The notes under the pieces are model-generated. The model saw only the letters and a list, made by a program, of their open reading frames with translations, did not search any database and had not been told where the DNA came from. The translations under genes were made by a program, and so were the position numbers. Positions 1 to 44,017 of a DNA stretch of 44,017 nt are shown in pieces. The DNA comes from an uncultured Gammaproteobacteria bacterium (lineage in GTDB: Bacteria > Patescibacteriota > Patescibacteriia > Magasanikbacterales > UBA922), in NCBI GenBank assembly GCA_964394405.1, contig CAYMVY010000001.1:299219-343235 (forward strand). Direction: 5' to 3'. Each line of letters starts with the position of its first letter. Positions within the stretch are counted from its first letter, which is position 1.

Positions 1-211
1 TTAATAAGTTAATTAGTGCTGTTATTAGACCTCCCACTGATGCCGTAGCTAAAATCCAAAAGAATCGCTTGAGCCAATCAACATCTGTTCCTACTTTTGT
101 CAGATCGGTCTGCAAATGCACCAAATGATTGTCTTTGATTTCATTTACAGCTTTCTCAACTCTGTCGAGTCGTTCATCCTGTATTTGATTTTGATAATTT
201 GTTTTGTCCAT
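1..211 (-). CDS. Small membrane protein, partial (C-terminus runs off the window). XhlA-like, holin-associated candidate.
   Basis: The ATG at 211-209 lies 5 nt after the stop of the 1058-aa ORF. My translation is MDKTNYQNQIQDERLDRVEKAVNEIKDNHLVHLQTDLTKVGTDVDWLKRFFWILATASVGGLITALINLL with no stop before position 1. It has a coiled-coil-like N-terminal half plus one C-terminal hydrophobic helix. It is absent from the ORF track because it is open-ended. Confidence 0.4.
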   Translation of the reverse strand, partial: MDKTNYQNQIQDERLDRVEKAVNEIKDNHLVHLQTDLTKVGTDVDWLKRFFWILATASVGGLITALINLL

Positions 212-215
212 ATAA

Positions 216-3200
216 TTATTTCGGTACATATACCGAGTCGAATCTGTTGATGAGACCTCTGCTTTCCAATTCCTCCTCAAGTCGGTCTTGGACATCCCGA
301 TCACGCCAAAACTTTTCTTTTTCCATGTCGACTGACTTTGCTTTTGCACCGACAAGTCCGTACAGAAACTTCACGACTCCTGATGTGTTGTCATCGGAGA
401 GTTTTCCAGCGGTGGTGTAAAAGCGACCGAGAGCCGTGTTTAAGAAATGAAGCTTGTAAGCATTCGCACGATAGCTAACATTTCCGCTTTTATCTTTATG
501 TTCGCTGACCTCTAACCAGTCACGCAGTCCGGGGATCGCATTCACGAATGGATACACTCGGCTTCCTTCTTTTATCGGCTCGCCAGTGAACAGGTTTTGT
601 CCGGTAGCCGCCTCGATCGGATACTTCAAAATTGGTGATAATTCACCAACCATACTGGCCAATGTTCGTTTTGTACTTCCTTTATAAAGGCGGTTTATAT
701 CCTCAACCGGCAGACCCAGACCATAGAGGTATTGTGAGAATCCGTTTTTCTCCCCAAGTCGGACCGGCAATCCTTCTCGCATGTATGGAGGCAGATATTG
801 GAATTCCTCTTTGGCTTTTTCTTTGTCGACTTGGAGGTTATTCACAAACTTGCCGAGAGAGGCGTATTTACCGGGTTGTTTTACTATTTGCTCGAGCTGA
901 AGCGGAATGTTTCCACGAGTCCATCGATAGAACGGCAACAGTCGCTTCATAATATTTTGCTCGAAAGGTGCGAGTGCTTCCGGTGCATAGTCGAAGTGGA
1001 ATTGAAAAACCGATTTTGCAGCTTGCTCTGGTGCATCGCCTTTGACCAAGCGATCTACGAACAGAGGCAGACGCAATCGATTCTCAGTGATCTCCATTGC
1101 ATTTTTAGGCAGATCCATGAGCTTTCCGACAGCACCTTTAGTCATGTCTTTCTCGACCTCACGCATCACATCTAAATAACCGGGCTGTCCTACCACTCCC
1201 AATTTTTCGGCAATTTCTTTTATTTGTTGGTAGGTGTATTTCGTACCCAGCTTTGTTGTGATCGTTCCTTTTACTCCTCGTGCAATCTGATCGCCCTGGA
1301 GATATCGAGTAGGGTTTTTGACTCCAGCTATAAAGTTATTGAAAATTCCGCCAATTGAGTTTCGAACATGGAAAGCCGGAAACCATCCGGTCACTGATCC
1401 TTTCCAAAATCCAAGAGCTTTGTCGTAAACTTTAAGGAAGCCTTTTGTCGCTTCATCGCTTGTCAGCACCTTATAAGTCTCCTCAACATGCTTTACGATT
1501 TGCTCAGGCAGAAGTACGCCTTTTAGTTGAGGCACGGTGCTTTCTATATATCGCATTCCGTTGTCGAAGATTGGTTTGGCAGTTTCTTTTTTTACCATCT
1601 GTCCGCTGATCGGATGTTTGTATTCTTTGGTGACCATTTCGGCCTGTTTTCCAAATTGCTTCCCGACATCAGTCAAAAAGTCATAGGTGTTAACAGCTTT
1701 GATATGTTCGGCTTTGCGAGCACCAAATGCTTTGAATGCATCTTGCTCAAAGAGCTTCACGCCGTGAGTTTTGCGGAAGTAGCTATTGATATTTACGAGA
1801 GTATCATCAAGTGTTCGAGTTTTTGCGAATGGAGTGCTTACTCTCGTCTTTTGCAGAAGTTCTTTTGCAACATCACTATTATTTTGCAAAAACTCCCGAC
1901 CCTCCGGTGTCAGATAGTGGCGAAGATAATCTGGCAGAGTGTATTCGAGGAGACCTCTTTCTTTTTCTTTGGTGGCAAATGATTTATGTTGGCCTCTTAT
2001 GTAGTCAGTGATCTCGTTTATAACCTTATTGCCAGCTTGAGCAGTGTCATCGTTTACTTTCATCATTCCATTCCAATAAGGTTTCGGTACTTTTACGGCG
2101 GTTCCGGAATATAAGCGACTTTGATCTTTTCTACCGGTATAAAGCATTGCATCCAGCAATTCATCGCCTTGGCTTTCGGGCATGATAAAATACTGGACTT
2201 TTCCTTTTTTGATGACGATCGGACTTGGAAGACCGCCAGCATTTTTAAACTTCATTGAGCCGTCCTTAACTTTTACGAAAATATCAACATCATTCGGTTT
2301 TAATTTCCCCTCAACGGAAGATCCAAATACTTTCATGTCTACGATATTGTTTCGGTCGACTCCTTTTATGTCGCCGAGATCAACGCCCTTGACCATATCT
2401 TTGATTGGCTCAAGAGCTCTTGGCAGTGGTATTTGAGGCTTAGGAACATTCTCAAGTATTTTTCCGACTTCGATTCCAGCTTTATCTCCCAATTCTTTTC
2501 TGGCTGTTTTTCCGAGAGCAGATACTTCCTCAACAGCCTTTCCGACTTCTGATCTTGTAGCTTTGCTGAAGGCAGAAAATTTATCGACATAGTCCTCACC
2601 AATTCGTCCCGGCAATTCTTTGATGCTCTTAAATGGTACAAATGCTTTGCCAGCCAAGTCTTTTGCGCTCTCGTACATTTTCCCGACTACCGGAGTTTTT
2701 TCAACAAGCCAATCTACGGCCTTGAACGGAGCGGTCACGGCCGATCGTGGCAATATTTGTTTACCAGCAAATTTCAGACCGCCTTTTGCGAGAAACTTTT
2801 CACCACCCTCTGCAAGCACCTTTTCGGCGAGCATCTTTCTTGCACCTTGTTCGCCGACTTCGAGAATAGACTTCTTAAGCAGTGATGTTCCGGTCTTACT
2901 GAGCACCACCGTTCCGGCTTTGGTTGCGAGTTTTGCACCAGCACCGTAGCCAAAACTTAAATAAGTTGTTGGATCAAGTAGAATATCTGCAATAAATCCA
3001 CCGACCTTGCTTTTAATGCCAAGTGCTTCAGATGGCTGAATGTGCTCTTTAATTCCTGCCTTGATTCCTTTTCCGCTTATAAGACCGCCGACTGCATATC
3101 CTCCGGTATTGAGCACATGGAGTATTTTTTGCAGTGTTGATTCTTTGGGTTGAGTGGAGGATACATCCACATTATTTTGCAAAGCAAAATCTCGCAGTCC

Positions 3201-3392
3201 TTCGACAGTTGTCACATTCGGTTTACCGGCCGTTTTCTCTACCTCAGTCGTCACAAACTTTCCCTCGGCATTCTTTTGGTATTTCACTGTGGTACCGGCC
3301 GATGATGGTTTTGATGTCGTGAGTGGAGGAGAGACTGGTGCAGAACCGGTATTTATATATTTTCCTGTTTTAGGGTCTTTGATGTAAGACAT
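216..3392 (-). CDS. Large (1058 aa) virion-associated or ejection-type protein with an embedded minimal nucleotidyltransferase motif.
   Basis: The long ORF starts with ATG and lies at the distal end of the structural module, just before the lysis-type gene. Residues ~355-373 read VFGSSVEGKLKPNDVDIFV, matching G-S-x9-D-x-D of Pol-beta-fold NTases. The rest of the protein is unrecognised. Confidence 0.6.
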   Translation of the reverse strand: MSYIKDPKTGKYINTGSAPVSPPLTTSKPSSAGTTVKYQKNAEGKFVTTEVEKTAGKPNVTTVEGLRDFALQNNVDVSSTQPKESTLQKILHVLNTGGYAVGGLISGKGIKAGIKEHIQPSEALGIKSKVGGFIADILLDPTTYLSFGYGAGAKLATKAGTVVLSKTGTSLLKKSILEVGEQGARKMLAEKVLAEGGEKFLAKGGLKFAGKQILPRSAVTAPFKAVDWLVEKTPVVGKMYESAKDLAGKAFVPFKSIKELPGRIGEDYVDKFSAFSKATRSEVGKAVEEVSALGKTARKELGDKAGIEVGKILENVPKPQIPLPRALEPIKDMVKGVDLGDIKGVDRNNIVDMKVFGSSVEGKLKPNDVDIFVKVKDGSMKFKNAGGLPSPIVIKKGKVQYFIMPESQGDELLDAMLYTGRKDQSRLYSGTAVKVPKPYWNGMMKVNDDTAQAGNKVINEITDYIRGQHKSFATKEKERGLLEYTLPDYLRHYLTPEGREFLQNNSDVAKELLQKTRVSTPFAKTRTLDDTLVNINSYFRKTHGVKLFEQDAFKAFGARKAEHIKAVNTYDFLTDVGKQFGKQAEMVTKEYKHPISGQMVKKETAKPIFDNGMRYIESTVPQLKGVLLPEQIVKHVEETYKVLTSDEATKGFLKVYDKALGFWKGSVTGWFPAFHVRNSIGGIFNNFIAGVKNPTRYLQGDQIARGVKGTITTKLGTKYTYQQIKEIAEKLGVVGQPGYLDVMREVEKDMTKGAVGKLMDLPKNAMEITENRLRLPLFVDRLVKGDAPEQAAKSVFQFHFDYAPEALAPFEQNIMKRLLPFYRWTRGNIPLQLEQIVKQPGKYASLGKFVNNLQVDKEKAKEEFQYLPPYMREGLPVRLGEKNGFSQYLYGLGLPVEDINRLYKGSTKRTLASMVGELSPILKYPIEAATGQNLFTGEPIKEGSRVYPFVNAIPGLRDWLEVSEHKDKSGNVSYRANAYKLHFLNTALGRFYTTAGKLSDDNTSGVVKFLYGLVGAKAKSVDMEKEKFWRDRDVQDRLEEELESRGLINRFDSVYVPK

Positions 3393-3398
3393 AGTATT

Positions 3399-4742
3399 TT
3401 AATTTCCGATACCAAAAAGTCCTTTGAAGAAATTTTTACTGGTGTTAAATCCAGACTTCGCAAGGTTCGGTATCTTTTGTGTAAATACATCTTTGACCCC
3501 AGCACCAAAGTCTTGAGCTGTTATCTTTGGCTGACTTGCTTTCAATGCTTGAGCGGCCACCGCATCGGCCTGCTGTTGTGCGTTCGCTTCAGAAATAATT
3601 TGATCTCGTTTCTTGAGGACTTGCGCTCGAATGTTTTGAGGCACATTGCTTGCGGTGAAGTTCGGGTTATTTAGAAGTTCAAGTGCATAGGCTTCGACAT
3701 CGCTTGCCGAACCTCCGGCATCTGATCCGCTACCACTCGCTTTCTTTGTACCGGCCACTTTTGTGCCAGCAATATCAAGCACTGTTCCGGCTGGAGTATC
3801 GTTGGCCAGCTGGGCAAGCTTTATCGCTCGATCAATCACATCTTGAGCTTCTTTCTTTTCCTGTTCTTTTCCGAACTTGGCGGAATCAATTAAATTCGCA
3901 ACATCTTTTTCCGAAGCACCGAATACTTGGCTCAATAAGTCACCGAGTACACCGTATTGATCCTTTTGGAATCCGAGAGTTTTCTCGGCCACAGTAAGAG
4001 GCAGAGTTGAATCCTCGTATTGCATACCAGCAATTTCTTTCGCTGATGTTTCGGCTGTACCCATTTGAGTGGCGAGCTTATTTCTTTCGCTGAGCAGTTT
4101 TCGGTATTCGTCTATAAGCGGTTGTTTTTCTGAAGCTACTAATCTTTGGGTTTGGCTTTCAGTGACGAGTCCGCCACTTCCGACAATTCTGTCTCGGATA
4201 TCTTTTTCCGAACTATTGATTGATTCCTCCATTGTCGCCAGTCTGTTATCCAAGCTCAGCAAATTCTTTTCCATCGTGTCGATACCTTTTTTCGTTCTTT
4301 CTTGCTGGTAGATATCCGATTTTTTAGGCAGGTTTTGTAGAGTGTTCAGGTAGCTGGTCTGGCTGTCTTGCATGCTTTTTAAGGCGGTATCAAGGCCTAA
4401 TTCGGACCGGTATTGCTTGAGCAAAGAAGTGTTAGAAGGCACATCAGTCCCATACATCGTGGTCTTTTCTGGTACACCGGTCGTCCCCGGGCTCGAATTT
4501 TGGGCAACGGGGGTCGTTACTGGTTTAGAAGGTGTCACGGTGGGACTTGGGCTCGGAACGCTCGCCTTAGGGGCAACAACGGGTGAAGCCTGTGATCCGG
4601 GCAAATTTAAGGCAGAACCGGCGTATATCAGGTTAGGATTCTTGATAGTCGGATTGGCTTTCAGAAGATCGTTGACGGTGGTGCCGTGCTGTTTGGCGAT
4701 TCCCGAAAGGGTTTGACCTTTTAGTATTGTTATTTGCGACAT
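3399..4742 (-). CDS. LysM-domain protein with a Pro/Ser/Thr-rich linker and a long helical region (virion-associated peptidoglycan-binding candidate).
   Basis: The N-terminus ITILKGQTLSGIAKQHGTTVNDLLKANPTIKNPNLIYAGSALNLP is a typical LysM repeat. It is followed by an SPVVAPKASVPSPSPTVTPSKPVTTP linker. I see no catalytic motif. Confidence 0.75.
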   Translation of the reverse strand: MSQITILKGQTLSGIAKQHGTTVNDLLKANPTIKNPNLIYAGSALNLPGSQASPVVAPKASVPSPSPTVTPSKPVTTPVAQNSSPGTTGVPEKTTMYGTDVPSNTSLLKQYRSELGLDTALKSMQDSQTSYLNTLQNLPKKSDIYQQERTKKGIDTMEKNLLSLDNRLATMEESINSSEKDIRDRIVGSGGLVTESQTQRLVASEKQPLIDEYRKLLSERNKLATQMGTAETSAKEIAGMQYEDSTLPLTVAEKTLGFQKDQYGVLGDLLSQVFGASEKDVANLIDSAKFGKEQEKKEAQDVIDRAIKLAQLANDTPAGTVLDIAGTKVAGTKKASGSGSDAGGSASDVEAYALELLNNPNFTASNVPQNIRAQVLKKRDQIISEANAQQQADAVAAQALKASQPKITAQDFGAGVKDVFTQKIPNLAKSGFNTSKNFFKGLFGIGN

Positions 4743-4746
4743 ATGT

Positions 4747-4950
4747 TTAAGTGAGAGTTACATACCTCCAACTGCCGTTGAAAAAAATATAAAAACGGCG
4801 TGTACCTCCATTCTCATAAAGAGCAAAACTGATCGGCGTTCTCGGCGTATCCGATGGTGCCGAGTTCAATACTGGAATATCTCGGAGGAGGTTGAGTATT
4901 GAACCCAGATTTGGATCAAATGGTTGATCTTGGTTTGGTGTGTTGCTCAT
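4747..4950 (-). CDS. Hypothetical small phage protein.
   Basis: ATG start, tightly packed in the same-strand gene array, with a 4-nt overlap with the upstream gene. Confidence 0.4.
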   Translation of the reverse strand: MSNTPNQDQPFDPNLGSILNLLRDIPVLNSAPSDTPRTPISFALYENGGTRRFYIFFNGSWRYVTLT

Positions 4951-5144
4951 GTTATTGGAAGTTTTTTATATTCGTCCAAGACCTCATTAATTTGGACGAG
5001 CTGTTGTTGCATGGTGGCGATTTGTTTTTCCATTTCCTCTTTTTGTTTTTGTAGAGCAGGAATATTCACGACTGAGACTGACTCATGTGTGTCAATCTTT
5101 TTTGCATTTTCGTTATCAATTTTTTCTAAAGTGAAATTACTCAT
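4947..5144 (-). CDS. Hypothetical small coiled-coil phage protein.
   Basis: ATG start, packed in the same-strand array. The sequence is charged and heptad-like (QKQKEEMEKQIATMQQQLVQINEVLDEYKK). Confidence 0.4.
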   Translation of the reverse strand: MSNFTLEKIDNENAKKIDTHESVSVVNIPALQKQKEEMEKQIATMQQQLVQINEVLDEYKKLPIT

Positions 5145-5148
5145 ATAT

Positions 5149-6840
5149 TTATTTGATTATTCTGTCCGGCACAAAGACGGCTGAGACATCTTTTACTCCC
5201 ATGTCCCATTCGCCCGAGTATCCGGAATTACTCCAAACTTCGACCTTGAATTGAATCTTTTTCGACCTCGCATTGAACCGAAGCATTTTGTTAACTTTGC
5301 CTTGGTTCTCATTTCCTTTGATCGTTCCGAGTCTTTTGAAAGGCGTAATCGCCACATAATCTCCGGCTTGCAGATATCCCTGCGAAGTTCCGACATAGTA
5401 CAGAGTCTCGTCCAGATAAATTGTTTTAGTTACGGTATCTATGCTTTTTATGTGTCTTATCTGTCCAGCCGCAGGACCGGCAAGCACAATTACTTCGTCA
5501 CCGACTTCAATCGAGCTACCAATGGATGAAACAGTAAAATAATCGTAACTACCACCAGTCACATACTTCGCTTGATCTCTTATATTCTGTTCGGTGATAT
5601 TGTATTTAATTTCAAATCTCGCAAAACTGCTGTTTGGCATCGGCTTGAAAAAGTTCAAAATAAACTGTTTCCATCTTTTGCGAAGATATGGCTCGTTGTC
5701 GATCAACGGACTAATCCAATACGCCCCGAATTCATAAGGCCTGAATGTTCCGGTTTCGTGATTCACATCAATAATTGATTTGTTGCCGTCGCCATACATC
5801 ACTCGAATTGTATTGTTGTCGACATAAAGTCCGTACATGACCGATACTCCGGGAGTCACATGATTGACCGCACCGCTTGATACTCGGTGTTTGAAATACA
5901 GAGCGTTGGTTGCTGGGTTATAGCACCATATTCCGCAATACTGGCTTCGGCGACTTACATCGTAGGTGTTTGATCCTTTCGCAATGAGAATGGTGCCTTG
6001 ATAGACTTTCATGCACCCGGCCTTTAGCGAGATGTAGTCCTCGTGGTTCATTTCCGGAAAGCGATTCAGTTTTTCAATTCCAGAACCATTGAATCGGCAA
6101 ATCCAGCCGTCTCTCGTCAAAAAGTACAGAACATTTTTATCTACCACTCCAGCAAGACTTTGAGTTTGAGTTAATTGCAGGACACGATTATAAGTCTGAG
6201 AATATCCATCCCAGAAAAATAAAGCCGAGCCGAATGTCGGATGGTGGGCGGAAATAACCAGATAGTCGGTAAGCGGTGCGAGCCAGACGATCACATATCC
6301 GGTCGGCAGTGTCAGTTTGTTTGGATTCCAAACGGTGGCACTGGTGTCCCATGTGGCCAGATAGTTTTTATTGCCAAAGCAAATAAATTTCAAAAACTTG
6401 GTAATCGGCACATCGTCAAACGCCGTATTCACATTGAATGATTGCCAGTTGTCGACCCAAGTATTTTTATCAAAGCGTCCCACCCATGTGCTTCCGGCGT
6501 AGTACATGTAGTCGTCATCGGCATATAATCCGCTTCCTCCCCAGATGTTCGTGCTGTCATGCACCTCAACCCAGCTACTGTAATCGTTTTCAAAAATCTT
6601 TCCGTCATCATGATTGACGCAATAATATCGGTAATTGAAATAGCACATGTAATTCGGTTCATCGAGTGTCGGAACGCTTACACTGTCGCTCTCCTTGAAA
6701 AACTTATTAGCTACTTTCAAAAATGGCGGATATTGATCAAACTCCAGACCGTTTGCAAACCAAAAAGTTCCCTCGGCATTAAGGTTTGATATGCCTTTGT
6801 GGAATTGCGAAGTTTTCCAGATTTTTTTTGGTAATGACAT
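5149..6840 (-). CDS. Phage structural protein (tail or receptor-binding module candidate); function unrecognised.
   Basis: A 563-aa ORF with an ATG start in the tail-gene region. It is aromatic- and Gly-rich, beta-type in composition. Confidence 0.5.
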   Translation of the reverse strand: MSLPKKIWKTSQFHKGISNLNAEGTFWFANGLEFDQYPPFLKVANKFFKESDSVSVPTLDEPNYMCYFNYRYYCVNHDDGKIFENDYSSWVEVHDSTNIWGGSGLYADDDYMYYAGSTWVGRFDKNTWVDNWQSFNVNTAFDDVPITKFLKFICFGNKNYLATWDTSATVWNPNKLTLPTGYVIVWLAPLTDYLVISAHHPTFGSALFFWDGYSQTYNRVLQLTQTQSLAGVVDKNVLYFLTRDGWICRFNGSGIEKLNRFPEMNHEDYISLKAGCMKVYQGTILIAKGSNTYDVSRRSQYCGIWCYNPATNALYFKHRVSSGAVNHVTPGVSVMYGLYVDNNTIRVMYGDGNKSIIDVNHETGTFRPYEFGAYWISPLIDNEPYLRKRWKQFILNFFKPMPNSSFARFEIKYNITEQNIRDQAKYVTGGSYDYFTVSSIGSSIEVGDEVIVLAGPAAGQIRHIKSIDTVTKTIYLDETLYYVGTSQGYLQAGDYVAITPFKRLGTIKGNENQGKVNKMLRFNARSKKIQFKVEVWSNSGYSGEWDMGVKDVSAVFVPDRIIK

Positions 6841-6849
6841 AACGGTTGT

Positions 6850-7482
6850 TTATACGAGACTGCTTCTTGGAATTTCCGCCTGATCCGAAGCTGATGCCAT
6901 TCTGGCCAGTTCTTGATCACGCCATTTTCCAAGCATTACTCTCTCAAAGTTATTATCGGCTTGCCGTTCCAGTTCGGTATCGCCCTGTTGGTTGTAATAC
7001 ATTTTCTTGCCCCATTCGACATAGGCTTGGTGGTATAACTTCTCGACTTCCGGCTCGTCATTGTCGGACGCAAAGTCATCGGATATTCTGACAAAGACAA
7101 ATCTCATAGCATTGCCATCAGTTGTCGGAGTTGATACCGGATAAAAATATCCGCCCAGCATATACACCGCATGGTTATCAAACTTGTCTCTGTCTCGGAA
7201 GTCGATCAGCTTAAAAGGTGTTTTGTCCGTCCCGATTCTTAGTTCGATAAACGCACGATAATTTTCCGGTAATGGATATTTTTCTTGGTTGGCAACCGTT
7301 GTGAACGGTTGCTCGGTTTTGAGATAGTCCCAATAATCAAAGGTTTGATCTCTGTCCTCCGGTGGTCGCCAGCTTTGCACTTTTTCATCGGCTCTCTGTA
7401 TCCATGTGTTCAGCAATGAAGCATCGAGTGTTTGATCATCGACTTCGTTTTTTATTGCAGTTTTAATTTCGCCTCTGGTCAT
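6850..7482 (-). CDS. Phage structural protein, unrecognised.
   Basis: A 210-aa ORF with an ATG start, packed in the array. Confidence 0.45.
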   Translation of the reverse strand: MTRGEIKTAIKNEVDDQTLDASLLNTWIQRADEKVQSWRPPEDRDQTFDYWDYLKTEQPFTTVANQEKYPLPENYRAFIELRIGTDKTPFKLIDFRDRDKFDNHAVYMLGGYFYPVSTPTTDGNAMRFVFVRISDDFASDNDEPEVEKLYHQAYVEWGKKMYYNQQGDTELERQADNNFERVMLGKWRDQELARMASASDQAEIPRSSLV

Positions 7483-7487
7483 AGGTT

Positions 7488-7802
7488 TTAAATGTCATCA
7501 CGAATGATGATTGATAATTGCTTATATCCGGTCTGGATTTTACCGTCGGGAAAAGTGACCTCGACCTCTCCCAAGTAAGTCGCAACCGTGTTGGTATCCG
7601 ATCCCGACCAGTTATATCGGCATTTGCCTTTAGTGGCATCGGTGATCACACAGGCGGTTCCGTTGATCTTTACCGATCCAGTGGTCGCATCCTTCATGTA
7701 GAATTTGACCGTGCATCCGGTCAGATCCACCGGCGAGCCGTCTTGAGTCAGGCTGAATTCCAATGGCGGTCTGGTGTCGTTTTGTACGATTTTTATGCTC
7801 AT
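7488..7802 (-). CDS. Small beta-rich phage protein, possibly an Ig-like (BppU-N-like) domain.
   Basis: The pattern LEFSLTQDGSPVDLTGCTVKFYMKD...GKCRYNWSGSDT...YLGEVEVTFPDG resembles Ig-like baseplate or decoration domains. This is recognition by eye only. Confidence 0.4.
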   Translation of the reverse strand: MSIKIVQNDTRPPLEFSLTQDGSPVDLTGCTVKFYMKDATTGSVKINGTACVITDATKGKCRYNWSGSDTNTVATYLGEVEVTFPDGKIQTGYKQLSIIIRDDI

Positions 7803-9100
7803 AGGTTTATATCTTTTTTATTGCTCGGCAGATTGATATCGCTCTTGGATGTTTGCATCTGCTGATCGTGCCGTGCAGTTTTGACCTCAATGTTTGGCTT
7901 GGCCGTGATAAGACCGAGAGTCTCTTTTGCCGAAAGCATCAGGACCGACAATTTGGCTGATAAAAATTCAACGGCAATTTTTACTCCCTCGATTACTTTC
8001 CAAATGCGGAAGCGATAAGTCCAAGCTTTGGCTATCAGTCCTCGGATATCGAAAACATACGACCACTGTTTTCCGATTCCTATCAGAACATCGAATGCGT
8101 ATGTCCACGCTTTGGCAATCTTGCTTAAAATATCCAGCACATAGACTTCAGTCTTGGCGATCAAACTTCTGATGTCCCACACATAGCTTTCAATCTTGGC
8201 AATGAGCGTTCTTATATCCAGTTTGTAGGCGGTTATTCGTTCGGCTAAATTCTTGATATCAAATAAATATCTGGTGAGCTTGTTTGCCAAACTTCGGATG
8301 TCGAGGATGTAAGTCGTTTGTCTCACTGCGAGAAGCAAAATATCCAACGCATAGCCGACAGTCTTTTCAATCTTGTTGAGAATGTCGAGAATGTATCTTT
8401 GTGTTTTGGCAATCAGGCTTCTGATATCAAAACTGTAAGTCCAATATTTTGCGATCAATGCTCTGATATCGTGCAGGTAGCTTATTTGCTTTTCAGCAAG
8501 GTTTTGGATATCGAGTTTGTAGTTATGAATTCTCGCCACCACACCGCCAATGTCTATCAGGTAAGATTGAAGTTTGGTTGCAAGATTTCTAATATTCAGC
8601 TTGTAGCTCGTCTGTCTAATTGCGGAAAGGAATGAGTCAAGGCGGTATGTCAGCGTTTTGCCGAGTGTGAGCAAAATATCCAACAGATAGTTTGTTTGCT
8701 TTACGGCCAGCTGTCTGATATCCAACTTATAAATCACTCCCATTAATGCACCGCCGATTACATCCCACACATACGAGACTGCTTTTGCCGTCAGCTGTCG
8801 CATATCCCATGCGTAAGTCATGGCTTTTGCGATCAGGCTCTTGATATCCAGCACATACGAGATCGCTTTGCTTATCACCGCATAAACATCCAGTACATAA
8901 GTTTCGGTTTTCTCTATCAGGTTTAGAATGTCTGTTTTGTAAGTCGTCAGATTGAAAACCGAGACGAATTGATCAAAGACATAAGTGATCGGTCTGGCTA
9001 TCAGTCCAAGAACATCCATCGCATAGCTCATCACTTTGGCGATTGGTTTTGTCGCCGTACTGTTAAGCTGTGCCGTGTTGAATTGATAAGCGTTGAACAT
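7799..9100 (-). CDS. Repeat protein: 25 tandem in-phase 14-residue units (Y-x-h-D-I-R-x-L-I-A-K-x-x-x). Fibre or rod candidate.
   Basis: I counted units from Y26 to residue 375 with no indel (YAMDVLGLIARPIT, YVFDQFVSVFNLTT, ... YVFDIRGLIAKAWT, YRFRIWKVIEGVKI). The arithmetic 25 + 350 + 58 = 433 aa checks out. Confidence 0.65.
   Translation of the reverse strand: MFNAYQFNTAQLNSTATKPIAKVMSYAMDVLGLIARPITYVFDQFVSVFNLTTYKTDILNLIEKTETYVLDVYAVISKAISYVLDIKSLIAKAMTYAWDMRQLTAKAVSYVWDVIGGALMGVIYKLDIRQLAVKQTNYLLDILLTLGKTLTYRLDSFLSAIRQTSYKLNIRNLATKLQSYLIDIGGVVARIHNYKLDIQNLAEKQISYLHDIRALIAKYWTYSFDIRSLIAKTQRYILDILNKIEKTVGYALDILLLAVRQTTYILDIRSLANKLTRYLFDIKNLAERITAYKLDIRTLIAKIESYVWDIRSLIAKTEVYVLDILSKIAKAWTYAFDVLIGIGKQWSYVFDIRGLIAKAWTYRFRIWKVIEGVKIAVEFLSAKLSVLMLSAKETLGLITAKPNIEVKTARHDQQMQTSKSDINLPSNKKDINL
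7976..9025 (-). repeat. Coding tandem repeat with 42-nt period, 25 copies.
   Basis: This is the DNA footprint of the 14-aa repeat array. The copies are degenerate at nucleotide level but strictly phased. Confidence 0.7.
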
Positions 9101-9105
9101 AGTCT

Positions 9106-10659
9106 TTAGCCCGAAGCTGGGATGTTAGTTCCTCGCACTGAATTGGTTCCTTGTAGTCCGATTTGTCCGGTCACACCGTCCTTGCAAACATTGCCGATTG
9201 CCAGATTGTAATCATCGCTCGCACTCTGTTCTCGGATGTGATAAGCAACTTTATTTGCTTGAGTCGCTTGTAGATTGTTGGAGGAGATCACATTGTAGGT
9301 TGAGTAAACCGTACCGTTGTTTGAGAGATAAATGTCTTGCGATGTGTTAGTGGTCGATCGGGACGAACCATCAATTGCATTTCCGGTAATCGTGTTGTAA
9401 GAGGAGGCGTAGAGATATATTCCATGTCCACCGGCTCCGAAGATATGGTTTCCGGTGATCACATTGCTCACGGTTGTGCCCGATCCATGATACAAAGCGA
9501 TGCCTTGACTGGTTGGCCACGCAATAACATTTCCGGTGATCACATTGTATTTGGTGGCGTTCGAACTGTTGCCGACTACAATACTCCAGCTATCGCCGTA
9601 GAAGTGATTTCCAGTTACGGACACTCTTTGAGCACCAACGAGATAGACCCCGTAGTTTGTGCTGGTGAACACCATGTTGCCAGTGAATACTTCTCGCCAC
9701 CCGCTGTTTACATAAAAGCCGTAGCCATTATTGCGGATCACATTTCCGGTGATGGTGTTGTAGTTGCAAGCGTTGTCGTATATTCCGTAAGAATTTGAAG
9801 CCAGTACATTACCAACGATGCTGATGTATTGAGAGCTGGTGAATAATCCGATTGCCGTTCCGGTGTTTGAATAGATGTAACAATTTTTTATTACACTATC
9901 CTCAATAGCAATGACTTTTAAGCAATCTTGTTTTGCACCAGTAAGCCATAAGTTTTCTATTGTCAGTTTGCTGTGCTTATACGATGCGGTTCCCCAAAGC
10001 ACGAGAGGACTATTGGCACCCGATGTCTGATTGGCTTGGTTGCCGTCGATCATAAAGTCTCGGACCGTGATGTTGGTGTAGCTGACACTTCCACCATTTC
10101 CAATTCTCACAACATCTCCCAAGTTGGCAGAGTTTGCGACACGCAAAAGTGTTGCCGTCCCTTCGCCCTCGAGAATGACATTGCTCTTTAAGATTTCAAC
10201 GACACCGGTCAGGTTATAAGTTCCTTTCTTGATTCTTACGATTCCACCACCGGCTGGTAGATTGCTTATGGCTTCATTAATCTCTGTTTGGTCGGCCGTG
10301 CCGTCACAGTTATAGTCACCCGATCCATCAGTGGCAACAATTACTTCAGTTCTTGTTTGGAAGTCGTCAAAAAGCTTGGCTGTCACCAAAAGTTCAAGGC
10401 GTGTACCTTGAGGCCATTGTTGGGCAGTAGTGTTTTCTTTGGCTCGTTCGATTGTGAATTGATCGGTTGCGATTGTTGTTATTTTCACAATCTCTCCCAC
10501 ACTTGGATCGCTTGAATATAGCGTGGCGTGGAATGGTGCCGATGGAAACTTTGCCCCGTCACCGGTTTGCACATTGAGGACAGTCGCACCCGAAAGCAGT
10601 GGATTGTCCGTTATTGTGCTTTTGGCATTATTCTTTTTTGTTAAGAAAGTTTTAGCCAT
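9106..10659 (-). CDS. Right-handed parallel beta-helix protein (tailspike or polysaccharide depolymerase candidate).
   Basis: Short repeats of the NVITGN / ITGNVI / VTGNHF / ITGNAI type recur every ~22-25 residues and are Gly/Asn-rich. The gene sits in the tail module. Confidence 0.75.
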   Translation of the reverse strand: MAKTFLTKKNNAKSTITDNPLLSGATVLNVQTGDGAKFPSAPFHATLYSSDPSVGEIVKITTIATDQFTIERAKENTTAQQWPQGTRLELLVTAKLFDDFQTRTEVIVATDGSGDYNCDGTADQTEINEAISNLPAGGGIVRIKKGTYNLTGVVEILKSNVILEGEGTATLLRVANSANLGDVVRIGNGGSVSYTNITVRDFMIDGNQANQTSGANSPLVLWGTASYKHSKLTIENLWLTGAKQDCLKVIAIEDSVIKNCYIYSNTGTAIGLFTSSQYISIVGNVLASNSYGIYDNACNYNTITGNVIRNNGYGFYVNSGWREVFTGNMVFTSTNYGVYLVGAQRVSVTGNHFYGDSWSIVVGNSSNATKYNVITGNVIAWPTSQGIALYHGSGTTVSNVITGNHIFGAGGHGIYLYASSYNTITGNAIDGSSRSTTNTSQDIYLSNNGTVYSTYNVISSNNLQATQANKVAYHIREQSASDDYNLAIGNVCKDGVTGQIGLQGTNSVRGTNIPASG

Positions 10660-10675
10660 AGCTTTTTAATTTCTT

Positions 10676-11455
10676 TTAGGCCGCGGTGTCACCCTCGGAT
10701 TTCACTTGGGTTGTTGTAGCGGTTACTGCACCAGCACCAGCTGGCCAAGTAATGCGATACCATAGTCCGAAGTTTCCGGCAGGTGCGACATCGCCACACT
10801 TCAGACCGGTTGCTTTGCTGGCCATATCGCCACCCTCGGCGTTAACCAATGAACCGGCGGAATATCTCTTTCCAAACCAAAGGAAACAAATCTTTTTATT
10901 CGTTCCAATGGTTCCTCTTGATGTACCTCCGGCACCTTGTTTGATAGTCACTGATCTTGAAGCGGAGAGTGAGTTGGCATAAACCGCATACACCTTGGAA
11001 AATGTAAGCGATCCGACCACTTCGGTTGTACCGTTCAAGGTTAATGTTTCGGTCTGTCTGTTTCCGGAAGCATCCTCACCGACAACGGTTAGTTGTCTGG
11101 TGTCTGCACCATCGGAGACTACAGCGACAACGGCATTCGCCCCGAACGCCGACATGTTTCCTTGAGCACCGTCTGCATCATCTGCATGATCCAAACCAAA
11201 ACCGAACGATAGGGCGGAATTGGTTGGTTGGCTTAATAGCCACGAGACTATGTTTTGCCAAGTAAGCGTTGCATGGGTATTTTTTCTGAATATCTTTCGA
11301 TACTCAGTGCCACCGGCAGTCGCTTCATCACCAGTTATGTCGGTGAACAGGTTATTGTCGGTATTATCGACTACTTCAGTCGCCGAGATTCCAGCACCAT
11401 CAGAATTGGTTGCTGACGATTTATATTCTTTTAAGTCTGCTGATACGATTGGCAT
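10676..11455 (-). CDS. Phage structural protein, unrecognised (Ala/Gly/Thr-rich).
   Basis: A 259-aa ORF with an ATG start, lying between the capsid-associated genes and the tailspike. Confidence 0.45.
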   Translation of the reverse strand: MPIVSADLKEYKSSATNSDGAGISATEVVDNTDNNLFTDITGDEATAGGTEYRKIFRKNTHATLTWQNIVSWLLSQPTNSALSFGFGLDHADDADGAQGNMSAFGANAVVAVVSDGADTRQLTVVGEDASGNRQTETLTLNGTTEVVGSLTFSKVYAVYANSLSASRSVTIKQGAGGTSRGTIGTNKKICFLWFGKRYSAGSLVNAEGGDMASKATGLKCGDVAPAGNFGLWYRITWPAGAGAVTATTTQVKSEGDTAA

Positions 11456-11488
11456 AAGTTTGTTTTAGATTATCGACCCCTTAAGGTT

Positions 11489-11845
11489 TTATTTGTCGGT
11501 CAAAAGTTCGACCAATCTTTCTTTTGTTTCAGTGCCGTCGACCTCAACACCTTTTTCTTTTGCCAGAGATTGAAGCTCTTTTTTAGTTAGCTTCACAAAG
11601 TCTTTGTCGACTGTAGTGTCCTCGACTGGACTGGACTCATCAGACACACGCCAAAAATCTATTTTGAATGTGTCTAAGCCTTCAAGTTGTTTGATGATTT
11701 CCTCATCCTTGGTCTCAAATTGACCATCTTCGAACAAAGCGTAAACTCCCGGCTGATCGCCGATTTTTAATCCACCCTCAAATATCGGCATAGCCGGTTT
11801 AAGGACGATCTTGAGTCTTTTGATATGGGAATTAAATTTAGCCAT
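11489..11845 (-). CDS. Capsid-associated small protein with a SAP/Rho-N-like C-terminal helix-extended-helix motif.
   Basis: I prefer the ATG at 11845 (MAKFNSHIKRL); the track start at 11908 is GTG and runs through a hairpin. The C-terminus LTKKELQSLAKEKGVEVDGTETKERLVELL resembles SAP/Rho_N motifs. Confidence 0.5.
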   Translation of the reverse strand: MAKFNSHIKRLKIVLKPAMPIFEGGLKIGDQPGVYALFEDGQFETKDEEIIKQLEGLDTFKIDFWRVSDESSPVEDTTVDKDFVKLTKKELQSLAKEKGVEVDGTETKERLVELLTDK

Positions 11846-11897
11846 ATAAGTTTTATTAATTAAGTTTTTAATTTTTATCTGGCATCCGCCCTTACTC

Positions 11898-11922
11898 CTG
11901 GCTTCCACAGAGTGGAGGCCAG
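11898..11922 (-). other. Stem-loop immediately downstream of the major capsid gene (RNA-stability or partial-terminator candidate).
   Basis: The sequence ctggcttccacagagtggaggccag pairs as CTGGC..CCAC / GTGG..GCCAG with an internal 2x2 mismatch. No clear U-tract follows. Confidence 0.3.
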
Positions 11923-11949
11923 CGAGTCAGAGCAGAGCCTTGGTCAGGT

Positions 11950-13173
11950 TTAGGCAACACCCTTAAGCAAAGCGTTCTTTTCGAAGTTGACTCTCTGCAA
12001 ACCGACTTCGGTTTTGTATTGGTCGACTTCCTCGTCAGCATCGTTGTCCTGAATGTTGGTTTCGAGAGTGGTGTCTCGACCATTCAAAGGACAATGCTTC
12101 AAGGTTGAAAGATCCAATACGACTCCCATTCCGGCGTACTGATTGTCGAACATCGGGTGACGAACAATGTTCAAGGTACCGAATGAAGACTGGAATTTAC
12201 GGATTTCTACTCCGTATGTCTTATCGGTTGGAACGACATACATCTTGCTCGTGGCAAAGCCTTCCAAATAACCGAGCACAGTATTGCCACAGAAGAAGTA
12301 TTTCTCGCTTGAACCATACTTAAAGGCATAGTTCTGCAAGAATGATCGGAATTCGGCTTCGGTTAAGCTCGAACTTGATTCATCTTGCACATTTCCGGCG
12401 GCGATGATGGATTCCAAAATACCTCCAGTTAAGCGGAGTGGTTTACCATCGGGACCGGTGACTTCTTTCTTTTCACCGAACCAATACGCGCGTTCGATTT
12501 TCTTTGCTTGCTCGATACCATGCTTTGCACGCAGGTACTTCAAGTCCGCACCCGGAGTACCGGATGGATAGAGCTTCGAAGCGTTCTCGGTTTGAGTGAC
12601 ACCGAATTTTGTTTTGAAGATTTGGGTGTAGTTGGTGACTTTCACGAGTTTGGTCGTGTTGGAATCACCAGACTTTGATCCTTCCTCAAAAGCAGGACCG
12701 ATGACCAATAGCCAGTCGTCATCATTGATGGCGGCCGCCGCAGTGGCACCGGCTCCACGACTTACGGTTAGAGTGTTCGTGGAATAATTAACATTGGTGA
12801 CTCTCATGATTTCACCGGTACGAGTATTTTTAATCAGATCGTACTTGGAGAAAATTGAGGCACCTGGACTATCGACAACAATGTCGGTTGCACCTACGAG
12901 GTAGCCACCGCCATTGTTAATTCGAGCCCAGACACCGGAGTACTGATCCTCATATTCAGTAAACTCCGGGTTATAGACGACTCTTTTTTGGAGAGCCATT
13001 CCTTTGAACTTGCCTCCACCGTCACCAATCTTTCCGATTTGGGTCAAGAAAGCAGTGAGCGGTGATTCGCCTGGTTCAAGAAGGAATATTTTGTCATCGA
13101 CATCGGGAATACGCTGTGATTGTTCAATCGTCAGTGTGTTCCTCGTTCCGATGAGATGGGTTGGTTCAGACAT
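11950..13173 (-). CDS. Major capsid protein (HK97 fold, P22/SU10-like family).
   Basis: A 407-aa ORF directly after the scaffold gene. Its length, position and sequence blocks (TNYTQIFKTKFGVTQTE, IERAYWFGEK, LTGGILE, EVGLQ near the C-terminus) match capsid families I recognise. Confidence 0.85.
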   Translation of the reverse strand: MSEPTHLIGTRNTLTIEQSQRIPDVDDKIFLLEPGESPLTAFLTQIGKIGDGGGKFKGMALQKRVVYNPEFTEYEDQYSGVWARINNGGGYLVGATDIVVDSPGASIFSKYDLIKNTRTGEIMRVTNVNYSTNTLTVSRGAGATAAAAINDDDWLLVIGPAFEEGSKSGDSNTTKLVKVTNYTQIFKTKFGVTQTENASKLYPSGTPGADLKYLRAKHGIEQAKKIERAYWFGEKKEVTGPDGKPLRLTGGILESIIAAGNVQDESSSSLTEAEFRSFLQNYAFKYGSSEKYFFCGNTVLGYLEGFATSKMYVVPTDKTYGVEIRKFQSSFGTLNIVRHPMFDNQYAGMGVVLDLSTLKHCPLNGRDTTLETNIQDNDADEEVDQYKTEVGLQRVNFEKNALLKGVA

Positions 13174-13232
13174 AATTTTGTTTTATGTTAGAAAGCCGGT
13201 AACCGCTCACGAGACCTCAAATCTAATAAGCA

Positions 13233-14087
13233 TTACCTGACTTTGTTTGGGTTGATACTTTCGCCCACAAGATCGTCAAAGGGATTATCTTTGGGCGTTT
13301 GGCCTTTGGCAGTTGGTGAACCGCCTCCGACACCTGATGCATTTTCACGCTCAAGATTTTTCACTTCCTCTTTTTTCAAAGCTTCCTCGGTTGCTTTCTT
13401 GGCTTGGGCATCCTTGGTGATGGAGTCGTAGGCCAGTTGAAGCGTGCGAGCATTGAACGGTAGTTTTTCTTTTTCGATGATATCGAGAACTTTGTGTCCC
13501 AGCTCTGGTTCTTTGAAGTCCTCGTGTTCCTCGATCCACTTATCAATTTCCGCTTTGGTTTTTGCTTTGGTTTCTCTTTCCTCAAGCTTTTTGTCGAGGA
13601 TAGCTTCTATGTCGGGCGTATCCTCCGGCTCCGATTCGCCGGACTTCATGGTCTCGGCAAGTACCGCTTTTAGCTGTTCGGCTAATTGCGGATTTTTAAC
13701 CAATGCTCGATCCAGCACAGAGAGAAACTGTTCGTTTTTCTCATGTTGGGTTTTCAGATCATTGATTTCTTTTCCTTGCTCGATGATCTTGGTCTGGGCT
13801 TCGTCATATGAGCGTTTAGCATCATCCTCGCTCTTAAACTTTCCCCAGAAGGATTTGTCGCCCTCGGGCTTTTTACCGTCGGGACTTTCGCCCTTATCGC
13901 TGGGTGTATCGCCAGATTGGTCTTTGGGCTGTTCACCCTTAGCGTCTGGTTTTTTGTCAGGTTGCTCTCCGCTCGGAGTGCCTGACGGAACTGAATTGAC
14001 CGGTTGTTCCTTTCCGACTGCATCGTCAAAAGACGGAGTCTCTGGCTTTGCGTTCGGATCGGCGCCGGAATTGTTTGGTTTTTCCAT
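13233..14087 (-). CDS. Scaffolding protein.
   Basis: The protein is highly charged (Lys/Glu/Asp/Pro-rich) and helical, and lies between the portal and capsid genes. The track start at 14144 is TTG; the first ATG is at 14087 (MEKPNNSG). Confidence 0.65.
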   Translation of the reverse strand: MEKPNNSGADPNAKPETPSFDDAVGKEQPVNSVPSGTPSGEQPDKKPDAKGEQPKDQSGDTPSDKGESPDGKKPEGDKSFWGKFKSEDDAKRSYDEAQTKIIEQGKEINDLKTQHEKNEQFLSVLDRALVKNPQLAEQLKAVLAETMKSGESEPEDTPDIEAILDKKLEERETKAKTKAEIDKWIEEHEDFKEPELGHKVLDIIEKEKLPFNARTLQLAYDSITKDAQAKKATEEALKKEEVKNLERENASGVGGGSPTAKGQTPKDNPFDDLVGESINPNKVR

Positions 14088-14160
14088 AGGCGTATTAATT
14101 GGCGGATTGTTCTTTTCCAGTCTGACCTCACGAAAGACTTTCAAAGCGTCCGTCTGTTAA

Positions 14161-14191
14161 TAAAACCGAGCCCCTTTGTGGAGGCTCGGTT
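14161..14191 (-). terminator. Intrinsic terminator inside the late operon (minus strand).
   Basis: On the minus strand a 9-bp stem AACCGAGCC / GGCTCGGTT with a 10-nt loop is followed by TTTTATT. Confidence 0.6.
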
Positions 14192-14206
14192 GGCTTCTCA
14201 AGATGT

Positions 14207-14269
14207 GGAAATCGCCAGAAATCCCATCTCAAGAGGCCAGCTGAACCTCTCAAAATTTTGGCGATTTCC
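14207..14269 (-). ncRNA. Long hairpin element (11-bp stem, ~41-nt loop containing a 4-bp sub-stem). Candidate cis-regulatory RNA.
   Basis: ggaaatcgcca (14207-14217) is perfectly complementary to tggcgatttcc (14259-14269). The element lies in a ~200-nt non-coding gap just upstream, in minus-strand terms, of the 14161-14191 terminator. Confidence 0.4.
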
Positions 14270-14291
14270 TTAAATTGTTTTTATTAGGTTT

Positions 14292-14531
14292 TCATATTTT
14301 TGGTTTTATAAATTCGTCATGAATTGCTTTTATTCTAAGCAACACGACTCCCAAACCTTCGGCTCGACCTTGATAGTGCCGAATATCATCGGTGGGCAGT
14401 CCTTTGTTTAATAACCAAGTCTTGGTTATTTCCAATTCATCGGCAATCAAGTCGGACAAAGCTTCAAAATACTTTGTCTCGTACAAATTGCTGATGGTTT
14501 CCTCGGTTTGTTTGTTTATTTTTTCGCTCAT
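14292..14531 (-). CDS. Hypothetical small phage protein (portal-proximal).
   Basis: A 79-aa ORF with an ATG start, 4 nt after the portal stop. Confidence 0.45.
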   Translation of the reverse strand: MSEKINKQTEETISNLYETKYFEALSDLIADELEITKTWLLNKGLPTDDIRHYQGRAEGLGVVLLRIKAIHDEFIKPKI

Positions 14532-14535
14532 AGGT

Positions 14536-16485
14536 TTATTGCTTCATTGCGTTTCCTAACATCGCACCCATTTCATTTCCGGGAAGTGCTGGTGCTGGAG
14601 GTTCGTTTGGATCAACAGCAGGTGCTTCACCGGCTGGTATTTCTGAACCTTGATCTGTCGGCACGATCGGAGGTTGTTTCTGTTCGGTGATGTAGTTTGT
14701 TGGTTCCCAGCCGTAATCCTCAAAAAGCTTCATTAATATTTTGAATTTCTTGATTGAATATACTGTTCCGGTTTCCGCATCGGTTAATTCGTTCACATCT
14801 TTAATCAATCCCCACAATTCCAAATCTTTTGCTTTCTTAAGCTCGGAGGATGTGGCAAGTGATGATGTTGATTCGAGGGACATCTCGTACTCATCGTCAA
14901 ACAATCCATTTACGCTTTCGCCTGCTTCAGTTATAAGTCCGTGTCTGGTCAGGATTGCTATGGCCTTATCGGGCATTACGGATTTCTTTGTCCAGAATTG
15001 CTTTATCATGCTGATCCAGTGGTCAAAGTGCATGATGTAAGAATTGCGAAGCATGATCAGGAACAACTTCACGCCCTCAAGTGTTGCTTCTCGCATAAAC
15101 GAGGCAACGGTCGCAGTTTCTTTTCTGTCCACACCGGCCGTAGTGGTGAATTCGTCTATTCCCACAGCAATTCTCATGGCTTCTTTGATGTGGTCAGGTT
15201 CTACGAAAGCCGAAGAGTTAACATCGCCGAATTTAAGTTCTTTGACGGAGTTTGGATCATTAGTCCATAAGATTCCGAGAGGCTTCACGGTTATGGTTGA
15301 TTGCTTATACCCGGGCAGAGCCACTGGTGCGGCCGCAATCATGCTGTGAATTTTCATTGTCACAGCATCGACTCTTTGGTTGGTTATGGAGTTGAGAAGT
15401 TCTTGCAAATGGTCGACAAGCTTTGGAATACCCAGCCAGTAAAATGAGAATGGTCTTGGGAAGAATCCAGTTCGGGAATAAGGTTTCTGTTCGTGGTCGT
15501 ACGGATTGTCACCGTCTTTTATTTCTATTGGTGTGCCGTCCATCGGCAGGAATACAGTAAACCTGTCATCAATCCATCTTTCAACGACTTCAAATAACTT
15601 CTCACTTGTCGTTGGCATTTGGACCGGATTGTTTGGGTTACCCTCAATCGGACTTGTCGCCTTAGTTGTTTCTCTCAAACTCTTTCTAAGTTGTATCAAG
15701 ACTTCTTTTCGCACATAGGCATAGTCGGTGATATCACCACCGGACTTTGTCACTTCGCCGTCAGTGTTTAGGAATTGTTTCCACACACTTTCGTTCACAT
15801 CCGGATATTGAGCTTTCATTTCATCCAGTGTCAGCACATAGCGATGAAATACTGGAAAAGGATCGGCAATCTTTTTCATTCTCGGATGTGGATAAAAGTT
15901 ATAAATATCCACGGGGTCAAAGTCTGGTCGGAAGACGATCTTGGATGTTGCAGTCTTGAATACCAGCTTCTTGATCTTGTCGATGATGCCGATTTCTTTT
16001 TGTCTCTTTTTCTTGGTTTCTTTTCTGAGGAAGTCTTTTCCGATTGTAGTTCCGCAGATGAATACTTGCAGGAAGAAGTCGACTAAGTCATCACTCATGC
16101 CAATCTCCCAAAGCCACAGCACAAGGTCTTTCAAGGCTTCATTGTTTTTACCCTCGAGCTTGAAGTCAGGTGTTATGCCGATTGTCTTTTGTAAAAAGGT
16201 TTTGATGTATGAAAATACTTGAGGAATAAAAACATTTGACTGCCAGATCTCGCCGTCAATTGTTTTTTCCAATTGCTCGGCACGATCACCGTTGTAAGAG
16301 GAAAACAGTTTATAACCCCGATCAAATTCGGGCTTGTAGTAGTACAAGAAGTTTTTCTTGGCTTCATCGTACTCACTATTGAATTTTTGCAGTTCTTTAG
16401 TATTTGCCATATTTAATAAAGTTTTATTGTTCGACCTTTGCGTGTCATTGGCATCTCGCTTGGTAATTCTTTTAATCCTTGCCAT
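14536..16485 (-). CDS. Portal protein.
   Basis: A 649-aa ORF immediately downstream of the large terminase, with typical size and position. An alternative ATG at 16410 would remove the 73-nt overlap with terL. Confidence 0.8.
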   Translation of the reverse strand: MARIKRITKRDANDTQRSNNKTLLNMANTKELQKFNSEYDEAKKNFLYYYKPEFDRGYKLFSSYNGDRAEQLEKTIDGEIWQSNVFIPQVFSYIKTFLQKTIGITPDFKLEGKNNEALKDLVLWLWEIGMSDDLVDFFLQVFICGTTIGKDFLRKETKKKRQKEIGIIDKIKKLVFKTATSKIVFRPDFDPVDIYNFYPHPRMKKIADPFPVFHRYVLTLDEMKAQYPDVNESVWKQFLNTDGEVTKSGGDITDYAYVRKEVLIQLRKSLRETTKATSPIEGNPNNPVQMPTTSEKLFEVVERWIDDRFTVFLPMDGTPIEIKDGDNPYDHEQKPYSRTGFFPRPFSFYWLGIPKLVDHLQELLNSITNQRVDAVTMKIHSMIAAAPVALPGYKQSTITVKPLGILWTNDPNSVKELKFGDVNSSAFVEPDHIKEAMRIAVGIDEFTTTAGVDRKETATVASFMREATLEGVKLFLIMLRNSYIMHFDHWISMIKQFWTKKSVMPDKAIAILTRHGLITEAGESVNGLFDDEYEMSLESTSSLATSSELKKAKDLELWGLIKDVNELTDAETGTVYSIKKFKILMKLFEDYGWEPTNYITEQKQPPIVPTDQGSEIPAGEAPAVDPNEPPAPALPGNEMGAMLGNAMKQ

Positions 16486-18059
16486 GCGAGCATTGCCGAA
16501 ATTAATGCATCATCTTTCTGTCCAGTTTCCGCTCCCATACCGTACTTACTGCTTTCACTGGTGTGAACGAATGTCATCATTTGGCTTACGGTTGATTGAC
16601 TCGACAAACCGATGTCATCGTCACGCAATCCGGCTATGAAGTCATCGACCATCAGAGGTTTGGTTGTTTGGCTGGTTTTCCAGCCAAGTTCTTTTCTTTT
16701 GGTGTTAGTGACTTTGTCAAAGACTGTTCGTTGGTAGATGTTTGAGTATTCAGTCTTGAGAGCGTTGATTACCGCCAGCCCGTGATTGTTTATTTCGATT
16801 ACGGCCAGTGCATCGTTGAACAGTTCGGCTGATTGTCTGATTTTCTTGGCAAATAAGTCCGGTTGGATTTGCCCGATGTAACTTCCGACTTCTCGTCCGG
16901 TCATCTTGTCTATGATCGTGATCGCCGAATCGTCTTGTCCGATACCCTCGGCTGGATCGGCACCCAGACTGTAGAAATGTCTCAGGTTGGGTTCCTCGTA
17001 TATCAGGATGTCGTCAAGTTTTCTTATCGGTTGTCTGACGAATTTGCTTTGAGCTTCGATGTATTGCTTTGGAATTACAGCTTTACTTGAGGCAACGAAT
17101 GATTCCTCGATGGTGGCAGGATATTCTTGTTTGAATTTATCCGTATCGCCACCGCAGAGGTTTTGGATTGCCCATCTACGCCATTTCAATTGCTCGTAGG
17201 TCAGGTTCTCTTTTGCTCTCAATTCTTTCTCATATTCGTCCAATGTTTCGGCAAACTTCTTTTTGTCGGCATCACTTGCGAATGGTTGGCTATATTCGGG
17301 CATCAGGTGCCACGGCAGGAATATAAGCTCGAATTCGTTTTTGCCAGCCAGAGCATCTTGTACCATTTGGTAGAAGTATTCGCCGTCACCACCGAAACCG
17401 TTGGCAGTTGATTCGAGAAAGACGGCAGTGTTCGGTAAGCTCGGAATTGATTGCAGTACTGAGAGCATCAAAGCTTTGGCATTTTTCCAAAAGGCTACCT
17501 CTGAACCGTGGAAGTTATGGATGGTCAAACCTCTACCGATTTTTGTCTTGTCGGCGGTTGATATAACCATTCGGCTTCGCAGTCCGGGATTATTGGTTCG
17601 GCCTTTCTCGTCCGGATTCTCAAAGACCATTTGCTTTTTGTTGTCGTACCGTCGCATCGGCTTAACATCAAACGGCAGGAGATCGTAGAACAGTTTACTC
17701 ATTGAGAATATCGCATCGGTTGATTCAGGTTCGTGAGCGACAATCAGTGAGTTACTGTTTTCAAACCTTGCGGTTCGTTCGAATATCAAACCCTCGCAAA
17801 GTGTGGACACGCCCTCTTGTCTAGCTTTAAGAATAATCATTCTGATCGGTTTGTTTTGAGCTTTCAGTTCTTTGATTCTCTTATAAATCAGGTACTGAGC
17901 GGTATTAAACTTTAAAGGAACAGTTTGCTGGTCTTTCGTCTTTATGAACAGACACTCCTCGATGAATTCTCTCGGATCAGCATCGAAAAAATTCACGAAA
18001 TCCACCAGCGTTTTAACCGTCGGGTGGTCTCTCTCTGGCTTTTTTGAGTATTTGTTCAT
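16413..18059 (-). CDS. terL: Terminase large subunit.
   Basis: A 548-aa ORF with a Walker-A-like KARQEGVST block, Terminase_6-type sequence blocks, and a C-terminal nuclease-type acidic region. It lies between the small terminase and portal genes. Confidence 0.9.
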   Translation of the reverse strand: MNKYSKKPERDHPTVKTLVDFVNFFDADPREFIEECLFIKTKDQQTVPLKFNTAQYLIYKRIKELKAQNKPIRMIILKARQEGVSTLCEGLIFERTARFENSNSLIVAHEPESTDAIFSMSKLFYDLLPFDVKPMRRYDNKKQMVFENPDEKGRTNNPGLRSRMVISTADKTKIGRGLTIHNFHGSEVAFWKNAKALMLSVLQSIPSLPNTAVFLESTANGFGGDGEYFYQMVQDALAGKNEFELIFLPWHLMPEYSQPFASDADKKKFAETLDEYEKELRAKENLTYEQLKWRRWAIQNLCGGDTDKFKQEYPATIEESFVASSKAVIPKQYIEAQSKFVRQPIRKLDDILIYEEPNLRHFYSLGADPAEGIGQDDSAITIIDKMTGREVGSYIGQIQPDLFAKKIRQSAELFNDALAVIEINNHGLAVINALKTEYSNIYQRTVFDKVTNTKRKELGWKTSQTTKPLMVDDFIAGLRDDDIGLSSQSTVSQMMTFVHTSESSKYGMGAETGQKDDALISAMLAWQGLKELPSEMPMTRKGRTIKLY

Positions 18060-18435
18060 AACTTAGGCCTGTTCCATATAATCCCTTATGTTCGATGGTT
18101 TCTTTGGGACTTCCAAGTTCACGGTCGAGTATCTCTTTGCACGCACGAAATTTTACGCCATCATCGGGACTCCCCATAAGGGCAACGAGCATCGATGAGG
18201 CAGTCTCAACGCTTTTGTGCAATATCCACTCGGCTTGGTTTTTTCTGATTTCATTCTGTCCATCTCTATAAGTTTCGTATTCCTCCTTAAGCAAACCGCC
18301 AAAAGCAAACCATTTTTCGACCGTTGAGACCGGAGTTTTAAGCTTTCGGGCAATAACAGGATAAGACTCGCCGTTGTACTTAAGGCGAATCGCTTCTTGG
18401 TATCTGGTGCATTTGATGTCAACTTTTTTGTTCAT
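18013..18435 (-). CDS. Terminase small subunit candidate (N-terminal HTH).
   Basis: A 140-aa ORF directly upstream of, and overlapping, terL. It carries an HTH-like segment, ESYPVIARKLKTPVSTVEKW. Confidence 0.55.
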   Translation of the reverse strand: MNKKVDIKCTRYQEAIRLKYNGESYPVIARKLKTPVSTVEKWFAFGGLLKEEYETYRDGQNEIRKNQAEWILHKSVETASSMLVALMGSPDDGVKFRACKEILDRELGSPKETIEHKGLYGTGLSYEQILKKARERPPDG

Positions 18436-19241
18436 TTTGTTGCGGTTTGTTGCTGAATGTTGCCGTTTTGTGTATTTATAAATCGGCTACACACCTCTGC
18501 GATCGCCTCACTCTCGGTCATTTTGGTTTCTTTTGTCAGGGTATTTAACGCTTCGTCTATCACGCCTTTTTGCGGATTAGTCACATTGAAACTCATAAGG
18601 GCGATAGTCTCTCTTTGCTTATTTATATCTTTGACTGCTTTCTCGACCTTTACGCCTTTTGCTTTCGCAAATGCAGTCACGGCTTTTATAAATTCATCGG
18701 CTGATGCTTCCGGGTCTTTGTCTACGATGAAATTCAAAACGACAGTATTTTCTCGCTCTGCTTTTTTAAGCTCGATCATTTTCTTTTCTATCTCATCTTT
18801 TACTAAGTCGAGAGCATCTTTGACATTGATATCTTCCTCGCCAAGATTTGAAGCAATGTCTTTGATTGAATATCCGTTTTGAGTTAACTCGTAGGCGAGC
18901 TTGCCGAGTTTTATTTGCTGGTTTGAACCGTGAATGTTATCGGTCAATCCATAAAGCTTGGCTTCGTCCTCATTTTTGAAATTATGGATATTGGCTTCAA
19001 TCTCGGTTTCGCCAAGTTCGCCGAGCACTTTCCAAGTGTGGTATCCGCCTACGATCACATAGCCGTCTTTGACTTTCATGTTCGGCCAGACTCCCACTTG
19101 TATCGGTTTGGTTTGTCCGTATTTGGTCAAAGCTTTTTTAAGAGATGCGAATTGCCGAGCGTTCATCTCGTTTGGATTCCACCAGTTCGGAACGCACTCT
19201 TTTATTTTCACTATTTTGATTTCGGTTTTTTCTTTTTTCAT
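18432..19241 (-). CDS. ParB N-terminal-domain (ParB-like nuclease/CTPase fold) protein.
   Basis: The N-terminal block IKIVKIKECVPNWWNPNEMNARQFASLKKALTKYGQTKPIQV ... VIVGGYHTWKV resembles ParB/Srx-fold domains. Its start overlaps the methyltransferase gene by 4 nt. Confidence 0.7.
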   Translation of the reverse strand: MKKEKTEIKIVKIKECVPNWWNPNEMNARQFASLKKALTKYGQTKPIQVGVWPNMKVKDGYVIVGGYHTWKVLGELGETEIEANIHNFKNEDEAKLYGLTDNIHGSNQQIKLGKLAYELTQNGYSIKDIASNLGEEDINVKDALDLVKDEIEKKMIELKKAERENTVVLNFIVDKDPEASADEFIKAVTAFAKAKGVKVEKAVKDINKQRETIALMSFNVTNPQKGVIDEALNTLTKETKMTESEAIAEVCSRFINTQNGNIQQQTATK

Positions 19242-20257
19242 AAAGTTACTATCATGTATTCGATGTTATTGCTTTGGTTTCGACCTCCGGCATTGGCCAC
19301 ACTCCATTTGTGTTCCATCATCTGCACTTCGGCTTTGCGATGTTTCTGCACCATCGCCAAAAGTTTTTCCGGCTTCATTCCCACATCCTCTTTGTTTTGT
19401 CCAAGTGAGATGATCCACTGCGGAATATGTTTTGCCGACTCAAGCATTTTTTCCAAAAACTCATCAGCATCGTTGTTGGAGAAACCGCTCGGTTTGTTGT
19501 CCAGCTTTTTATTGGCAAGAATGTTATCTAAAATCCCATACTCAACTTCGTAGGCAGAAGAGCCAGGATAAGGAGGATCAAAATAAATAACATCACCCTT
19601 AACTTCTTTGAGAAAATCAAACACATCCTGTTGGTGTATTTCATTGTCTTGATGGTTATCAAAAATGCCATGATTAATTTCGTCTTTTAATTTTTCCAAA
19701 GTCATCATCGGATTCTGTATCATCCGCAAATTCTTTGGGGCGTGAGACTTGGACCGAAGTGGCCACTCCCATTTTCGAGCTTCTAAATCCAGCGTGTCCC
19801 GGGTATGTGTAAACTTTCCGAACTGTCGGCAGGACAGAATAAACTTGATGAGTAAATGCAATAAAAGATAGCGTTTTGTTTCGTTTTCCACTTTGTTGGC
19901 GGAAGCGAAAGCATTATCTAAAAATTCGGCAATCTTGGTAGTGAATACTTTCGGGCAGTAATTCTTTTTTATAAAGCTGTCGTGTTTTGTTTCAAAAAAT
20001 AATCTCGCTAAATCCTCGGATTCAAGTTTGACGGAATTGTTTGCGATAATCGCTCGACCAATGATCACTGATCGGAAGGCGATGTCATTGCTTATAACTT
20101 TGTATCCTTTTGCTTTTGCATAGAGACTCACTGATCCGCCTCCCAAGAATGCATCAATAAAAATTCCCTCGGTCTTTTTGATCGGCTTAAAAATGTGCTT
20201 GACCAGTTTTCTTTTTCCGCCGAAGTAACTCGGCAATGCTTGAAATTTACTAAACAT
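19238..20257 (-). CDS. Dam-family (D12 class) N6-adenine DNA methyltransferase.
   Basis: Motifs are present in alpha-class order: FGGKRKL, DAFLGGGSV (FxGxG) and VIYFDPPYPGSS (DPPY). Confidence 0.9.
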   Translation of the reverse strand: MFSKFQALPSYFGGKRKLVKHIFKPIKKTEGIFIDAFLGGGSVSLYAKAKGYKVISNDIAFRSVIIGRAIIANNSVKLESEDLARLFFETKHDSFIKKNYCPKVFTTKIAEFLDNAFASANKVENETKRYLLLHLLIKFILSCRQFGKFTHTRDTLDLEARKWEWPLRSKSHAPKNLRMIQNPMMTLEKLKDEINHGIFDNHQDNEIHQQDVFDFLKEVKGDVIYFDPPYPGSSAYEVEYGILDNILANKKLDNKPSGFSNNDADEFLEKMLESAKHIPQWIISLGQNKEDVGMKPEKLLAMVQKHRKAEVQMMEHKWSVANAGGRNQSNNIEYMIVTL

Positions 20258-20276
20258 ATTTTTTTAATTCTCAAAT

Positions 20277-20388
20277 CTCTGGCACGCCCACATCCCTTGT
20301 ATATTTTTTATTACCCGAACCCTTGAGCTCGGGCAGTGTGAGGTCGATTAACAAGATTGGATGTCGACCGTTATTGGGCGTGGCAGAG
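20277..20388 (-). ncRNA. Three-helix structured element (closing helix plus two internal hairpins) in the leader of the Dam/late operon.
   Basis: ctctggcacgccca (20277-20290) pairs with tgggcgtggcagag (20375-20388) at 13 of 14 positions. Internal hairpins are cccga/tcggg (20314-20333) and ggtcga(t)/(g)tcgacc (20342-20369). The strand call rests on the promoter at 20517-20545. Confidence 0.45.
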
Positions 20389-20405
20389 AGCTGGTAACAA
20401 ACAAA

Positions 20406-20456
20406 AAGAGCTCGCGATCGACTACCACAAAATGTGATAATTAATCGCAAGCTCTT
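20406..20456 (-). ncRNA. 13-bp hairpin with a 25-nt loop in the same leader.
   Basis: aagagctcgcgat (20406-20418) pairs with atcgcaagctctt (20444-20456). The single non-Watson-Crick position is C.A on the plus strand but G.U on the minus strand, which favours a minus-strand RNA. Confidence 0.45.
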
Positions 20457-20477
20457 AAACTTGGAATTCCTTTCAGG

Positions 20478-20493
20478 ATGCCTCGTGAGGCAT
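20478..20493 (-). other. Small hairpin (6-bp stem, 4-nt loop) at the 5' end of the leader.
   Basis: The sequence is atgcct cgtg aggcat. Confidence 0.3.
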
Positions 20494-20516
20494 AACTCTA
20501 TTTGATTGTTAATTGC

Positions 20517-20545
20517 ATTATACTACTTTTCAAAAAACAGCACAA
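20517..20545 (-). promoter_or_regulatory. Sigma70-like promoter reading toward the Dam/ParB/terminase genes.
   Basis: The minus strand reads TTGTGC (20545-20540), a 17-nt spacer, then TATAAT (20522-20517). Confidence 0.5.
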
Positions 20546-20561
20546 TAGTTTTTTCTGTGCA
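20531..20561 (-). terminator. Weak terminator candidate after the PD-(D/E)xK gene.
   Basis: The minus strand reads GCACAG..loop..TTGTGC followed by TGTTTTTTG. The stem is only 5-6 bp, and the element overlaps the promoter above. Confidence 0.3.
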
Positions 20562-20575
20562 TAATTTTTTAGCTT

Positions 20576-21043
20576 TTAGTCTGTGTGGAATTTATTCATG
20601 ATTTCCAAATATTTCTTTTGCAATTCAGGGTTAACCCAGCTTGCATCTAACGGAATTATCGTCTGTTTGGATAGTATGTTTGAACAGCTGTCGAAAAAGA
20701 AGCCATCCGGTGTGGCCACAAAAAGCCAAGCGAGTTTCCATCTATCATGTACTTTTTGTGCAGTTTTGAGCACTTCATCAGCACTCATTCTTGTTCTGAA
20801 TTTAACTTCCACTAAAAATACTTGCTTTTGATTATGAGAAATAAGGGCAAAGTCTGGGGTGTTTCGTATCGATTCAAGAACTTCTCTGTGTTCAACCAGT
20901 CGGGCAAATTGTGCAATTTCAGGAACAGTTGATTCATAACCAAAAGGTATGACAGTAAATTCAGAAGCCTCTCGGAACATCTGATCAAAAATAATCTCGC
21001 CAATTTTTCCCTTTATAAGTTGAAATGTGAAGTCTTTTTGCAT
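20576..21043 (-). CDS. Small PD-(D/E)xK-fold nuclease candidate.
   Basis: The 155-aa protein has GKIGEIIFDQMF (helix with Glu), then TPDFALISHNQKQVFLVEVKFR. This gives PD, 15 residues, then E-V-K. Confidence 0.55.
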   Translation of the reverse strand: MQKDFTFQLIKGKIGEIIFDQMFREASEFTVIPFGYESTVPEIAQFARLVEHREVLESIRNTPDFALISHNQKQVFLVEVKFRTRMSADEVLKTAQKVHDRWKLAWLFVATPDGFFFDSCSNILSKQTIIPLDASWVNPELQKKYLEIMNKFHTD

Positions 21044-21071
21044 AATTTTGGCCGTTTTTTATTACAGTCAT

Positions 21072-21101
21072 ATTGTAACACAAATTCGGCTTTTTGGGCA
21101 A
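21072..21101 (-). promoter_or_regulatory. Candidate promoter for the PD-(D/E)xK gene.
   Basis: The minus strand reads TTGCCC, an 18-nt spacer, then TACAAT. Confidence 0.35.
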
Positions 21102-21147
21102 TAACTGGTCATTTTAGGGGTTTTCCACTATTCACAGGAGGGTTGCC

Positions 21148-21176
21148 TTGCATTTACCGCTGTAATCCGTTATAAT
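21148..21176 (+). promoter_or_regulatory. Sigma70-like promoter of the seven-gene operon.
   Basis: TTGCAT (21148-21153), a 17-nt spacer, then TATAAT (21171-21176), ending 40 nt upstream of the Fic ATG. Confidence 0.6.
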
Positions 21177-21216
21177 CCACTATATAACTTATAGCGTTAA
21201 ATTATTAATCAAAAAT

Positions 21217-22287
21217 ATGAATATGGACGACATTTTCGACAAATTTGATCATCGCATAAAGAATCCCGATCCACAAATCGTGGCTCTTTTAGCTGAGATT
21301 GATGGAATTCGAGGCGAGTTTAAATCTGGCTTGCGAATGACTCCTCAAGCTATTACTAATCTCAAAAAATCTACACTGATCACTTCAGCTGGTGCTTCCA
21401 CTCGTATTGAGGGTGCAAGATTAACTGATGAAGAAGTGGAGAAAGTCATGAGAGGTCTTGCTGTCTCAAAATTTGCCGATCGTGATTCTCAAGAGGTTCA
21501 GGGATATTTGGAAACGCTTCAGAATGTTTTTGACAGCTATCAGAGCTTACCATTAAGAGAGAGTTTGATCACATCGCTTCACAATCAACTTCTTAAGTAT
21601 TCACACAAAGACGATACTCATCGTGGTGGTTATAAAAAGAAAGAGAATACTGTCGGTGTTCTTGGACCGGACGGAAACATCGCCCAAATAATGTTTGAAA
21701 CCACACCGGCTTACCTTACTGGCAAAGAAATGAATGAACTTGTTAATTGGACAAATGATGCTTTTGAGAAGAATCGTTTTCATAACCTCCTAATCATCGC
21801 AAACTTCATCGTTGAGTTTTTGAAAATCCACCCATTCGAAGATGGTAATGGTCGTCTTTCTCGTGTCCTTACAAATCTATTGCTTTTACAGTCGGGATAT
21901 CAATTTATTCAGTATGTTTCTCACGAGCAAATAGTTGAACGCAGAAAAGATGAATACTATATCGCTCTACGAAAATCACAAGAAACTTTCAAGACTGATC
22001 ACGACACAATCTCTCCTTGGTTGAATTTCTTTCTTTCAGCTGTCAGAGAGCAAGCAACAAAAGCATTATCATATCTCGAAGAGGAAAAGGTGGAAGATAC
22101 TCTCTCACCAAAACAATTCGAGGTATGGAAGCATATCTCAGGTGTCGGCGAGGCGGCTCCCGGCGAAATCGTCAAGGCAACAGACATTGCACTCGGTACG
22201 GTTCGCCAAGCACTCGACCGGTTGGTTGAACTTGGAAAGGTCAAGCGTGTCGGGCGTGGCCGTGGTACGAGATATGTAAAAATATAA
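21217..22287 (+). CDS. Fic-family protein (class II type with an N-terminal inhibitory helix) and a C-terminal winged-helix domain.
   Basis: The Fic core HPFEDGNGRLSR (21829-21864) matches HxFx(D/E)GNGRxxR. The inhibitory motif STRIEG (21397-21414) matches [ST]xxxE[GN]. The C-terminus GEIVKATDIALGTVRQALDRLVELGKVKRVGRGRGTRY is wHTH-like. Confidence 0.9.
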   Translation: MNMDDIFDKFDHRIKNPDPQIVALLAEIDGIRGEFKSGLRMTPQAITNLKKSTLITSAGASTRIEGARLTDEEVEKVMRGLAVSKFADRDSQEVQGYLETLQNVFDSYQSLPLRESLITSLHNQLLKYSHKDDTHRGGYKKKENTVGVLGPDGNIAQIMFETTPAYLTGKEMNELVNWTNDAFEKNRFHNLLIIANFIVEFLKIHPFEDGNGRLSRVLTNLLLLQSGYQFIQYVSHEQIVERRKDEYYIALRKSQETFKTDHDTISPWLNFFLSAVREQATKALSYLEEEKVEDTLSPKQFEVWKHISGVGEAAPGEIVKATDIALGTVRQALDRLVELGKVKRVGRGRGTRYVKI

Positions 22288-22306
22288 ACTTTAATTGGAA
22301 ATCGCT

Positions 22307-22822
22307 ATGAAAAAACAAGAAGATAAAAAAGAGGAAAATATACATCAGGAAGGTAAACGATATTTGAAGAAATTCGAAATCGTTGAGACTGATGTTGAAC
22401 TACCTATTCAGGGTCAGGTTCGTGATCCGGAGGACTTATATAAATTTCTTAAAGACTTGGAGAACGAGAATGTTTCCAAGATTATTGGAATTTATCTTGA
22501 TGACAAAAACTTATTCCTCGGTCATCAAGTTTTCCTCGGGTCATCTCCCAAGAATTTCGACACTCAAATGCTTTGGCATTACTTCTCTCTATTTTTGGCC
22601 AAGAAATTTATCATCATCATGAACCATCCGGGATCAATCGACCCGACTCCTGATGAGGCGGACCGAAAACTTATACGATCACTTCAAGCTGACTCGCAGG
22701 TTTTGTCATTTCATCCTAATTTCGAGGATTTTATTATCGTTTCTAAGCGTTCGTACTTTAGCATGGCGACAAATGATGGCACCGCTTGTCATTGTGGCCA
22801 TCAGGAATACATTCAAGAATAA
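22307..22822 (+). CDS. RadC-like JAB/MPN-domain protein with a degenerate metal-binding motif.
   Basis: The sequence aligns by eye to RadC (DPEDLYKFL..., IGIYLDDKNLFLGHQVFLGS, IIIMNHPGSIDPTPDEAD, EDFIIVSKRSYFSM). Canonical HNHPSGxxxPSxxD is MNHPGSIDPTPDEAD here, and the upstream conserved Glu position is Lys. The ATG is at 22307; the track start at 22295 is TTG. Confidence 0.6.
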   Translation: MKKQEDKKEENIHQEGKRYLKKFEIVETDVELPIQGQVRDPEDLYKFLKDLENENVSKIIGIYLDDKNLFLGHQVFLGSSPKNFDTQMLWHYFSLFLAKKFIIIMNHPGSIDPTPDEADRKLIRSLQADSQVLSFHPNFEDFIIVSKRSYFSMATNDGTACHCGHQEYIQE

Positions 22823-22825
22823 ATT

Positions 22826-23848
22826 ATGAAAAATTACTTTTATTTTAAAGATAAAAAGCAAGTCGTTCCGGTTTTGGACGAGGAAAAAAATAAGCAGGCA
22901 AAAAGTAAACTTGCTAATATCCTTAAAACCAAAAAGGAATTAATCCCTGATCGTTTTATAGAAAGATGGTCAGAGGTTGCTTTATATAATCCGGGTGGTG
23001 ATGTTGAGAAAGCAAACGCAATTTTAATCAATCCGGAAGATGGTGCCTATGATCTGTCAAATCCTTTAAACGATATGACAGGCAAAGAATGGGTAAAATT
23101 TAGTTGTAGTTGGTTCATTTTCAATGCACTCCAAAAAGACTTAAAAGAAGAGCGAGAAATATCTCCAAATACACAAGATCATCCGGCCACATTCTCTCCA
23201 ACGATGATTGAAGATTTTATAAAGTTTTTCACTAAAAAGGGAGAGGCTGTACTCGACCCATTTTGTGGCATCGGAAGCACTATGGTTGCTTGCAAGCGAA
23301 CAGGTAGGATTGGTTATGGAATAGAACTCAATAAAAAATACTACGATTTATCACTGAAACGAACGCCGGAATTCAAAAAAAGTATTTTCAATAAGAATGC
23401 AAAGGATATTAAAAAGTTGAATTTGCCGAAGATAGATTTTTCCATCTCATCACCACCATATTGGGATGTATTAAATAGAAGTACTAAGGATTTCAAAAAG
23501 GATAGAACAAAAGACGGTCTTGATGTTAACTATTCAGAAGCTGAAGAAGATTTGGGCAACATAGACAATTATGATTTGTTCTTAGAGAAATTAGCAGATA
23601 TATACTTTGATATTTTTGACTTACTCAAAGACGGTGGATACCTTGTTGTGATCGTAAAAAATATCAAGAAAGAAGGTAAAATGTACCCTTTGGCTTGGGA
23701 CATTGCTCGTATCCTCTCAAAGAAATATATGCTTAAGGACGAGAAGCTTTGGATACAGGATAAAGTTGGTCTTGCACCTTATGGATATCCATCAGCATGG
23801 GCAAGTAATATCCTGCATCATTATTGCTTAATATTCCAAAAAAAATAG
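22826..23848 (+). CDS. DNA methyltransferase, N4/N6 (PF01555-like) motifs in permuted order (motif I before SPPY).
   Basis: HPATFSPTMIEDFIKFFTKKGEAVLDPFCGIGST (motif I region) is followed ~55 aa later by DFSISSPPYWD (SPPY at 23450-23461). Confidence 0.85.
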   Translation: MKNYFYFKDKKQVVPVLDEEKNKQAKSKLANILKTKKELIPDRFIERWSEVALYNPGGDVEKANAILINPEDGAYDLSNPLNDMTGKEWVKFSCSWFIFNALQKDLKEEREISPNTQDHPATFSPTMIEDFIKFFTKKGEAVLDPFCGIGSTMVACKRTGRIGYGIELNKKYYDLSLKRTPEFKKSIFNKNAKDIKKLNLPKIDFSISSPPYWDVLNRSTKDFKKDRTKDGLDVNYSEAEEDLGNIDNYDLFLEKLADIYFDIFDLLKDGGYLVVIVKNIKKEGKMYPLAWDIARILSKKYMLKDEKLWIQDKVGLAPYGYPSAWASNILHHYCLIFQKK

Positions 23849-23849
23849 T

Positions 23850-25475
23850 ATGGCATTAAAGATTTCACAAATTGTAAATAATTTAATCGATGTAAGCGAT
23901 TTTAAACATGATCGCAAGTATTCTCGTGTTGCCAAACTTCACAAATACTGGTCAAGAAAGCCGTGGTTTGTGATTGATCAATATGTTCAGAAATATTCTA
24001 AAGAAAATCACCTTGTATTAGATCCTTTCTGCGGAAGTGGAATTATTGGGTTACAGTCCGTATTAGCAAACAGAAATTTTATCGGATACGATCTTAATCC
24101 TTTTGCTGTCTTTTTAGCAAAAACTTCTTTGCAAGTTGGTTATAACGAGACTTCTTTCGAAGATGACTTTTTAGCGATTGAGCAAGCTGTTCGGGAGAAA
24201 ATAATGCCTCTTTATGCGACCAAAGACAAATATATCCTATATACCATACTTGGAAAGAAAAACAGTAAAGATTACAACGCTGTAATTTCTGATCGTAACT
24301 TTCAAAACAAACAAAAAGTCAGTCTCTCAAAAAAAGAGCTAGAACCAACTGTAAAATTTCCGAAAAACCTCAAATATCCTGATAAAGACTTCCCAGAAAA
24401 ATTTTACAAAGACCGCTTTTCTTACAAGGGCGTGAAGCGAGTATCTGATATGTTCACGAATAGAAATATCCTTGCTTTGGCATTACTTCACACAGCCATC
24501 AACGAGCTACCTCTTAAGAACAGAGATTTATTTATGCTCGCTTTCACAAACACTCTATTGCATGTAAGTAAGTTGAAAGCCGAGAATGTTCGTCCTCTTG
24601 GTGTAAATAATTTCTGGATTCCAGATGATTTTATCGAAGAGAATGTTTGGTGGAGATTTGTCGATCGTGTACAAAATGTAAAAATGGCAAAAGAGGTTAT
24701 TTCAGAAAGGGCATCAAATAATAAAATTTCGAAGCCAACATCTAAAGTCTATAACAAGTCATCTCTCAAGATGTCTGAGATCAAGAATAATAGTGTGGAT
24801 TATTTGATTACCGATCCGCCCTATGGAGACACCATTCAGTATTCAGAACTTTCTTTTATTTGGAATTGTTGGCTTGAGAAAGACTTTGATATTGAAAAAG
24901 AGGTTATCATTAACCCGGTTCAAAACAAGGGAGTAACCGAGTATTATAACCAGCTCGTGTCTTTTATCGGCGAAGCAAAAAGAGTCTTAAAAAAAGACGC
25001 CTATTTCACGCTTGCTTTTCATAATAAGGACTTAAAAATTTGGATAAGCCTAGCAGAGCTAATCAGGGATCATGGCATGGAATTGGTAGACATATCAGCA
25101 TTCGATACCTTTGGTAGTCCATATAATAAAAATTGGGCAAAGTTCTCCCCGAAGTCCGACTTTTATGTAACTTTTATCAACCGAAACAAAAAAGTTGCCC
25201 CTCCTACTTCCAAGAAAGTGTACCCTCATCAGATTGCTAGTGAAATAATGAAATATCTCGGCAAGAATAATGGAAAACTTTTTAATTTGAATAAGGCTTA
25301 TGATGTCTTTGTCGGTGTAGTAATCAGTAAAATATTTGACGGTTCGCAGGTGGCCGAACACGAGCGGTTAAGTATAGAAAACATCACGAGTCTTTTCCGG
25401 GAATCGGCACCGCCTACCCAGAATCAAATCAAGAGCGGTGTACAGCAAAAATTACTTAACTTCGAACACATTTAA
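23850..25475 (+). CDS. DNA methyltransferase, second copy, with a long insert (putative target-recognition domain) between motif I and DPPY.
   Basis: LHKYWSRKPWFVIDQYVQKYSKENHLVLDPFCGSGIIG lies near the N-terminus, and YLITDPPYGD sits at aa ~322 (DPPY at 24813-24824). Confidence 0.85.
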   Translation: MALKISQIVNNLIDVSDFKHDRKYSRVAKLHKYWSRKPWFVIDQYVQKYSKENHLVLDPFCGSGIIGLQSVLANRNFIGYDLNPFAVFLAKTSLQVGYNETSFEDDFLAIEQAVREKIMPLYATKDKYILYTILGKKNSKDYNAVISDRNFQNKQKVSLSKKELEPTVKFPKNLKYPDKDFPEKFYKDRFSYKGVKRVSDMFTNRNILALALLHTAINELPLKNRDLFMLAFTNTLLHVSKLKAENVRPLGVNNFWIPDDFIEENVWWRFVDRVQNVKMAKEVISERASNNKISKPTSKVYNKSSLKMSEIKNNSVDYLITDPPYGDTIQYSELSFIWNCWLEKDFDIEKEVIINPVQNKGVTEYYNQLVSFIGEAKRVLKKDAYFTLAFHNKDLKIWISLAELIRDHGMELVDISAFDTFGSPYNKNWAKFSPKSDFYVTFINRNKKVAPPTSKKVYPHQIASEIMKYLGKNNGKLFNLNKAYDVFVGVVISKIFDGSQVAEHERLSIENITSLFRESAPPTQNQIKSGVQQKLLNFEHI

Positions 25476-25479
25476 ACAT

Positions 25480-26565
25480 ATGGAAATATACAAAGAAAAC
25501 TTTTTCAAAATATTCAAAGCCAATTTCAATTTTGAGATTGTCGAGACAGACTTGGGTACTGCCATAAAAATGCCAGCTAAGGAGGCTTTTATCTATAGCA
25601 GTGTCACTGGTGCCGGATATCTTGAGAACCCTATTTACCCATTTACTCCCAAGGGGCTCATGAAGCTTTTTTATAATGCCTTTAATTATAAATTCGTTTC
25701 CGGAATTTTTGACAACGGTGTTTTGAAAAATACACCCTTCATTCTTTCCCGTGCAAAACAATATCTTTTTGAAGGAGATAAATTTATAGTTCCAATCGAG
25801 TTTGAATCGGAAGAAAAATTGAACGATATGCTCAAGGCGAAGTTTGATTCTCTAAAAAATAGAGAGAATTACATAATTCAAAGAATTGAGACAAGCAAAC
25901 AAGGCAACGGCATGGAACCTTTTATGGAGTATTTGGCTGGTGAGTATTTCAGACACCTCGGCTTCATTGTTGAGAATCAGATTCCACTTGCTCACGCAAT
26001 AGGATCGCCTGATTTTGCCGGTTATGGTCTTAGCGAAATAATTACGAAGATAAGTAATTACGGTTATTTACCAATAGAGGGCTTTCATATGATTGAGCTA
26101 GCTCTTATAAGAAATTTCAAAAAGGATATTAAAACAAAAGCCGGTCATGTGACACATGATTTTATCGTAGGAGAAGCAAAAACTGGAACCGTCGTTATGA
26201 CTAAACAATTAGAGAAGTATCTCAATACCGGTTTGTTTGATCAGGGTTTTGAAATTTGCCCAACAAAGGCCAAACCGTCAAAAGATTACTTTGGTCTGAT
26301 ATCCCTTGATTCTGACTATAAAATAAAAATTACACTCCCCGAAGCCAAGTATGATGCAAAAAATCCATTATCTCGTGAGGAGTACACGACTTGGCTGGGA
26401 AATTATATAAAATTCTACCTGATTGCAAACTTCACGAACGATGAACTCAAACAGTTTCATCTTGAAGTCAGGGGCGAGGAAATCAATAAAGAGTCGGACC
26501 TCGTTAGTTTCGTTCTTGGGTTAGAAACTGAGACGATCTTGGAGAAAATTAAATCATTAAAATAA
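25480..26565 (+). CDS. Orphan protein; candidate PD-ExK nuclease (possible restriction subunit).
   Basis: The ATG at 25480 lies 4 nt after the methyltransferase stop (the track start at 25438 is GTG). It contains EPFMEYLAGEYFRHLGFIV ... GSPDFAGYG ... DFIVGEAKTG. The 54-residue D-to-ExK spacing is long, so the call is tentative. Confidence 0.4.
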   Translation: MEIYKENFFKIFKANFNFEIVETDLGTAIKMPAKEAFIYSSVTGAGYLENPIYPFTPKGLMKLFYNAFNYKFVSGIFDNGVLKNTPFILSRAKQYLFEGDKFIVPIEFESEEKLNDMLKAKFDSLKNRENYIIQRIETSKQGNGMEPFMEYLAGEYFRHLGFIVENQIPLAHAIGSPDFAGYGLSEIITKISNYGYLPIEGFHMIELALIRNFKKDIKTKAGHVTHDFIVGEAKTGTVVMTKQLEKYLNTGLFDQGFEICPTKAKPSKDYFGLISLDSDYKIKITLPEAKYDAKNPLSREEYTTWLGNYIKFYLIANFTNDELKQFHLEVRGEEINKESDLVSFVLGLETETILEKIKSLK

Positions 26566-26566
26566 T

Positions 26567-27580
26567 ATGGCATACTCAAGCGACGAAATAGTAAAAAGAG
26601 AAATCATAGATCAAATAGGCTTTGAGACCAATGGCATTAAATTACGCATATTTCCTCAAAGCAGTAATGAAGATCAAAAGCCCTTCTCTGAGGGAGGATT
26701 AACTTTCGGGTTTAAAGATGTGTCGTATGGATCATGCGACGCCGCATGGTTTGTTGATGAAGTCTGGAAAGACGGGCTTAATGGAAAAGAAATTGATAAA
26801 AAACCAATAATTGCCCTTGAGGGAACAGATGCTTTGAATAGGAATTCTGGTGGTAACGCTTTATATCAAAGATTTCATCACGCACTTGGTGCAGTTAAAA
26901 ACGGGGTTGTCGGAATTTATTACCTTAAGAAAGGAAAAACAAAAATACAGCCAGATCTTTTTGGCATGGCTTATTTTGCTTCAAAGGTTGAAAAAGGAAA
27001 ATATTTGATAATCGATGACCTGTCGGTTGTTAAGGATTTACTTGATCGTTATGGAGACAAAAAGGAATTTGATTCCTATATCGAAGCGTACTTGGAAAAA
27101 ATGCATGATATTTTTATTAATAAATTCAATGATTCTTATGGCGGTGACTGGGAAAAGTTTGCGGAAAAAAGATCAACCATCATAAGAGATGGTTATGTCA
27201 TTAAATACGCCGGACGCATGAGAAGAAATTTTACAGATGGATCACAAAGAGCTGGGCATATTGCTGTAGGCGAAATGTTTTTAACTAAGTATTATTTTTA
27301 CAATAAAAAGTTTTACTATCTTTTCCCAAAGATGACGCATGCGGACTTGGCCATACTGGATCACAGCAAAACTACTGATAAAGAGTGGTTTCTTTTAAGA
27401 AACGAGCCAAATGTGGAAATAAAGACGATGGATGACTTGGTCGGACTTAGCCCATCAATTAAAGCCTCTTTGTTGGGTATTCAAGATACTCCATTAAAGG
27501 GAGATGCTATTCGTCTTTTCAATAAATGCGTTGAGACTATTGTTGAGGGGCTCAAGAACGGTAAAATTAAATTAAATTAA
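26567..27580 (+). CDS. Orphan protein of unknown function (possible second nuclease or specificity subunit).
   Basis: A 337-aa ORF with an ATG 1 nt after the upstream stop. The only weak acidic candidate motif is CDAAWFVDE ... PIIALEGTD. I recognise no family. Confidence 0.35.
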   Translation: MAYSSDEIVKREIIDQIGFETNGIKLRIFPQSSNEDQKPFSEGGLTFGFKDVSYGSCDAAWFVDEVWKDGLNGKEIDKKPIIALEGTDALNRNSGGNALYQRFHHALGAVKNGVVGIYYLKKGKTKIQPDLFGMAYFASKVEKGKYLIIDDLSVVKDLLDRYGDKKEFDSYIEAYLEKMHDIFINKFNDSYGGDWEKFAEKRSTIIRDGYVIKYAGRMRRNFTDGSQRAGHIAVGEMFLTKYYFYNKKFYYLFPKMTHADLAILDHSKTTDKEWFLLRNEPNVEIKTMDDLVGLSPSIKASLLGIQDTPLKGDAIRLFNKCVETIVEGLKNGKIKLN

Positions 27581-27584
27581 ATTT

Positions 27585-30467
27585 ATGAGCAACTTTCCTT
27601 ATCCAAAAGGGTCGACTTGGAGAAAATGGGATTTACAAACCCAGACTATTTTGGACGACAATTACATCCAGCTTGCTGATTACTCAGAGGAATTAAAAAA
27701 GACTAATCCAGCAGGTTGGCAACAATACATCACAAAAGTCGGAGGTGAAGCCAACGCACTGCTTTATGATTCAAAAGCTTATTTTACTGACACGAAAATT
27801 GATAAAAAAGAACGATGTGTTAACCATGTAAGGAATTTTTTTGCTTTTATCGATGTTTTTAATCCAGAGTTAGATTGTATTGGTATCACTGACCATAATT
27901 ATTTTGACGACTGTCTGCTCGATTCTTTTATAGAATATTCTAAGCAGTCACGATGTAAAATTATTCCGGGAGTTGAGATTAATTGTCAGGGTATCCACAT
28001 GTTATTATTTTTCCCAGACAAACTCTATCAAAAAGAAACATTTTCTGCCGGTATTCAAGCTTTCTTGATAAAATTTGGCATCAATAACAGAACGAACGGT
28101 AGTGGTGTTCTTACGACAACGAGTACGGACATCAAAGAAATTATTGACGAGGTTAAGAAAAACGGTGGCATTATAATCTATCCCCACTGTAATAGTAATA
28201 ATGGTCTTTTTCAGGAACGCACAGCAACCGACCGGACACATTTAGCTGATATATTTAATCATCAAAAAGTAAATCTTTTACAATCTCAACACAATCAATC
28301 ATCGGTCGTTATATCAGACTATATAAAGACAAACAGTACACTTACATCCAAATTCTGCTCGCATATAAGTTCAGACGCAAGGTCATTGCGTGATCTTGGT
28401 AAAGCCGATCAGGATGGTAATTTCTTATGGATAAAAGCTGACCCGACATTTGAGGGTTTAAAGCAGATTGTTTTTGAGCCAGAACAGCGTATTTTTGTCG
28501 GACCTCAAAAACCGGGCGAGAAAAAATCTTATTTTGTTATTGATAAGGTTCGATTCTTGGACAATACCGGTGATGTAAAATTTGCGAGTGATCCTATTGA
28601 GATTAATCAAAATCTTACAACCATTATCGGAGGCAAATCGACAGGAAAATCGTTACTCTTGTATTACATGGCAAAAACGATTGATCGCCAAGAGGTACAG
28701 AGCAGGACTTCCGACAGTGGTGTGCCAGTAAAATATGACTTTGATGCTTCTGTTGATTTTAATTTTGAAGTCACATGGAAGGATGGCCAACACACTTTGT
28801 TAAGGACGCCAGAAGGCACCGCAGAAGACCACTCAAAAGAACGGAAGATTCTATATATTCCGCAGAGATACCTCAATACACTCTCAGAGGCAAACATAAA
28901 AAGTCGCGAGGCATTAAACGAATTCGTTTTGAATGTTATCTTGCAAGACCTAACGGTTAAAGAAAAATACGAGGAGACTGTCAGAGAAATCAAGACCGAA
29001 GTTAAAGCAATACCTACAGCAATCGGTGAATTATTTTCTGATCGTGAGGAAATCAAAAAAACAGAAGACGAATTAAAACAGACCGGTGATGAAAAAGGTA
29101 TTGAGAATTATATTAAAACACTTCAGAAACAGGCTGATGAAATAAAGGTTAAGTCTGGCTTATCAGAAGAGCAGTTAAAACAATATGAGGAGTTGGTTTC
29201 AAAAGAAAAAGAGATAAATGTTCAGATATCCAATCTTGAGCAAGATAAAAAAACGATCAAGAGCTTAAATTCAAATCTGGCTTCGCAAATTGATGGATTA
29301 AAATCGACCATTGATGAAAATGAGGAGTACCTTAATGATGCCGACATAAAAACAAAATTCAAGACAGAATTTAAGGTAGTTGACTCGTTTGCCCCTGGAT
29401 TAAAATCAGCAAGTACAAATTTGATTACTGCAATTGATGGCAAACTAAAAATCCATAATGCCGAGCTGGTTAAAATAAAAGCTGATCTTTCACCATTAAT
29501 GGCAAAGGTCAAACTACAATCCGAGCTTCAGGAAAAAACAGATGCTATTAAGAAAGAACAGCAAAAACTTAATGAGATTGCTATAAAGCGAAATAATCTA
29601 AAGACCAAAAAAGCTTCTTATAAAAAGAAGTCAGATGCTGTTATAGAGTCGTACAAACAAATCGTTCTCAAATATGAGAGTTTACGAAATGAATTCAAAA
29701 AATTTGAGAGCAAATTTGGCGAGATTACTCTTGGAGTACACATCAGTTTTAACGATGATGCGTTTAACTCAAATGTCGTTAAGGAATATATCAACAAGAA
29801 TGATCTTAAGCGAGTCATTGTCGAAGCGGAATGGGGCGATGAGTTTATCTATAAGTATGATCCGACAAAACATTTAGCCAACATCACAACCGTTTTTGAA
29901 GGATTGGTTGGAGGTACTATAAATACCGTTAAGAACCGCTTAGCAAAAGATGCCGTAGCCAAGCTTCTTGAAAATTATTTTTATCTTGATTTCAAAATTT
30001 TCTACAAAAATGATTCTCTCGACAAAATGTCGCCTGGTAAAAAGGGATTAGTATTGCTTCAATTGCTTATCAATTTGAGCGATGGAGAATGGCCAATCCT
30101 TCTGGATCAGCCAGAGGATGATCTCGACAATCGATCGGTCTACGATGATCTGGTGGCATTTCTAAAAAATAAAAAACTTCAAAGACAAATAATTATCGTT
30201 ACGCACAACCCCAACCTTGTTGTTGGTGCTGATGCTGAAGAGACCGTTGTCTCAAATCAATCCGGCCAAGAAGTTGGGCGTGACAATAAAAAATTCCGGT
30301 TTGAATATATATCAGGTGCTTTAGAAAATACATTTGAATTAGATCCTGCCCAAGAATCAGCAATCTTGTATAGAAAAGGCATTAGACAGCATGTATGTGA
30401 AATTCTTGAAGGTGGACAAGAGGCATTCCAAAAACGAGAACAAAAATACAGTTTTCCTAATAATTAA
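27585..30467 (+). CDS. PHP-domain + SMC/ABC-type ATPase with a long coiled-coil insertion (PplA-like/TrlF-like architecture, from memory).
   Basis: PHP-type blocks in the N-terminal part: WDLQTQT, GITDHNYF, IPGVEINCQGIHMLLF, IIIYPHCN, SSDARSLRDLG. Walker A is GGKSTGKS (28629-28652). A heptad-rich region spans aa ~470-730. The signature-like motif is MSPGKKGLVLLQLL, Walker B is ILLDQPEDDLD (30096-30128), and the H-loop is IIIVTHNPN. Confidence 0.75.
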   Translation: MSNFPYPKGSTWRKWDLQTQTILDDNYIQLADYSEELKKTNPAGWQQYITKVGGEANALLYDSKAYFTDTKIDKKERCVNHVRNFFAFIDVFNPELDCIGITDHNYFDDCLLDSFIEYSKQSRCKIIPGVEINCQGIHMLLFFPDKLYQKETFSAGIQAFLIKFGINNRTNGSGVLTTTSTDIKEIIDEVKKNGGIIIYPHCNSNNGLFQERTATDRTHLADIFNHQKVNLLQSQHNQSSVVISDYIKTNSTLTSKFCSHISSDARSLRDLGKADQDGNFLWIKADPTFEGLKQIVFEPEQRIFVGPQKPGEKKSYFVIDKVRFLDNTGDVKFASDPIEINQNLTTIIGGKSTGKSLLLYYMAKTIDRQEVQSRTSDSGVPVKYDFDASVDFNFEVTWKDGQHTLLRTPEGTAEDHSKERKILYIPQRYLNTLSEANIKSREALNEFVLNVILQDLTVKEKYEETVREIKTEVKAIPTAIGELFSDREEIKKTEDELKQTGDEKGIENYIKTLQKQADEIKVKSGLSEEQLKQYEELVSKEKEINVQISNLEQDKKTIKSLNSNLASQIDGLKSTIDENEEYLNDADIKTKFKTEFKVVDSFAPGLKSASTNLITAIDGKLKIHNAELVKIKADLSPLMAKVKLQSELQEKTDAIKKEQQKLNEIAIKRNNLKTKKASYKKKSDAVIESYKQIVLKYESLRNEFKKFESKFGEITLGVHISFNDDAFNSNVVKEYINKNDLKRVIVEAEWGDEFIYKYDPTKHLANITTVFEGLVGGTINTVKNRLAKDAVAKLLENYFYLDFKIFYKNDSLDKMSPGKKGLVLLQLLINLSDGEWPILLDQPEDDLDNRSVYDDLVAFLKNKKLQRQIIIVTHNPNLVVGADAEETVVSNQSGQEVGRDNKKFRFEYISGALENTFELDPAQESAILYRKGIRQHVCEILEGGQEAFQKREQKYSFPNN

Positions 30468-30491
30468 AGTTGTGACGAAGGTCTAAATAAA

Positions 30492-30520
30492 TTGTCTTTT
30501 GGGGTTTAATTTGATATAAT
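30492..30520 (+). promoter_or_regulatory. Sigma70-like promoter upstream of the rnk-like operon.
   Basis: TTGTCT (30492-30497), a 17-nt spacer, then TATAAT (30515-30520) preceded by TG-n (extended -10 type). Confidence 0.55.
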
Positions 30521-30584
30521 GAACTTAATATGTTTCTGCATAATATATACAAAAATACCACACTTTCTTTTCCTACTGTCACTT

Positions 30585-30623
30585 AGCCAGTTGTTTTAGT
30601 GCATGAGCAAAAAACAACCGGCT
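30585..30623 (+). promoter_or_regulatory. Upstream hairpin that competes with the terminator (anti-terminator candidate).
   Basis: agccagttgtttt (30585-30597) pairs with aaaacaaccggct (30611-30623) at 12 of 13 positions. The 3' arm is also the 5' arm of the terminator. Confidence 0.45.
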
Positions 30624-30640
30624 AAAACGGTTGTTTTTTT
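30611..30640 (+). terminator. Intrinsic terminator or attenuator.
   Basis: aacaaccg (30613-30620), loop gctaaaa, cggttgtt (30628-30635), then a T-run to 30640. It is preceded by an A-run. Confidence 0.65.
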
Positions 30641-30653
30641 AAATTTAGAACCT

Positions 30654-31049
30654 ATGACCAACATATACATTACAAAAAATGATCACAAAAAATTGATCAA
30701 GTTGATAAATGAAAAATTGCCGGATAACGACAGTACTCGTTCTTTGCTTTCGGAACTTAAAAGAGCGGAGATTGTCGAACCGGAAAAGATACCTGCCAAT
30801 GTCATTACCATGAATTCCTTGGTGAATTTTACAGATGTAGATTCGGGAACGGAACTTGAGTATTGGTTAGTTTTCCCCGAGGATGCTGACATTGCTCAAC
30901 GCAAGATATCAGTGATTTCTCCGGTGGGGTGTGCTTTATTGGGGTATCGCGTTGGTGATATCATTAATCTTAAAACACCGAGTGGAGAGAAAAAAATCAA
31001 AGTCGAAAAAATATTGCACCAACCCGAAGCCGAAGGCAACTATGAATAA
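30654..31049 (+). CDS. rnk: Rnk-like regulator (GreA/GreB C-terminal-domain family, regulator of nucleoside diphosphate kinase).
   Basis: It aligns by eye with E. coli Rnk as I remember it (VITMNSLVNF..., ISVISPVGCALLGYRVGDII..., VEKILHQPEAEGNYE versus [39 protein letters not shown]). I prefer the start at 30654; the ATG at 30603 would translate through the terminator hairpin. Confidence 0.85.
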   Translation: MTNIYITKNDHKKLIKLINEKLPDNDSTRSLLSELKRAEIVEPEKIPANVITMNSLVNFTDVDSGTELEYWLVFPEDADIAQRKISVISPVGCALLGYRVGDIINLKTPSGEKKIKVEKILHQPEAEGNYE

Positions 31050-31698
31050 TATAAAAAACAAAAATAAAATAAGCACGACAATCCGCTTTTTAATATTGTC
31101 CGATTTTTTTCTTTTTTTTGCCGTCGGTTTATTGGCACCAATATTCGCCGTCTTTGTCCTTGACAATATAGATAACAAAATAGAAGTTATCGGTTTTGCC
31201 GTGTCTTGCTACTGGTTGACCAGAGTGATTATGGTTGTTCCATTTAGCCGGCTAATGGATAAAATCAGGGGTGAAATTGACGAATATTCGTTCATGATCA
31301 TTGGCACTTTTTTAATATCGATCATTCCCTTATTTTATATCATGTCATCCGCCCCTTGGCATATTTATGTATTGCAGATAGTGAACGGAATTGCTAACTC
31401 TATGGCAGTTCCGGCTTGGCGTATTCTCTTTACCAATCACATAGATAAAAAAATTGTAGGTCTTGAATGGTCGTTAGAAGATGTCGGGGTCGGCATCGCT
31501 ACGGCCTCCAGTGCCACTATCGGTGCTTTTATCGCCAGCAAGCTGGGTTTTAACGCCTTGTTCGGAATTATTTCGTTTTTCGGTTTGATAGCCACAATAA
31601 TTCTCATTGTTTTGAGCAAGAAAAAAGGAATGATTCTAAGCAAATTTATCATCAATAAAGCGGAAAAAGCACCGCTCAAGTTGGATACTTTTAAATAA
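31042..31698 (+). CDS. Half-size (about six predicted TM helices) MFS-like membrane protein.
   Basis: The ATG at 31042 overlaps the rnk-like stop (tATGAataa). It encodes 218 aa with about six hydrophobic segments. A normal MFS transporter has 12. Confidence 0.55.
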   Translation: MNNIKNKNKISTTIRFLILSDFFLFFAVGLLAPIFAVFVLDNIDNKIEVIGFAVSCYWLTRVIMVVPFSRLMDKIRGEIDEYSFMIIGTFLISIIPLFYIMSSAPWHIYVLQIVNGIANSMAVPAWRILFTNHIDKKIVGLEWSLEDVGVGIATASSATIGAFIASKLGFNALFGIISFFGLIATIILIVLSKKKGMILSKFIINKAEKAPLKLDTFK

Positions 31699-31702
31699 TT
31701 TT

Positions 31703-32632
31703 ATGATCAACAATCTATTCATTTTCATAGTCGCTCTGTTAATGGTTATAAAGGGTGCGACAATGGCCACAAAATACTCAGCCAAATTGGCAGAGAGTTT
31801 TAATATCTCGAAATATATTGTGGGATTTATTATCGTTGCGTTTATTTCAATCCTGCCCGAGACATTAATTTCAATTAACTCTGCCATCAGTGGCATACCT
31901 GAGTTTGGCCTTGGTACATTATTTGGCTCAAATATTGCTGACCTATCTTTGATATTTGCAATCCTGATCATATATGCAGGCCGGGGTATGAAAATAGAAA
32001 GTAAAGTTTTGAAAAATGTACGACTATATCCTTTCTTTTTGCTTTTACCATTATTATTCGGTTTAAACGGACACTATTCAAGAATTGAAGGTGTATTCTT
32101 AATTATGGCAGGTATAATTTTTTATTATCTGGTATTTAAAAACGGAATTGATGTATCTGCAAATTTACGGAATGGCAACGGAAAATATAAAAGTCTCTTA
32201 TTTTTGATCATCTCGATGGCCCTGCTATTGGTTGGCTCGCATTTTACCGTAACTTCAGCTACTGCTCTGGCTCATGCTCTAAAAATAACACCTATTCTTA
32301 TCGGTATGCTTGTTGTAAGTTTGGGTACGACTATGCCAGAATTATTTTTCTCTTTAAAGGCTGTAAAACGAAAAGATGATGGATTGGCGGTTGGCGATAT
32401 TATGGGATCGGTTTTGGCAGATGCTACTATCGTGGTTGGTATTTTGGCCACAATCAGTCCGTTTTTCTTTCCAGTTAAAATTGTTTATATTACGGGGGTC
32501 TTTATGGCCATGTCCTCATTCATACTGCTTAAATTCATGAAAACAGGAAAGTTAATTACGAAAAATGAAGGGTATTTGCTTTTACTTTTTTGGGTTGTTT
32601 ATGTTGTTGTTGAATTTTTAGCAAATAGATAG
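31703..32632 (+). CDS. CaCA-family cation/Ca2+ antiporter (YrbG-like).
   Basis: Two alpha-repeat signatures are present, GTLFGSNIADLSLIFAI and GDIMGSVLADATIVVGI, with about 10 hydrophobic segments. Confidence 0.8.
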   Translation: MINNLFIFIVALLMVIKGATMATKYSAKLAESFNISKYIVGFIIVAFISILPETLISINSAISGIPEFGLGTLFGSNIADLSLIFAILIIYAGRGMKIESKVLKNVRLYPFFLLLPLLFGLNGHYSRIEGVFLIMAGIIFYYLVFKNGIDVSANLRNGNGKYKSLLFLIISMALLLVGSHFTVTSATALAHALKITPILIGMLVVSLGTTMPELFFSLKAVKRKDDGLAVGDIMGSVLADATIVVGILATISPFFFPVKIVYITGVFMAMSSFILLKFMKTGKLITKNEGYLLLLFWVVYVVVEFLANR

Positions 32633-32722
32633 CAATGGGCGTTAGAAAGTTCGCCCAAGGGGCAAACAAACGGCAAAAAAGGGGCTCAAAAAGGGCTCCT
32701 TTTGCTTTATATCGTCACTGAG

Positions 32723-33013
32723 TCAGAATAAGCCGTTCAGAATTTCAAGGCTGTCTGATAAAAGATCTATAGCTGTTGGAAGGAACAAGACAAAGACAAT
32801 TCCAGTCAGCTTCGTGCCTGATTTGTCACTTCCTTTACGATCATCCATCGGAAGTAATATAACCTCGACCTTTTTCCTTACGCACACTTTTACGGGTTTC
32901 TGGCAGTGGGGACATCGGGTTACAAATACAGCTTCGGAATTGAAAACCGCATCACGAAAAATAATTTTTGTGCAATGGGGACAATTGCCGACATTGGATT
33001 CATCTCTGTCCAT
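32723..33013 (-). CDS. Zinc-ribbon protein with a C-terminal transmembrane helix.
   Basis: CPHC ... 17 residues ... CPHC, then LTGIVFVLFLPTAIDLL. Confidence 0.5.
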   Translation of the reverse strand: MDRDESNVGNCPHCTKIIFRDAVFNSEAVFVTRCPHCQKPVKVCVRKKVEVILLPMDDRKGSDKSGTKLTGIVFVLFLPTAIDLLSDSLEILNGLF

Positions 33014-33117
33014 ACTGTTTTTTATTTGTGGGTTTTTTGAGCCCTGATCATAAATGATTAATAAACGACCAATTAAAAGCTCGGGTTCGACCTCCTCCCC
33101 GAACCGTTAAAAGCAAT

Positions 33118-33684
33118 CTAAGTATCCTCGACTGCTACCCATTTCTGTCCCGTCCACATGTGCTTCTTACCGTCTATAATTTTTATCTTTACCCCTCCAA
33201 TGGACATTTTCTCGGCTAACATCGACCTTAATTCTTTGAAATTTTTAATTTGCTCGTAATTCTTTTTATTTAAATCTTTTTCTTTATTCTTGTTAGTAAG
33301 TCCATTGGACCGATCCCACCGGTCTGTATGACCGAACTGCCGGTCAGGCTGACCGATCTGTTTTAAGTTCGGTCTATCTGACCTATCTACTTTCAACAGG
33401 TAATACACATTGGAAAATTTACGGCGTTTCTTATTTATCAGTCCCAGCTTGATCATCTGTCGGATACCTCTTTGCACGCTGGAAACGCTCGAACCGATTC
33501 TGTCAGCAATAAGCTTGTGGGATGGAAAACAAAAACCCTCCTGATTAGCGTGTTCAGCCAGGCAATTATAAATAGCGATGCCGATTGGTTTAATTTTGCT
33601 TCCATACTCATCGAGAAGTACTTTGCTAATCCAGAACCAATCGCCATTTCTTAAATCTCTTACTTTTATTTTATCGTCCGACAT
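33118..33684 (-). CDS. Winged-helix/HTH protein, replication-initiator-like.
   Basis: FPSHKLIADRIGSSVSSVQRGIRQMIKLGLINKKRR is typical of phage or plasmid replication-type wHTH proteins. The gene sits in the early region and contains internal iteron-like DNA repeats. Confidence 0.55.
   Translation of the reverse strand: MSDDKIKVRDLRNGDWFWISKVLLDEYGSKIKPIGIAIYNCLAEHANQEGFCFPSHKLIADRIGSSVSSVQRGIRQMIKLGLINKKRRKFSNVYYLLKVDRSDRPNLKQIGQPDRQFGHTDRWDRSNGLTNKNKEKDLNKKNYEQIKNFKELRSMLAEKMSIGGVKIKIIDGKKHMWTGQKWVAVEDT
33308..33374. repeat. Three tandem inverted-repeat units GACCGA-n-(C/T)CGGTC, spaced 21-22 bp (iteron/origin candidate), inside the wHTH gene.
   Basis: The units are gaccgatcccaccggtc (33308-33324), gaccgaactgccggtc (33330-33345) and gaccgatctgttttaagttcggtc (33351-33374). 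Confidence 0.5.
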
Positions 33685-33775
33685 GGCCGTGAATAAAAAG
33701 GCGTGACCGACCTACAGATCGCGCCTTATTCCTCCCTTCACGCCTGGCGTCATTGAGGGGAGAGTAAGGTGCCAT

Positions 33776-33988
33776 CTACCACTCACGGGACTTGGGCAGA
33801 GCTCGGTCGATGTTGTCCATTGCTCTACAAAAGTCATGCCGAATTCTTGGGTTCTCTAATTCTCGGATTGTGAAATTACTCAGCAAGCTCTCCCTCCTCG
33901 CCAAAAGTTCTCTCCGGGTTAATGGCTTGCGAGTCATCCGTTTCCAGATCCTCTGAATTATTCTTTTGATTAGAATTCTCGTTGTCAT
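33776..33988 (-). CDS. Hypothetical small basic protein (overlaps the next ORF in another frame).
   Basis: ATG start, Arg-rich. It shares 113 nt with 33876-34154, so at least one boundary is uncertain. Confidence 0.3.
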   Translation of the reverse strand: MTTRILIKRIIQRIWKRMTRKPLTRRELLARRESLLSNFTIRELENPRIRHDFCRAMDNIDRALPKSREW

Positions 33989-34154
33989 ACTTTTTAATGT
34001 GATCTAAATGCTCTAACAGCATGAATGCCATGCGTTTAAAGCCAGCATGGACACGCCAAACTTCTTGCTTACTCGGTTCTCGGCCGAGCACCTCGGACAA
34101 GGCGTTTTTGGTAAGCTCAATGAGAGCTTCCTCATCCTTTGTTGGTTTGGACAT
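33876..34154 (-). CDS. Hypothetical early protein.
   Basis: A 92-aa ORF with an ATG start. It is preceded by an operator copy at 34213-34230. Confidence 0.45.
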   Translation of the reverse strand: MSKPTKDEEALIELTKNALSEVLGREPSKQEVWRVHAGFKRMAFMLLEHLDHIKKYDNENSNQKNNSEDLETDDSQAINPERTFGEEGELAE

Positions 34155-34212
34155 GTGATTTGGTTCATAAGAGTGACCTCACACTTTTACTGACCCTCAC
34201 ACACCTTTTCCA

Positions 34213-34230
34213 TTAAGCGTTTTTGCTTAA
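34213..34230. promoter_or_regulatory. Operator copy 4 (18-bp palindrome).
   Basis: ttaagcgtttttgcttaa, located between the cro-like stop and the next early gene. Confidence 0.55.
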
Positions 34231-34233
34231 CTT

Positions 34234-34440
34234 CTAAGGCAAAAAAATATCCTCAACTTTTACCCCCAACGCTAGGGCAATTCTCTGGGCGGTTTCCAAA
34301 TTCGGCCGTTTTCTTCCGGTCTCATATCGGCTGATCGCTGTGTTATGTTTAAAGCCGAGAATACGGGCTAGTTTGTATTGCGTTAGTCCTTTCTCGATTC
34401 TAATATCCCTCAGTCGAATGTTGGTTGGTGTTTTTTTCAT
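34234..34440 (-). CDS. Cro-like XRE-family HTH regulator.
   Basis: A 68-aa protein, LRDIRIEKGLTQYKLARILGFKHNTAISRYETGRKRPNLETAQRIALALGV, divergent from the CI-like gene. Confidence 0.85.
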   Translation of the reverse strand: MKKTPTNIRLRDIRIEKGLTQYKLARILGFKHNTAISRYETGRKRPNLETAQRIALALGVKVEDIFLP

Positions 34441-34467
34441 AGTTTGATAAATTAGACCTCTATAGTC

Positions 34468-34496
34468 ATATTAAGCAATTTTGCTTAATTCGTCAA
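34468..34496 (-). promoter_or_regulatory. Promoter of the cro-like/early operon.
   Basis: The minus strand reads TTGACG (34496-34491), a 17-nt spacer, then TAATAT (34473-34468). Operator 1 fills the spacer. Confidence 0.55.
34471..34488. promoter_or_regulatory. Operator copy 1 (perfect 18-bp palindrome).
   Basis: ttaagcaa tt ttgcttaa. Confidence 0.65.
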
Positions 34497-34511
34497 TTAC
34501 TGTCCTTGTGG

Positions 34512-34529
34512 ATAAGCATATTTGCTTAA
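34512..34529. promoter_or_regulatory. Operator copy 2 (imperfect).
   Basis: ataagcatatttgcttaa. It overlaps the -35 of the CI-like promoter. Confidence 0.55.
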
Positions 34530-34550
34530 TCTTTACATATTTGCTATATT
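34522..34550 (+). promoter_or_regulatory. Promoter of the CI-like repressor gene.
   Basis: TTGCTT (34522-34527), a 17-nt spacer, then TATATT (34545-34550). Confidence 0.45.
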
Positions 34551-34577
34551 ATACTAAGATGTAATTAGGATTATTAA

Positions 34578-34585
34578 TTAAGCAA
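34578..34585. promoter_or_regulatory. Operator half-site.
   Basis: ttaagcaa, 12 nt upstream of the CI-like ATG. Confidence 0.3.
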
Positions 34586-34596
34586 ATAACAAAAAT

Positions 34597-35319
34597 ATGT
34601 CATTTGGCTCATATCTAAAAAAACAAAGAGAAACCAATCAGTGGACAGCCAAGGATATTGCAGATCGCCTTGGCTTTTCTGCCAGTTATGTCAGCCAGCT
34701 GGAAAACGACACTCGACTCCCTTCGCAAAAGCAGTTGAGTCTTTTGGCGAGGGCTTACGAGACTTCGGAGGATGAAATAAAAAAACAGTGGACCGAAGCG
34801 AAGATCCACAAGGTTAGTCTTTCCTCTGATTATAAATTTAATATCAAAGAGGCTGGCGAGAAGCGTGTCGAAGAGATGACTCACAAATTGGAGGCTGGTT
34901 TGGAGGAATTGAAAAAGACAATCACAGCCGATGAGGTTGCTCATTACAAGATGCCACTGTTCAACACGATTCCGGTGGACGATCTTGATCTACACCTCAA
35001 ACATGCGGAGGAATTTATTTTTATTCCAAAAAATGGAATCGTGCGTGATCACCGTATATTCGGTATCAGAGTTTCTGTCACTCCATTTCCGGAGGCAGGT
35101 ATAATCACTGGCGACCTGATTATGCTTGATGCGGATATTGAGATTAATGATGGAGACATCGTGGCATTGAATACACCAGACGGCATGATCATGACTTATT
35201 ATAAAAAGCGTGGTAACTCTTTAGAAATCACAACGAGTCAGCCAGGCGTTAAGAAGACCTACCCTGTTGAAGGGGTCAAGCCGATAGGTCGGTTGATTTA
35301 TCACATAAAAAAATACTAA
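34597..35319 (+). CDS. CI-like repressor: XRE HTH + S24 (LexA-like) peptidase domain.
   Basis: The N-terminus is WTAKDIADRLGFSASYVSQLENDTRLPS. The C-terminus is AGIITGDLIMLDADIEINDGDIVAL ... YYKKRG. The usual G-D-S-M block reads R-V-S-V-T-P here. Confidence 0.8.
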   Translation: MSFGSYLKKQRETNQWTAKDIADRLGFSASYVSQLENDTRLPSQKQLSLLARAYETSEDEIKKQWTEAKIHKVSLSSDYKFNIKEAGEKRVEEMTHKLEAGLEELKKTITADEVAHYKMPLFNTIPVDDLDLHLKHAEEFIFIPKNGIVRDHRIFGIRVSVTPFPEAGIITGDLIMLDADIEINDGDIVALNTPDGMIMTYYKKRGNSLEITTSQPGVKKTYPVEGVKPIGRLIYHIKKY

Positions 35320-35322
35320 CCA

Positions 35323-35352
35323 CAGGGCTCGCCAAGAGCCCTGCTGTTTTTT
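35323..35352 (+). terminator. Intrinsic terminator between the repressor and integrase genes.
   Basis: cagggctc, loop gccaa, gagccctg, then ctgtttttt. It is an 8-bp GC-rich stem. Confidence 0.75.
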
Positions 35353-35364
35353 ATAACAAAAAGT

Positions 35365-36978
<1,614 letters not shown>

Positions 36979-36996
36979 TTGTAATCAATGATGTCT

Positions 36997-37025
36997 ATAC
37001 TAACGTGAGACACCTATTTCGTCAA
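36997..37025 (-). promoter_or_regulatory. Candidate promoter of the tRNA-Ser gene.
   Basis: The minus strand reads TTGACG (37025-37020), a 17-nt spacer, then TAGTAT (37002-36997), ending 22 nt upstream of the tRNA 5' end. Confidence 0.45.
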
Positions 37026-37075
37026 TCATGGGTTTTTGGGAAAAATCATGATATGATGTAAAAAATCAAAAATCT

Positions 37076-38317
37076 ATGCTAATCCTCGTCGCACTCTATT
37101 TCTGTCTCTTCACCTATCTTGCAATAAAGAAATTTCCGCTCGCAGTCTATTTGTTTTTGTTAACCATCCCCACATACCTCATCCGTTTTACTATCGGGTC
37201 TCTGCCTTCCACCCTACTTGAGGTAAGTTTTTTTGCGCTGGTGATTGGTTGGGTTGTCACTTTTCAAAAGAACGATAGTGAAAAGTTCAAGATTTTTATT
37301 ACAAACCATAAGAGGTTGTTTGTTTTGTTAGTCTTCCTTCTATTGTTTTCGTTTATCGGAGCATGTACGAGTATGATTGGGGCTACAAACCCAGTCCAAA
37401 AGCTGGTTTATGGTATTGGTGAGTGGAGAGCACTATTTCTTGAGCCTGTAGTATTTTTTATTATACTATTAAGTCAAAAGGAAAAAGTAAAAAGTAAAAA
37501 AATAATACTTTCACTTTTTGGTGCTGCAGTGTTCGTTAGTACTATCGCGATCATACAAAAATTCACCGGGCTTCTATTCCCACCCAGTCTCTGGGATGAT
37601 CAATTATTTGGCAGAGTAACGTCAATATTTACCAGTGCAAATGCTATTGGATTATTTACCGTGCCAATTTTATTCCTATCGTTGTTGGTCCCAAAAAGAG
37701 CATATTATGTGTGGGCAGGTGTAGTAATTATTCTTCTTGCAAATGTATTTTCAATTTCACAAGGAGCATGGATCGCGATTGGTGCTGGAACATTGGCATA
37801 TCTATTTGTATTGGGATATAAAAAAATAACCCTTACTATTACCGTACTTGGAATTATTGGTGCACTGCTCGTGCCCAGCATGCGAGAGGCGGTATTATTT
37901 CAGGATCAGGCAGGGAAGAATAGACTCACTATCTGGTCACATACCGTAGACTACCTTACAAACTCTCCAAAAAATTTCATATTAGGAAGTGGGATGAGAA
38001 ATTTCTATGATGCAATCCAGAAACCATGGCATAATCCAAAAACCCTTGAACCGCTCAAATACCCTCACAACATTATCCTGAATTTCTGGACCGAAATTGG
38101 GTTGTTTGGAATGATTTCGTTTGTCGGGGTATTACTGTTTCTTGTTATTGATGCTTTTAAAATTACAGATACACACAAAAAAGCAGCGTATAGTGCTGCG
38201 TTGGTTGCCTTAGTTGTTCATGGACTAGTCGATGTGCCGTATTTCAAAAATGATCTCGCCGTGTTGTTCTGGGTACTTGCATTTCTCGTGTATATACAAG
38301 AGAAACGAACAAAATAA
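37076..38317 (+). CDS. O-antigen ligase (Wzy_C)-like polytopic membrane protein.
   Basis: A 413-aa protein with about 10-12 hydrophobic segments and a central loop, next to a flippase gene. Confidence 0.6.
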   Translation: MLILVALYFCLFTYLAIKKFPLAVYLFLLTIPTYLIRFTIGSLPSTLLEVSFFALVIGWVVTFQKNDSEKFKIFITNHKRLFVLLVFLLLFSFIGACTSMIGATNPVQKLVYGIGEWRALFLEPVVFFIILLSQKEKVKSKKIILSLFGAAVFVSTIAIIQKFTGLLFPPSLWDDQLFGRVTSIFTSANAIGLFTVPILFLSLLVPKRAYYVWAGVVIILLANVFSISQGAWIAIGAGTLAYLFVLGYKKITLTITVLGIIGALLVPSMREAVLFQDQAGKNRLTIWSHTVDYLTNSPKNFILGSGMRNFYDAIQKPWHNPKTLEPLKYPHNIILNFWTEIGLFGMISFVGVLLFLVIDAFKITDTHKKAAYSAALVALVVHGLVDVPYFKNDLAVLFWVLAFLVYIQEKRTK

Positions 38318-38318
38318 A

Positions 38319-39779
38319 CTAGATAGTCTTTTTTATACTCACCATTTCTTTGATAGTGTGGACCGAGACGGCTTTGAGCAGGAGAAGCACCAGGGCGTAA
38401 ACTGCACTACCTGCGAGTATCGCAAGGATAAGATGGAATTGAAGTATATAGAGTACGATTGCCATACAAACTCCTGCGAGAAGTATTTTCCCAAGTACGA
38501 CGAGAGACAGGGAAATTTTTGTGTATTTTTTGATAGTGAAGTATAGACACGTACCTGCGAATAGCTCTGAGAAAACACTGGCTCCCGCAGCACCAACCAT
38601 GCCATAGCGGGGGATAAAAATAAAATACAATACCAGGGTAATAAGAGCCGTGACGATATAGATAGGTAGGGTTTCTTTTTGTCGATTGACTGCCACTGCA
38701 ACATGCCCAAAAATTCCTCCGACAAATATACCGAATACTGCGATAGAGAGAAGGGTGAGTGGAAGTGCTGCAGTTCTAAATTCATTTCCTGCAATCACCA
38801 CCATGATTTGTTCTGAAAGAACAATAAGACCTACTGCCATTGGAATCGCAAACATCATCATGATATTAAATGCGAGCTGAAAATGCTCTTTGAATTTTCG
38901 ATCTTCACCTTTTGACCACGCATAAGCAAGGAGAGGGAGCATAAGTCCCATAATCATCATGGCAGTCTGGGCAACAATATCAATCACGCGGTACGCTGCT
39001 CCATAGAGACCTACTTCTACCTGGTCTCGGTAGAGAGAAAGAATGACTGCATCTCCTCGCAAATAGATCACATTGAACATGACAGCAACTGCAATTGGCC
39101 ACATTTTGATTGCTATTTTTTTCCAGAGTGAAAAATCAAATCCCAGTGTTACTGAAGTATTTTTGCGTGCAAATATCCACATTGCAGCAGTATATACGAC
39201 ACTTGAAATCGTGATAGCCCACATGACGGGGATAAACCCGAGATCAAAATAGATGCATAATACCAACCCGACTATCAGGGCAATGCGCCCAATAACTTCG
39301 CCAAAAGCCTGGAAGTATGTGGTAAGTTTTGCTTGATAATATCCTGTAAAAATCTGGTTCATTGCAACCGAGAGCATGTTGATCGTAGTAAAGGTGATCG
39401 CAATTTTGACTTCAGGTGGGTAGGGGAAGAATAGTGCGATAAGCGGCGCAATACCAAGTCCAATAACAGCGGTCACAAATCTAAAACCGAATAAATTTTT
39501 AAGCAGTTTTGAGCGGTAGCTCGCGAGTTTTCCTGTGTCAGTTTCAGCAATATCGCGAGGAATCTCGCTCATCATCTGTGCAGTCACGGGGATCAATCCA
39601 AAGTCGAGCATGATTGCGATAAATTGGAGGAATGCCAAGGTGGTTGCATACCACCCAAATTGTTCGGGTCCTAAGTATCGGGTGAGTATGCCGATTGCAA
39701 TAAGACCGAGTATGGTTGAGACAATTTTTCCAATTAGTTGCGCTGCAGTATTGTGTGCGAGTTGTTTGGTGAGGGACAT
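38319..39779 (-). CDS. Wzx-type polysaccharide/oligosaccharide flippase (MOP superfamily).
   Basis: About 14 TM segments. The typical N-terminus is MSLTKQLAHNTAAQLIGKIVSTILGLIAIGILTRYLGPEQFG. I prefer the ATG at 39779; the track start at 39854 is TTG. Confidence 0.75.
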   Translation of the reverse strand: MSLTKQLAHNTAAQLIGKIVSTILGLIAIGILTRYLGPEQFGWYATTLAFLQFIAIMLDFGLIPVTAQMMSEIPRDIAETDTGKLASYRSKLLKNLFGFRFVTAVIGLGIAPLIALFFPYPPEVKIAITFTTINMLSVAMNQIFTGYYQAKLTTYFQAFGEVIGRIALIVGLVLCIYFDLGFIPVMWAITISSVVYTAAMWIFARKNTSVTLGFDFSLWKKIAIKMWPIAVAVMFNVIYLRGDAVILSLYRDQVEVGLYGAAYRVIDIVAQTAMMIMGLMLPLLAYAWSKGEDRKFKEHFQLAFNIMMMFAIPMAVGLIVLSEQIMVVIAGNEFRTAALPLTLLSIAVFGIFVGGIFGHVAVAVNRQKETLPIYIVTALITLVLYFIFIPRYGMVGAAGASVFSELFAGTCLYFTIKKYTKISLSLVVLGKILLAGVCMAIVLYILQFHLILAILAGSAVYALVLLLLKAVSVHTIKEMVSIKKTI

Positions 39780-40034
39780 AGATGAGTCAAGAATAGCATA
39801 TTCTTGTATAATTTCAAATTCACTTACGTACTTTTTGTAATCAAAAAGTACCAAAAATTTTCGGGGGTGAAAAAACTCACCTCACTAAGTTTGGCCTCTG
39901 TTTCTATGCTCGCAGTTCAAACAGTTTTCACCCCCGAACCCCCTTGTGGACTCTAAAATATGTAGATAAATAGGCGAGAGACATACAAACAAAAACATGC
40001 TATACTCAGACATACGATAATATTCAAATACTTT

Positions 40035-41885
40035 ATGCTTTTTTCTTCTATAAAACGTCTGAGTATAGCAATTTTTCTTTTTGCTATGTTTCTCAGCTCA
40101 GCTTCGGGGGCCCATGCCGTAGACCCAAAACTCACCATCAAAGATAGTGCGTATGCGGCAAAATTGGTAAGTCAATCCATTCCTGATCCTGTACAGATGG
40201 AAGCAGGTGAAGTAAAAACAGTAGTATTCAAATTCAAAAACATTGGAACTGCTACCTGGACTGGGAGTCGATTTATCTCTGCCTACACCATGGAACCACG
40301 GTATCGCGACTCGATATTTAAAGGGGGTAATTGGATTGCCCCACGTCAGAGTGCAAAAATTGAAGGCACGGTAAAACCAGGAGAAATGGGAGAATTAAAA
40401 CTTGAATTGAAAGCTCCAGAGACTGCGGGAGAATATAAAGAAGAATTTTACCTGGCAGCAGAAAATCATACCTGGGTTAAGGGAGGATATTTCTATATTG
40501 ATATTAGTGTTGCTCCAAAGAAAAAAGTAACCGAAGCGGTTGAAGCAACAACTACAGCGCCCGTGAATGTGGTTTCACAAAACACGTATCAGGCAACACG
40601 TGTTATCTTGAGTAAAAAACAAATTGAAGCTCGTGGGGGAGAGATAATTCCCGTGATTATCGGATTTCAGAATACCGGGACAAATCCATGGACATCGTAT
40701 ACACTCAAATCAACTGCGGTCAATGCAGAAAATTATGCAGGGACCCCAAAAGTATTAGTAGAGAAACAAGTAGACGTGGCGCCTTTTGGAGTTGCGCGTG
40801 AGACTGTTTCAGTATCTATTCCTCAGAGGAGAGGTGTCTATACGATTAGACTAGCGTTGATCCCTAATGGTACTGAGAAGGCAAGTGATCTGGGAGTAAT
40901 AACCGTTGTGGTGACCGAAGACGCACCGGTAATTACTGAAGAGGAATATACAGAATCAGTGCAGCCATTGGTACGGTTGTCAGAGGAACCTCGAATTCGG
41001 GTAGGCGTATGGAAAAATCCAGAAAAAGGAGTGGAATTTGTTTCAGTAGATGAAGCGTACACTGTATTTGATGGAGAGATGATGATGGGAACACTTCCTC
41101 CCGGGGTTCGGGTATCAATGTGGAAGACTGGAGGAGTATTTTATTTTAAAGGCGGAGATCTTGAATTTTCTACTGGAAACTTTATTCGTCTCACACCCGC
41201 AAATAATCCACATGCAGTATTTCGTCTACCGAATTATGAAAGATTATTATCGTATCGCGGGAAATTGAGCTTCAATGCGTATCGTGGAGCCATGGAGTAT
41301 CGTACAACCAATAATAGTGATGCGACGTATGTGATCAATGATCTGCTATTCGAGGATTATGTCGCTGGAATTGCCGAGACTTCGAACGAAGCACATATGG
41401 AATATATGAAAGCAATTCTGACCGCTGCGCGTACCTACGCCTACTATATTCAGAATCATAAAAGTACACAGACAGCGGTATTTGATGTAGTTGCAACTAC
41501 TGCAGATCAGCTCTATCTGGGATATGAAAGCGAAATTCTCATGCCACGTGTCGTCGAAGCTGCACGAGAAACGAGGGGAATGATGGTTACCTATGATACT
41601 GATGCTAATCCCGAAACTCCTTCTGACATTGTAATTACTCCGTATTTTGCAAATGCTGATACGAGAACCAGAAGTTGGAGTGAGGTGTGGAGGGGAGCAG
41701 GTAGACCATGGCTTGTGTCAGTCACAACTGAGTATGATAAGCGGGATAAAAAGAAATTGTATGGTCATGGGGTAGGCATGAGTGCACGGGACGCATCAAT
41801 CAGGGCGTCTGAGAAGGGTGAGAATTTTGAGCAATTATTGAAATATTATTATACGGGGGTTGGGGTGGAGAGGGTGTATCAGTAG
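40035..41885 (+). CDS. Secreted SpoIID/LytB-domain protein with N-terminal Ig-like repeats.
   Basis: A signal peptide is present (LSIAIFLFAMFLSSASGAHA). The C-terminal block FEDYVAGIAETSNEAHMEYMKAILTAARTYAYY ... YGHGVGMS is typical of SpoIID. Confidence 0.8.
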   Translation: MLFSSIKRLSIAIFLFAMFLSSASGAHAVDPKLTIKDSAYAAKLVSQSIPDPVQMEAGEVKTVVFKFKNIGTATWTGSRFISAYTMEPRYRDSIFKGGNWIAPRQSAKIEGTVKPGEMGELKLELKAPETAGEYKEEFYLAAENHTWVKGGYFYIDISVAPKKKVTEAVEATTTAPVNVVSQNTYQATRVILSKKQIEARGGEIIPVIIGFQNTGTNPWTSYTLKSTAVNAENYAGTPKVLVEKQVDVAPFGVARETVSVSIPQRRGVYTIRLALIPNGTEKASDLGVITVVVTEDAPVITEEEYTESVQPLVRLSEEPRIRVGVWKNPEKGVEFVSVDEAYTVFDGEMMMGTLPPGVRVSMWKTGGVFYFKGGDLEFSTGNFIRLTPANNPHAVFRLPNYERLLSYRGKLSFNAYRGAMEYRTTNNSDATYVINDLLFEDYVAGIAETSNEAHMEYMKAILTAARTYAYYIQNHKSTQTAVFDVVATTADQLYLGYESEILMPRVVEAARETRGMMVTYDTDANPETPSDIVITPYFANADTRTRSWSEVWRGAGRPWLVSVTTEYDKRDKKKLYGHGVGMSARDASIRASEKGENFEQLLKYYYTGVGVERVYQ

Positions 41886-41950
41886 AGGGCTTGAAATGTT
41901 TGAGAGGCTGGAGAATGCTTGAAAAGGCAAAAATTTAAATAACACAAAAT

Positions 41951-41986
41951 CGTCCTCTGAAAATCAGAGGGCGGTTTTGTTTTTTA
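41951..41986 (+). terminator. Intrinsic terminator after the SpoIID-domain gene.
   Basis: cgtcctctga, loop aaa, tcagagggcg (one G.U pair), followed by gttttgtttttt. Confidence 0.75.
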
Positions 41987-42017
41987 TACCCCTGTGGATA
42001 ATCCACACCAGGAAGCC

Positions 42018-42046
42018 TTGACAAAATGTAAAATATGTTTTACATT
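42018..42046 (+). promoter_or_regulatory. Promoter of the XRE-regulator operon.
   Basis: TTGACA (42018-42023), a 17-nt spacer, then TACATT (42041-42046). It overlaps operator 1. Confidence 0.6.
42026..42045. promoter_or_regulatory. 20-bp palindromic operator, copy 1.
   Basis: atgtaaaa tatg ttttacat. Confidence 0.6.
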
Positions 42047-42050
42047 AGGT

Positions 42051-42070
42051 ATGTAAAGTATATTTTACAT
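42051..42070. promoter_or_regulatory. 20-bp palindromic operator, copy 2.
   Basis: atgtaaag tata ttttacat, ending at the base before the ATG. Confidence 0.6.
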
Positions 42071-42274
42071 ATGGCTACTATAAAATCTAATCTAAAAAAA
42101 TTTAGATTGGCAGGTAATCTCACACAAGAGGAATTAGCGCAAAAGCTTGGTGTCACACGGCAGACTATTAATGCCATTGAACAAGACAAGTACCAGCCTA
42201 CGCTCTATTTAGCATATAAATGCGCCAAACTTTTCAAAACCAAAATTGAGGATATATTTAATTTTAAGGACTAA
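42071..42274 (+). CDS. XRE-family HTH transcriptional regulator (short, 67 aa).
   Basis: MATIKSNLKKFRLAGNLTQEELAQKLGVTRQTINAIEQDKYQPTLYLAYKCAKLF. The ATG is at 42071. Confidence 0.85.
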   Translation: MATIKSNLKKFRLAGNLTQEELAQKLGVTRQTINAIEQDKYQPTLYLAYKCAKLFKTKIEDIFNFKD

Positions 42275-42275
42275 T

Positions 42276-43154
42276 ATGAAAGCACAAAATTTTTTCTGGT
42301 TTTTGAATAAACCTACAGACGAGCGAGAAAATGAAATTTACAATCTGGCTTATAGCAGAGCATTTAAGTTTATTATGCTTGCACTCGCAGTTATTTTTAT
42401 TTTATCTGCAAAGGCAGATCTCAATTTTCCAACGTATTTGATATTTTTTGTAACGTTCTTACTTCTGGTTGTAACCCATGTAATTGGGTGGGCAACACTT
42501 AAGAATGAAGATTTGAGTGATGAGGATGAGTCTATCCCAGGGAAAAAACCACTGTGGTTACTATATGTGATCCCGGGTGTGCTCATAATATATGGTATTG
42601 CTGTAATGTTTTTATTTTCAGAATTTGATTCTATTATCAAACTCCTTGTATTGGGATTTGGTTTGATGCAGTTGTTATTGATTGAATATAGTTTTGTACT
42701 TACCAAAAAAATGCCACTGTACGTGCGTCTGATATTAAGTGTGTTATATCCATTATTCGCAATATTCCTCGTAACTTCAAAAAATTATAACAAAAGTAAA
42801 ATTAAGGCTATATTGGAATCAATTGGGTATAATGTAATACTTGCTATTATTTCCATAGTGTTAGTATTCGGAGCACGGATGTTTGTATTTACACCTTTTT
42901 ACAACGCTACCGATTACTTTGAACCTGAACTGAAAAAAGGGGAGTATATGATTGTGAACCGGATATTCAAGGAATTTTATGCTGGAGAATATGTCGTGTA
43001 CAAAAATCAGGAAAATCGATTTGTGATTGGCAGGATTAAAAGTGTGAGTGATAATACTCTCAACTTAGAGACTACTGCAGGTGACATAAGTGTTGAAGAT
43101 GGGCAGGTGCTGGGGAAAATTTTTAGAAAAACAGGCGCGCCTCAGAAGAAGTAA
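42276..43154 (+). CDS. Membrane protein with a C-terminal S26-signal-peptidase-like but Ser-less domain.
   Basis: Several TM segments are followed by FTPFYNATDYFEPELKKGEYMIVNR ... GEYVVYKNQENRFVIGRIKSV. This has S26/S24 beta-barrel layout, but the SM-x-P catalytic block reads DYFEP. Confidence 0.55.
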   Translation: MKAQNFFWFLNKPTDERENEIYNLAYSRAFKFIMLALAVIFILSAKADLNFPTYLIFFVTFLLLVVTHVIGWATLKNEDLSDEDESIPGKKPLWLLYVIPGVLIIYGIAVMFLFSEFDSIIKLLVLGFGLMQLLLIEYSFVLTKKMPLYVRLILSVLYPLFAIFLVTSKNYNKSKIKAILESIGYNVILAIISIVLVFGARMFVFTPFYNATDYFEPELKKGEYMIVNRIFKEFYAGEYVVYKNQENRFVIGRIKSVSDNTLNLETTAGDISVEDGQVLGKIFRKTGAPQKK

Positions 43155-43160
43155 AAATTA

Positions 43161-43186
43161 AAAACCGGCTTATTGCCGGTTTTTTG
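43161..43186 (+). terminator. Intrinsic terminator.
   Basis: aaccggc, loop ttatt, gccggtt, followed by tttt. Confidence 0.7.
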
Positions 43187-43282
43187 GTATTTTTTTAGAA
43201 ATTTTCTCTGATAAGGAAATTGTTTGTATAGTTAATTAATAATTTAGATATATTAGTTGATGTTGTATTGAGTAAGAAGTAG

Positions 43283-43389
43283 GATCGACTAGCATCACCG
43301 CGCGCTAACGCGGTGATGCTTTGAAATTCGATCTCCCCCCTAAACCGCCAGTGTGGGTGCAGGAGGTTTAGGAGGTTCGAATTCACCCA
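43283..43389. ncRNA. Structured intergenic element (candidate small RNA or leader); strand undetermined.
   Basis: A perfect 12-bp hairpin agcatcaccgcg / cgcggtgatgct (43291-43320) is nested in gatcga/tcgatc (43283-43288 and 43328-43333). Then cctaaacc/ggtttagg (43339-43346 and 43365-43372) is interleaved with tgggtg/caccca (43354-43359 and 43384-43389). Confidence 0.35.
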
Positions 43390-43488
43390 ACATCCTGTTG
43401 CGTGGGATAGTATAAAAATATATTTTTTTTGACATATATACAAATAAGTGTTATTTTAATCTAAAAAGATACATTATTTTTGTATAAT

Positions 43489-44017
43489 ATGGTATTTTCA
43501 GATCTAGATAAGAAGATTTTGACTTACATCGAACTTCAGGCGGATGTTAGTGTTCCAAATATAGCAAAAAAATTAAATTTGAGAACACATACAATTTATT
43601 ACGTAATCAATAAACTTGAACAGGAGGGAATCATAAAAAAAGTTCCATTTATTAATATGGCACGATTGGGCTACAGTGATTTTTATGTATTTTTCTCTCT
43701 CGCATCACATGACTCGAGTCAGAGGCAAGAATTAATTCAGTATTTGCTAAAAAGTCAATTAGTAACATGGTTTGTAGAATTGGGTGGGGAGTATCAGTAT
43801 ATTTCCGCGCTCTATGTGAAAAATACAATAGAGTTTTCAAATTTTTTACTTGACGTCTCTAGTAGATTTGGTCGATTATTTTTTAAAAAAGCATTTAGTC
43901 TGCATATAAAATCAGCAAGATTTAATCGTACGTATCTTTTCCCCGAGTCCAAAAGACAAATAATAACCACACAGGCTACTGAAGATATTGTTGTAGTTGA
44001 TGAGTTGGATCATAGAA
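43489..44017 (+). CDS. Lrp/AsnC-like winged-helix regulator, partial (runs off the window).
   Basis: The ATG is at 43489. My translation is MVFSDLDKKILTYIELQADVSVPNIAKKLNLRTHTIYYVINKLEQEGIIKKVPFINMARLGYSDFYVFFSL... with no stop to the window end. It is absent from the ORF track because it is open-ended. Confidence 0.6.
   Translation, partial: MVFSDLDKKILTYIELQADVSVPNIAKKLNLRTHTIYYVINKLEQEGIIKKVPFINMARLGYSDFYVFFSLASHDSSQRQELIQYLLKSQLVTWFVELGGEYQYISALYVKNTIEFSNFLLDVSSRFGRLFFKKAFSLHIKSARFNRTYLFPESKRQIITTQATEDIVVVDELDHR

Follow-up and report, generated by a model that had tools for sequence, protein, structure and literature searches.

A gap-free prophage operon as a probable mosaic of defence modules: a putative two-subunit Type IIS restriction-modification cassette between Fic/JAB genes and a TrlF-family ATPase

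The heterodimeric Type IIS restriction-modification (RM) systems BsrDI and BtsI combine an N6A and an N4C methyltransferase with two nuclease subunits, one carrying a D-E-QR site and the other a PD-EXK site, and a non-canonical arrangement, (P/A/F)D-X13-17-E-X12-QR, has been described for this enzyme group (PMC1950550). The subunits measure 56 and 25 kDa in BsrDI and 38 and 19 kDa in BtsI; BsmI is a monomeric relative, and Mva1269I and BsrI are further ones. Among single-gene defences, SoFic is a Fic protein with a canonical active-site motif, an inhibitory helix motif and a C-terminal winged helix-turn-helix (HTH), and Ppl, an anti-phage protein of E. coli, joins an N-terminal PHP domain to a C-terminal ABC-type NTPase and is reported to degrade ssDNA as a 3'-5' exonuclease, set off by DNA 3'-OH ends together with nucleotide depletion (PMC12904381). 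A PHP domain and an ATPase are likewise joined in TrlF of the Photorhabdus TRL locus (trlR-trlF-trlG), after which the NCBIfam family NF045780 is named; at high temperature this locus limits the growth of its host, but the mutations all lay in trlG and a part for TrlF was not demonstrated (PMC7554251). A fourth pattern is provided by PrrC and RloC of Type I RM loci, in which the RM operon contains, or is extended by, a gene for a Rad50-like ABC ATPase whose C-terminal part is an anticodon nuclease, prrC being embedded in such loci (review PMC12707154).

Here we compare with these systems a seven-gene operon (g1 to g7) carried by a prophage in a 44,017-nucleotide stretch of DNA (the window; contig CAYMVY010000001.1). 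We consider it likely, with a probability of roughly three in four, that the operon is a mosaic in which three defence modules, each mobile on its own, are stacked in a temperate phage's cargo slot and co-transcribed. The first would comprise an auto-inhibited SoFic-like Fic AMPylase (g1) and a losable, catalytically degenerate RadC/JAB protein (g2); the second (g3-g6) would be a complete Type IIS RM system of the BsrDI/BtsI/BsmI style with an asymmetric site; and the third (g7) would be a PHP/Rad50-like ABC ATPase, related to Ppl and taken up behind the last gene of the RM operon. Coordinates of the genes, their candidate signals and neighbouring prophage features are collected in Table 1.

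Table 1. Positions, in the window, of the operon, its candidate signals and adjoining prophage features
Feature	Coordinates	Strand	Evidence or remark
Promoter-like TTGCAT-17-TATAAT	21148..21176	+	upstream of g1, read directly
g1: predicted class II Fic AMPylase, C-terminal winged HTH, SoFic-like	21217..22287	+	Pfam Fic 1.6e-15
g2: RadC-like JAB protein, degenerate metal site	22307..22822	+	Pfam RadC 35.6 bits, cut-off 22.1
g3: DNA methyltransferase M1	22826..23848	+	Pfam N6_N4_Mtase 7e-24; PADLOC MTase_II
g4: DNA methyltransferase M2	23850..25475	+	Pfam N6_N4_Mtase 9.7e-19; PADLOC MTase_II, partial PglXI
g5: putative restriction endonuclease subunit, 'Ct'-type, 361 aa	25480..26565	+	site PD178…E232-x-K234
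g6: putative restriction endonuclease subunit, BsmI-like, 'Cb~TRD'-type, 337 aa	26567..27580	+	site D58…E85…Q101-R102
g7: TrlF-family, PHP-like N-terminus and Rad50/SMC-like ABC ATPase with coiled-coil insert	27585..30467	+	
Intrinsic-terminator-like hairpin, closes operon	30610..30640	+	11-bp stem, then T run
Variable cargo outside the system: rnk, half-length MFS ORF, Na/Ca exchanger	30654..32632	+	Pfam, NCBIfam
Prophage lysogeny module: HTH_36, CI-like HTH_3, large serine recombinase	33118..36978		adjoins tRNA-Ser
CI-like HTH gene (HTH_3)	34597-35319		part of lysogeny module
Large serine recombinase	35365-36978		overlaps tRNA-Ser 36885-36974

The physical description given by the initial annotation was reproduced throughout. 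Direct reading of the sequence recovered all seven plus-strand ORFs (21217-30467) at the positions it had listed, with intergenic gaps of 19, 3, 1, 4, 1 and 4 nt when ATG starts are assumed for g2 (22307) and g5 (25480). The promoter it had proposed is present and has a perfect -10 element; the -35 element is weak, agreeing with TTGACA at 3/6 positions, and for this reason the candidate is not listed by a consensus scan. Since neither promoter-like matches in the region (31, versus 37.1±6.9 in shuffled sequence) nor terminator-like ones (10, versus 8.7±3.1) exceed shuffled expectation, the operon call rests chiefly on the gap-free packing. The proposed terminator after g7 corresponds to a hairpin of -15.1 kcal/mol (z = -3.9), a stability equalled by 0/200 shuffles. 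The gene that follows, rnk, has a longest ORF that includes this hairpin; its true start is probably the in-frame ATG at 30654, 3' of the hairpin, because the NCBIfam match begins at residue 19. The AT-rich character of the block was also evident (GC 0.34-0.40 across 21-33 kb, versus 0.41-0.47 in the phage structural genes), and the minus strand at 0.2-20 kb encodes terminase, major head, tail fibre and lysin. Genes g1-g7, all of defence type, are closely packed as a single transcription unit in a prophage accessory slot. The lysogeny module beyond them is kept at 73-94% nucleotide identity in sister prophages, and the intervening rnk, MFS and Na/Ca exchanger genes fall within the variable segment of this prophage family (27.59-33.2 kb). 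A megablast comparison of the operon and the phage arm with phage and plasmid collections returned no matches.

At the centre of the operon, g3 and g4 encode methyltransferases in both of which motif I precedes motif IV. In M1 these read DPFCGIG (at 144) and SPPY (at 209), the N4-cytosine type, and in M2 DPFCGSG (at 58) and DPPY (at 322), the N6-adenine type; judged from the motifs, M1 probably produces m4C and M2 m6A. This pairing of an N4C-type and an N6A-type amino-methyltransferase is shared with BsrDI and BtsI. The two genes that follow had been annotated as orphans, and neither g5 nor g6 matched a family in Pfam, NCBIfam or PADLOC; family libraries and PDB sequence-profile searches revealed no sequence-level homology to any characterised restriction enzyme, BsrDI and BtsI included. 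Structural models were more informative. The AlphaFold model of g5 (pLDDT 91.6) retrieved MmcB-like PD-(D/E)xK folds with Foldseek (3dnx, probability 0.99; MmcB-like entries of BFVD, 0.98-1.0), although these matches are weak (E about 5e-3), and the residues of the site, P177-D178 … E232-A-K234, include D178, E232 and K234 as invariant positions among 30 homologues. For g6 (pLDDT 93.5) the top four PDB matches were all BsmI (E 4.5e-5 to 7.5e-5, probability 1.0), with TM(query) of 0.40-0.44 against the BsmI crystal structures and BbvCI as a weaker match; D58, E85, Q101 and R102 are invariant in its 30 homologues. The fold comparison that had been proposed for the orphans thus identified both as nuclease folds. 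The two are not paralogues of each other (BLASTP E = 1.1; hhalign probability 0.2%).

The combination of a putative D…E…QR subunit (g6) with a canonical PD…EXK subunit (g5) resembles that of BsrDI and BtsI, but the D…E…QR spacings of g6 (X26 and X15) are longer than those published (X13-17 and X12), and g5 and g6 are similar to each other in size, unlike the unequal subunits of BsrDI and BtsI. We regard g5 and g6 as the probable halves of a two-subunit Type IIS restriction enzyme. In such an enzyme g6 would recognise the site and cut one strand through its D…E…QR residues, g5 would supply the canonical PD…ExK site for the other strand, so that cleavage would be heterodimeric, and M1 and M2 would each protect one strand of the asymmetric site.

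The distribution of these genes argues for a unit of four. Homologues of g5 (355 clusters in public data) and of g6 (530 clusters), none of them annotated, share contigs, and the series M1-M2-g5-g6 was complete in about 70 of about 70 metagenomic loci with enough room to display it, mostly without TrlF, Fic or JAB; its order is altered in only three loci. Genes g3-g6 are a conserved unit, independent of the Fic, JAB and TrlF genes that accompany them here.

The two genes upstream of this cassette had been called Fic and degenerate RadC/JAB, and both calls stand. The product of g1 carries a canonical active-site motif (HPFEDGNGRLSR, of the form HxFx(D/E)GNGRxxR) and an inhibitory motif, STRIEG, and matches the PADLOC SoFic HMM over its full length (1.2e-43, residues 25-354), although it scores below the NCBIfam SoFic equivalog cut-off (53 vs 550 bits). 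With its C-terminal winged HTH it is predicted to be an auto-inhibited SoFic-like AMPylase whose gene, unlike the single-gene system, opens an RM operon. In g2 the HxH motif reads MNH (within MNHPGS); its first catalytic His is lost, and the protein is without the catalytic HxH…D metal site of the RadC-like JAB (JAMM) peptidases. It is only in the closest sublineage of prophages that Fic precedes the RM cassette, and in other lineages HTH_17, HicB or Peptidase_M78 genes replace Fic and JAB; g2 is precisely absent from three loci of that closest sublineage. By these comparisons g1 appears to be an add-on specific to this prophage lineage, and g2 a dispensable insert.

The last gene, g7, was assigned to the named TrlF family (NF045780; 489.6 bits, cut-off 350, residues 88-955). 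The initial annotation had described it as a PHP/SMC-like ATPase, a description that holds: a PHP-like N-terminus is joined to an SMC/Rad50-like ABC ATPase, and among 16 diverse members the Walker A motif (GGKSTGKS, G349-S356), the signature S816-K819, the Walker B/D-loop (838-848) and the H-loop H874 are invariant. Its C-terminal ATPase matches Ppl models (PADLOC 1.3e-18, residues 810-951 only; NCBIfam 7.7e-31), but its score of 106.8 bits is well short of the 1000 set as the Ppl equivalog cut-off. It follows the same domain plan as Ppl, but Ppl is solitary and g7 is operon-linked to RM, and the PHP motifs differ. Three canonical metal ligands of the set HxH, DH, E, H, H, DxH are missing from g7, motif I reading Q18-x-Q20 and the last motif D264-x-R266; within the clade of at least 60% identity these QxQ and DxR states are conserved in 67/70, 61/70 and 68/70 members, and the other six ligands in 70/70. 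No Pfam PHP match was obtained for g7, and a PDB sequence-profile search with TrlF gave nothing useful. The proposal of a PHP nuclease effector is consequently unsupported, and nuclease activity of g7 unproven, because of the three ligands missing in the clade. Nor is the operon a TRL locus: it has no TrlG or TrlR partner, the TrlG domains (AlbA_2 and HATPase_c_4) being absent from the 30 window ORFs scanned.

Comparison with sister prophages locates the boundary between cassette and ATPase. Nucleotide homology with eight sister loci ends at 27583-27591, with the break placed at 27587, exactly where g6 meets TrlF, and restarts at about 33.05-33.26 kb. In locus L046, with a cassette 97-99% identical in amino acids, the slot after g6 holds a 380-residue protein of unknown type, and in L047, with a cassette 94-100% identical, it holds an AAA_13 ATPase; neither has TrlF. 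Elsewhere the slot also takes OLD, HATPase and STAND genes as well as AAA_13 ATPases, the latter at five loci, L047 among them. The g6/TrlF junction is a swap point, filled elsewhere by other ATPases or by nothing. About nine sister prophage loci nevertheless retain the order Fic-JAB-M1-M2-g5-g6 followed by a TrlF-family gene, and in sister prophages the same cassette is followed by either of two very divergent TrlF types (23% identical, each scoring above the NF045780 cut-off), which hints at a functional tie beyond simple stacking. A scan of viral contigs with a profile of the 960-type TrlF gave no match; one viral contig carries the cassette with a divergent TrlF type of 929 residues.

Interrogation of reference genomes placed g7 in a wider pattern. 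At 37 other TrlF loci homologues of g1, g2, g5 or g6 were never found beside TrlF (0/37), yet contiguous same-strand RM genes occurred at 17/37, separated from TrlF by -8 to +88 nt (13 nt or less in 11/16 measured). The linked systems include MvaI/BcnI, CfrBI and DpnII-like types, an EcoRI-type methyltransferase with GmrSD_N-HNH, Type I systems, HsdM/S fusions and ResIII/SNF2 types; TrlF lies between hsdS and hsdR at two loci and between hsdM and hsdS at a third, and metagenomes add four cases of linkage. At least eight unrelated RM types have TrlF packed operon-tight at their 3' end or inside them, and wholly different RM systems carry TrlF proteins with 73-85% identity to g7. The synteny test that the initial annotation had set for its own reading goes largely against a single system, TrlF showing no synteny with the orphans at these 37 loci, but because TrlF is recurrently operon-linked to RM in general, its place beside RM genes here is probably not pure chance. 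The association is not described in the papers we found on TrlF or Ppl in connection with RM, or on Spaf_1101, our coverage of this literature being incomplete. The pattern recalls that of PrrC and RloC, whose ATPase genes are joined to RM operons much as g7 is by a 4-nt gap; however, their linkage is to Type I only and TrlF's to many types, the non-ATPase domain of g7 is N-terminal and PHP-like, and g7 has no AAA_13 match in Pfam. On these grounds g7 appears to be an RM-linked accessory that is mobile in its own right.

Within the mosaic reading, we prefer to see TrlF as a generic second layer that would operate irrespective of RM type, acting on, or being triggered by, DNA ends or breaks arising from restriction or phage attack, and that would not be a binding partner of one specific restriction enzyme. 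A bolder generalisation, which we offer tentatively, is that TrlF-family ATPases constitute a previously unrecognised class of portable, second-stage RM accessories cooperating through the DNA product. They would attach at the 3' end of RM operons of practically every kind (Type I, several Type II, SNF2/ResIII), sensing or processing restriction-generated ends without a specific protein partner, and the slot after the cassette would be a docking site exchanging TrlF, AAA_13, OLD and similar ABC ATPases. That same variety of occupants suits an opposite view, equally speculative in our estimation, in which TrlF is an autonomous, Ppl-like single-gene defence brought next to RM by the clustering of defence genes, with no functional coupling. 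Ppl does function as a single gene (PMC12904381), TrlF without RM adjoins recombinases or integrases at four loci, and it occurs in 196 plasmid records, mostly from Klebsiella; in the single plasmid region inspected its neighbours are Gabija-like and Abi genes and not RM. Against such independence, in about half of the TrlF loci the gene is translationally coupled to, overlaps or is embedded in an RM operon, a packing tighter than is usual for island clustering and similar to that of the RM guards PrrC and RloC.

This similarity raises the question of whether TrlF is itself a guardian of the PrrC kind, silenced by the RM complex and released to abort infection upon phage anti-restriction, and the AAA_13 genes that replace it after the same cassette belong to what we take to be the family of PrrC and RloC. 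The embedding of prrC in type I loci (PMC12707154) and the growth restriction exerted by the TRL locus (PMC7554251) are compatible with this. We nonetheless judge it improbable: TrlF has no anticodon-nuclease domain and is also found where RM is absent nearby, and a specific protein-protein latch is hard to reconcile with the range of systems (Type I, several of Type II, and the Type III-like SNF2/ResIII types) that accompany TrlFs sharing 73-85% identity with each other. Far less credible still is the single integrated seven-gene system initially proposed, in which methylation would mark self, the orphans would adapt that mark to the PHP effector and Fic and JAB would regulate, for although one promoter precedes a gap-free, co-oriented series of genes and the whole block recurs in sister prophages, each module occurs without the others (near-identical cassettes lacking TrlF, loci lacking JAB), the orphans hold nuclease active sites of their own and the PHP site of this clade is depleted of ligands.

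The companion statement, that no named multi-gene system matches the operon, was upheld. PADLOC yielded single-gene or partial matches only, and none for g2, g5 or g6; membership in MADS, BREX, DISARM or Hma was rejected, the matches being partial ones to methyltransferase domains (PglXI, mad2, HmaB, DUF1156) or to the generic MTase_II, and signature components of Lamassu, Wadjet, Gabija and Septu were absent in PADLOC.

Through these comparisons two abundant orphan families, those of g5 and g6, gain a probable role, each as one half of a Type IIS restriction enzyme; such enzymes are the natural source of the strand-specific nicking enzymes used in biotechnology. The locus is also a cautionary case, in that independent modules may stack up into a gap-free operon. 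We know of no demonstrated function for members of the TrlF family, the many encoded on Klebsiella plasmids included, and the tight linkage of TrlF to many unrelated RM systems suggests one, offering a testable lead that bears on the wiring of layered immunity in small-genome bacteria and their phages.

The initial annotation read seven plus-strand genes, g1 to g7, as one candidate composite defence system unlike any named one. The seven ORFs are present in the ORF listing and, given ATG starts for g2 and g5, are as tightly packed as described, with junctions of 19, 3, 1, 4, 1 and 4 nt (see table). The reported AT-richness is also borne out (GC 0.34-0.40 in the block versus 0.41-0.47 in the phage arm), and the block lies within an integrated phage, between terminase, head, tail-fibre and lysin genes (upstream, minus strand) and the lysogeny genes downstream, which include a CI-like repressor and a large serine recombinase. 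The proposed terminator corresponds to a strong hairpin (11-bp stem plus T run, z = -3.9). The promoter was recovered at the position described; because its -35 element agrees with consensus at only 3 of 6 positions, a consensus scan omits it. Within the block, promoter-like and terminator-like matches showed no excess over shuffled sequence. The 3' end of the recombinase gene overlaps an opposite-strand tRNA gene, an arrangement that likely marks the attachment site; large serine recombinases adjoin TrlF or the restriction-modification (RM) cassette in at least 14 further loci. The phage backbone has its own DNA methyltransferase, distinct from g3 and g4 of the operon, and the gene adjoining it has a weak ParB_N-like match (E 2e-4, under the Pfam cut-off).

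Positions of the operon, its signals and neighbouring features in the window
Feature	Position	Strand	Remarks
1058-aa ORF	216-3392	-	distal end of phage structural arm; no Pfam/PHROG match
Backbone DNA methyltransferase	within 18432-20257	-	PHROG 27806, 2e-37
Promoter, TTGCAT-17-TATAAT	21148-21176	+	
Operon g1-g7	21217-30467	+	
g2, ATG start	22307	+	
g5, ATG start	25480	+	
Homology break with sister prophages	27583-27591		exactly g6 stop / g7 start
Variable cargo	27587-33255		g6 stop to lysogeny module
g7 PHP motif I	27636-27644	+	residues 18-20
g7 last PHP motif	28374-28382	+	residues 264-266
Promoter-like TTGTCT-17-TATAAT	30492-30520		extended TG; between TrlF stop and hairpin
rnk, longest ORF	from 30603		
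rnk, probable start	30654		
Hairpin	30610-30640		
MFS ORF	30931-31698		GTG start; overlaps rnk
Return of sister-prophage homology	about 33.05-33.26 kb		within lysogeny module
Large serine recombinase	35365-36978		
tRNA-Ser(CGA)	36885-36974		opposite strand to recombinase

As a single system, the seven genes find no support in comparative data. Searching species-representative genomes with a profile of homologues of g7 (TrlF) returned 38 loci, including a near-identical copy of the window (L001) from a MAG labelled Gammaproteobacteria. In all 37 other loci the ATPase is not syntenic with g1, g2, g5 or g6, homologues of which were found by tblastn and phmmer in 0/37. The homologue clusters of g5 (355) and g6 (530) share contigs, and gene-context look-ups combined with a metagenome scan yielded about 70 loci with sufficient flanking DNA, in all of which the two methyltransferase genes (g3, g4), g5 and g6 co-occur, nearly always in the same order. 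Among these loci an upstream Fic gene is restricted to the closest prophage sublineage, three loci of which lack the JAB gene, and a TrlF gene lies 3' of the cassette in a minority. Given the ubiquity of the cassette and the sporadic occurrence of Fic, JAB and TrlF, the evolutionary unit is the four-gene cassette, not the seven-gene block. MAGs of Patescibacteria/CPR, WWE3, Bdellovibrionales and Deltaproteobacteria supply the nearest relatives of both the prophage and g7 (73-85% protein identity); either the Gammaproteobacteria label is doubtful or a very recent inter-phylum transfer has occurred.

The genes g5 and g6, previously regarded as orphans, carry nuclease folds and motifs that look like those of a restriction enzyme, judging from predicted structures and invariant residues. 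Neither has a match in Pfam, NCBIfam or PADLOC, and comparison of the two detected no mutual relationship. Both structures were predicted confidently (pLDDT 91.6 for g5, 93.5 for g6). The top four PDB matches of the g6 model are all the Type IIS enzyme BsmI (E 4.5e-5, probability 1.0), followed more weakly by BbvCI and Mus81, and its invariant residues are D58, E85, Q101 and R102. The g5 model weakly resembles MmcB-like PD-(D/E)xK folds in PDB and BFVD (E about 5e-3) and has an invariant site, P-D178 … E232-x-K234. Of the methyltransferases, both of the N6/N4 family with motif I preceding motif IV, g3 has SPPY and g4 DPPY. This architecture matches that of BsrDI/BtsI, in which two methyltransferases (N6A and N4C) accompany one subunit bearing a D-E-QR site and the recognition domain and a second bearing PD-EXK, with each subunit cutting one strand of an asymmetric site (PMC1950550); the motif spacing in g6, however, exceeds that published. 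By this likeness the target would be asymmetric, with one strand methylated by g3 and the other by g4; g6 would bind the site and nick one strand, and g5 would make the second cut, completing a double-strand break. The core is probably a novel Type IIS RM system of a known kind, divergent in sequence and flanked by add-ons of known families.

Among these add-ons, g1 encodes a class II Fic enzyme whose HPFEDGNGRLSR motif is intact. The protein also has an S-x-x-x-E-G inhibitory helix, ends in a wHTH and is spanned over its full length by the PADLOC SoFic profile; it would most simply be one more stacked single-gene defence or toxin. The RadC-type JAB domain of g2 is degenerate, with MNH in place of HxH, and has no assignable role.

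The separateness of TrlF from the cassette is seen directly in sister prophages (L046-L057, L126; 73-97% nucleotide identity), which share a common backbone and the Fic-(JAB)-RM block up to a sharp left boundary at the end of g6. These related temperate phages carry hyper-variable cargo between that point and the lysogeny module. In the window it comprises TrlF, rnk, half an MFS gene and a Na/Ca exchanger; in L055, a TrlF protein 85% identical to g7; and in L050, L052, L054, L057 and L126, a TrlF-family protein with 23% identity to g7 (498 bits on the NCBIfam model NF045780). Elsewhere the gene directly 3' of g6 encodes an AAA_13/SMC_N ATPase (L039, L047, L066, L081, L084), an OLD-family ATPase (L080), a HATPase protein (L059), a STAND-like NTPase (L085) or part of a second RM-like pair (L048, L051, L056, L076), and in other loci an opposite-strand recombinase, or no gene, follows. 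L046 and L047 lack TrlF although their cassette proteins are 94-100% identical to those of the window. A prophage-related Parcubacteria contig (L031:10001-10679) retains only the last ~225 TrlF codons, at 93% nucleotide identity, with the shared lysogeny region ~5 kb beyond this 3' remnant, which has the look of a scar left by deletion or recombination. Within the cargo of the window, the MFS ORF covers profile positions 2-174 of 347 and is probably a truncated gene remnant. The rnk family match opens at residue 19 of the longest ORF, hence the later start listed as probable, and with the good promoter-like sequence upstream of it the hairpin would fall in the rnk leader.

Although not tied to this cassette, TrlF very often closes an RM operon. 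Of the 37 reference-genome loci, 17 have RM genes immediately adjacent to TrlF and in the same orientation. The gap to the directly upstream gene was tabulated for 15 of these (-8 to 6 nt in 10 loci, 10-13 nt in 2 and 54-88 nt in 3), or 16 with L016, whose upstream CfrBI gene is truncated at the contig start; counting L016, gaps are 13 nt or less in 11/16. The seventeenth case is L007, where TrlF and the gene upstream share a few bases, as they do in L006. The partner systems in reference genomes are mutually unrelated: an N6_N4 methyltransferase with MvaI/BcnI, a methyltransferase with CfrBI, a DpnII-like enzyme with a methyltransferase, an EcoRI-type methyltransferase with GmrSD_N-HNH, HsdM-HsdS-TrlF-HsdR, HsdM/S fusions, and ResIII or SNF2 enzymes. 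Metagenomic loci add (i) TrlF-Vsr-HNH adjoining a C5 methyltransferase, (ii) a C-protein, EcoRI-MTase and GmrSD_N/HNH followed by TrlF, (iii) a Hypoth_Ymh-TrlF pair adjoining an AlwI system, and (iv) a Type I locus, HsdM-TrlF-HsdS-187aa-Fic-HsdR (L130:4521-14259), whose TrlF is 82% identical to g7 and whose Fic is 26% identical to g1 (E 4e-15), a second and unrelated setting in which both Fic and TrlF accompany RM. TrlF was also found in 196 plasmid records, mostly from Klebsiella; in the one plasmid region inspected its neighbours are Gabija-like and Abi genes. A literature search found no published TrlF-RM association.

The protein g7 is no orphan, as it matches the "TrlF family AAA-like ATPase" model (NF045780, 489.6 bits against a cut-off of 350); weaker matches are to Spaf_1101 and the C-terminus of Ppl. 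The name derives from the Photorhabdus temperature-restriction locus trlR-trlF-trlG, in which all mutations lay in trlG and no role of trlF was demonstrated (PMC7554251). In g7 the ABC-ATPase motifs are intact, with a Rad50-like coiled-coil insert, and the PHP domain retains six ligands, with Q-x-Q replacing H-x-H in motif I and D-x-R replacing D-x-H in the last motif. In the clade of at least 60% identity these replacements recur (Q-x-Q 67/70, 61/70; D-x-R 68/70) and the other six ligands are invariant, while TrlF proteins at 40-60% identity have different, complementary substitutions. The non-canonical states are conserved, not decaying; nuclease activity of g7 is uncertain because ligands are altered, though the altered residues are conserved.

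Ppl, itself a PHP-ATPase protein, is reported to be a 3'-5' exonuclease triggered by DNA ends (PMC12904381). This precedent, together with the indifference of TrlF to RM type, favours a generic second layer that would act on, or be triggered by, DNA ends or breaks. TrlF may alternatively be fully autonomous, as its occurrence without RM genes, beside recombinases or integrases (L004, L017, L131, L135), would suggest. Or it may serve as an RM guard, the nearest precedent for the operon linkage being PrrC/RloC, ABC-ATPase anticodon nucleases that lie within Type I loci and are described as RM guardians (PMC12707154), but TrlF proteins 73-85% identical to g7 accompany all of the unrelated RM types listed, which disfavours a guard or latch specific to one partner. 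What merits pursuit is how the uncharacterised TrlF family is linked, at the level of operons, to many RM types.

Follow-up and report, generated by a model that had tools for sequence, protein, structure and literature searches.

A TrlF-family PHP–ATPase with a variant metal site in an exchangeable slot behind a prophage-borne restriction-modification-like cassette

Ppl (NF042955, PADLOC PDLC02208), which carries PHP and ATPase in a single polypeptide, is said to have been presented as a single-gene defence by Gao et al. in 2020. The restriction-modification (R-M)-linked ABC-ATPase anticodon nucleases PrrC and RloC, and PARIS AriA/AriB, pair or fuse an ABC-type ATPase with a nuclease and lie within R-M operons or at their ends, prrC being set within a type I R-M operon. 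In Rad50/SbcC, SMC, MukB and JetC (Wadjet), the ABC head is split and carries a long antiparallel coiled coil. The TrlF family (NF045780), whose members join a PHP-like N-domain to a Walker A, coiled coil and Walker B arrangement, takes its name from the trlF gene in the temperature restriction locus of Photorhabdus laumondii, in which temperature-tolerance mutations fell in trlG and none in trlF (PMC7554251). The family is uncharacterised, and its members are likely anti-phage proteins. According to a one-sentence review summary, Ppl is an exonuclease that acts 3'-5' on ssDNA and is gated by the binding of NTPs and by the 3'-OH ends of DNA (PMC12904381).

Here, we analyzed a protein with this domain arrangement, encoded within a 44,017-nt stretch of DNA from an uncultured bacterium (hereafter the window), with the following features in window coordinates.

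27585–30467, + strand: TrlF-family coding sequence, 960 aa plus stop, start codon ATG (ORF list and translation; NCBIfam NF045780)
27585–28514, + strand: N-terminal PHP-like (beta/alpha) barrel domain, aa 1–310, closing with the family-wide WIKADPTFEGLKQ..E..R linker motif (AlphaFold2, Foldseek, invariant residues)
27630–27644, + strand: variant PHP motif I, D16-L-Q18-T-Q20 (WDLQTQT; canonical D-x-H-x-H), M-alpha ligands (column counts)
27660–27860, + strand: helical insertion, aa 26–92, spacing motifs I and II (alignment blocks; helices 34–92 in the model)
27888–27896, + strand: PHP motif II, T102-D103-H104 (TDHN) (column counts)
27975–27998, + strand: PHP motif III, E131 (VEI) to H138 (IHM), bridging Glu and M-beta His (conservation)
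28185–28187, + strand: PHP motif IV, H201 (PHC), M-beta ligand (invariant in the sub-branch; just after strand 196–199)
28374–28382, + strand: variant PHP motif V, D264-A-R266 (SDAR; canonical D-x-H) (column counts)
28629–28652, + strand: Walker A GGKSTGKS, G349–S356, with K355 (conservation)
28863–28865, + strand: Q-loop Gln427 (YIPQ; P426 and Q427 invariant)
28896–29717, + strand: antiparallel coiled-coil arm, aa 438–711, apex at about 581–585 (AlphaFold2 helices, Foldseek, consensus sequence)
30027–30047, + strand: ABC signature-like motif M815-S-P-G-K-K-G821 (M815, S816, P817, G818 and K819 invariant)
30096–30122, + strand: Walker B I838-LLDQPEDD846, with D841, Q842 and E844 (LLDQPE[DG]D or LLDQPDDD in 111/111)
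30201–30209, + strand: H-loop T873-H874-N875 (invariant)

The protein, for which 1853 homologues were found, is a genuine TrlF family member: with NF045780 (cut-off 350) it reaches 489.6 bits, aa 88–955 aligning with profile positions 34–943, which bears out the family name given in the initial annotation. The open reading frame, the domain order and every residue quoted in that annotation, including the altered ligands (Q-x-Q, D-x-R) and the kept H104, E131, H138 and H201, agree in position with the ORF list and translation. The protein is not Ppl, the other name mentioned there. PADLOC matched it to Ppl and PDC-M49A, but its 106.8 bits with NF042955 lie far below the Ppl cut-off of 1000: the alignment is limited to the C-terminal ATPase lobe and tail (aa 809–951 here; PADLOC E 1e-18), neither the N-domain nor the coiled coil aligns with the Ppl model, and the metal-ligand sets differ. 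Similarity to the uncharacterised Spaf_1101 family AAA-like ATPase (NF045781; 154.9 bits, under the cut-off of 475) and PADLOC candidate PDC-M49A (E 2e-11 over aa 93–143) is partial, covering the region of PHP motifs II and III and the N-terminal lobe of the ATPase, and their profile lengths differ (836 and 674–681 aa). With PrrC/RloC and PARIS only generic ABC motifs are shared; the effector is a PHP domain in TrlF as opposed to an anticodon-nuclease or TOPRIM domain, and there is no evidence that TrlF targets tRNA or senses anti-restriction proteins.

Pfam PHP gave no match to this protein even at E<1, yet the proposed PHP fold is supported by the AlphaFold2 model, by Foldseek and by weak Pfam PHP matches in 8/38 family members (best E 0.0057). 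In this model (pLDDT 84 over the whole protein, 92–97 at aa 10–200, mostly 79–93 beyond and lower near aa 210–220), the PHP motifs lie at or just past the C-terminal ends of successive strands (12–19, 96–101, 125–134, 137–142, 196–199 and 256–261), and the N-terminus matches the PHP phosphoesterases 3e38_B (E 4e-5), 3o0f and 3e0f (5e-5; 6e-4), with probability 1.0 each. The ligand equivalences used below rest on the order of the motifs, on secondary structure and on weak profile alignments rather than on superposed coordinates; the family profile aligned motifs I, II, III and V with PsfC, a PHP enzyme, and motif I with YcdX, in both cases with non-significant E. Residues W282, G291, Q294, E298 and R302 of the linker region are invariant in the family alignment. 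Within the family, the N-domain falls into a separate sub-branch with Q-x-Q, TDHN, PHC and D-x-R, whereas other branches carry (Q/H)-x-H, TDY, D-x-H and, in place of the motif IV residue, Gly. A further difference is the helical insertion (~65 aa), which the TDY/SDxH branch lacks or has in a much shorter form.

Compared with the canonical PHP ligands, 3/9 are replaced (Q18/Q20 for His-x-His and R266 for the last His). E131 and D264 are invariant in 111/111 sequences, and position 104 is His in 80 of the 111 aligned homologues and Tyr in the remainder, the sub-branch of 80 being defined partly by H104 itself. Within this sub-branch, where N-domain identity falls to 31% and invariant columns make up just 6% of the N-domain, D24, E131, H138, H201 and D264 are among the invariant positions, and position 266 is Arg in 76/80 and Lys in 4/80. 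Reduction to 50%-identity cluster representatives (n=40) left the same picture, with Q-x-Q in 32/40, Arg or Lys at 266 in 39/40, and H104, E131, H138, H201 and D264 in 40/40. Because Q-x-Q…D-x-R recurs across the 40 clusters at 50% identity, the variant metal site is not a product of decay; it is conserved but rewired, and the label 'partly inactivated', suggested initially, is too simple for a pattern that characterises the class and is conserved over deep divergence. In this lineage E131, H138 and H201 make up an intact M-beta site, the M-alpha site has Gln18/Gln20 in place of His-x-His, and Arg266 replaces the third-metal His, a remodelled ligand set from which one or two metals are predicted, not three.

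It is conceivable that such a domain has lost phosphoesterase activity and acts as a sensor that binds nucleotides or DNA ends, or as a structural platform, in which case killing or exclusion would be due to a partner nuclease or to the ATPase clamping DNA. Besides the three replaced ligands, this reading can draw on the occurrence of Q, H, A and C at positions 18 and 20, and on polymerase precedents. The variant PHP domain of the alpha subunit of E. coli DNA polymerase III, whose ligand set is likewise incomplete (five ligands changed), has no exonuclease activity, and the guanidinium of the Arg at its ligand position 9, which there replaces His exactly as in TrlF, fills the place of a metal (PMC3666897); in G. 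kaustophilus PolC, a single changed ligand goes with the loss of exonuclease activity (PMC5636811). By analogy, these incomplete sites argue against catalysis by the TrlF PHP site. A precedent for ligand sensing is provided by Ppl, in which NTPs are said, in the review summary, to inhibit by binding the PHP domain (PMC12904381). However, TrlF has 3/9 ligands changed compared to 5/9 in E. coli; its other six positions are strictly conserved, among few invariant columns despite deep divergence, whereas truly relaxed Pol III variants conserve ligand positions less than neighbouring residues. Unlike the Arg/His of the E. coli enzyme, ligand positions 1 and 2 are Gln here, kept and not randomly replaced, the invariant D264 is the equivalent of the DnaE1 Asp proposed to activate the nucleophilic water, and the intact E131/H138/H201 site together with the Arg could allow one- or two-metal catalysis. 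We therefore hold a non-catalytic PHP domain to be a tentative reading, with the balance leaning somewhat against it.

In the C-terminal part, the top Foldseek matches are SMC, MukB, JetC and Rad50 heads (E 1e-10 to 1e-5), and AlphaFold2 helices 438–580 and 586–711 split the head, in line with the predicted coiled coil and with the PHP plus split ABC/SMC-like architecture first proposed. The protein thus joins a phosphoesterase-like domain of PHP fold to an ABC ATPase resembling SMC and Rad50, with a coiled coil of ~270 aa interrupting the ATPase head. Walker A residues G349, G350, S352, T353, G354, K355 and S356 are invariant, and the LLDQPE Walker B and the C-terminal tail are shared with a TrlF protein of a Klebsiella plasmid. 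In 111/111 homologues, the Walker B Asp is followed by an invariant Gln (Q842) where the canonical catalytic Glu is absent, suggesting a slow, switch-like ATPase and not a motor. In addition to this Gln, TrlF differs from Rad50, SMC, MukB and JetC in its short arm (~140 aa per strand), its nuclease-like domain in cis, the lack of a kleisin, Mre11 or JetD partner gene, and the lack of a Zn hook or hinge domain; at the apex the protein sequence contains no CxxC or Cys hook, and Y582-L-N-D is conserved in the consensus sequence.

The upstream genes and the segment to which TrlF belongs are as follows.

21217–22287, + strand: Fic/DOC-wHTH protein (SoFic-like), 5' accessory gene of the operon (profile matches)
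22295–22822, + strand: RadC/JAB protein, 5' accessory gene of the operon (profile matches)
22826–23848, + strand: M1, N6/N4 DNA methyltransferase, 340 aa (Pfam N6_N4_Mtase)
23850–25475, + strand: M2, N6/N4 DNA methyltransferase, 541 aa (Pfam N6_N4_Mtase)
25480–26565, + strand: R1, 361-aa PD-(D/E)XK nuclease candidate with E150, P177-D178 and E232-x-K234 (invariant residues and structure)
26567–27580, + strand: R2, 337 aa, a conserved partner of R1 (strictly syntenic with it in >75 loci)
27592–32634, + strand: variable prophage segment with TrlF, Rnk, an MFS fragment and a Na/Ca exchanger (blastn against locus L130)

M1 and M2 (22826–25475) match N6_N4_Mtase at E 7e-24 and 1e-18, and MTase_II and PglX-like in PADLOC. 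The ATG of R1 (25480) comes after the M2 stop; its invariant residues map to helix 146–158, the start of strand 179–182 and strand 228–233, and its Foldseek match is weak (3dnx, E 0.013). R2 gave no match in Pfam, NCBIfam or the PDB. With two methyltransferases, a PD-(D/E)XK candidate and a conserved partner, M1-M2-R1-R2 is a self-sufficient, prophage-borne R-M-like cassette, conserved as a unit in >80 loci, most of them without TrlF and many with the Fic/DOC-wHTH and RadC/JAB genes. TrlF is, as had been noted, the terminal gene of this methyltransferase operon, 4 nt behind the R2 stop, and is probably co-transcribed and translationally coupled with the cassette.

Comparison with locus L130, which carries a ~93%-identical operon, placed a DNA-level break at the TrlF start codon: blastn similarity (92.7% over window positions 21071–27591) ends at 27592 and returns at 32635, and L130 has AAA_13, PDDEXK_1 and other genes in the same segment. 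Behind the cassette, the slot is occupied by PHP-ATPases in 11 loci, from at least three sub-lineages, by AAA_13 proteins in at least five, by OLD-like or STAND-like ATPases in others, or by none. The island has a low GC content and is flanked by the capsid, portal, terminase, repressor and serine integrase genes of a prophage, and none of the window's operon partners recurs beside TrlF in loci L002–L040. TrlF is thus an autonomous, horizontally exchanged module whose place at the 3' end of the prophage-borne cassette is a variable accessory slot. The suggestion that it is the nuclease effector of the locus becomes unlikely, because the cassette carries its own candidate nuclease and mostly exists without TrlF, and AAA_13 replaces TrlF in the 93%-identical operon.

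This setting also bears on the Photorhabdus model, whose locus gave the family its name and underlies the equivalog-level HMM match, and in which TrlF would act within a trlR-trlF-trlG system restricting growth upon stress or temperature. In contrast to that locus, no TrlG/TrlR partner was found for this TrlF, which sits at the end of the prophage cassette, and a Pfam scan of the 19 ORFs at 11.9–35.3 kb contained no AlbA_2/HATPase_c_4 (TrlG-like) protein; moreover, the screen placed no mutation in trlF, whose role its authors left open (PMC7554251). We consider growth arrest of this type very improbable here.

At 19/38 informative loci, TrlF homologues directly adjoin unrelated R-M systems (types I, II, III and IIG; raw count), with gaps of <=80 nt in 17 of these loci and of <=16 nt or an overlap in 13 of the 17. 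Close homologues are therefore not always solitary, and some linkage survives; it is with R-M systems as a class, not with these particular partner genes, and could be ordinary defence-island clustering. The other half lie away from any R-M system, among them integrative-element copies and the Klebsiella plasmid copy that was inspected, which is flanked by an ATP-binding protein and UvrD-like helicase gene pair (Gabija-like in our reading) on one side and an Abi family gene on the other. TrlF-like genes occur in 1094 plasmid records, mostly of conjugative plasmids; together with the neighbours of the Klebsiella copy and the PADLOC matches, this speaks for a defence role. The family is patchily distributed over CPR bacteria, Poribacteria, Bdellovibrionales, Fusobacterium and plasmids. 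A housekeeping role in DNA repair or chromosome maintenance, with the fused PHP nuclease taking the place of Mre11/SbcD beside a Rad50/SbcC-like ATPase, would accord with heads resembling those of Rad50, SMC, RecN and RecF and with the 3'-5' exonuclease activity of PolX and DnaE1 PHP domains. We deem this role highly unlikely given the patchy distribution, the low-GC island within a prophage, the replacement by other ATPases between near-identical operons, the R-M, recombinase and Abi neighbours, and the missing Zn hook.

Alternatively, TrlF may be functionally coupled to the adjoining restriction system, either as a second-stage exonuclease or clamp processing restriction-made DNA ends, or as a PrrC/RloC/PARIS-like guard firing when phage anti-restriction proteins block R-M. 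Its operonic position, the R-M neighbours at half of the loci and the independent recruitment of at least three PHP-ATPase sub-lineages behind the same cassette fit such a partnership, as does its location within type I operons (hsdM-hsdS-TrlF-hsdR in L006 and L007, hsdM-TrlF-hsdS-…-hsdR in L132), the arrangement in which prrC is found. At L042, L050 and L130 the same slot holds ATPases of AAA_13, which we take to be the Pfam family of PrrC/RloC-type proteins. Against coupling, half of the homologues lack adjacent R-M, the cassette is a unit without TrlF in most loci, and unrelated ATPases also occupy the slot. A guard physically reading unrelated type I, II, III and IIG enzymes is implausible, and with such a range of partners only their shared product, DNA ends, could account for the association; Ppl is reported in the review summary to require endonuclease-made 3'-OH ends (PMC12904381). 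Overall, dependence on the adjoining R-M system seems unlikely to us.

Taken together, we favor, with some reservation, a reading in which TrlF is an autonomous defence module in the variable R-M accessory slot of a prophage, possibly acting on restriction-generated DNA ends. By extension from SMC-family DNA sensors and from the single review sentence on Ppl (PMC12904381), a coiled-coil dimer would recognize foreign DNA, probably DNA ends, through nucleotide-dependent head engagement, and this recognition would gate the PHP site such that the DNA is attacked or held. Cleavage by the co-encoded R-M system would furnish such ends, which may be why TrlF homologues are repeatedly found beside unrelated R-M types.

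The open reading frame at 27585..30467 (+) is real: it opens with an ATG, encodes 960 aa and has its start codon 4 nt past the stop of the preceding gene. The residues quoted for it in the initial annotation were all recovered at their numbers, namely D16/Q18/Q20 (WDLQTQT), H104 (TDHN), E131, H138, H201 and D264/R266 (SDAR) in the PHP-like N-domain, and K355 (GGKSTGKS), SPGKKG 816-821, D841/E844 (ILLDQPEDD) and THN 873-875 in the ATPase. Whole-protein HMM scoring bears out the suggested TrlF resemblance (NCBIfam NF045780, 489.6 bits versus a curated equivalog cut-off of 350 bits, E 2.9e-146, aa 88-955 on profile positions 34-943). Identity with Ppl did not hold, as NF042955 reached 106.8 bits versus a cut-off of 1000 and aligned the C-terminal lobe alone (aa 809-951). 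The Spaf_1101 family (NF045781) was likewise rejected at 154.9 bits, below its cut-off of 475, and PADLOC returned partial matches to Ppl and to the candidate PDC-M49A. The combination of PHP and ATPase parts is already known from Ppl and TrlF, and the protein falls in a family that is already known and named.

The name TrlF stems from the 'temperature restriction locus' trlR-trlF-trlG of Photorhabdus laumondii, where mutations conferring temperature tolerance lie in trlG and none in trlF, and where TrlF is annotated as a histidinol-phosphatase-like protein and nothing more (PMC7554251). Because no trlF mutations mapped and the annotation stops at this likeness, the family is to be regarded as named, yet functionally uncharacterised. 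Pfam scanning of 19 ORFs (11.9 to 35.3 kb) found neither trlG-type domains (AlbA_2 plus HATPase_c_4) nor trlR, and both partners are likewise missing beside the plasmid-borne TrlF that we inspected; the partnership is therefore probably not defining for the protein family. A search for promoters and terminators near the gene returned no signal beyond that of shuffled sequence. Relatives of TrlF were not found in IMG/VR with narrow search patterns, and the phage GenBank collection contained distant matches only.

The window is a prophage that carries the TrlF operon as cargo, with the packaging module on one side and the lysogeny module on the other:

3399-20257, - strand: structural and packaging genes (endolysin-like, tail fibre, SU10-type major capsid, portal, large terminase, HTH/TerS-like), then a ParB_N-like gene and a D12/Dam methyltransferase
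21217-22822, co-directional with TrlF: Fic/DOC with a C-terminal wHTH, and RadC/JAB, at the operon head
22826-27580, co-directional with TrlF: the cassette of M1 (N6_N4 methyltransferase, 340 aa), M2 (N6_N4 methyltransferase, 541 aa), R1 (361 aa, counted from the ATG at 25480) and R2 (337 aa)
27585-30467, + strand: TrlF
30603-32632: Rnk/GreA-like regulator, 255-aa MFS ORF and Na/Ca exchanger
33118-36978: HTH_36, cI-like repressor and large serine integrase

The region from 20 to 33 kb forms a low-GC island (35-40% GC versus about 44%), and Fic-wHTH (SoFic-like), RadC/JAB, M1, M2, R1, R2 and TrlF run through it as one co-directional string. The genes that follow 3' of TrlF within the island (Rnk, the MFS ORF and the Na/Ca exchanger) are host-like and odd as prophage cargo; the MFS ORF overlaps Rnk, is too short for a full transporter and is probably a fragment. 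At the operon head, the Fic/DOC protein is SoFic-like by PADLOC (E 1e-43), yet it scores 53 bits versus the NCBIfam SoFic cut-off of 550. The pair of Fic and RadC/JAB accompanies the cassette in many loci, whatever the 3' gene, and a Fic gene also lies inside a type I operon that contains TrlF (L132). A near-identical public locus (L001) has 94-98% DNA identity along the stretch in common; its contig, 547 kb long, carries the label of a gammaproteobacterial MAG.

The cassette itself retains strict synteny across more than 80 loci from metagenomes, genomes and viruses, at identities as low as about 50%, and is preceded in the inspected loci sometimes by Fic-RadC and sometimes by a small HTH gene, possibly encoding a controller protein. 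A few loci (L113, L122 and L126) have its genes in a permuted order. The two methyltransferases are clear members of the N6_N4 class, and the candidate for the cognate endonuclease is R1, whose family comprises 355 'hypothetical' proteins. Its invariant residues E150, P177-D178 and E232-x-K234 are predicted to lie on one helix and two strands in an order typical of PD-(D/E)XK nucleases; since the Foldseek match is weak (3dnx, E 0.013), R1 is kept as a nuclease candidate only. PDB sequence searches with R1 and R2 returned no matches, BLASTP between the two revealed no paralogy, and R2 has no recognisable fold or family; both are named 'hypothetical' in every source that names them. The cassette constitutes an unannotated R-M-like family.

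The position 3' of R2 is highly variable between loci. It is occupied by a close TrlF in L056 (85% identity), by other PHP-ATPases in nine further loci (22-28% identity), by AAA_13 ATPases in L042, L043, L083, L084, L050 and L130, and elsewhere by OLD- or AAA_21-like ATPases, by STAND-like proteins of 1400-1580 aa or by a 468-aa family, or it is empty. The comparison with L130 is the most direct, as its DNA from Fic to R2 is 92.7% identical to window positions 21071-27591. The similarity breaks off at the TrlF start codon, give or take a few bases, and returns at window position 32635, which delimits a replaceable segment of about 5 kb between conserved prophage flanks (window 27592-32634 versus L130 7254-12345). 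In the window this segment holds TrlF, Rnk, the MFS fragment and the Na/Ca exchanger, in L130 an 887-aa AAA_13 ATPase, PDDEXK_1, a 179-aa ORF and Peptidase_S49, and in L056 TrlF is followed by just about 1.1 kb before the right flank. Because of this break at the TrlF start and the variable gene 3' of R2, TrlF is an exchangeable add-on and not an integral effector of the cassette. The earlier proposal of TrlF as the nuclease effector of the operon is not supported, as the slot is variable, a nuclease candidate (R1) is part of the cassette and L130 carries AAA_13 instead. The near-identical prophage operons, differing solely in their terminal gene (TrlF, AAA_13 or other ATPases), represent a natural swap.

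The window's partner genes were looked for next to TrlF homologues elsewhere and were found beside none of them in 39 other genome loci, and a fixed multi-gene system was rejected on this ground. A different R-M system lies directly upstream of or around TrlF in 17 of the 34 informative loci, with gaps of ≤80 nt in 17/17 and of ≤16 nt or overlapping genes in 13/17:

Type II: L002, N6_N4 methyltransferase and MvaI/BcnI
Type II: L011, L014 and L016, HEAT-methyltransferase and CfrBI
Type II: L015, two methyltransferases and a DpnII-like protein
Type II: L010, L013 and L025, EcoRI-like methyltransferase and GmrSD_N-HNH
Type I: L006 and L007, hsdM-hsdS-TrlF-hsdR
Type I: L039, hsdR-hsdM-hsdS-TrlF
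Type-I-like by clustering: L008 and L020
Type III-like: L018 and L023
Methyltransferase and SNF2 helicase: L005
Type IIG/ISP-like: L029

Four additional loci comprise hsdM-TrlF-hsdS-x-Fic-hsdR (L132), TrlF-Vsr-HNH with a convergent Dcm methylase gene (L135) and solitary TrlF copies on integrative or conjugative elements (L133 and L134). With these included, 19 of 38 informative loci are R-M-linked, and the homologues are accordingly not always solitary genes. As an uncontrolled raw count, the association between TrlF and R-M systems is striking, and a literature search on the linkage of TrlF or PHP-SMC proteins to R-M systems found nothing relevant. As far as the searchable literature goes, both this operonic linkage and the exchange of TrlF for other ATPases in a prophage R-M slot appear to be new. 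Large serine recombinase genes lie near TrlF in at least 8 loci, suggesting carriage on serine-integrase elements, as in the window. Such genes were seen within a few kb of TrlF homologues or of the R-M cassette in L002, L004, L011, L017, L021, L031, L038, L042-L044, L134 and L135.

On enterobacterial plasmids, TrlF is present in 1094 records. The inspected plasmid TrlF is solitary and lies between an Abi family gene and a gene pair for an ATP-binding protein and a UvrD-like helicase, which by our reading is Gabija-like. In the Klebsiella plasmid NZ_CP091060.1 (L041 4452-8214), the annotated TrlF has 886 aa and starts with 'MGATDY…'. As this copy is devoid of PHP motif I and follows an IS5 transposase gene situated 134 bp upstream, the widespread plasmid TrlF may be N-terminally truncated.

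Assignment of the N-domain to the PHP fold is argued from structure and from family-level evidence, because Pfam PHP (PF02811) is silent on TrlF itself, with no match even at E<1; weak Pfam PHP matches occur in 8/38 family members. An AlphaFold2 model built from a 111-sequence alignment has a mean pLDDT of 84, rising to 92-97 over aa 10-200 of the N-domain, and the Foldseek (PDB) matches of this domain are PHP-type metal-dependent phosphoesterases (3e38_B, E 4e-5; 3o0f, 5e-5; 3e0f, 6e-4; all probability 1.0). In the model, the N-domain takes the form of a distorted (beta/alpha)7 barrel of the PHP superfamily, and the motifs fall at or just past the C-terminal ends of strands 12-19, 96-101, 125-134, 137-142, 196-199 and 256-261, the placement predicted for a PHP barrel. 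A Ppl structure was not among the Foldseek PDB matches. PsfC, a PHP enzyme, aligns to the family profile at motifs I, II, III and V, and YcdX does so at motif I, with non-significant E-values (0.6-1.4), and PDB sequence searches with full-family and N-domain profiles likewise gave non-significant matches only. Between PHP strands 1 and 2, a confidently modelled insertion of about 65 aa with four to five helices (aa 26-92; 27660-27860) is specific to the sub-branch of this protein.

PHP enzymes follow a nine-ligand scheme of H, H, D/H, H, E, H, C/H, D/N and H (PMC3666897, PMC5636811). In this order TrlF presents Q18, Q20, D24(/D25), H104, E131, H138, H201, D264 and R266, where equivalence was judged by the order of the motifs, the placement of the strands and a weak alignment of profiles rather than by superposition. 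Six ligands are thus kept (D24 or D25, H104, E131, H138, H201 and D264) and three are changed (Q18, Q20 and R266), so that the altered metal site first noted in the sequence is confirmed in its Q-x-Q/D-x-R form. Under the ligand-to-metal assignment that we take to apply from PHP hydrolase structures, the M-beta site would be intact (E131, H138 and H201), the M-alpha site would keep E131 and D264 with two Gln where His-x-His is expected, and the third site would keep D24 and H104 with its last His turned into Arg. Table 1 of PMC3666897 gives a matching assignment.

The TDHN…D-x-(R/K) form is found in 80/111 of the closest homologues. Within this sub-branch, N-domain identity drops to 31% and 6% of N-domain columns are invariant, and these include D24, E131, H138, H201 and D264; H104 is likewise invariant, but served as a criterion for membership of the group. 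Of the 80 sequences, 71 have Q and 8 have H at position 18; at position 20 there are 65 with Q, 11 with H and 4 with A, and at position 266 there are 76 with R and 4 with K. An exhaustive N-domain-only search yielded 45 clusters (50% identity) at E≤1e-30, the full-length matches being nearly all proteins of 900-1040 aa. Among the 40 representatives examined of these 45 clusters, positions 18/20 read Q-x-Q in 32, H-x-Q in 3, H-x-H in 2 and Q-x-C in 3, position 266 is R or K in 39, and H104, E131, H138, H201 and D264 are kept in 40/40. Other TrlF branches bear a different incomplete set, (Q/H)-x-H, TDY, Q/N138 with H140, G201 and D-x-H, and all nine ligands occur together in no sampled TrlF branch. 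Because Q-x-Q/D-x-R recurs at deep divergence with the other ligands invariant, the sequence pattern is that of a conserved PHP subclass and not of lineage-specific decay. Such a deeply conserved subclass appears to be without precedent in the literature that could be searched.

The evidence on whether this subclass is catalytic is divided. A precedent for inactivity is provided by PolC, which has no exonuclease activity with one altered ligand (PMC5636811), and by E. coli Pol III, equally devoid of it with five altered ligands, including an Arg at position 9 whose guanidinium takes the place of a metal (PMC3666897). [quoted passage not shown] The Q-x-Q/D-x-R site would be either a new metal stoichiometry for PHP hydrolases or the mark of a ligand-sensing PHP domain.

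Turning to the ATPase, Walker A GGKSTGKS, Q-loop Q427, the signature-like MSPGKKG, Walker B D841 and H-loop H874 follow one another in this order and are all invariant in the 111-sequence alignment. The motif order and the coiled-coil insertion between the lobes are those of a predicted ABC/SMC-type ATPase; Foldseek matches the region after about aa 310 to SMC, MukB, JetC, Rad50, RecN and RecF heads with coiled coils (E 1e-10 to 1e-4), and Pfam SMC_N is sub-threshold (25.3 versus 40 bits). In the model, two helices (438-580 and 586-711) make up the coiled coil, which has a conserved Y-L-N-D at its apex. This motif (Y582-L-N-D…K589, aa ~576-589; 29310-29350) sits where Rad50 has its CxxC hook and could be a dimerisation or DNA-contact element. 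Identity with Rad50/SbcC itself was rejected, as the apex has no CxxC and aa 575-590 no Cys, the operon has no Mre11/SbcD-like gene, and Rad50 and SMC models gave trace scores under their cut-offs (Rad50 NCBIfam, 9.9-13.5 bits).

ABC ATPases normally have their catalytic Glu directly behind the Walker B Asp, and exchange of this Glu to Gln traps ABC dimers. In TrlF (LLDQPEDD, aa 838-846; 30096-30122), D841 is followed by Q842 in 111/111 sequences, so that the catalytic Glu is missing from its usual position and E844 lies two residues beyond Q842. The Gln is also present in the Klebsiella plasmid TrlF, and one type of N-domain is found fused to two kinds of ATPase, with DQPE-type and with canonical DEPE-type Walker B. 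As Gln is invariant at the catalytic-Glu position, the sequence suggests that TrlF is a slow, switch-like NTPase. This reading fits Ppl, which, according to a review (PMC12904381), is inhibited by NTP binding until nucleotide pools fall. A native D-Q Walker B appears to be new within the searchable literature.

From its defence-island and R-M neighbourhoods, its mobility and its PADLOC similarity, we infer that TrlF is a defence module. By analogy with SMC-family sensors and Ppl, it would probably dimerise on DNA through its heads and coiled coils, with the nucleotide state probably gating the PHP site. Since the R-M partners are mutually unrelated enzymes, any coupling to them would more plausibly run through what they all generate, DNA ends, than through PrrC-type guarding by protein-protein contact. 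Both coupled variants stay in competition with plain co-residence in a defence hotspot. A more far-reaching joint reading, which we regard as rather unlikely, is that TrlF-type PHP-SMC-like ATPases are dedicated second-stage restriction modules that would load on DNA ends produced by the co-transcribed enzyme and destroy or immobilise the fragments, with Q-x-Q/D-x-R being an undescribed, catalytically competent one-/two-metal-plus-arginine PHP site and the D-Q Walker B a nucleotide-level sensor rather than a motor.

Overall, the invariant Gln predicts a switch-like ATPase in a family with no assigned biochemical function, common on conjugative plasmids of enterobacteria and abundant among bacteria of the candidate phyla radiation. 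The natural swap and the recurrent R-M adjacency suggest that restriction cassettes are followed by a general accessory slot, and point to a possible synergy between R-M systems and TrlF, and the second-stage restriction module, if true, would explain the promiscuous operonic linkage of TrlF to type I, II, III and IIG systems.
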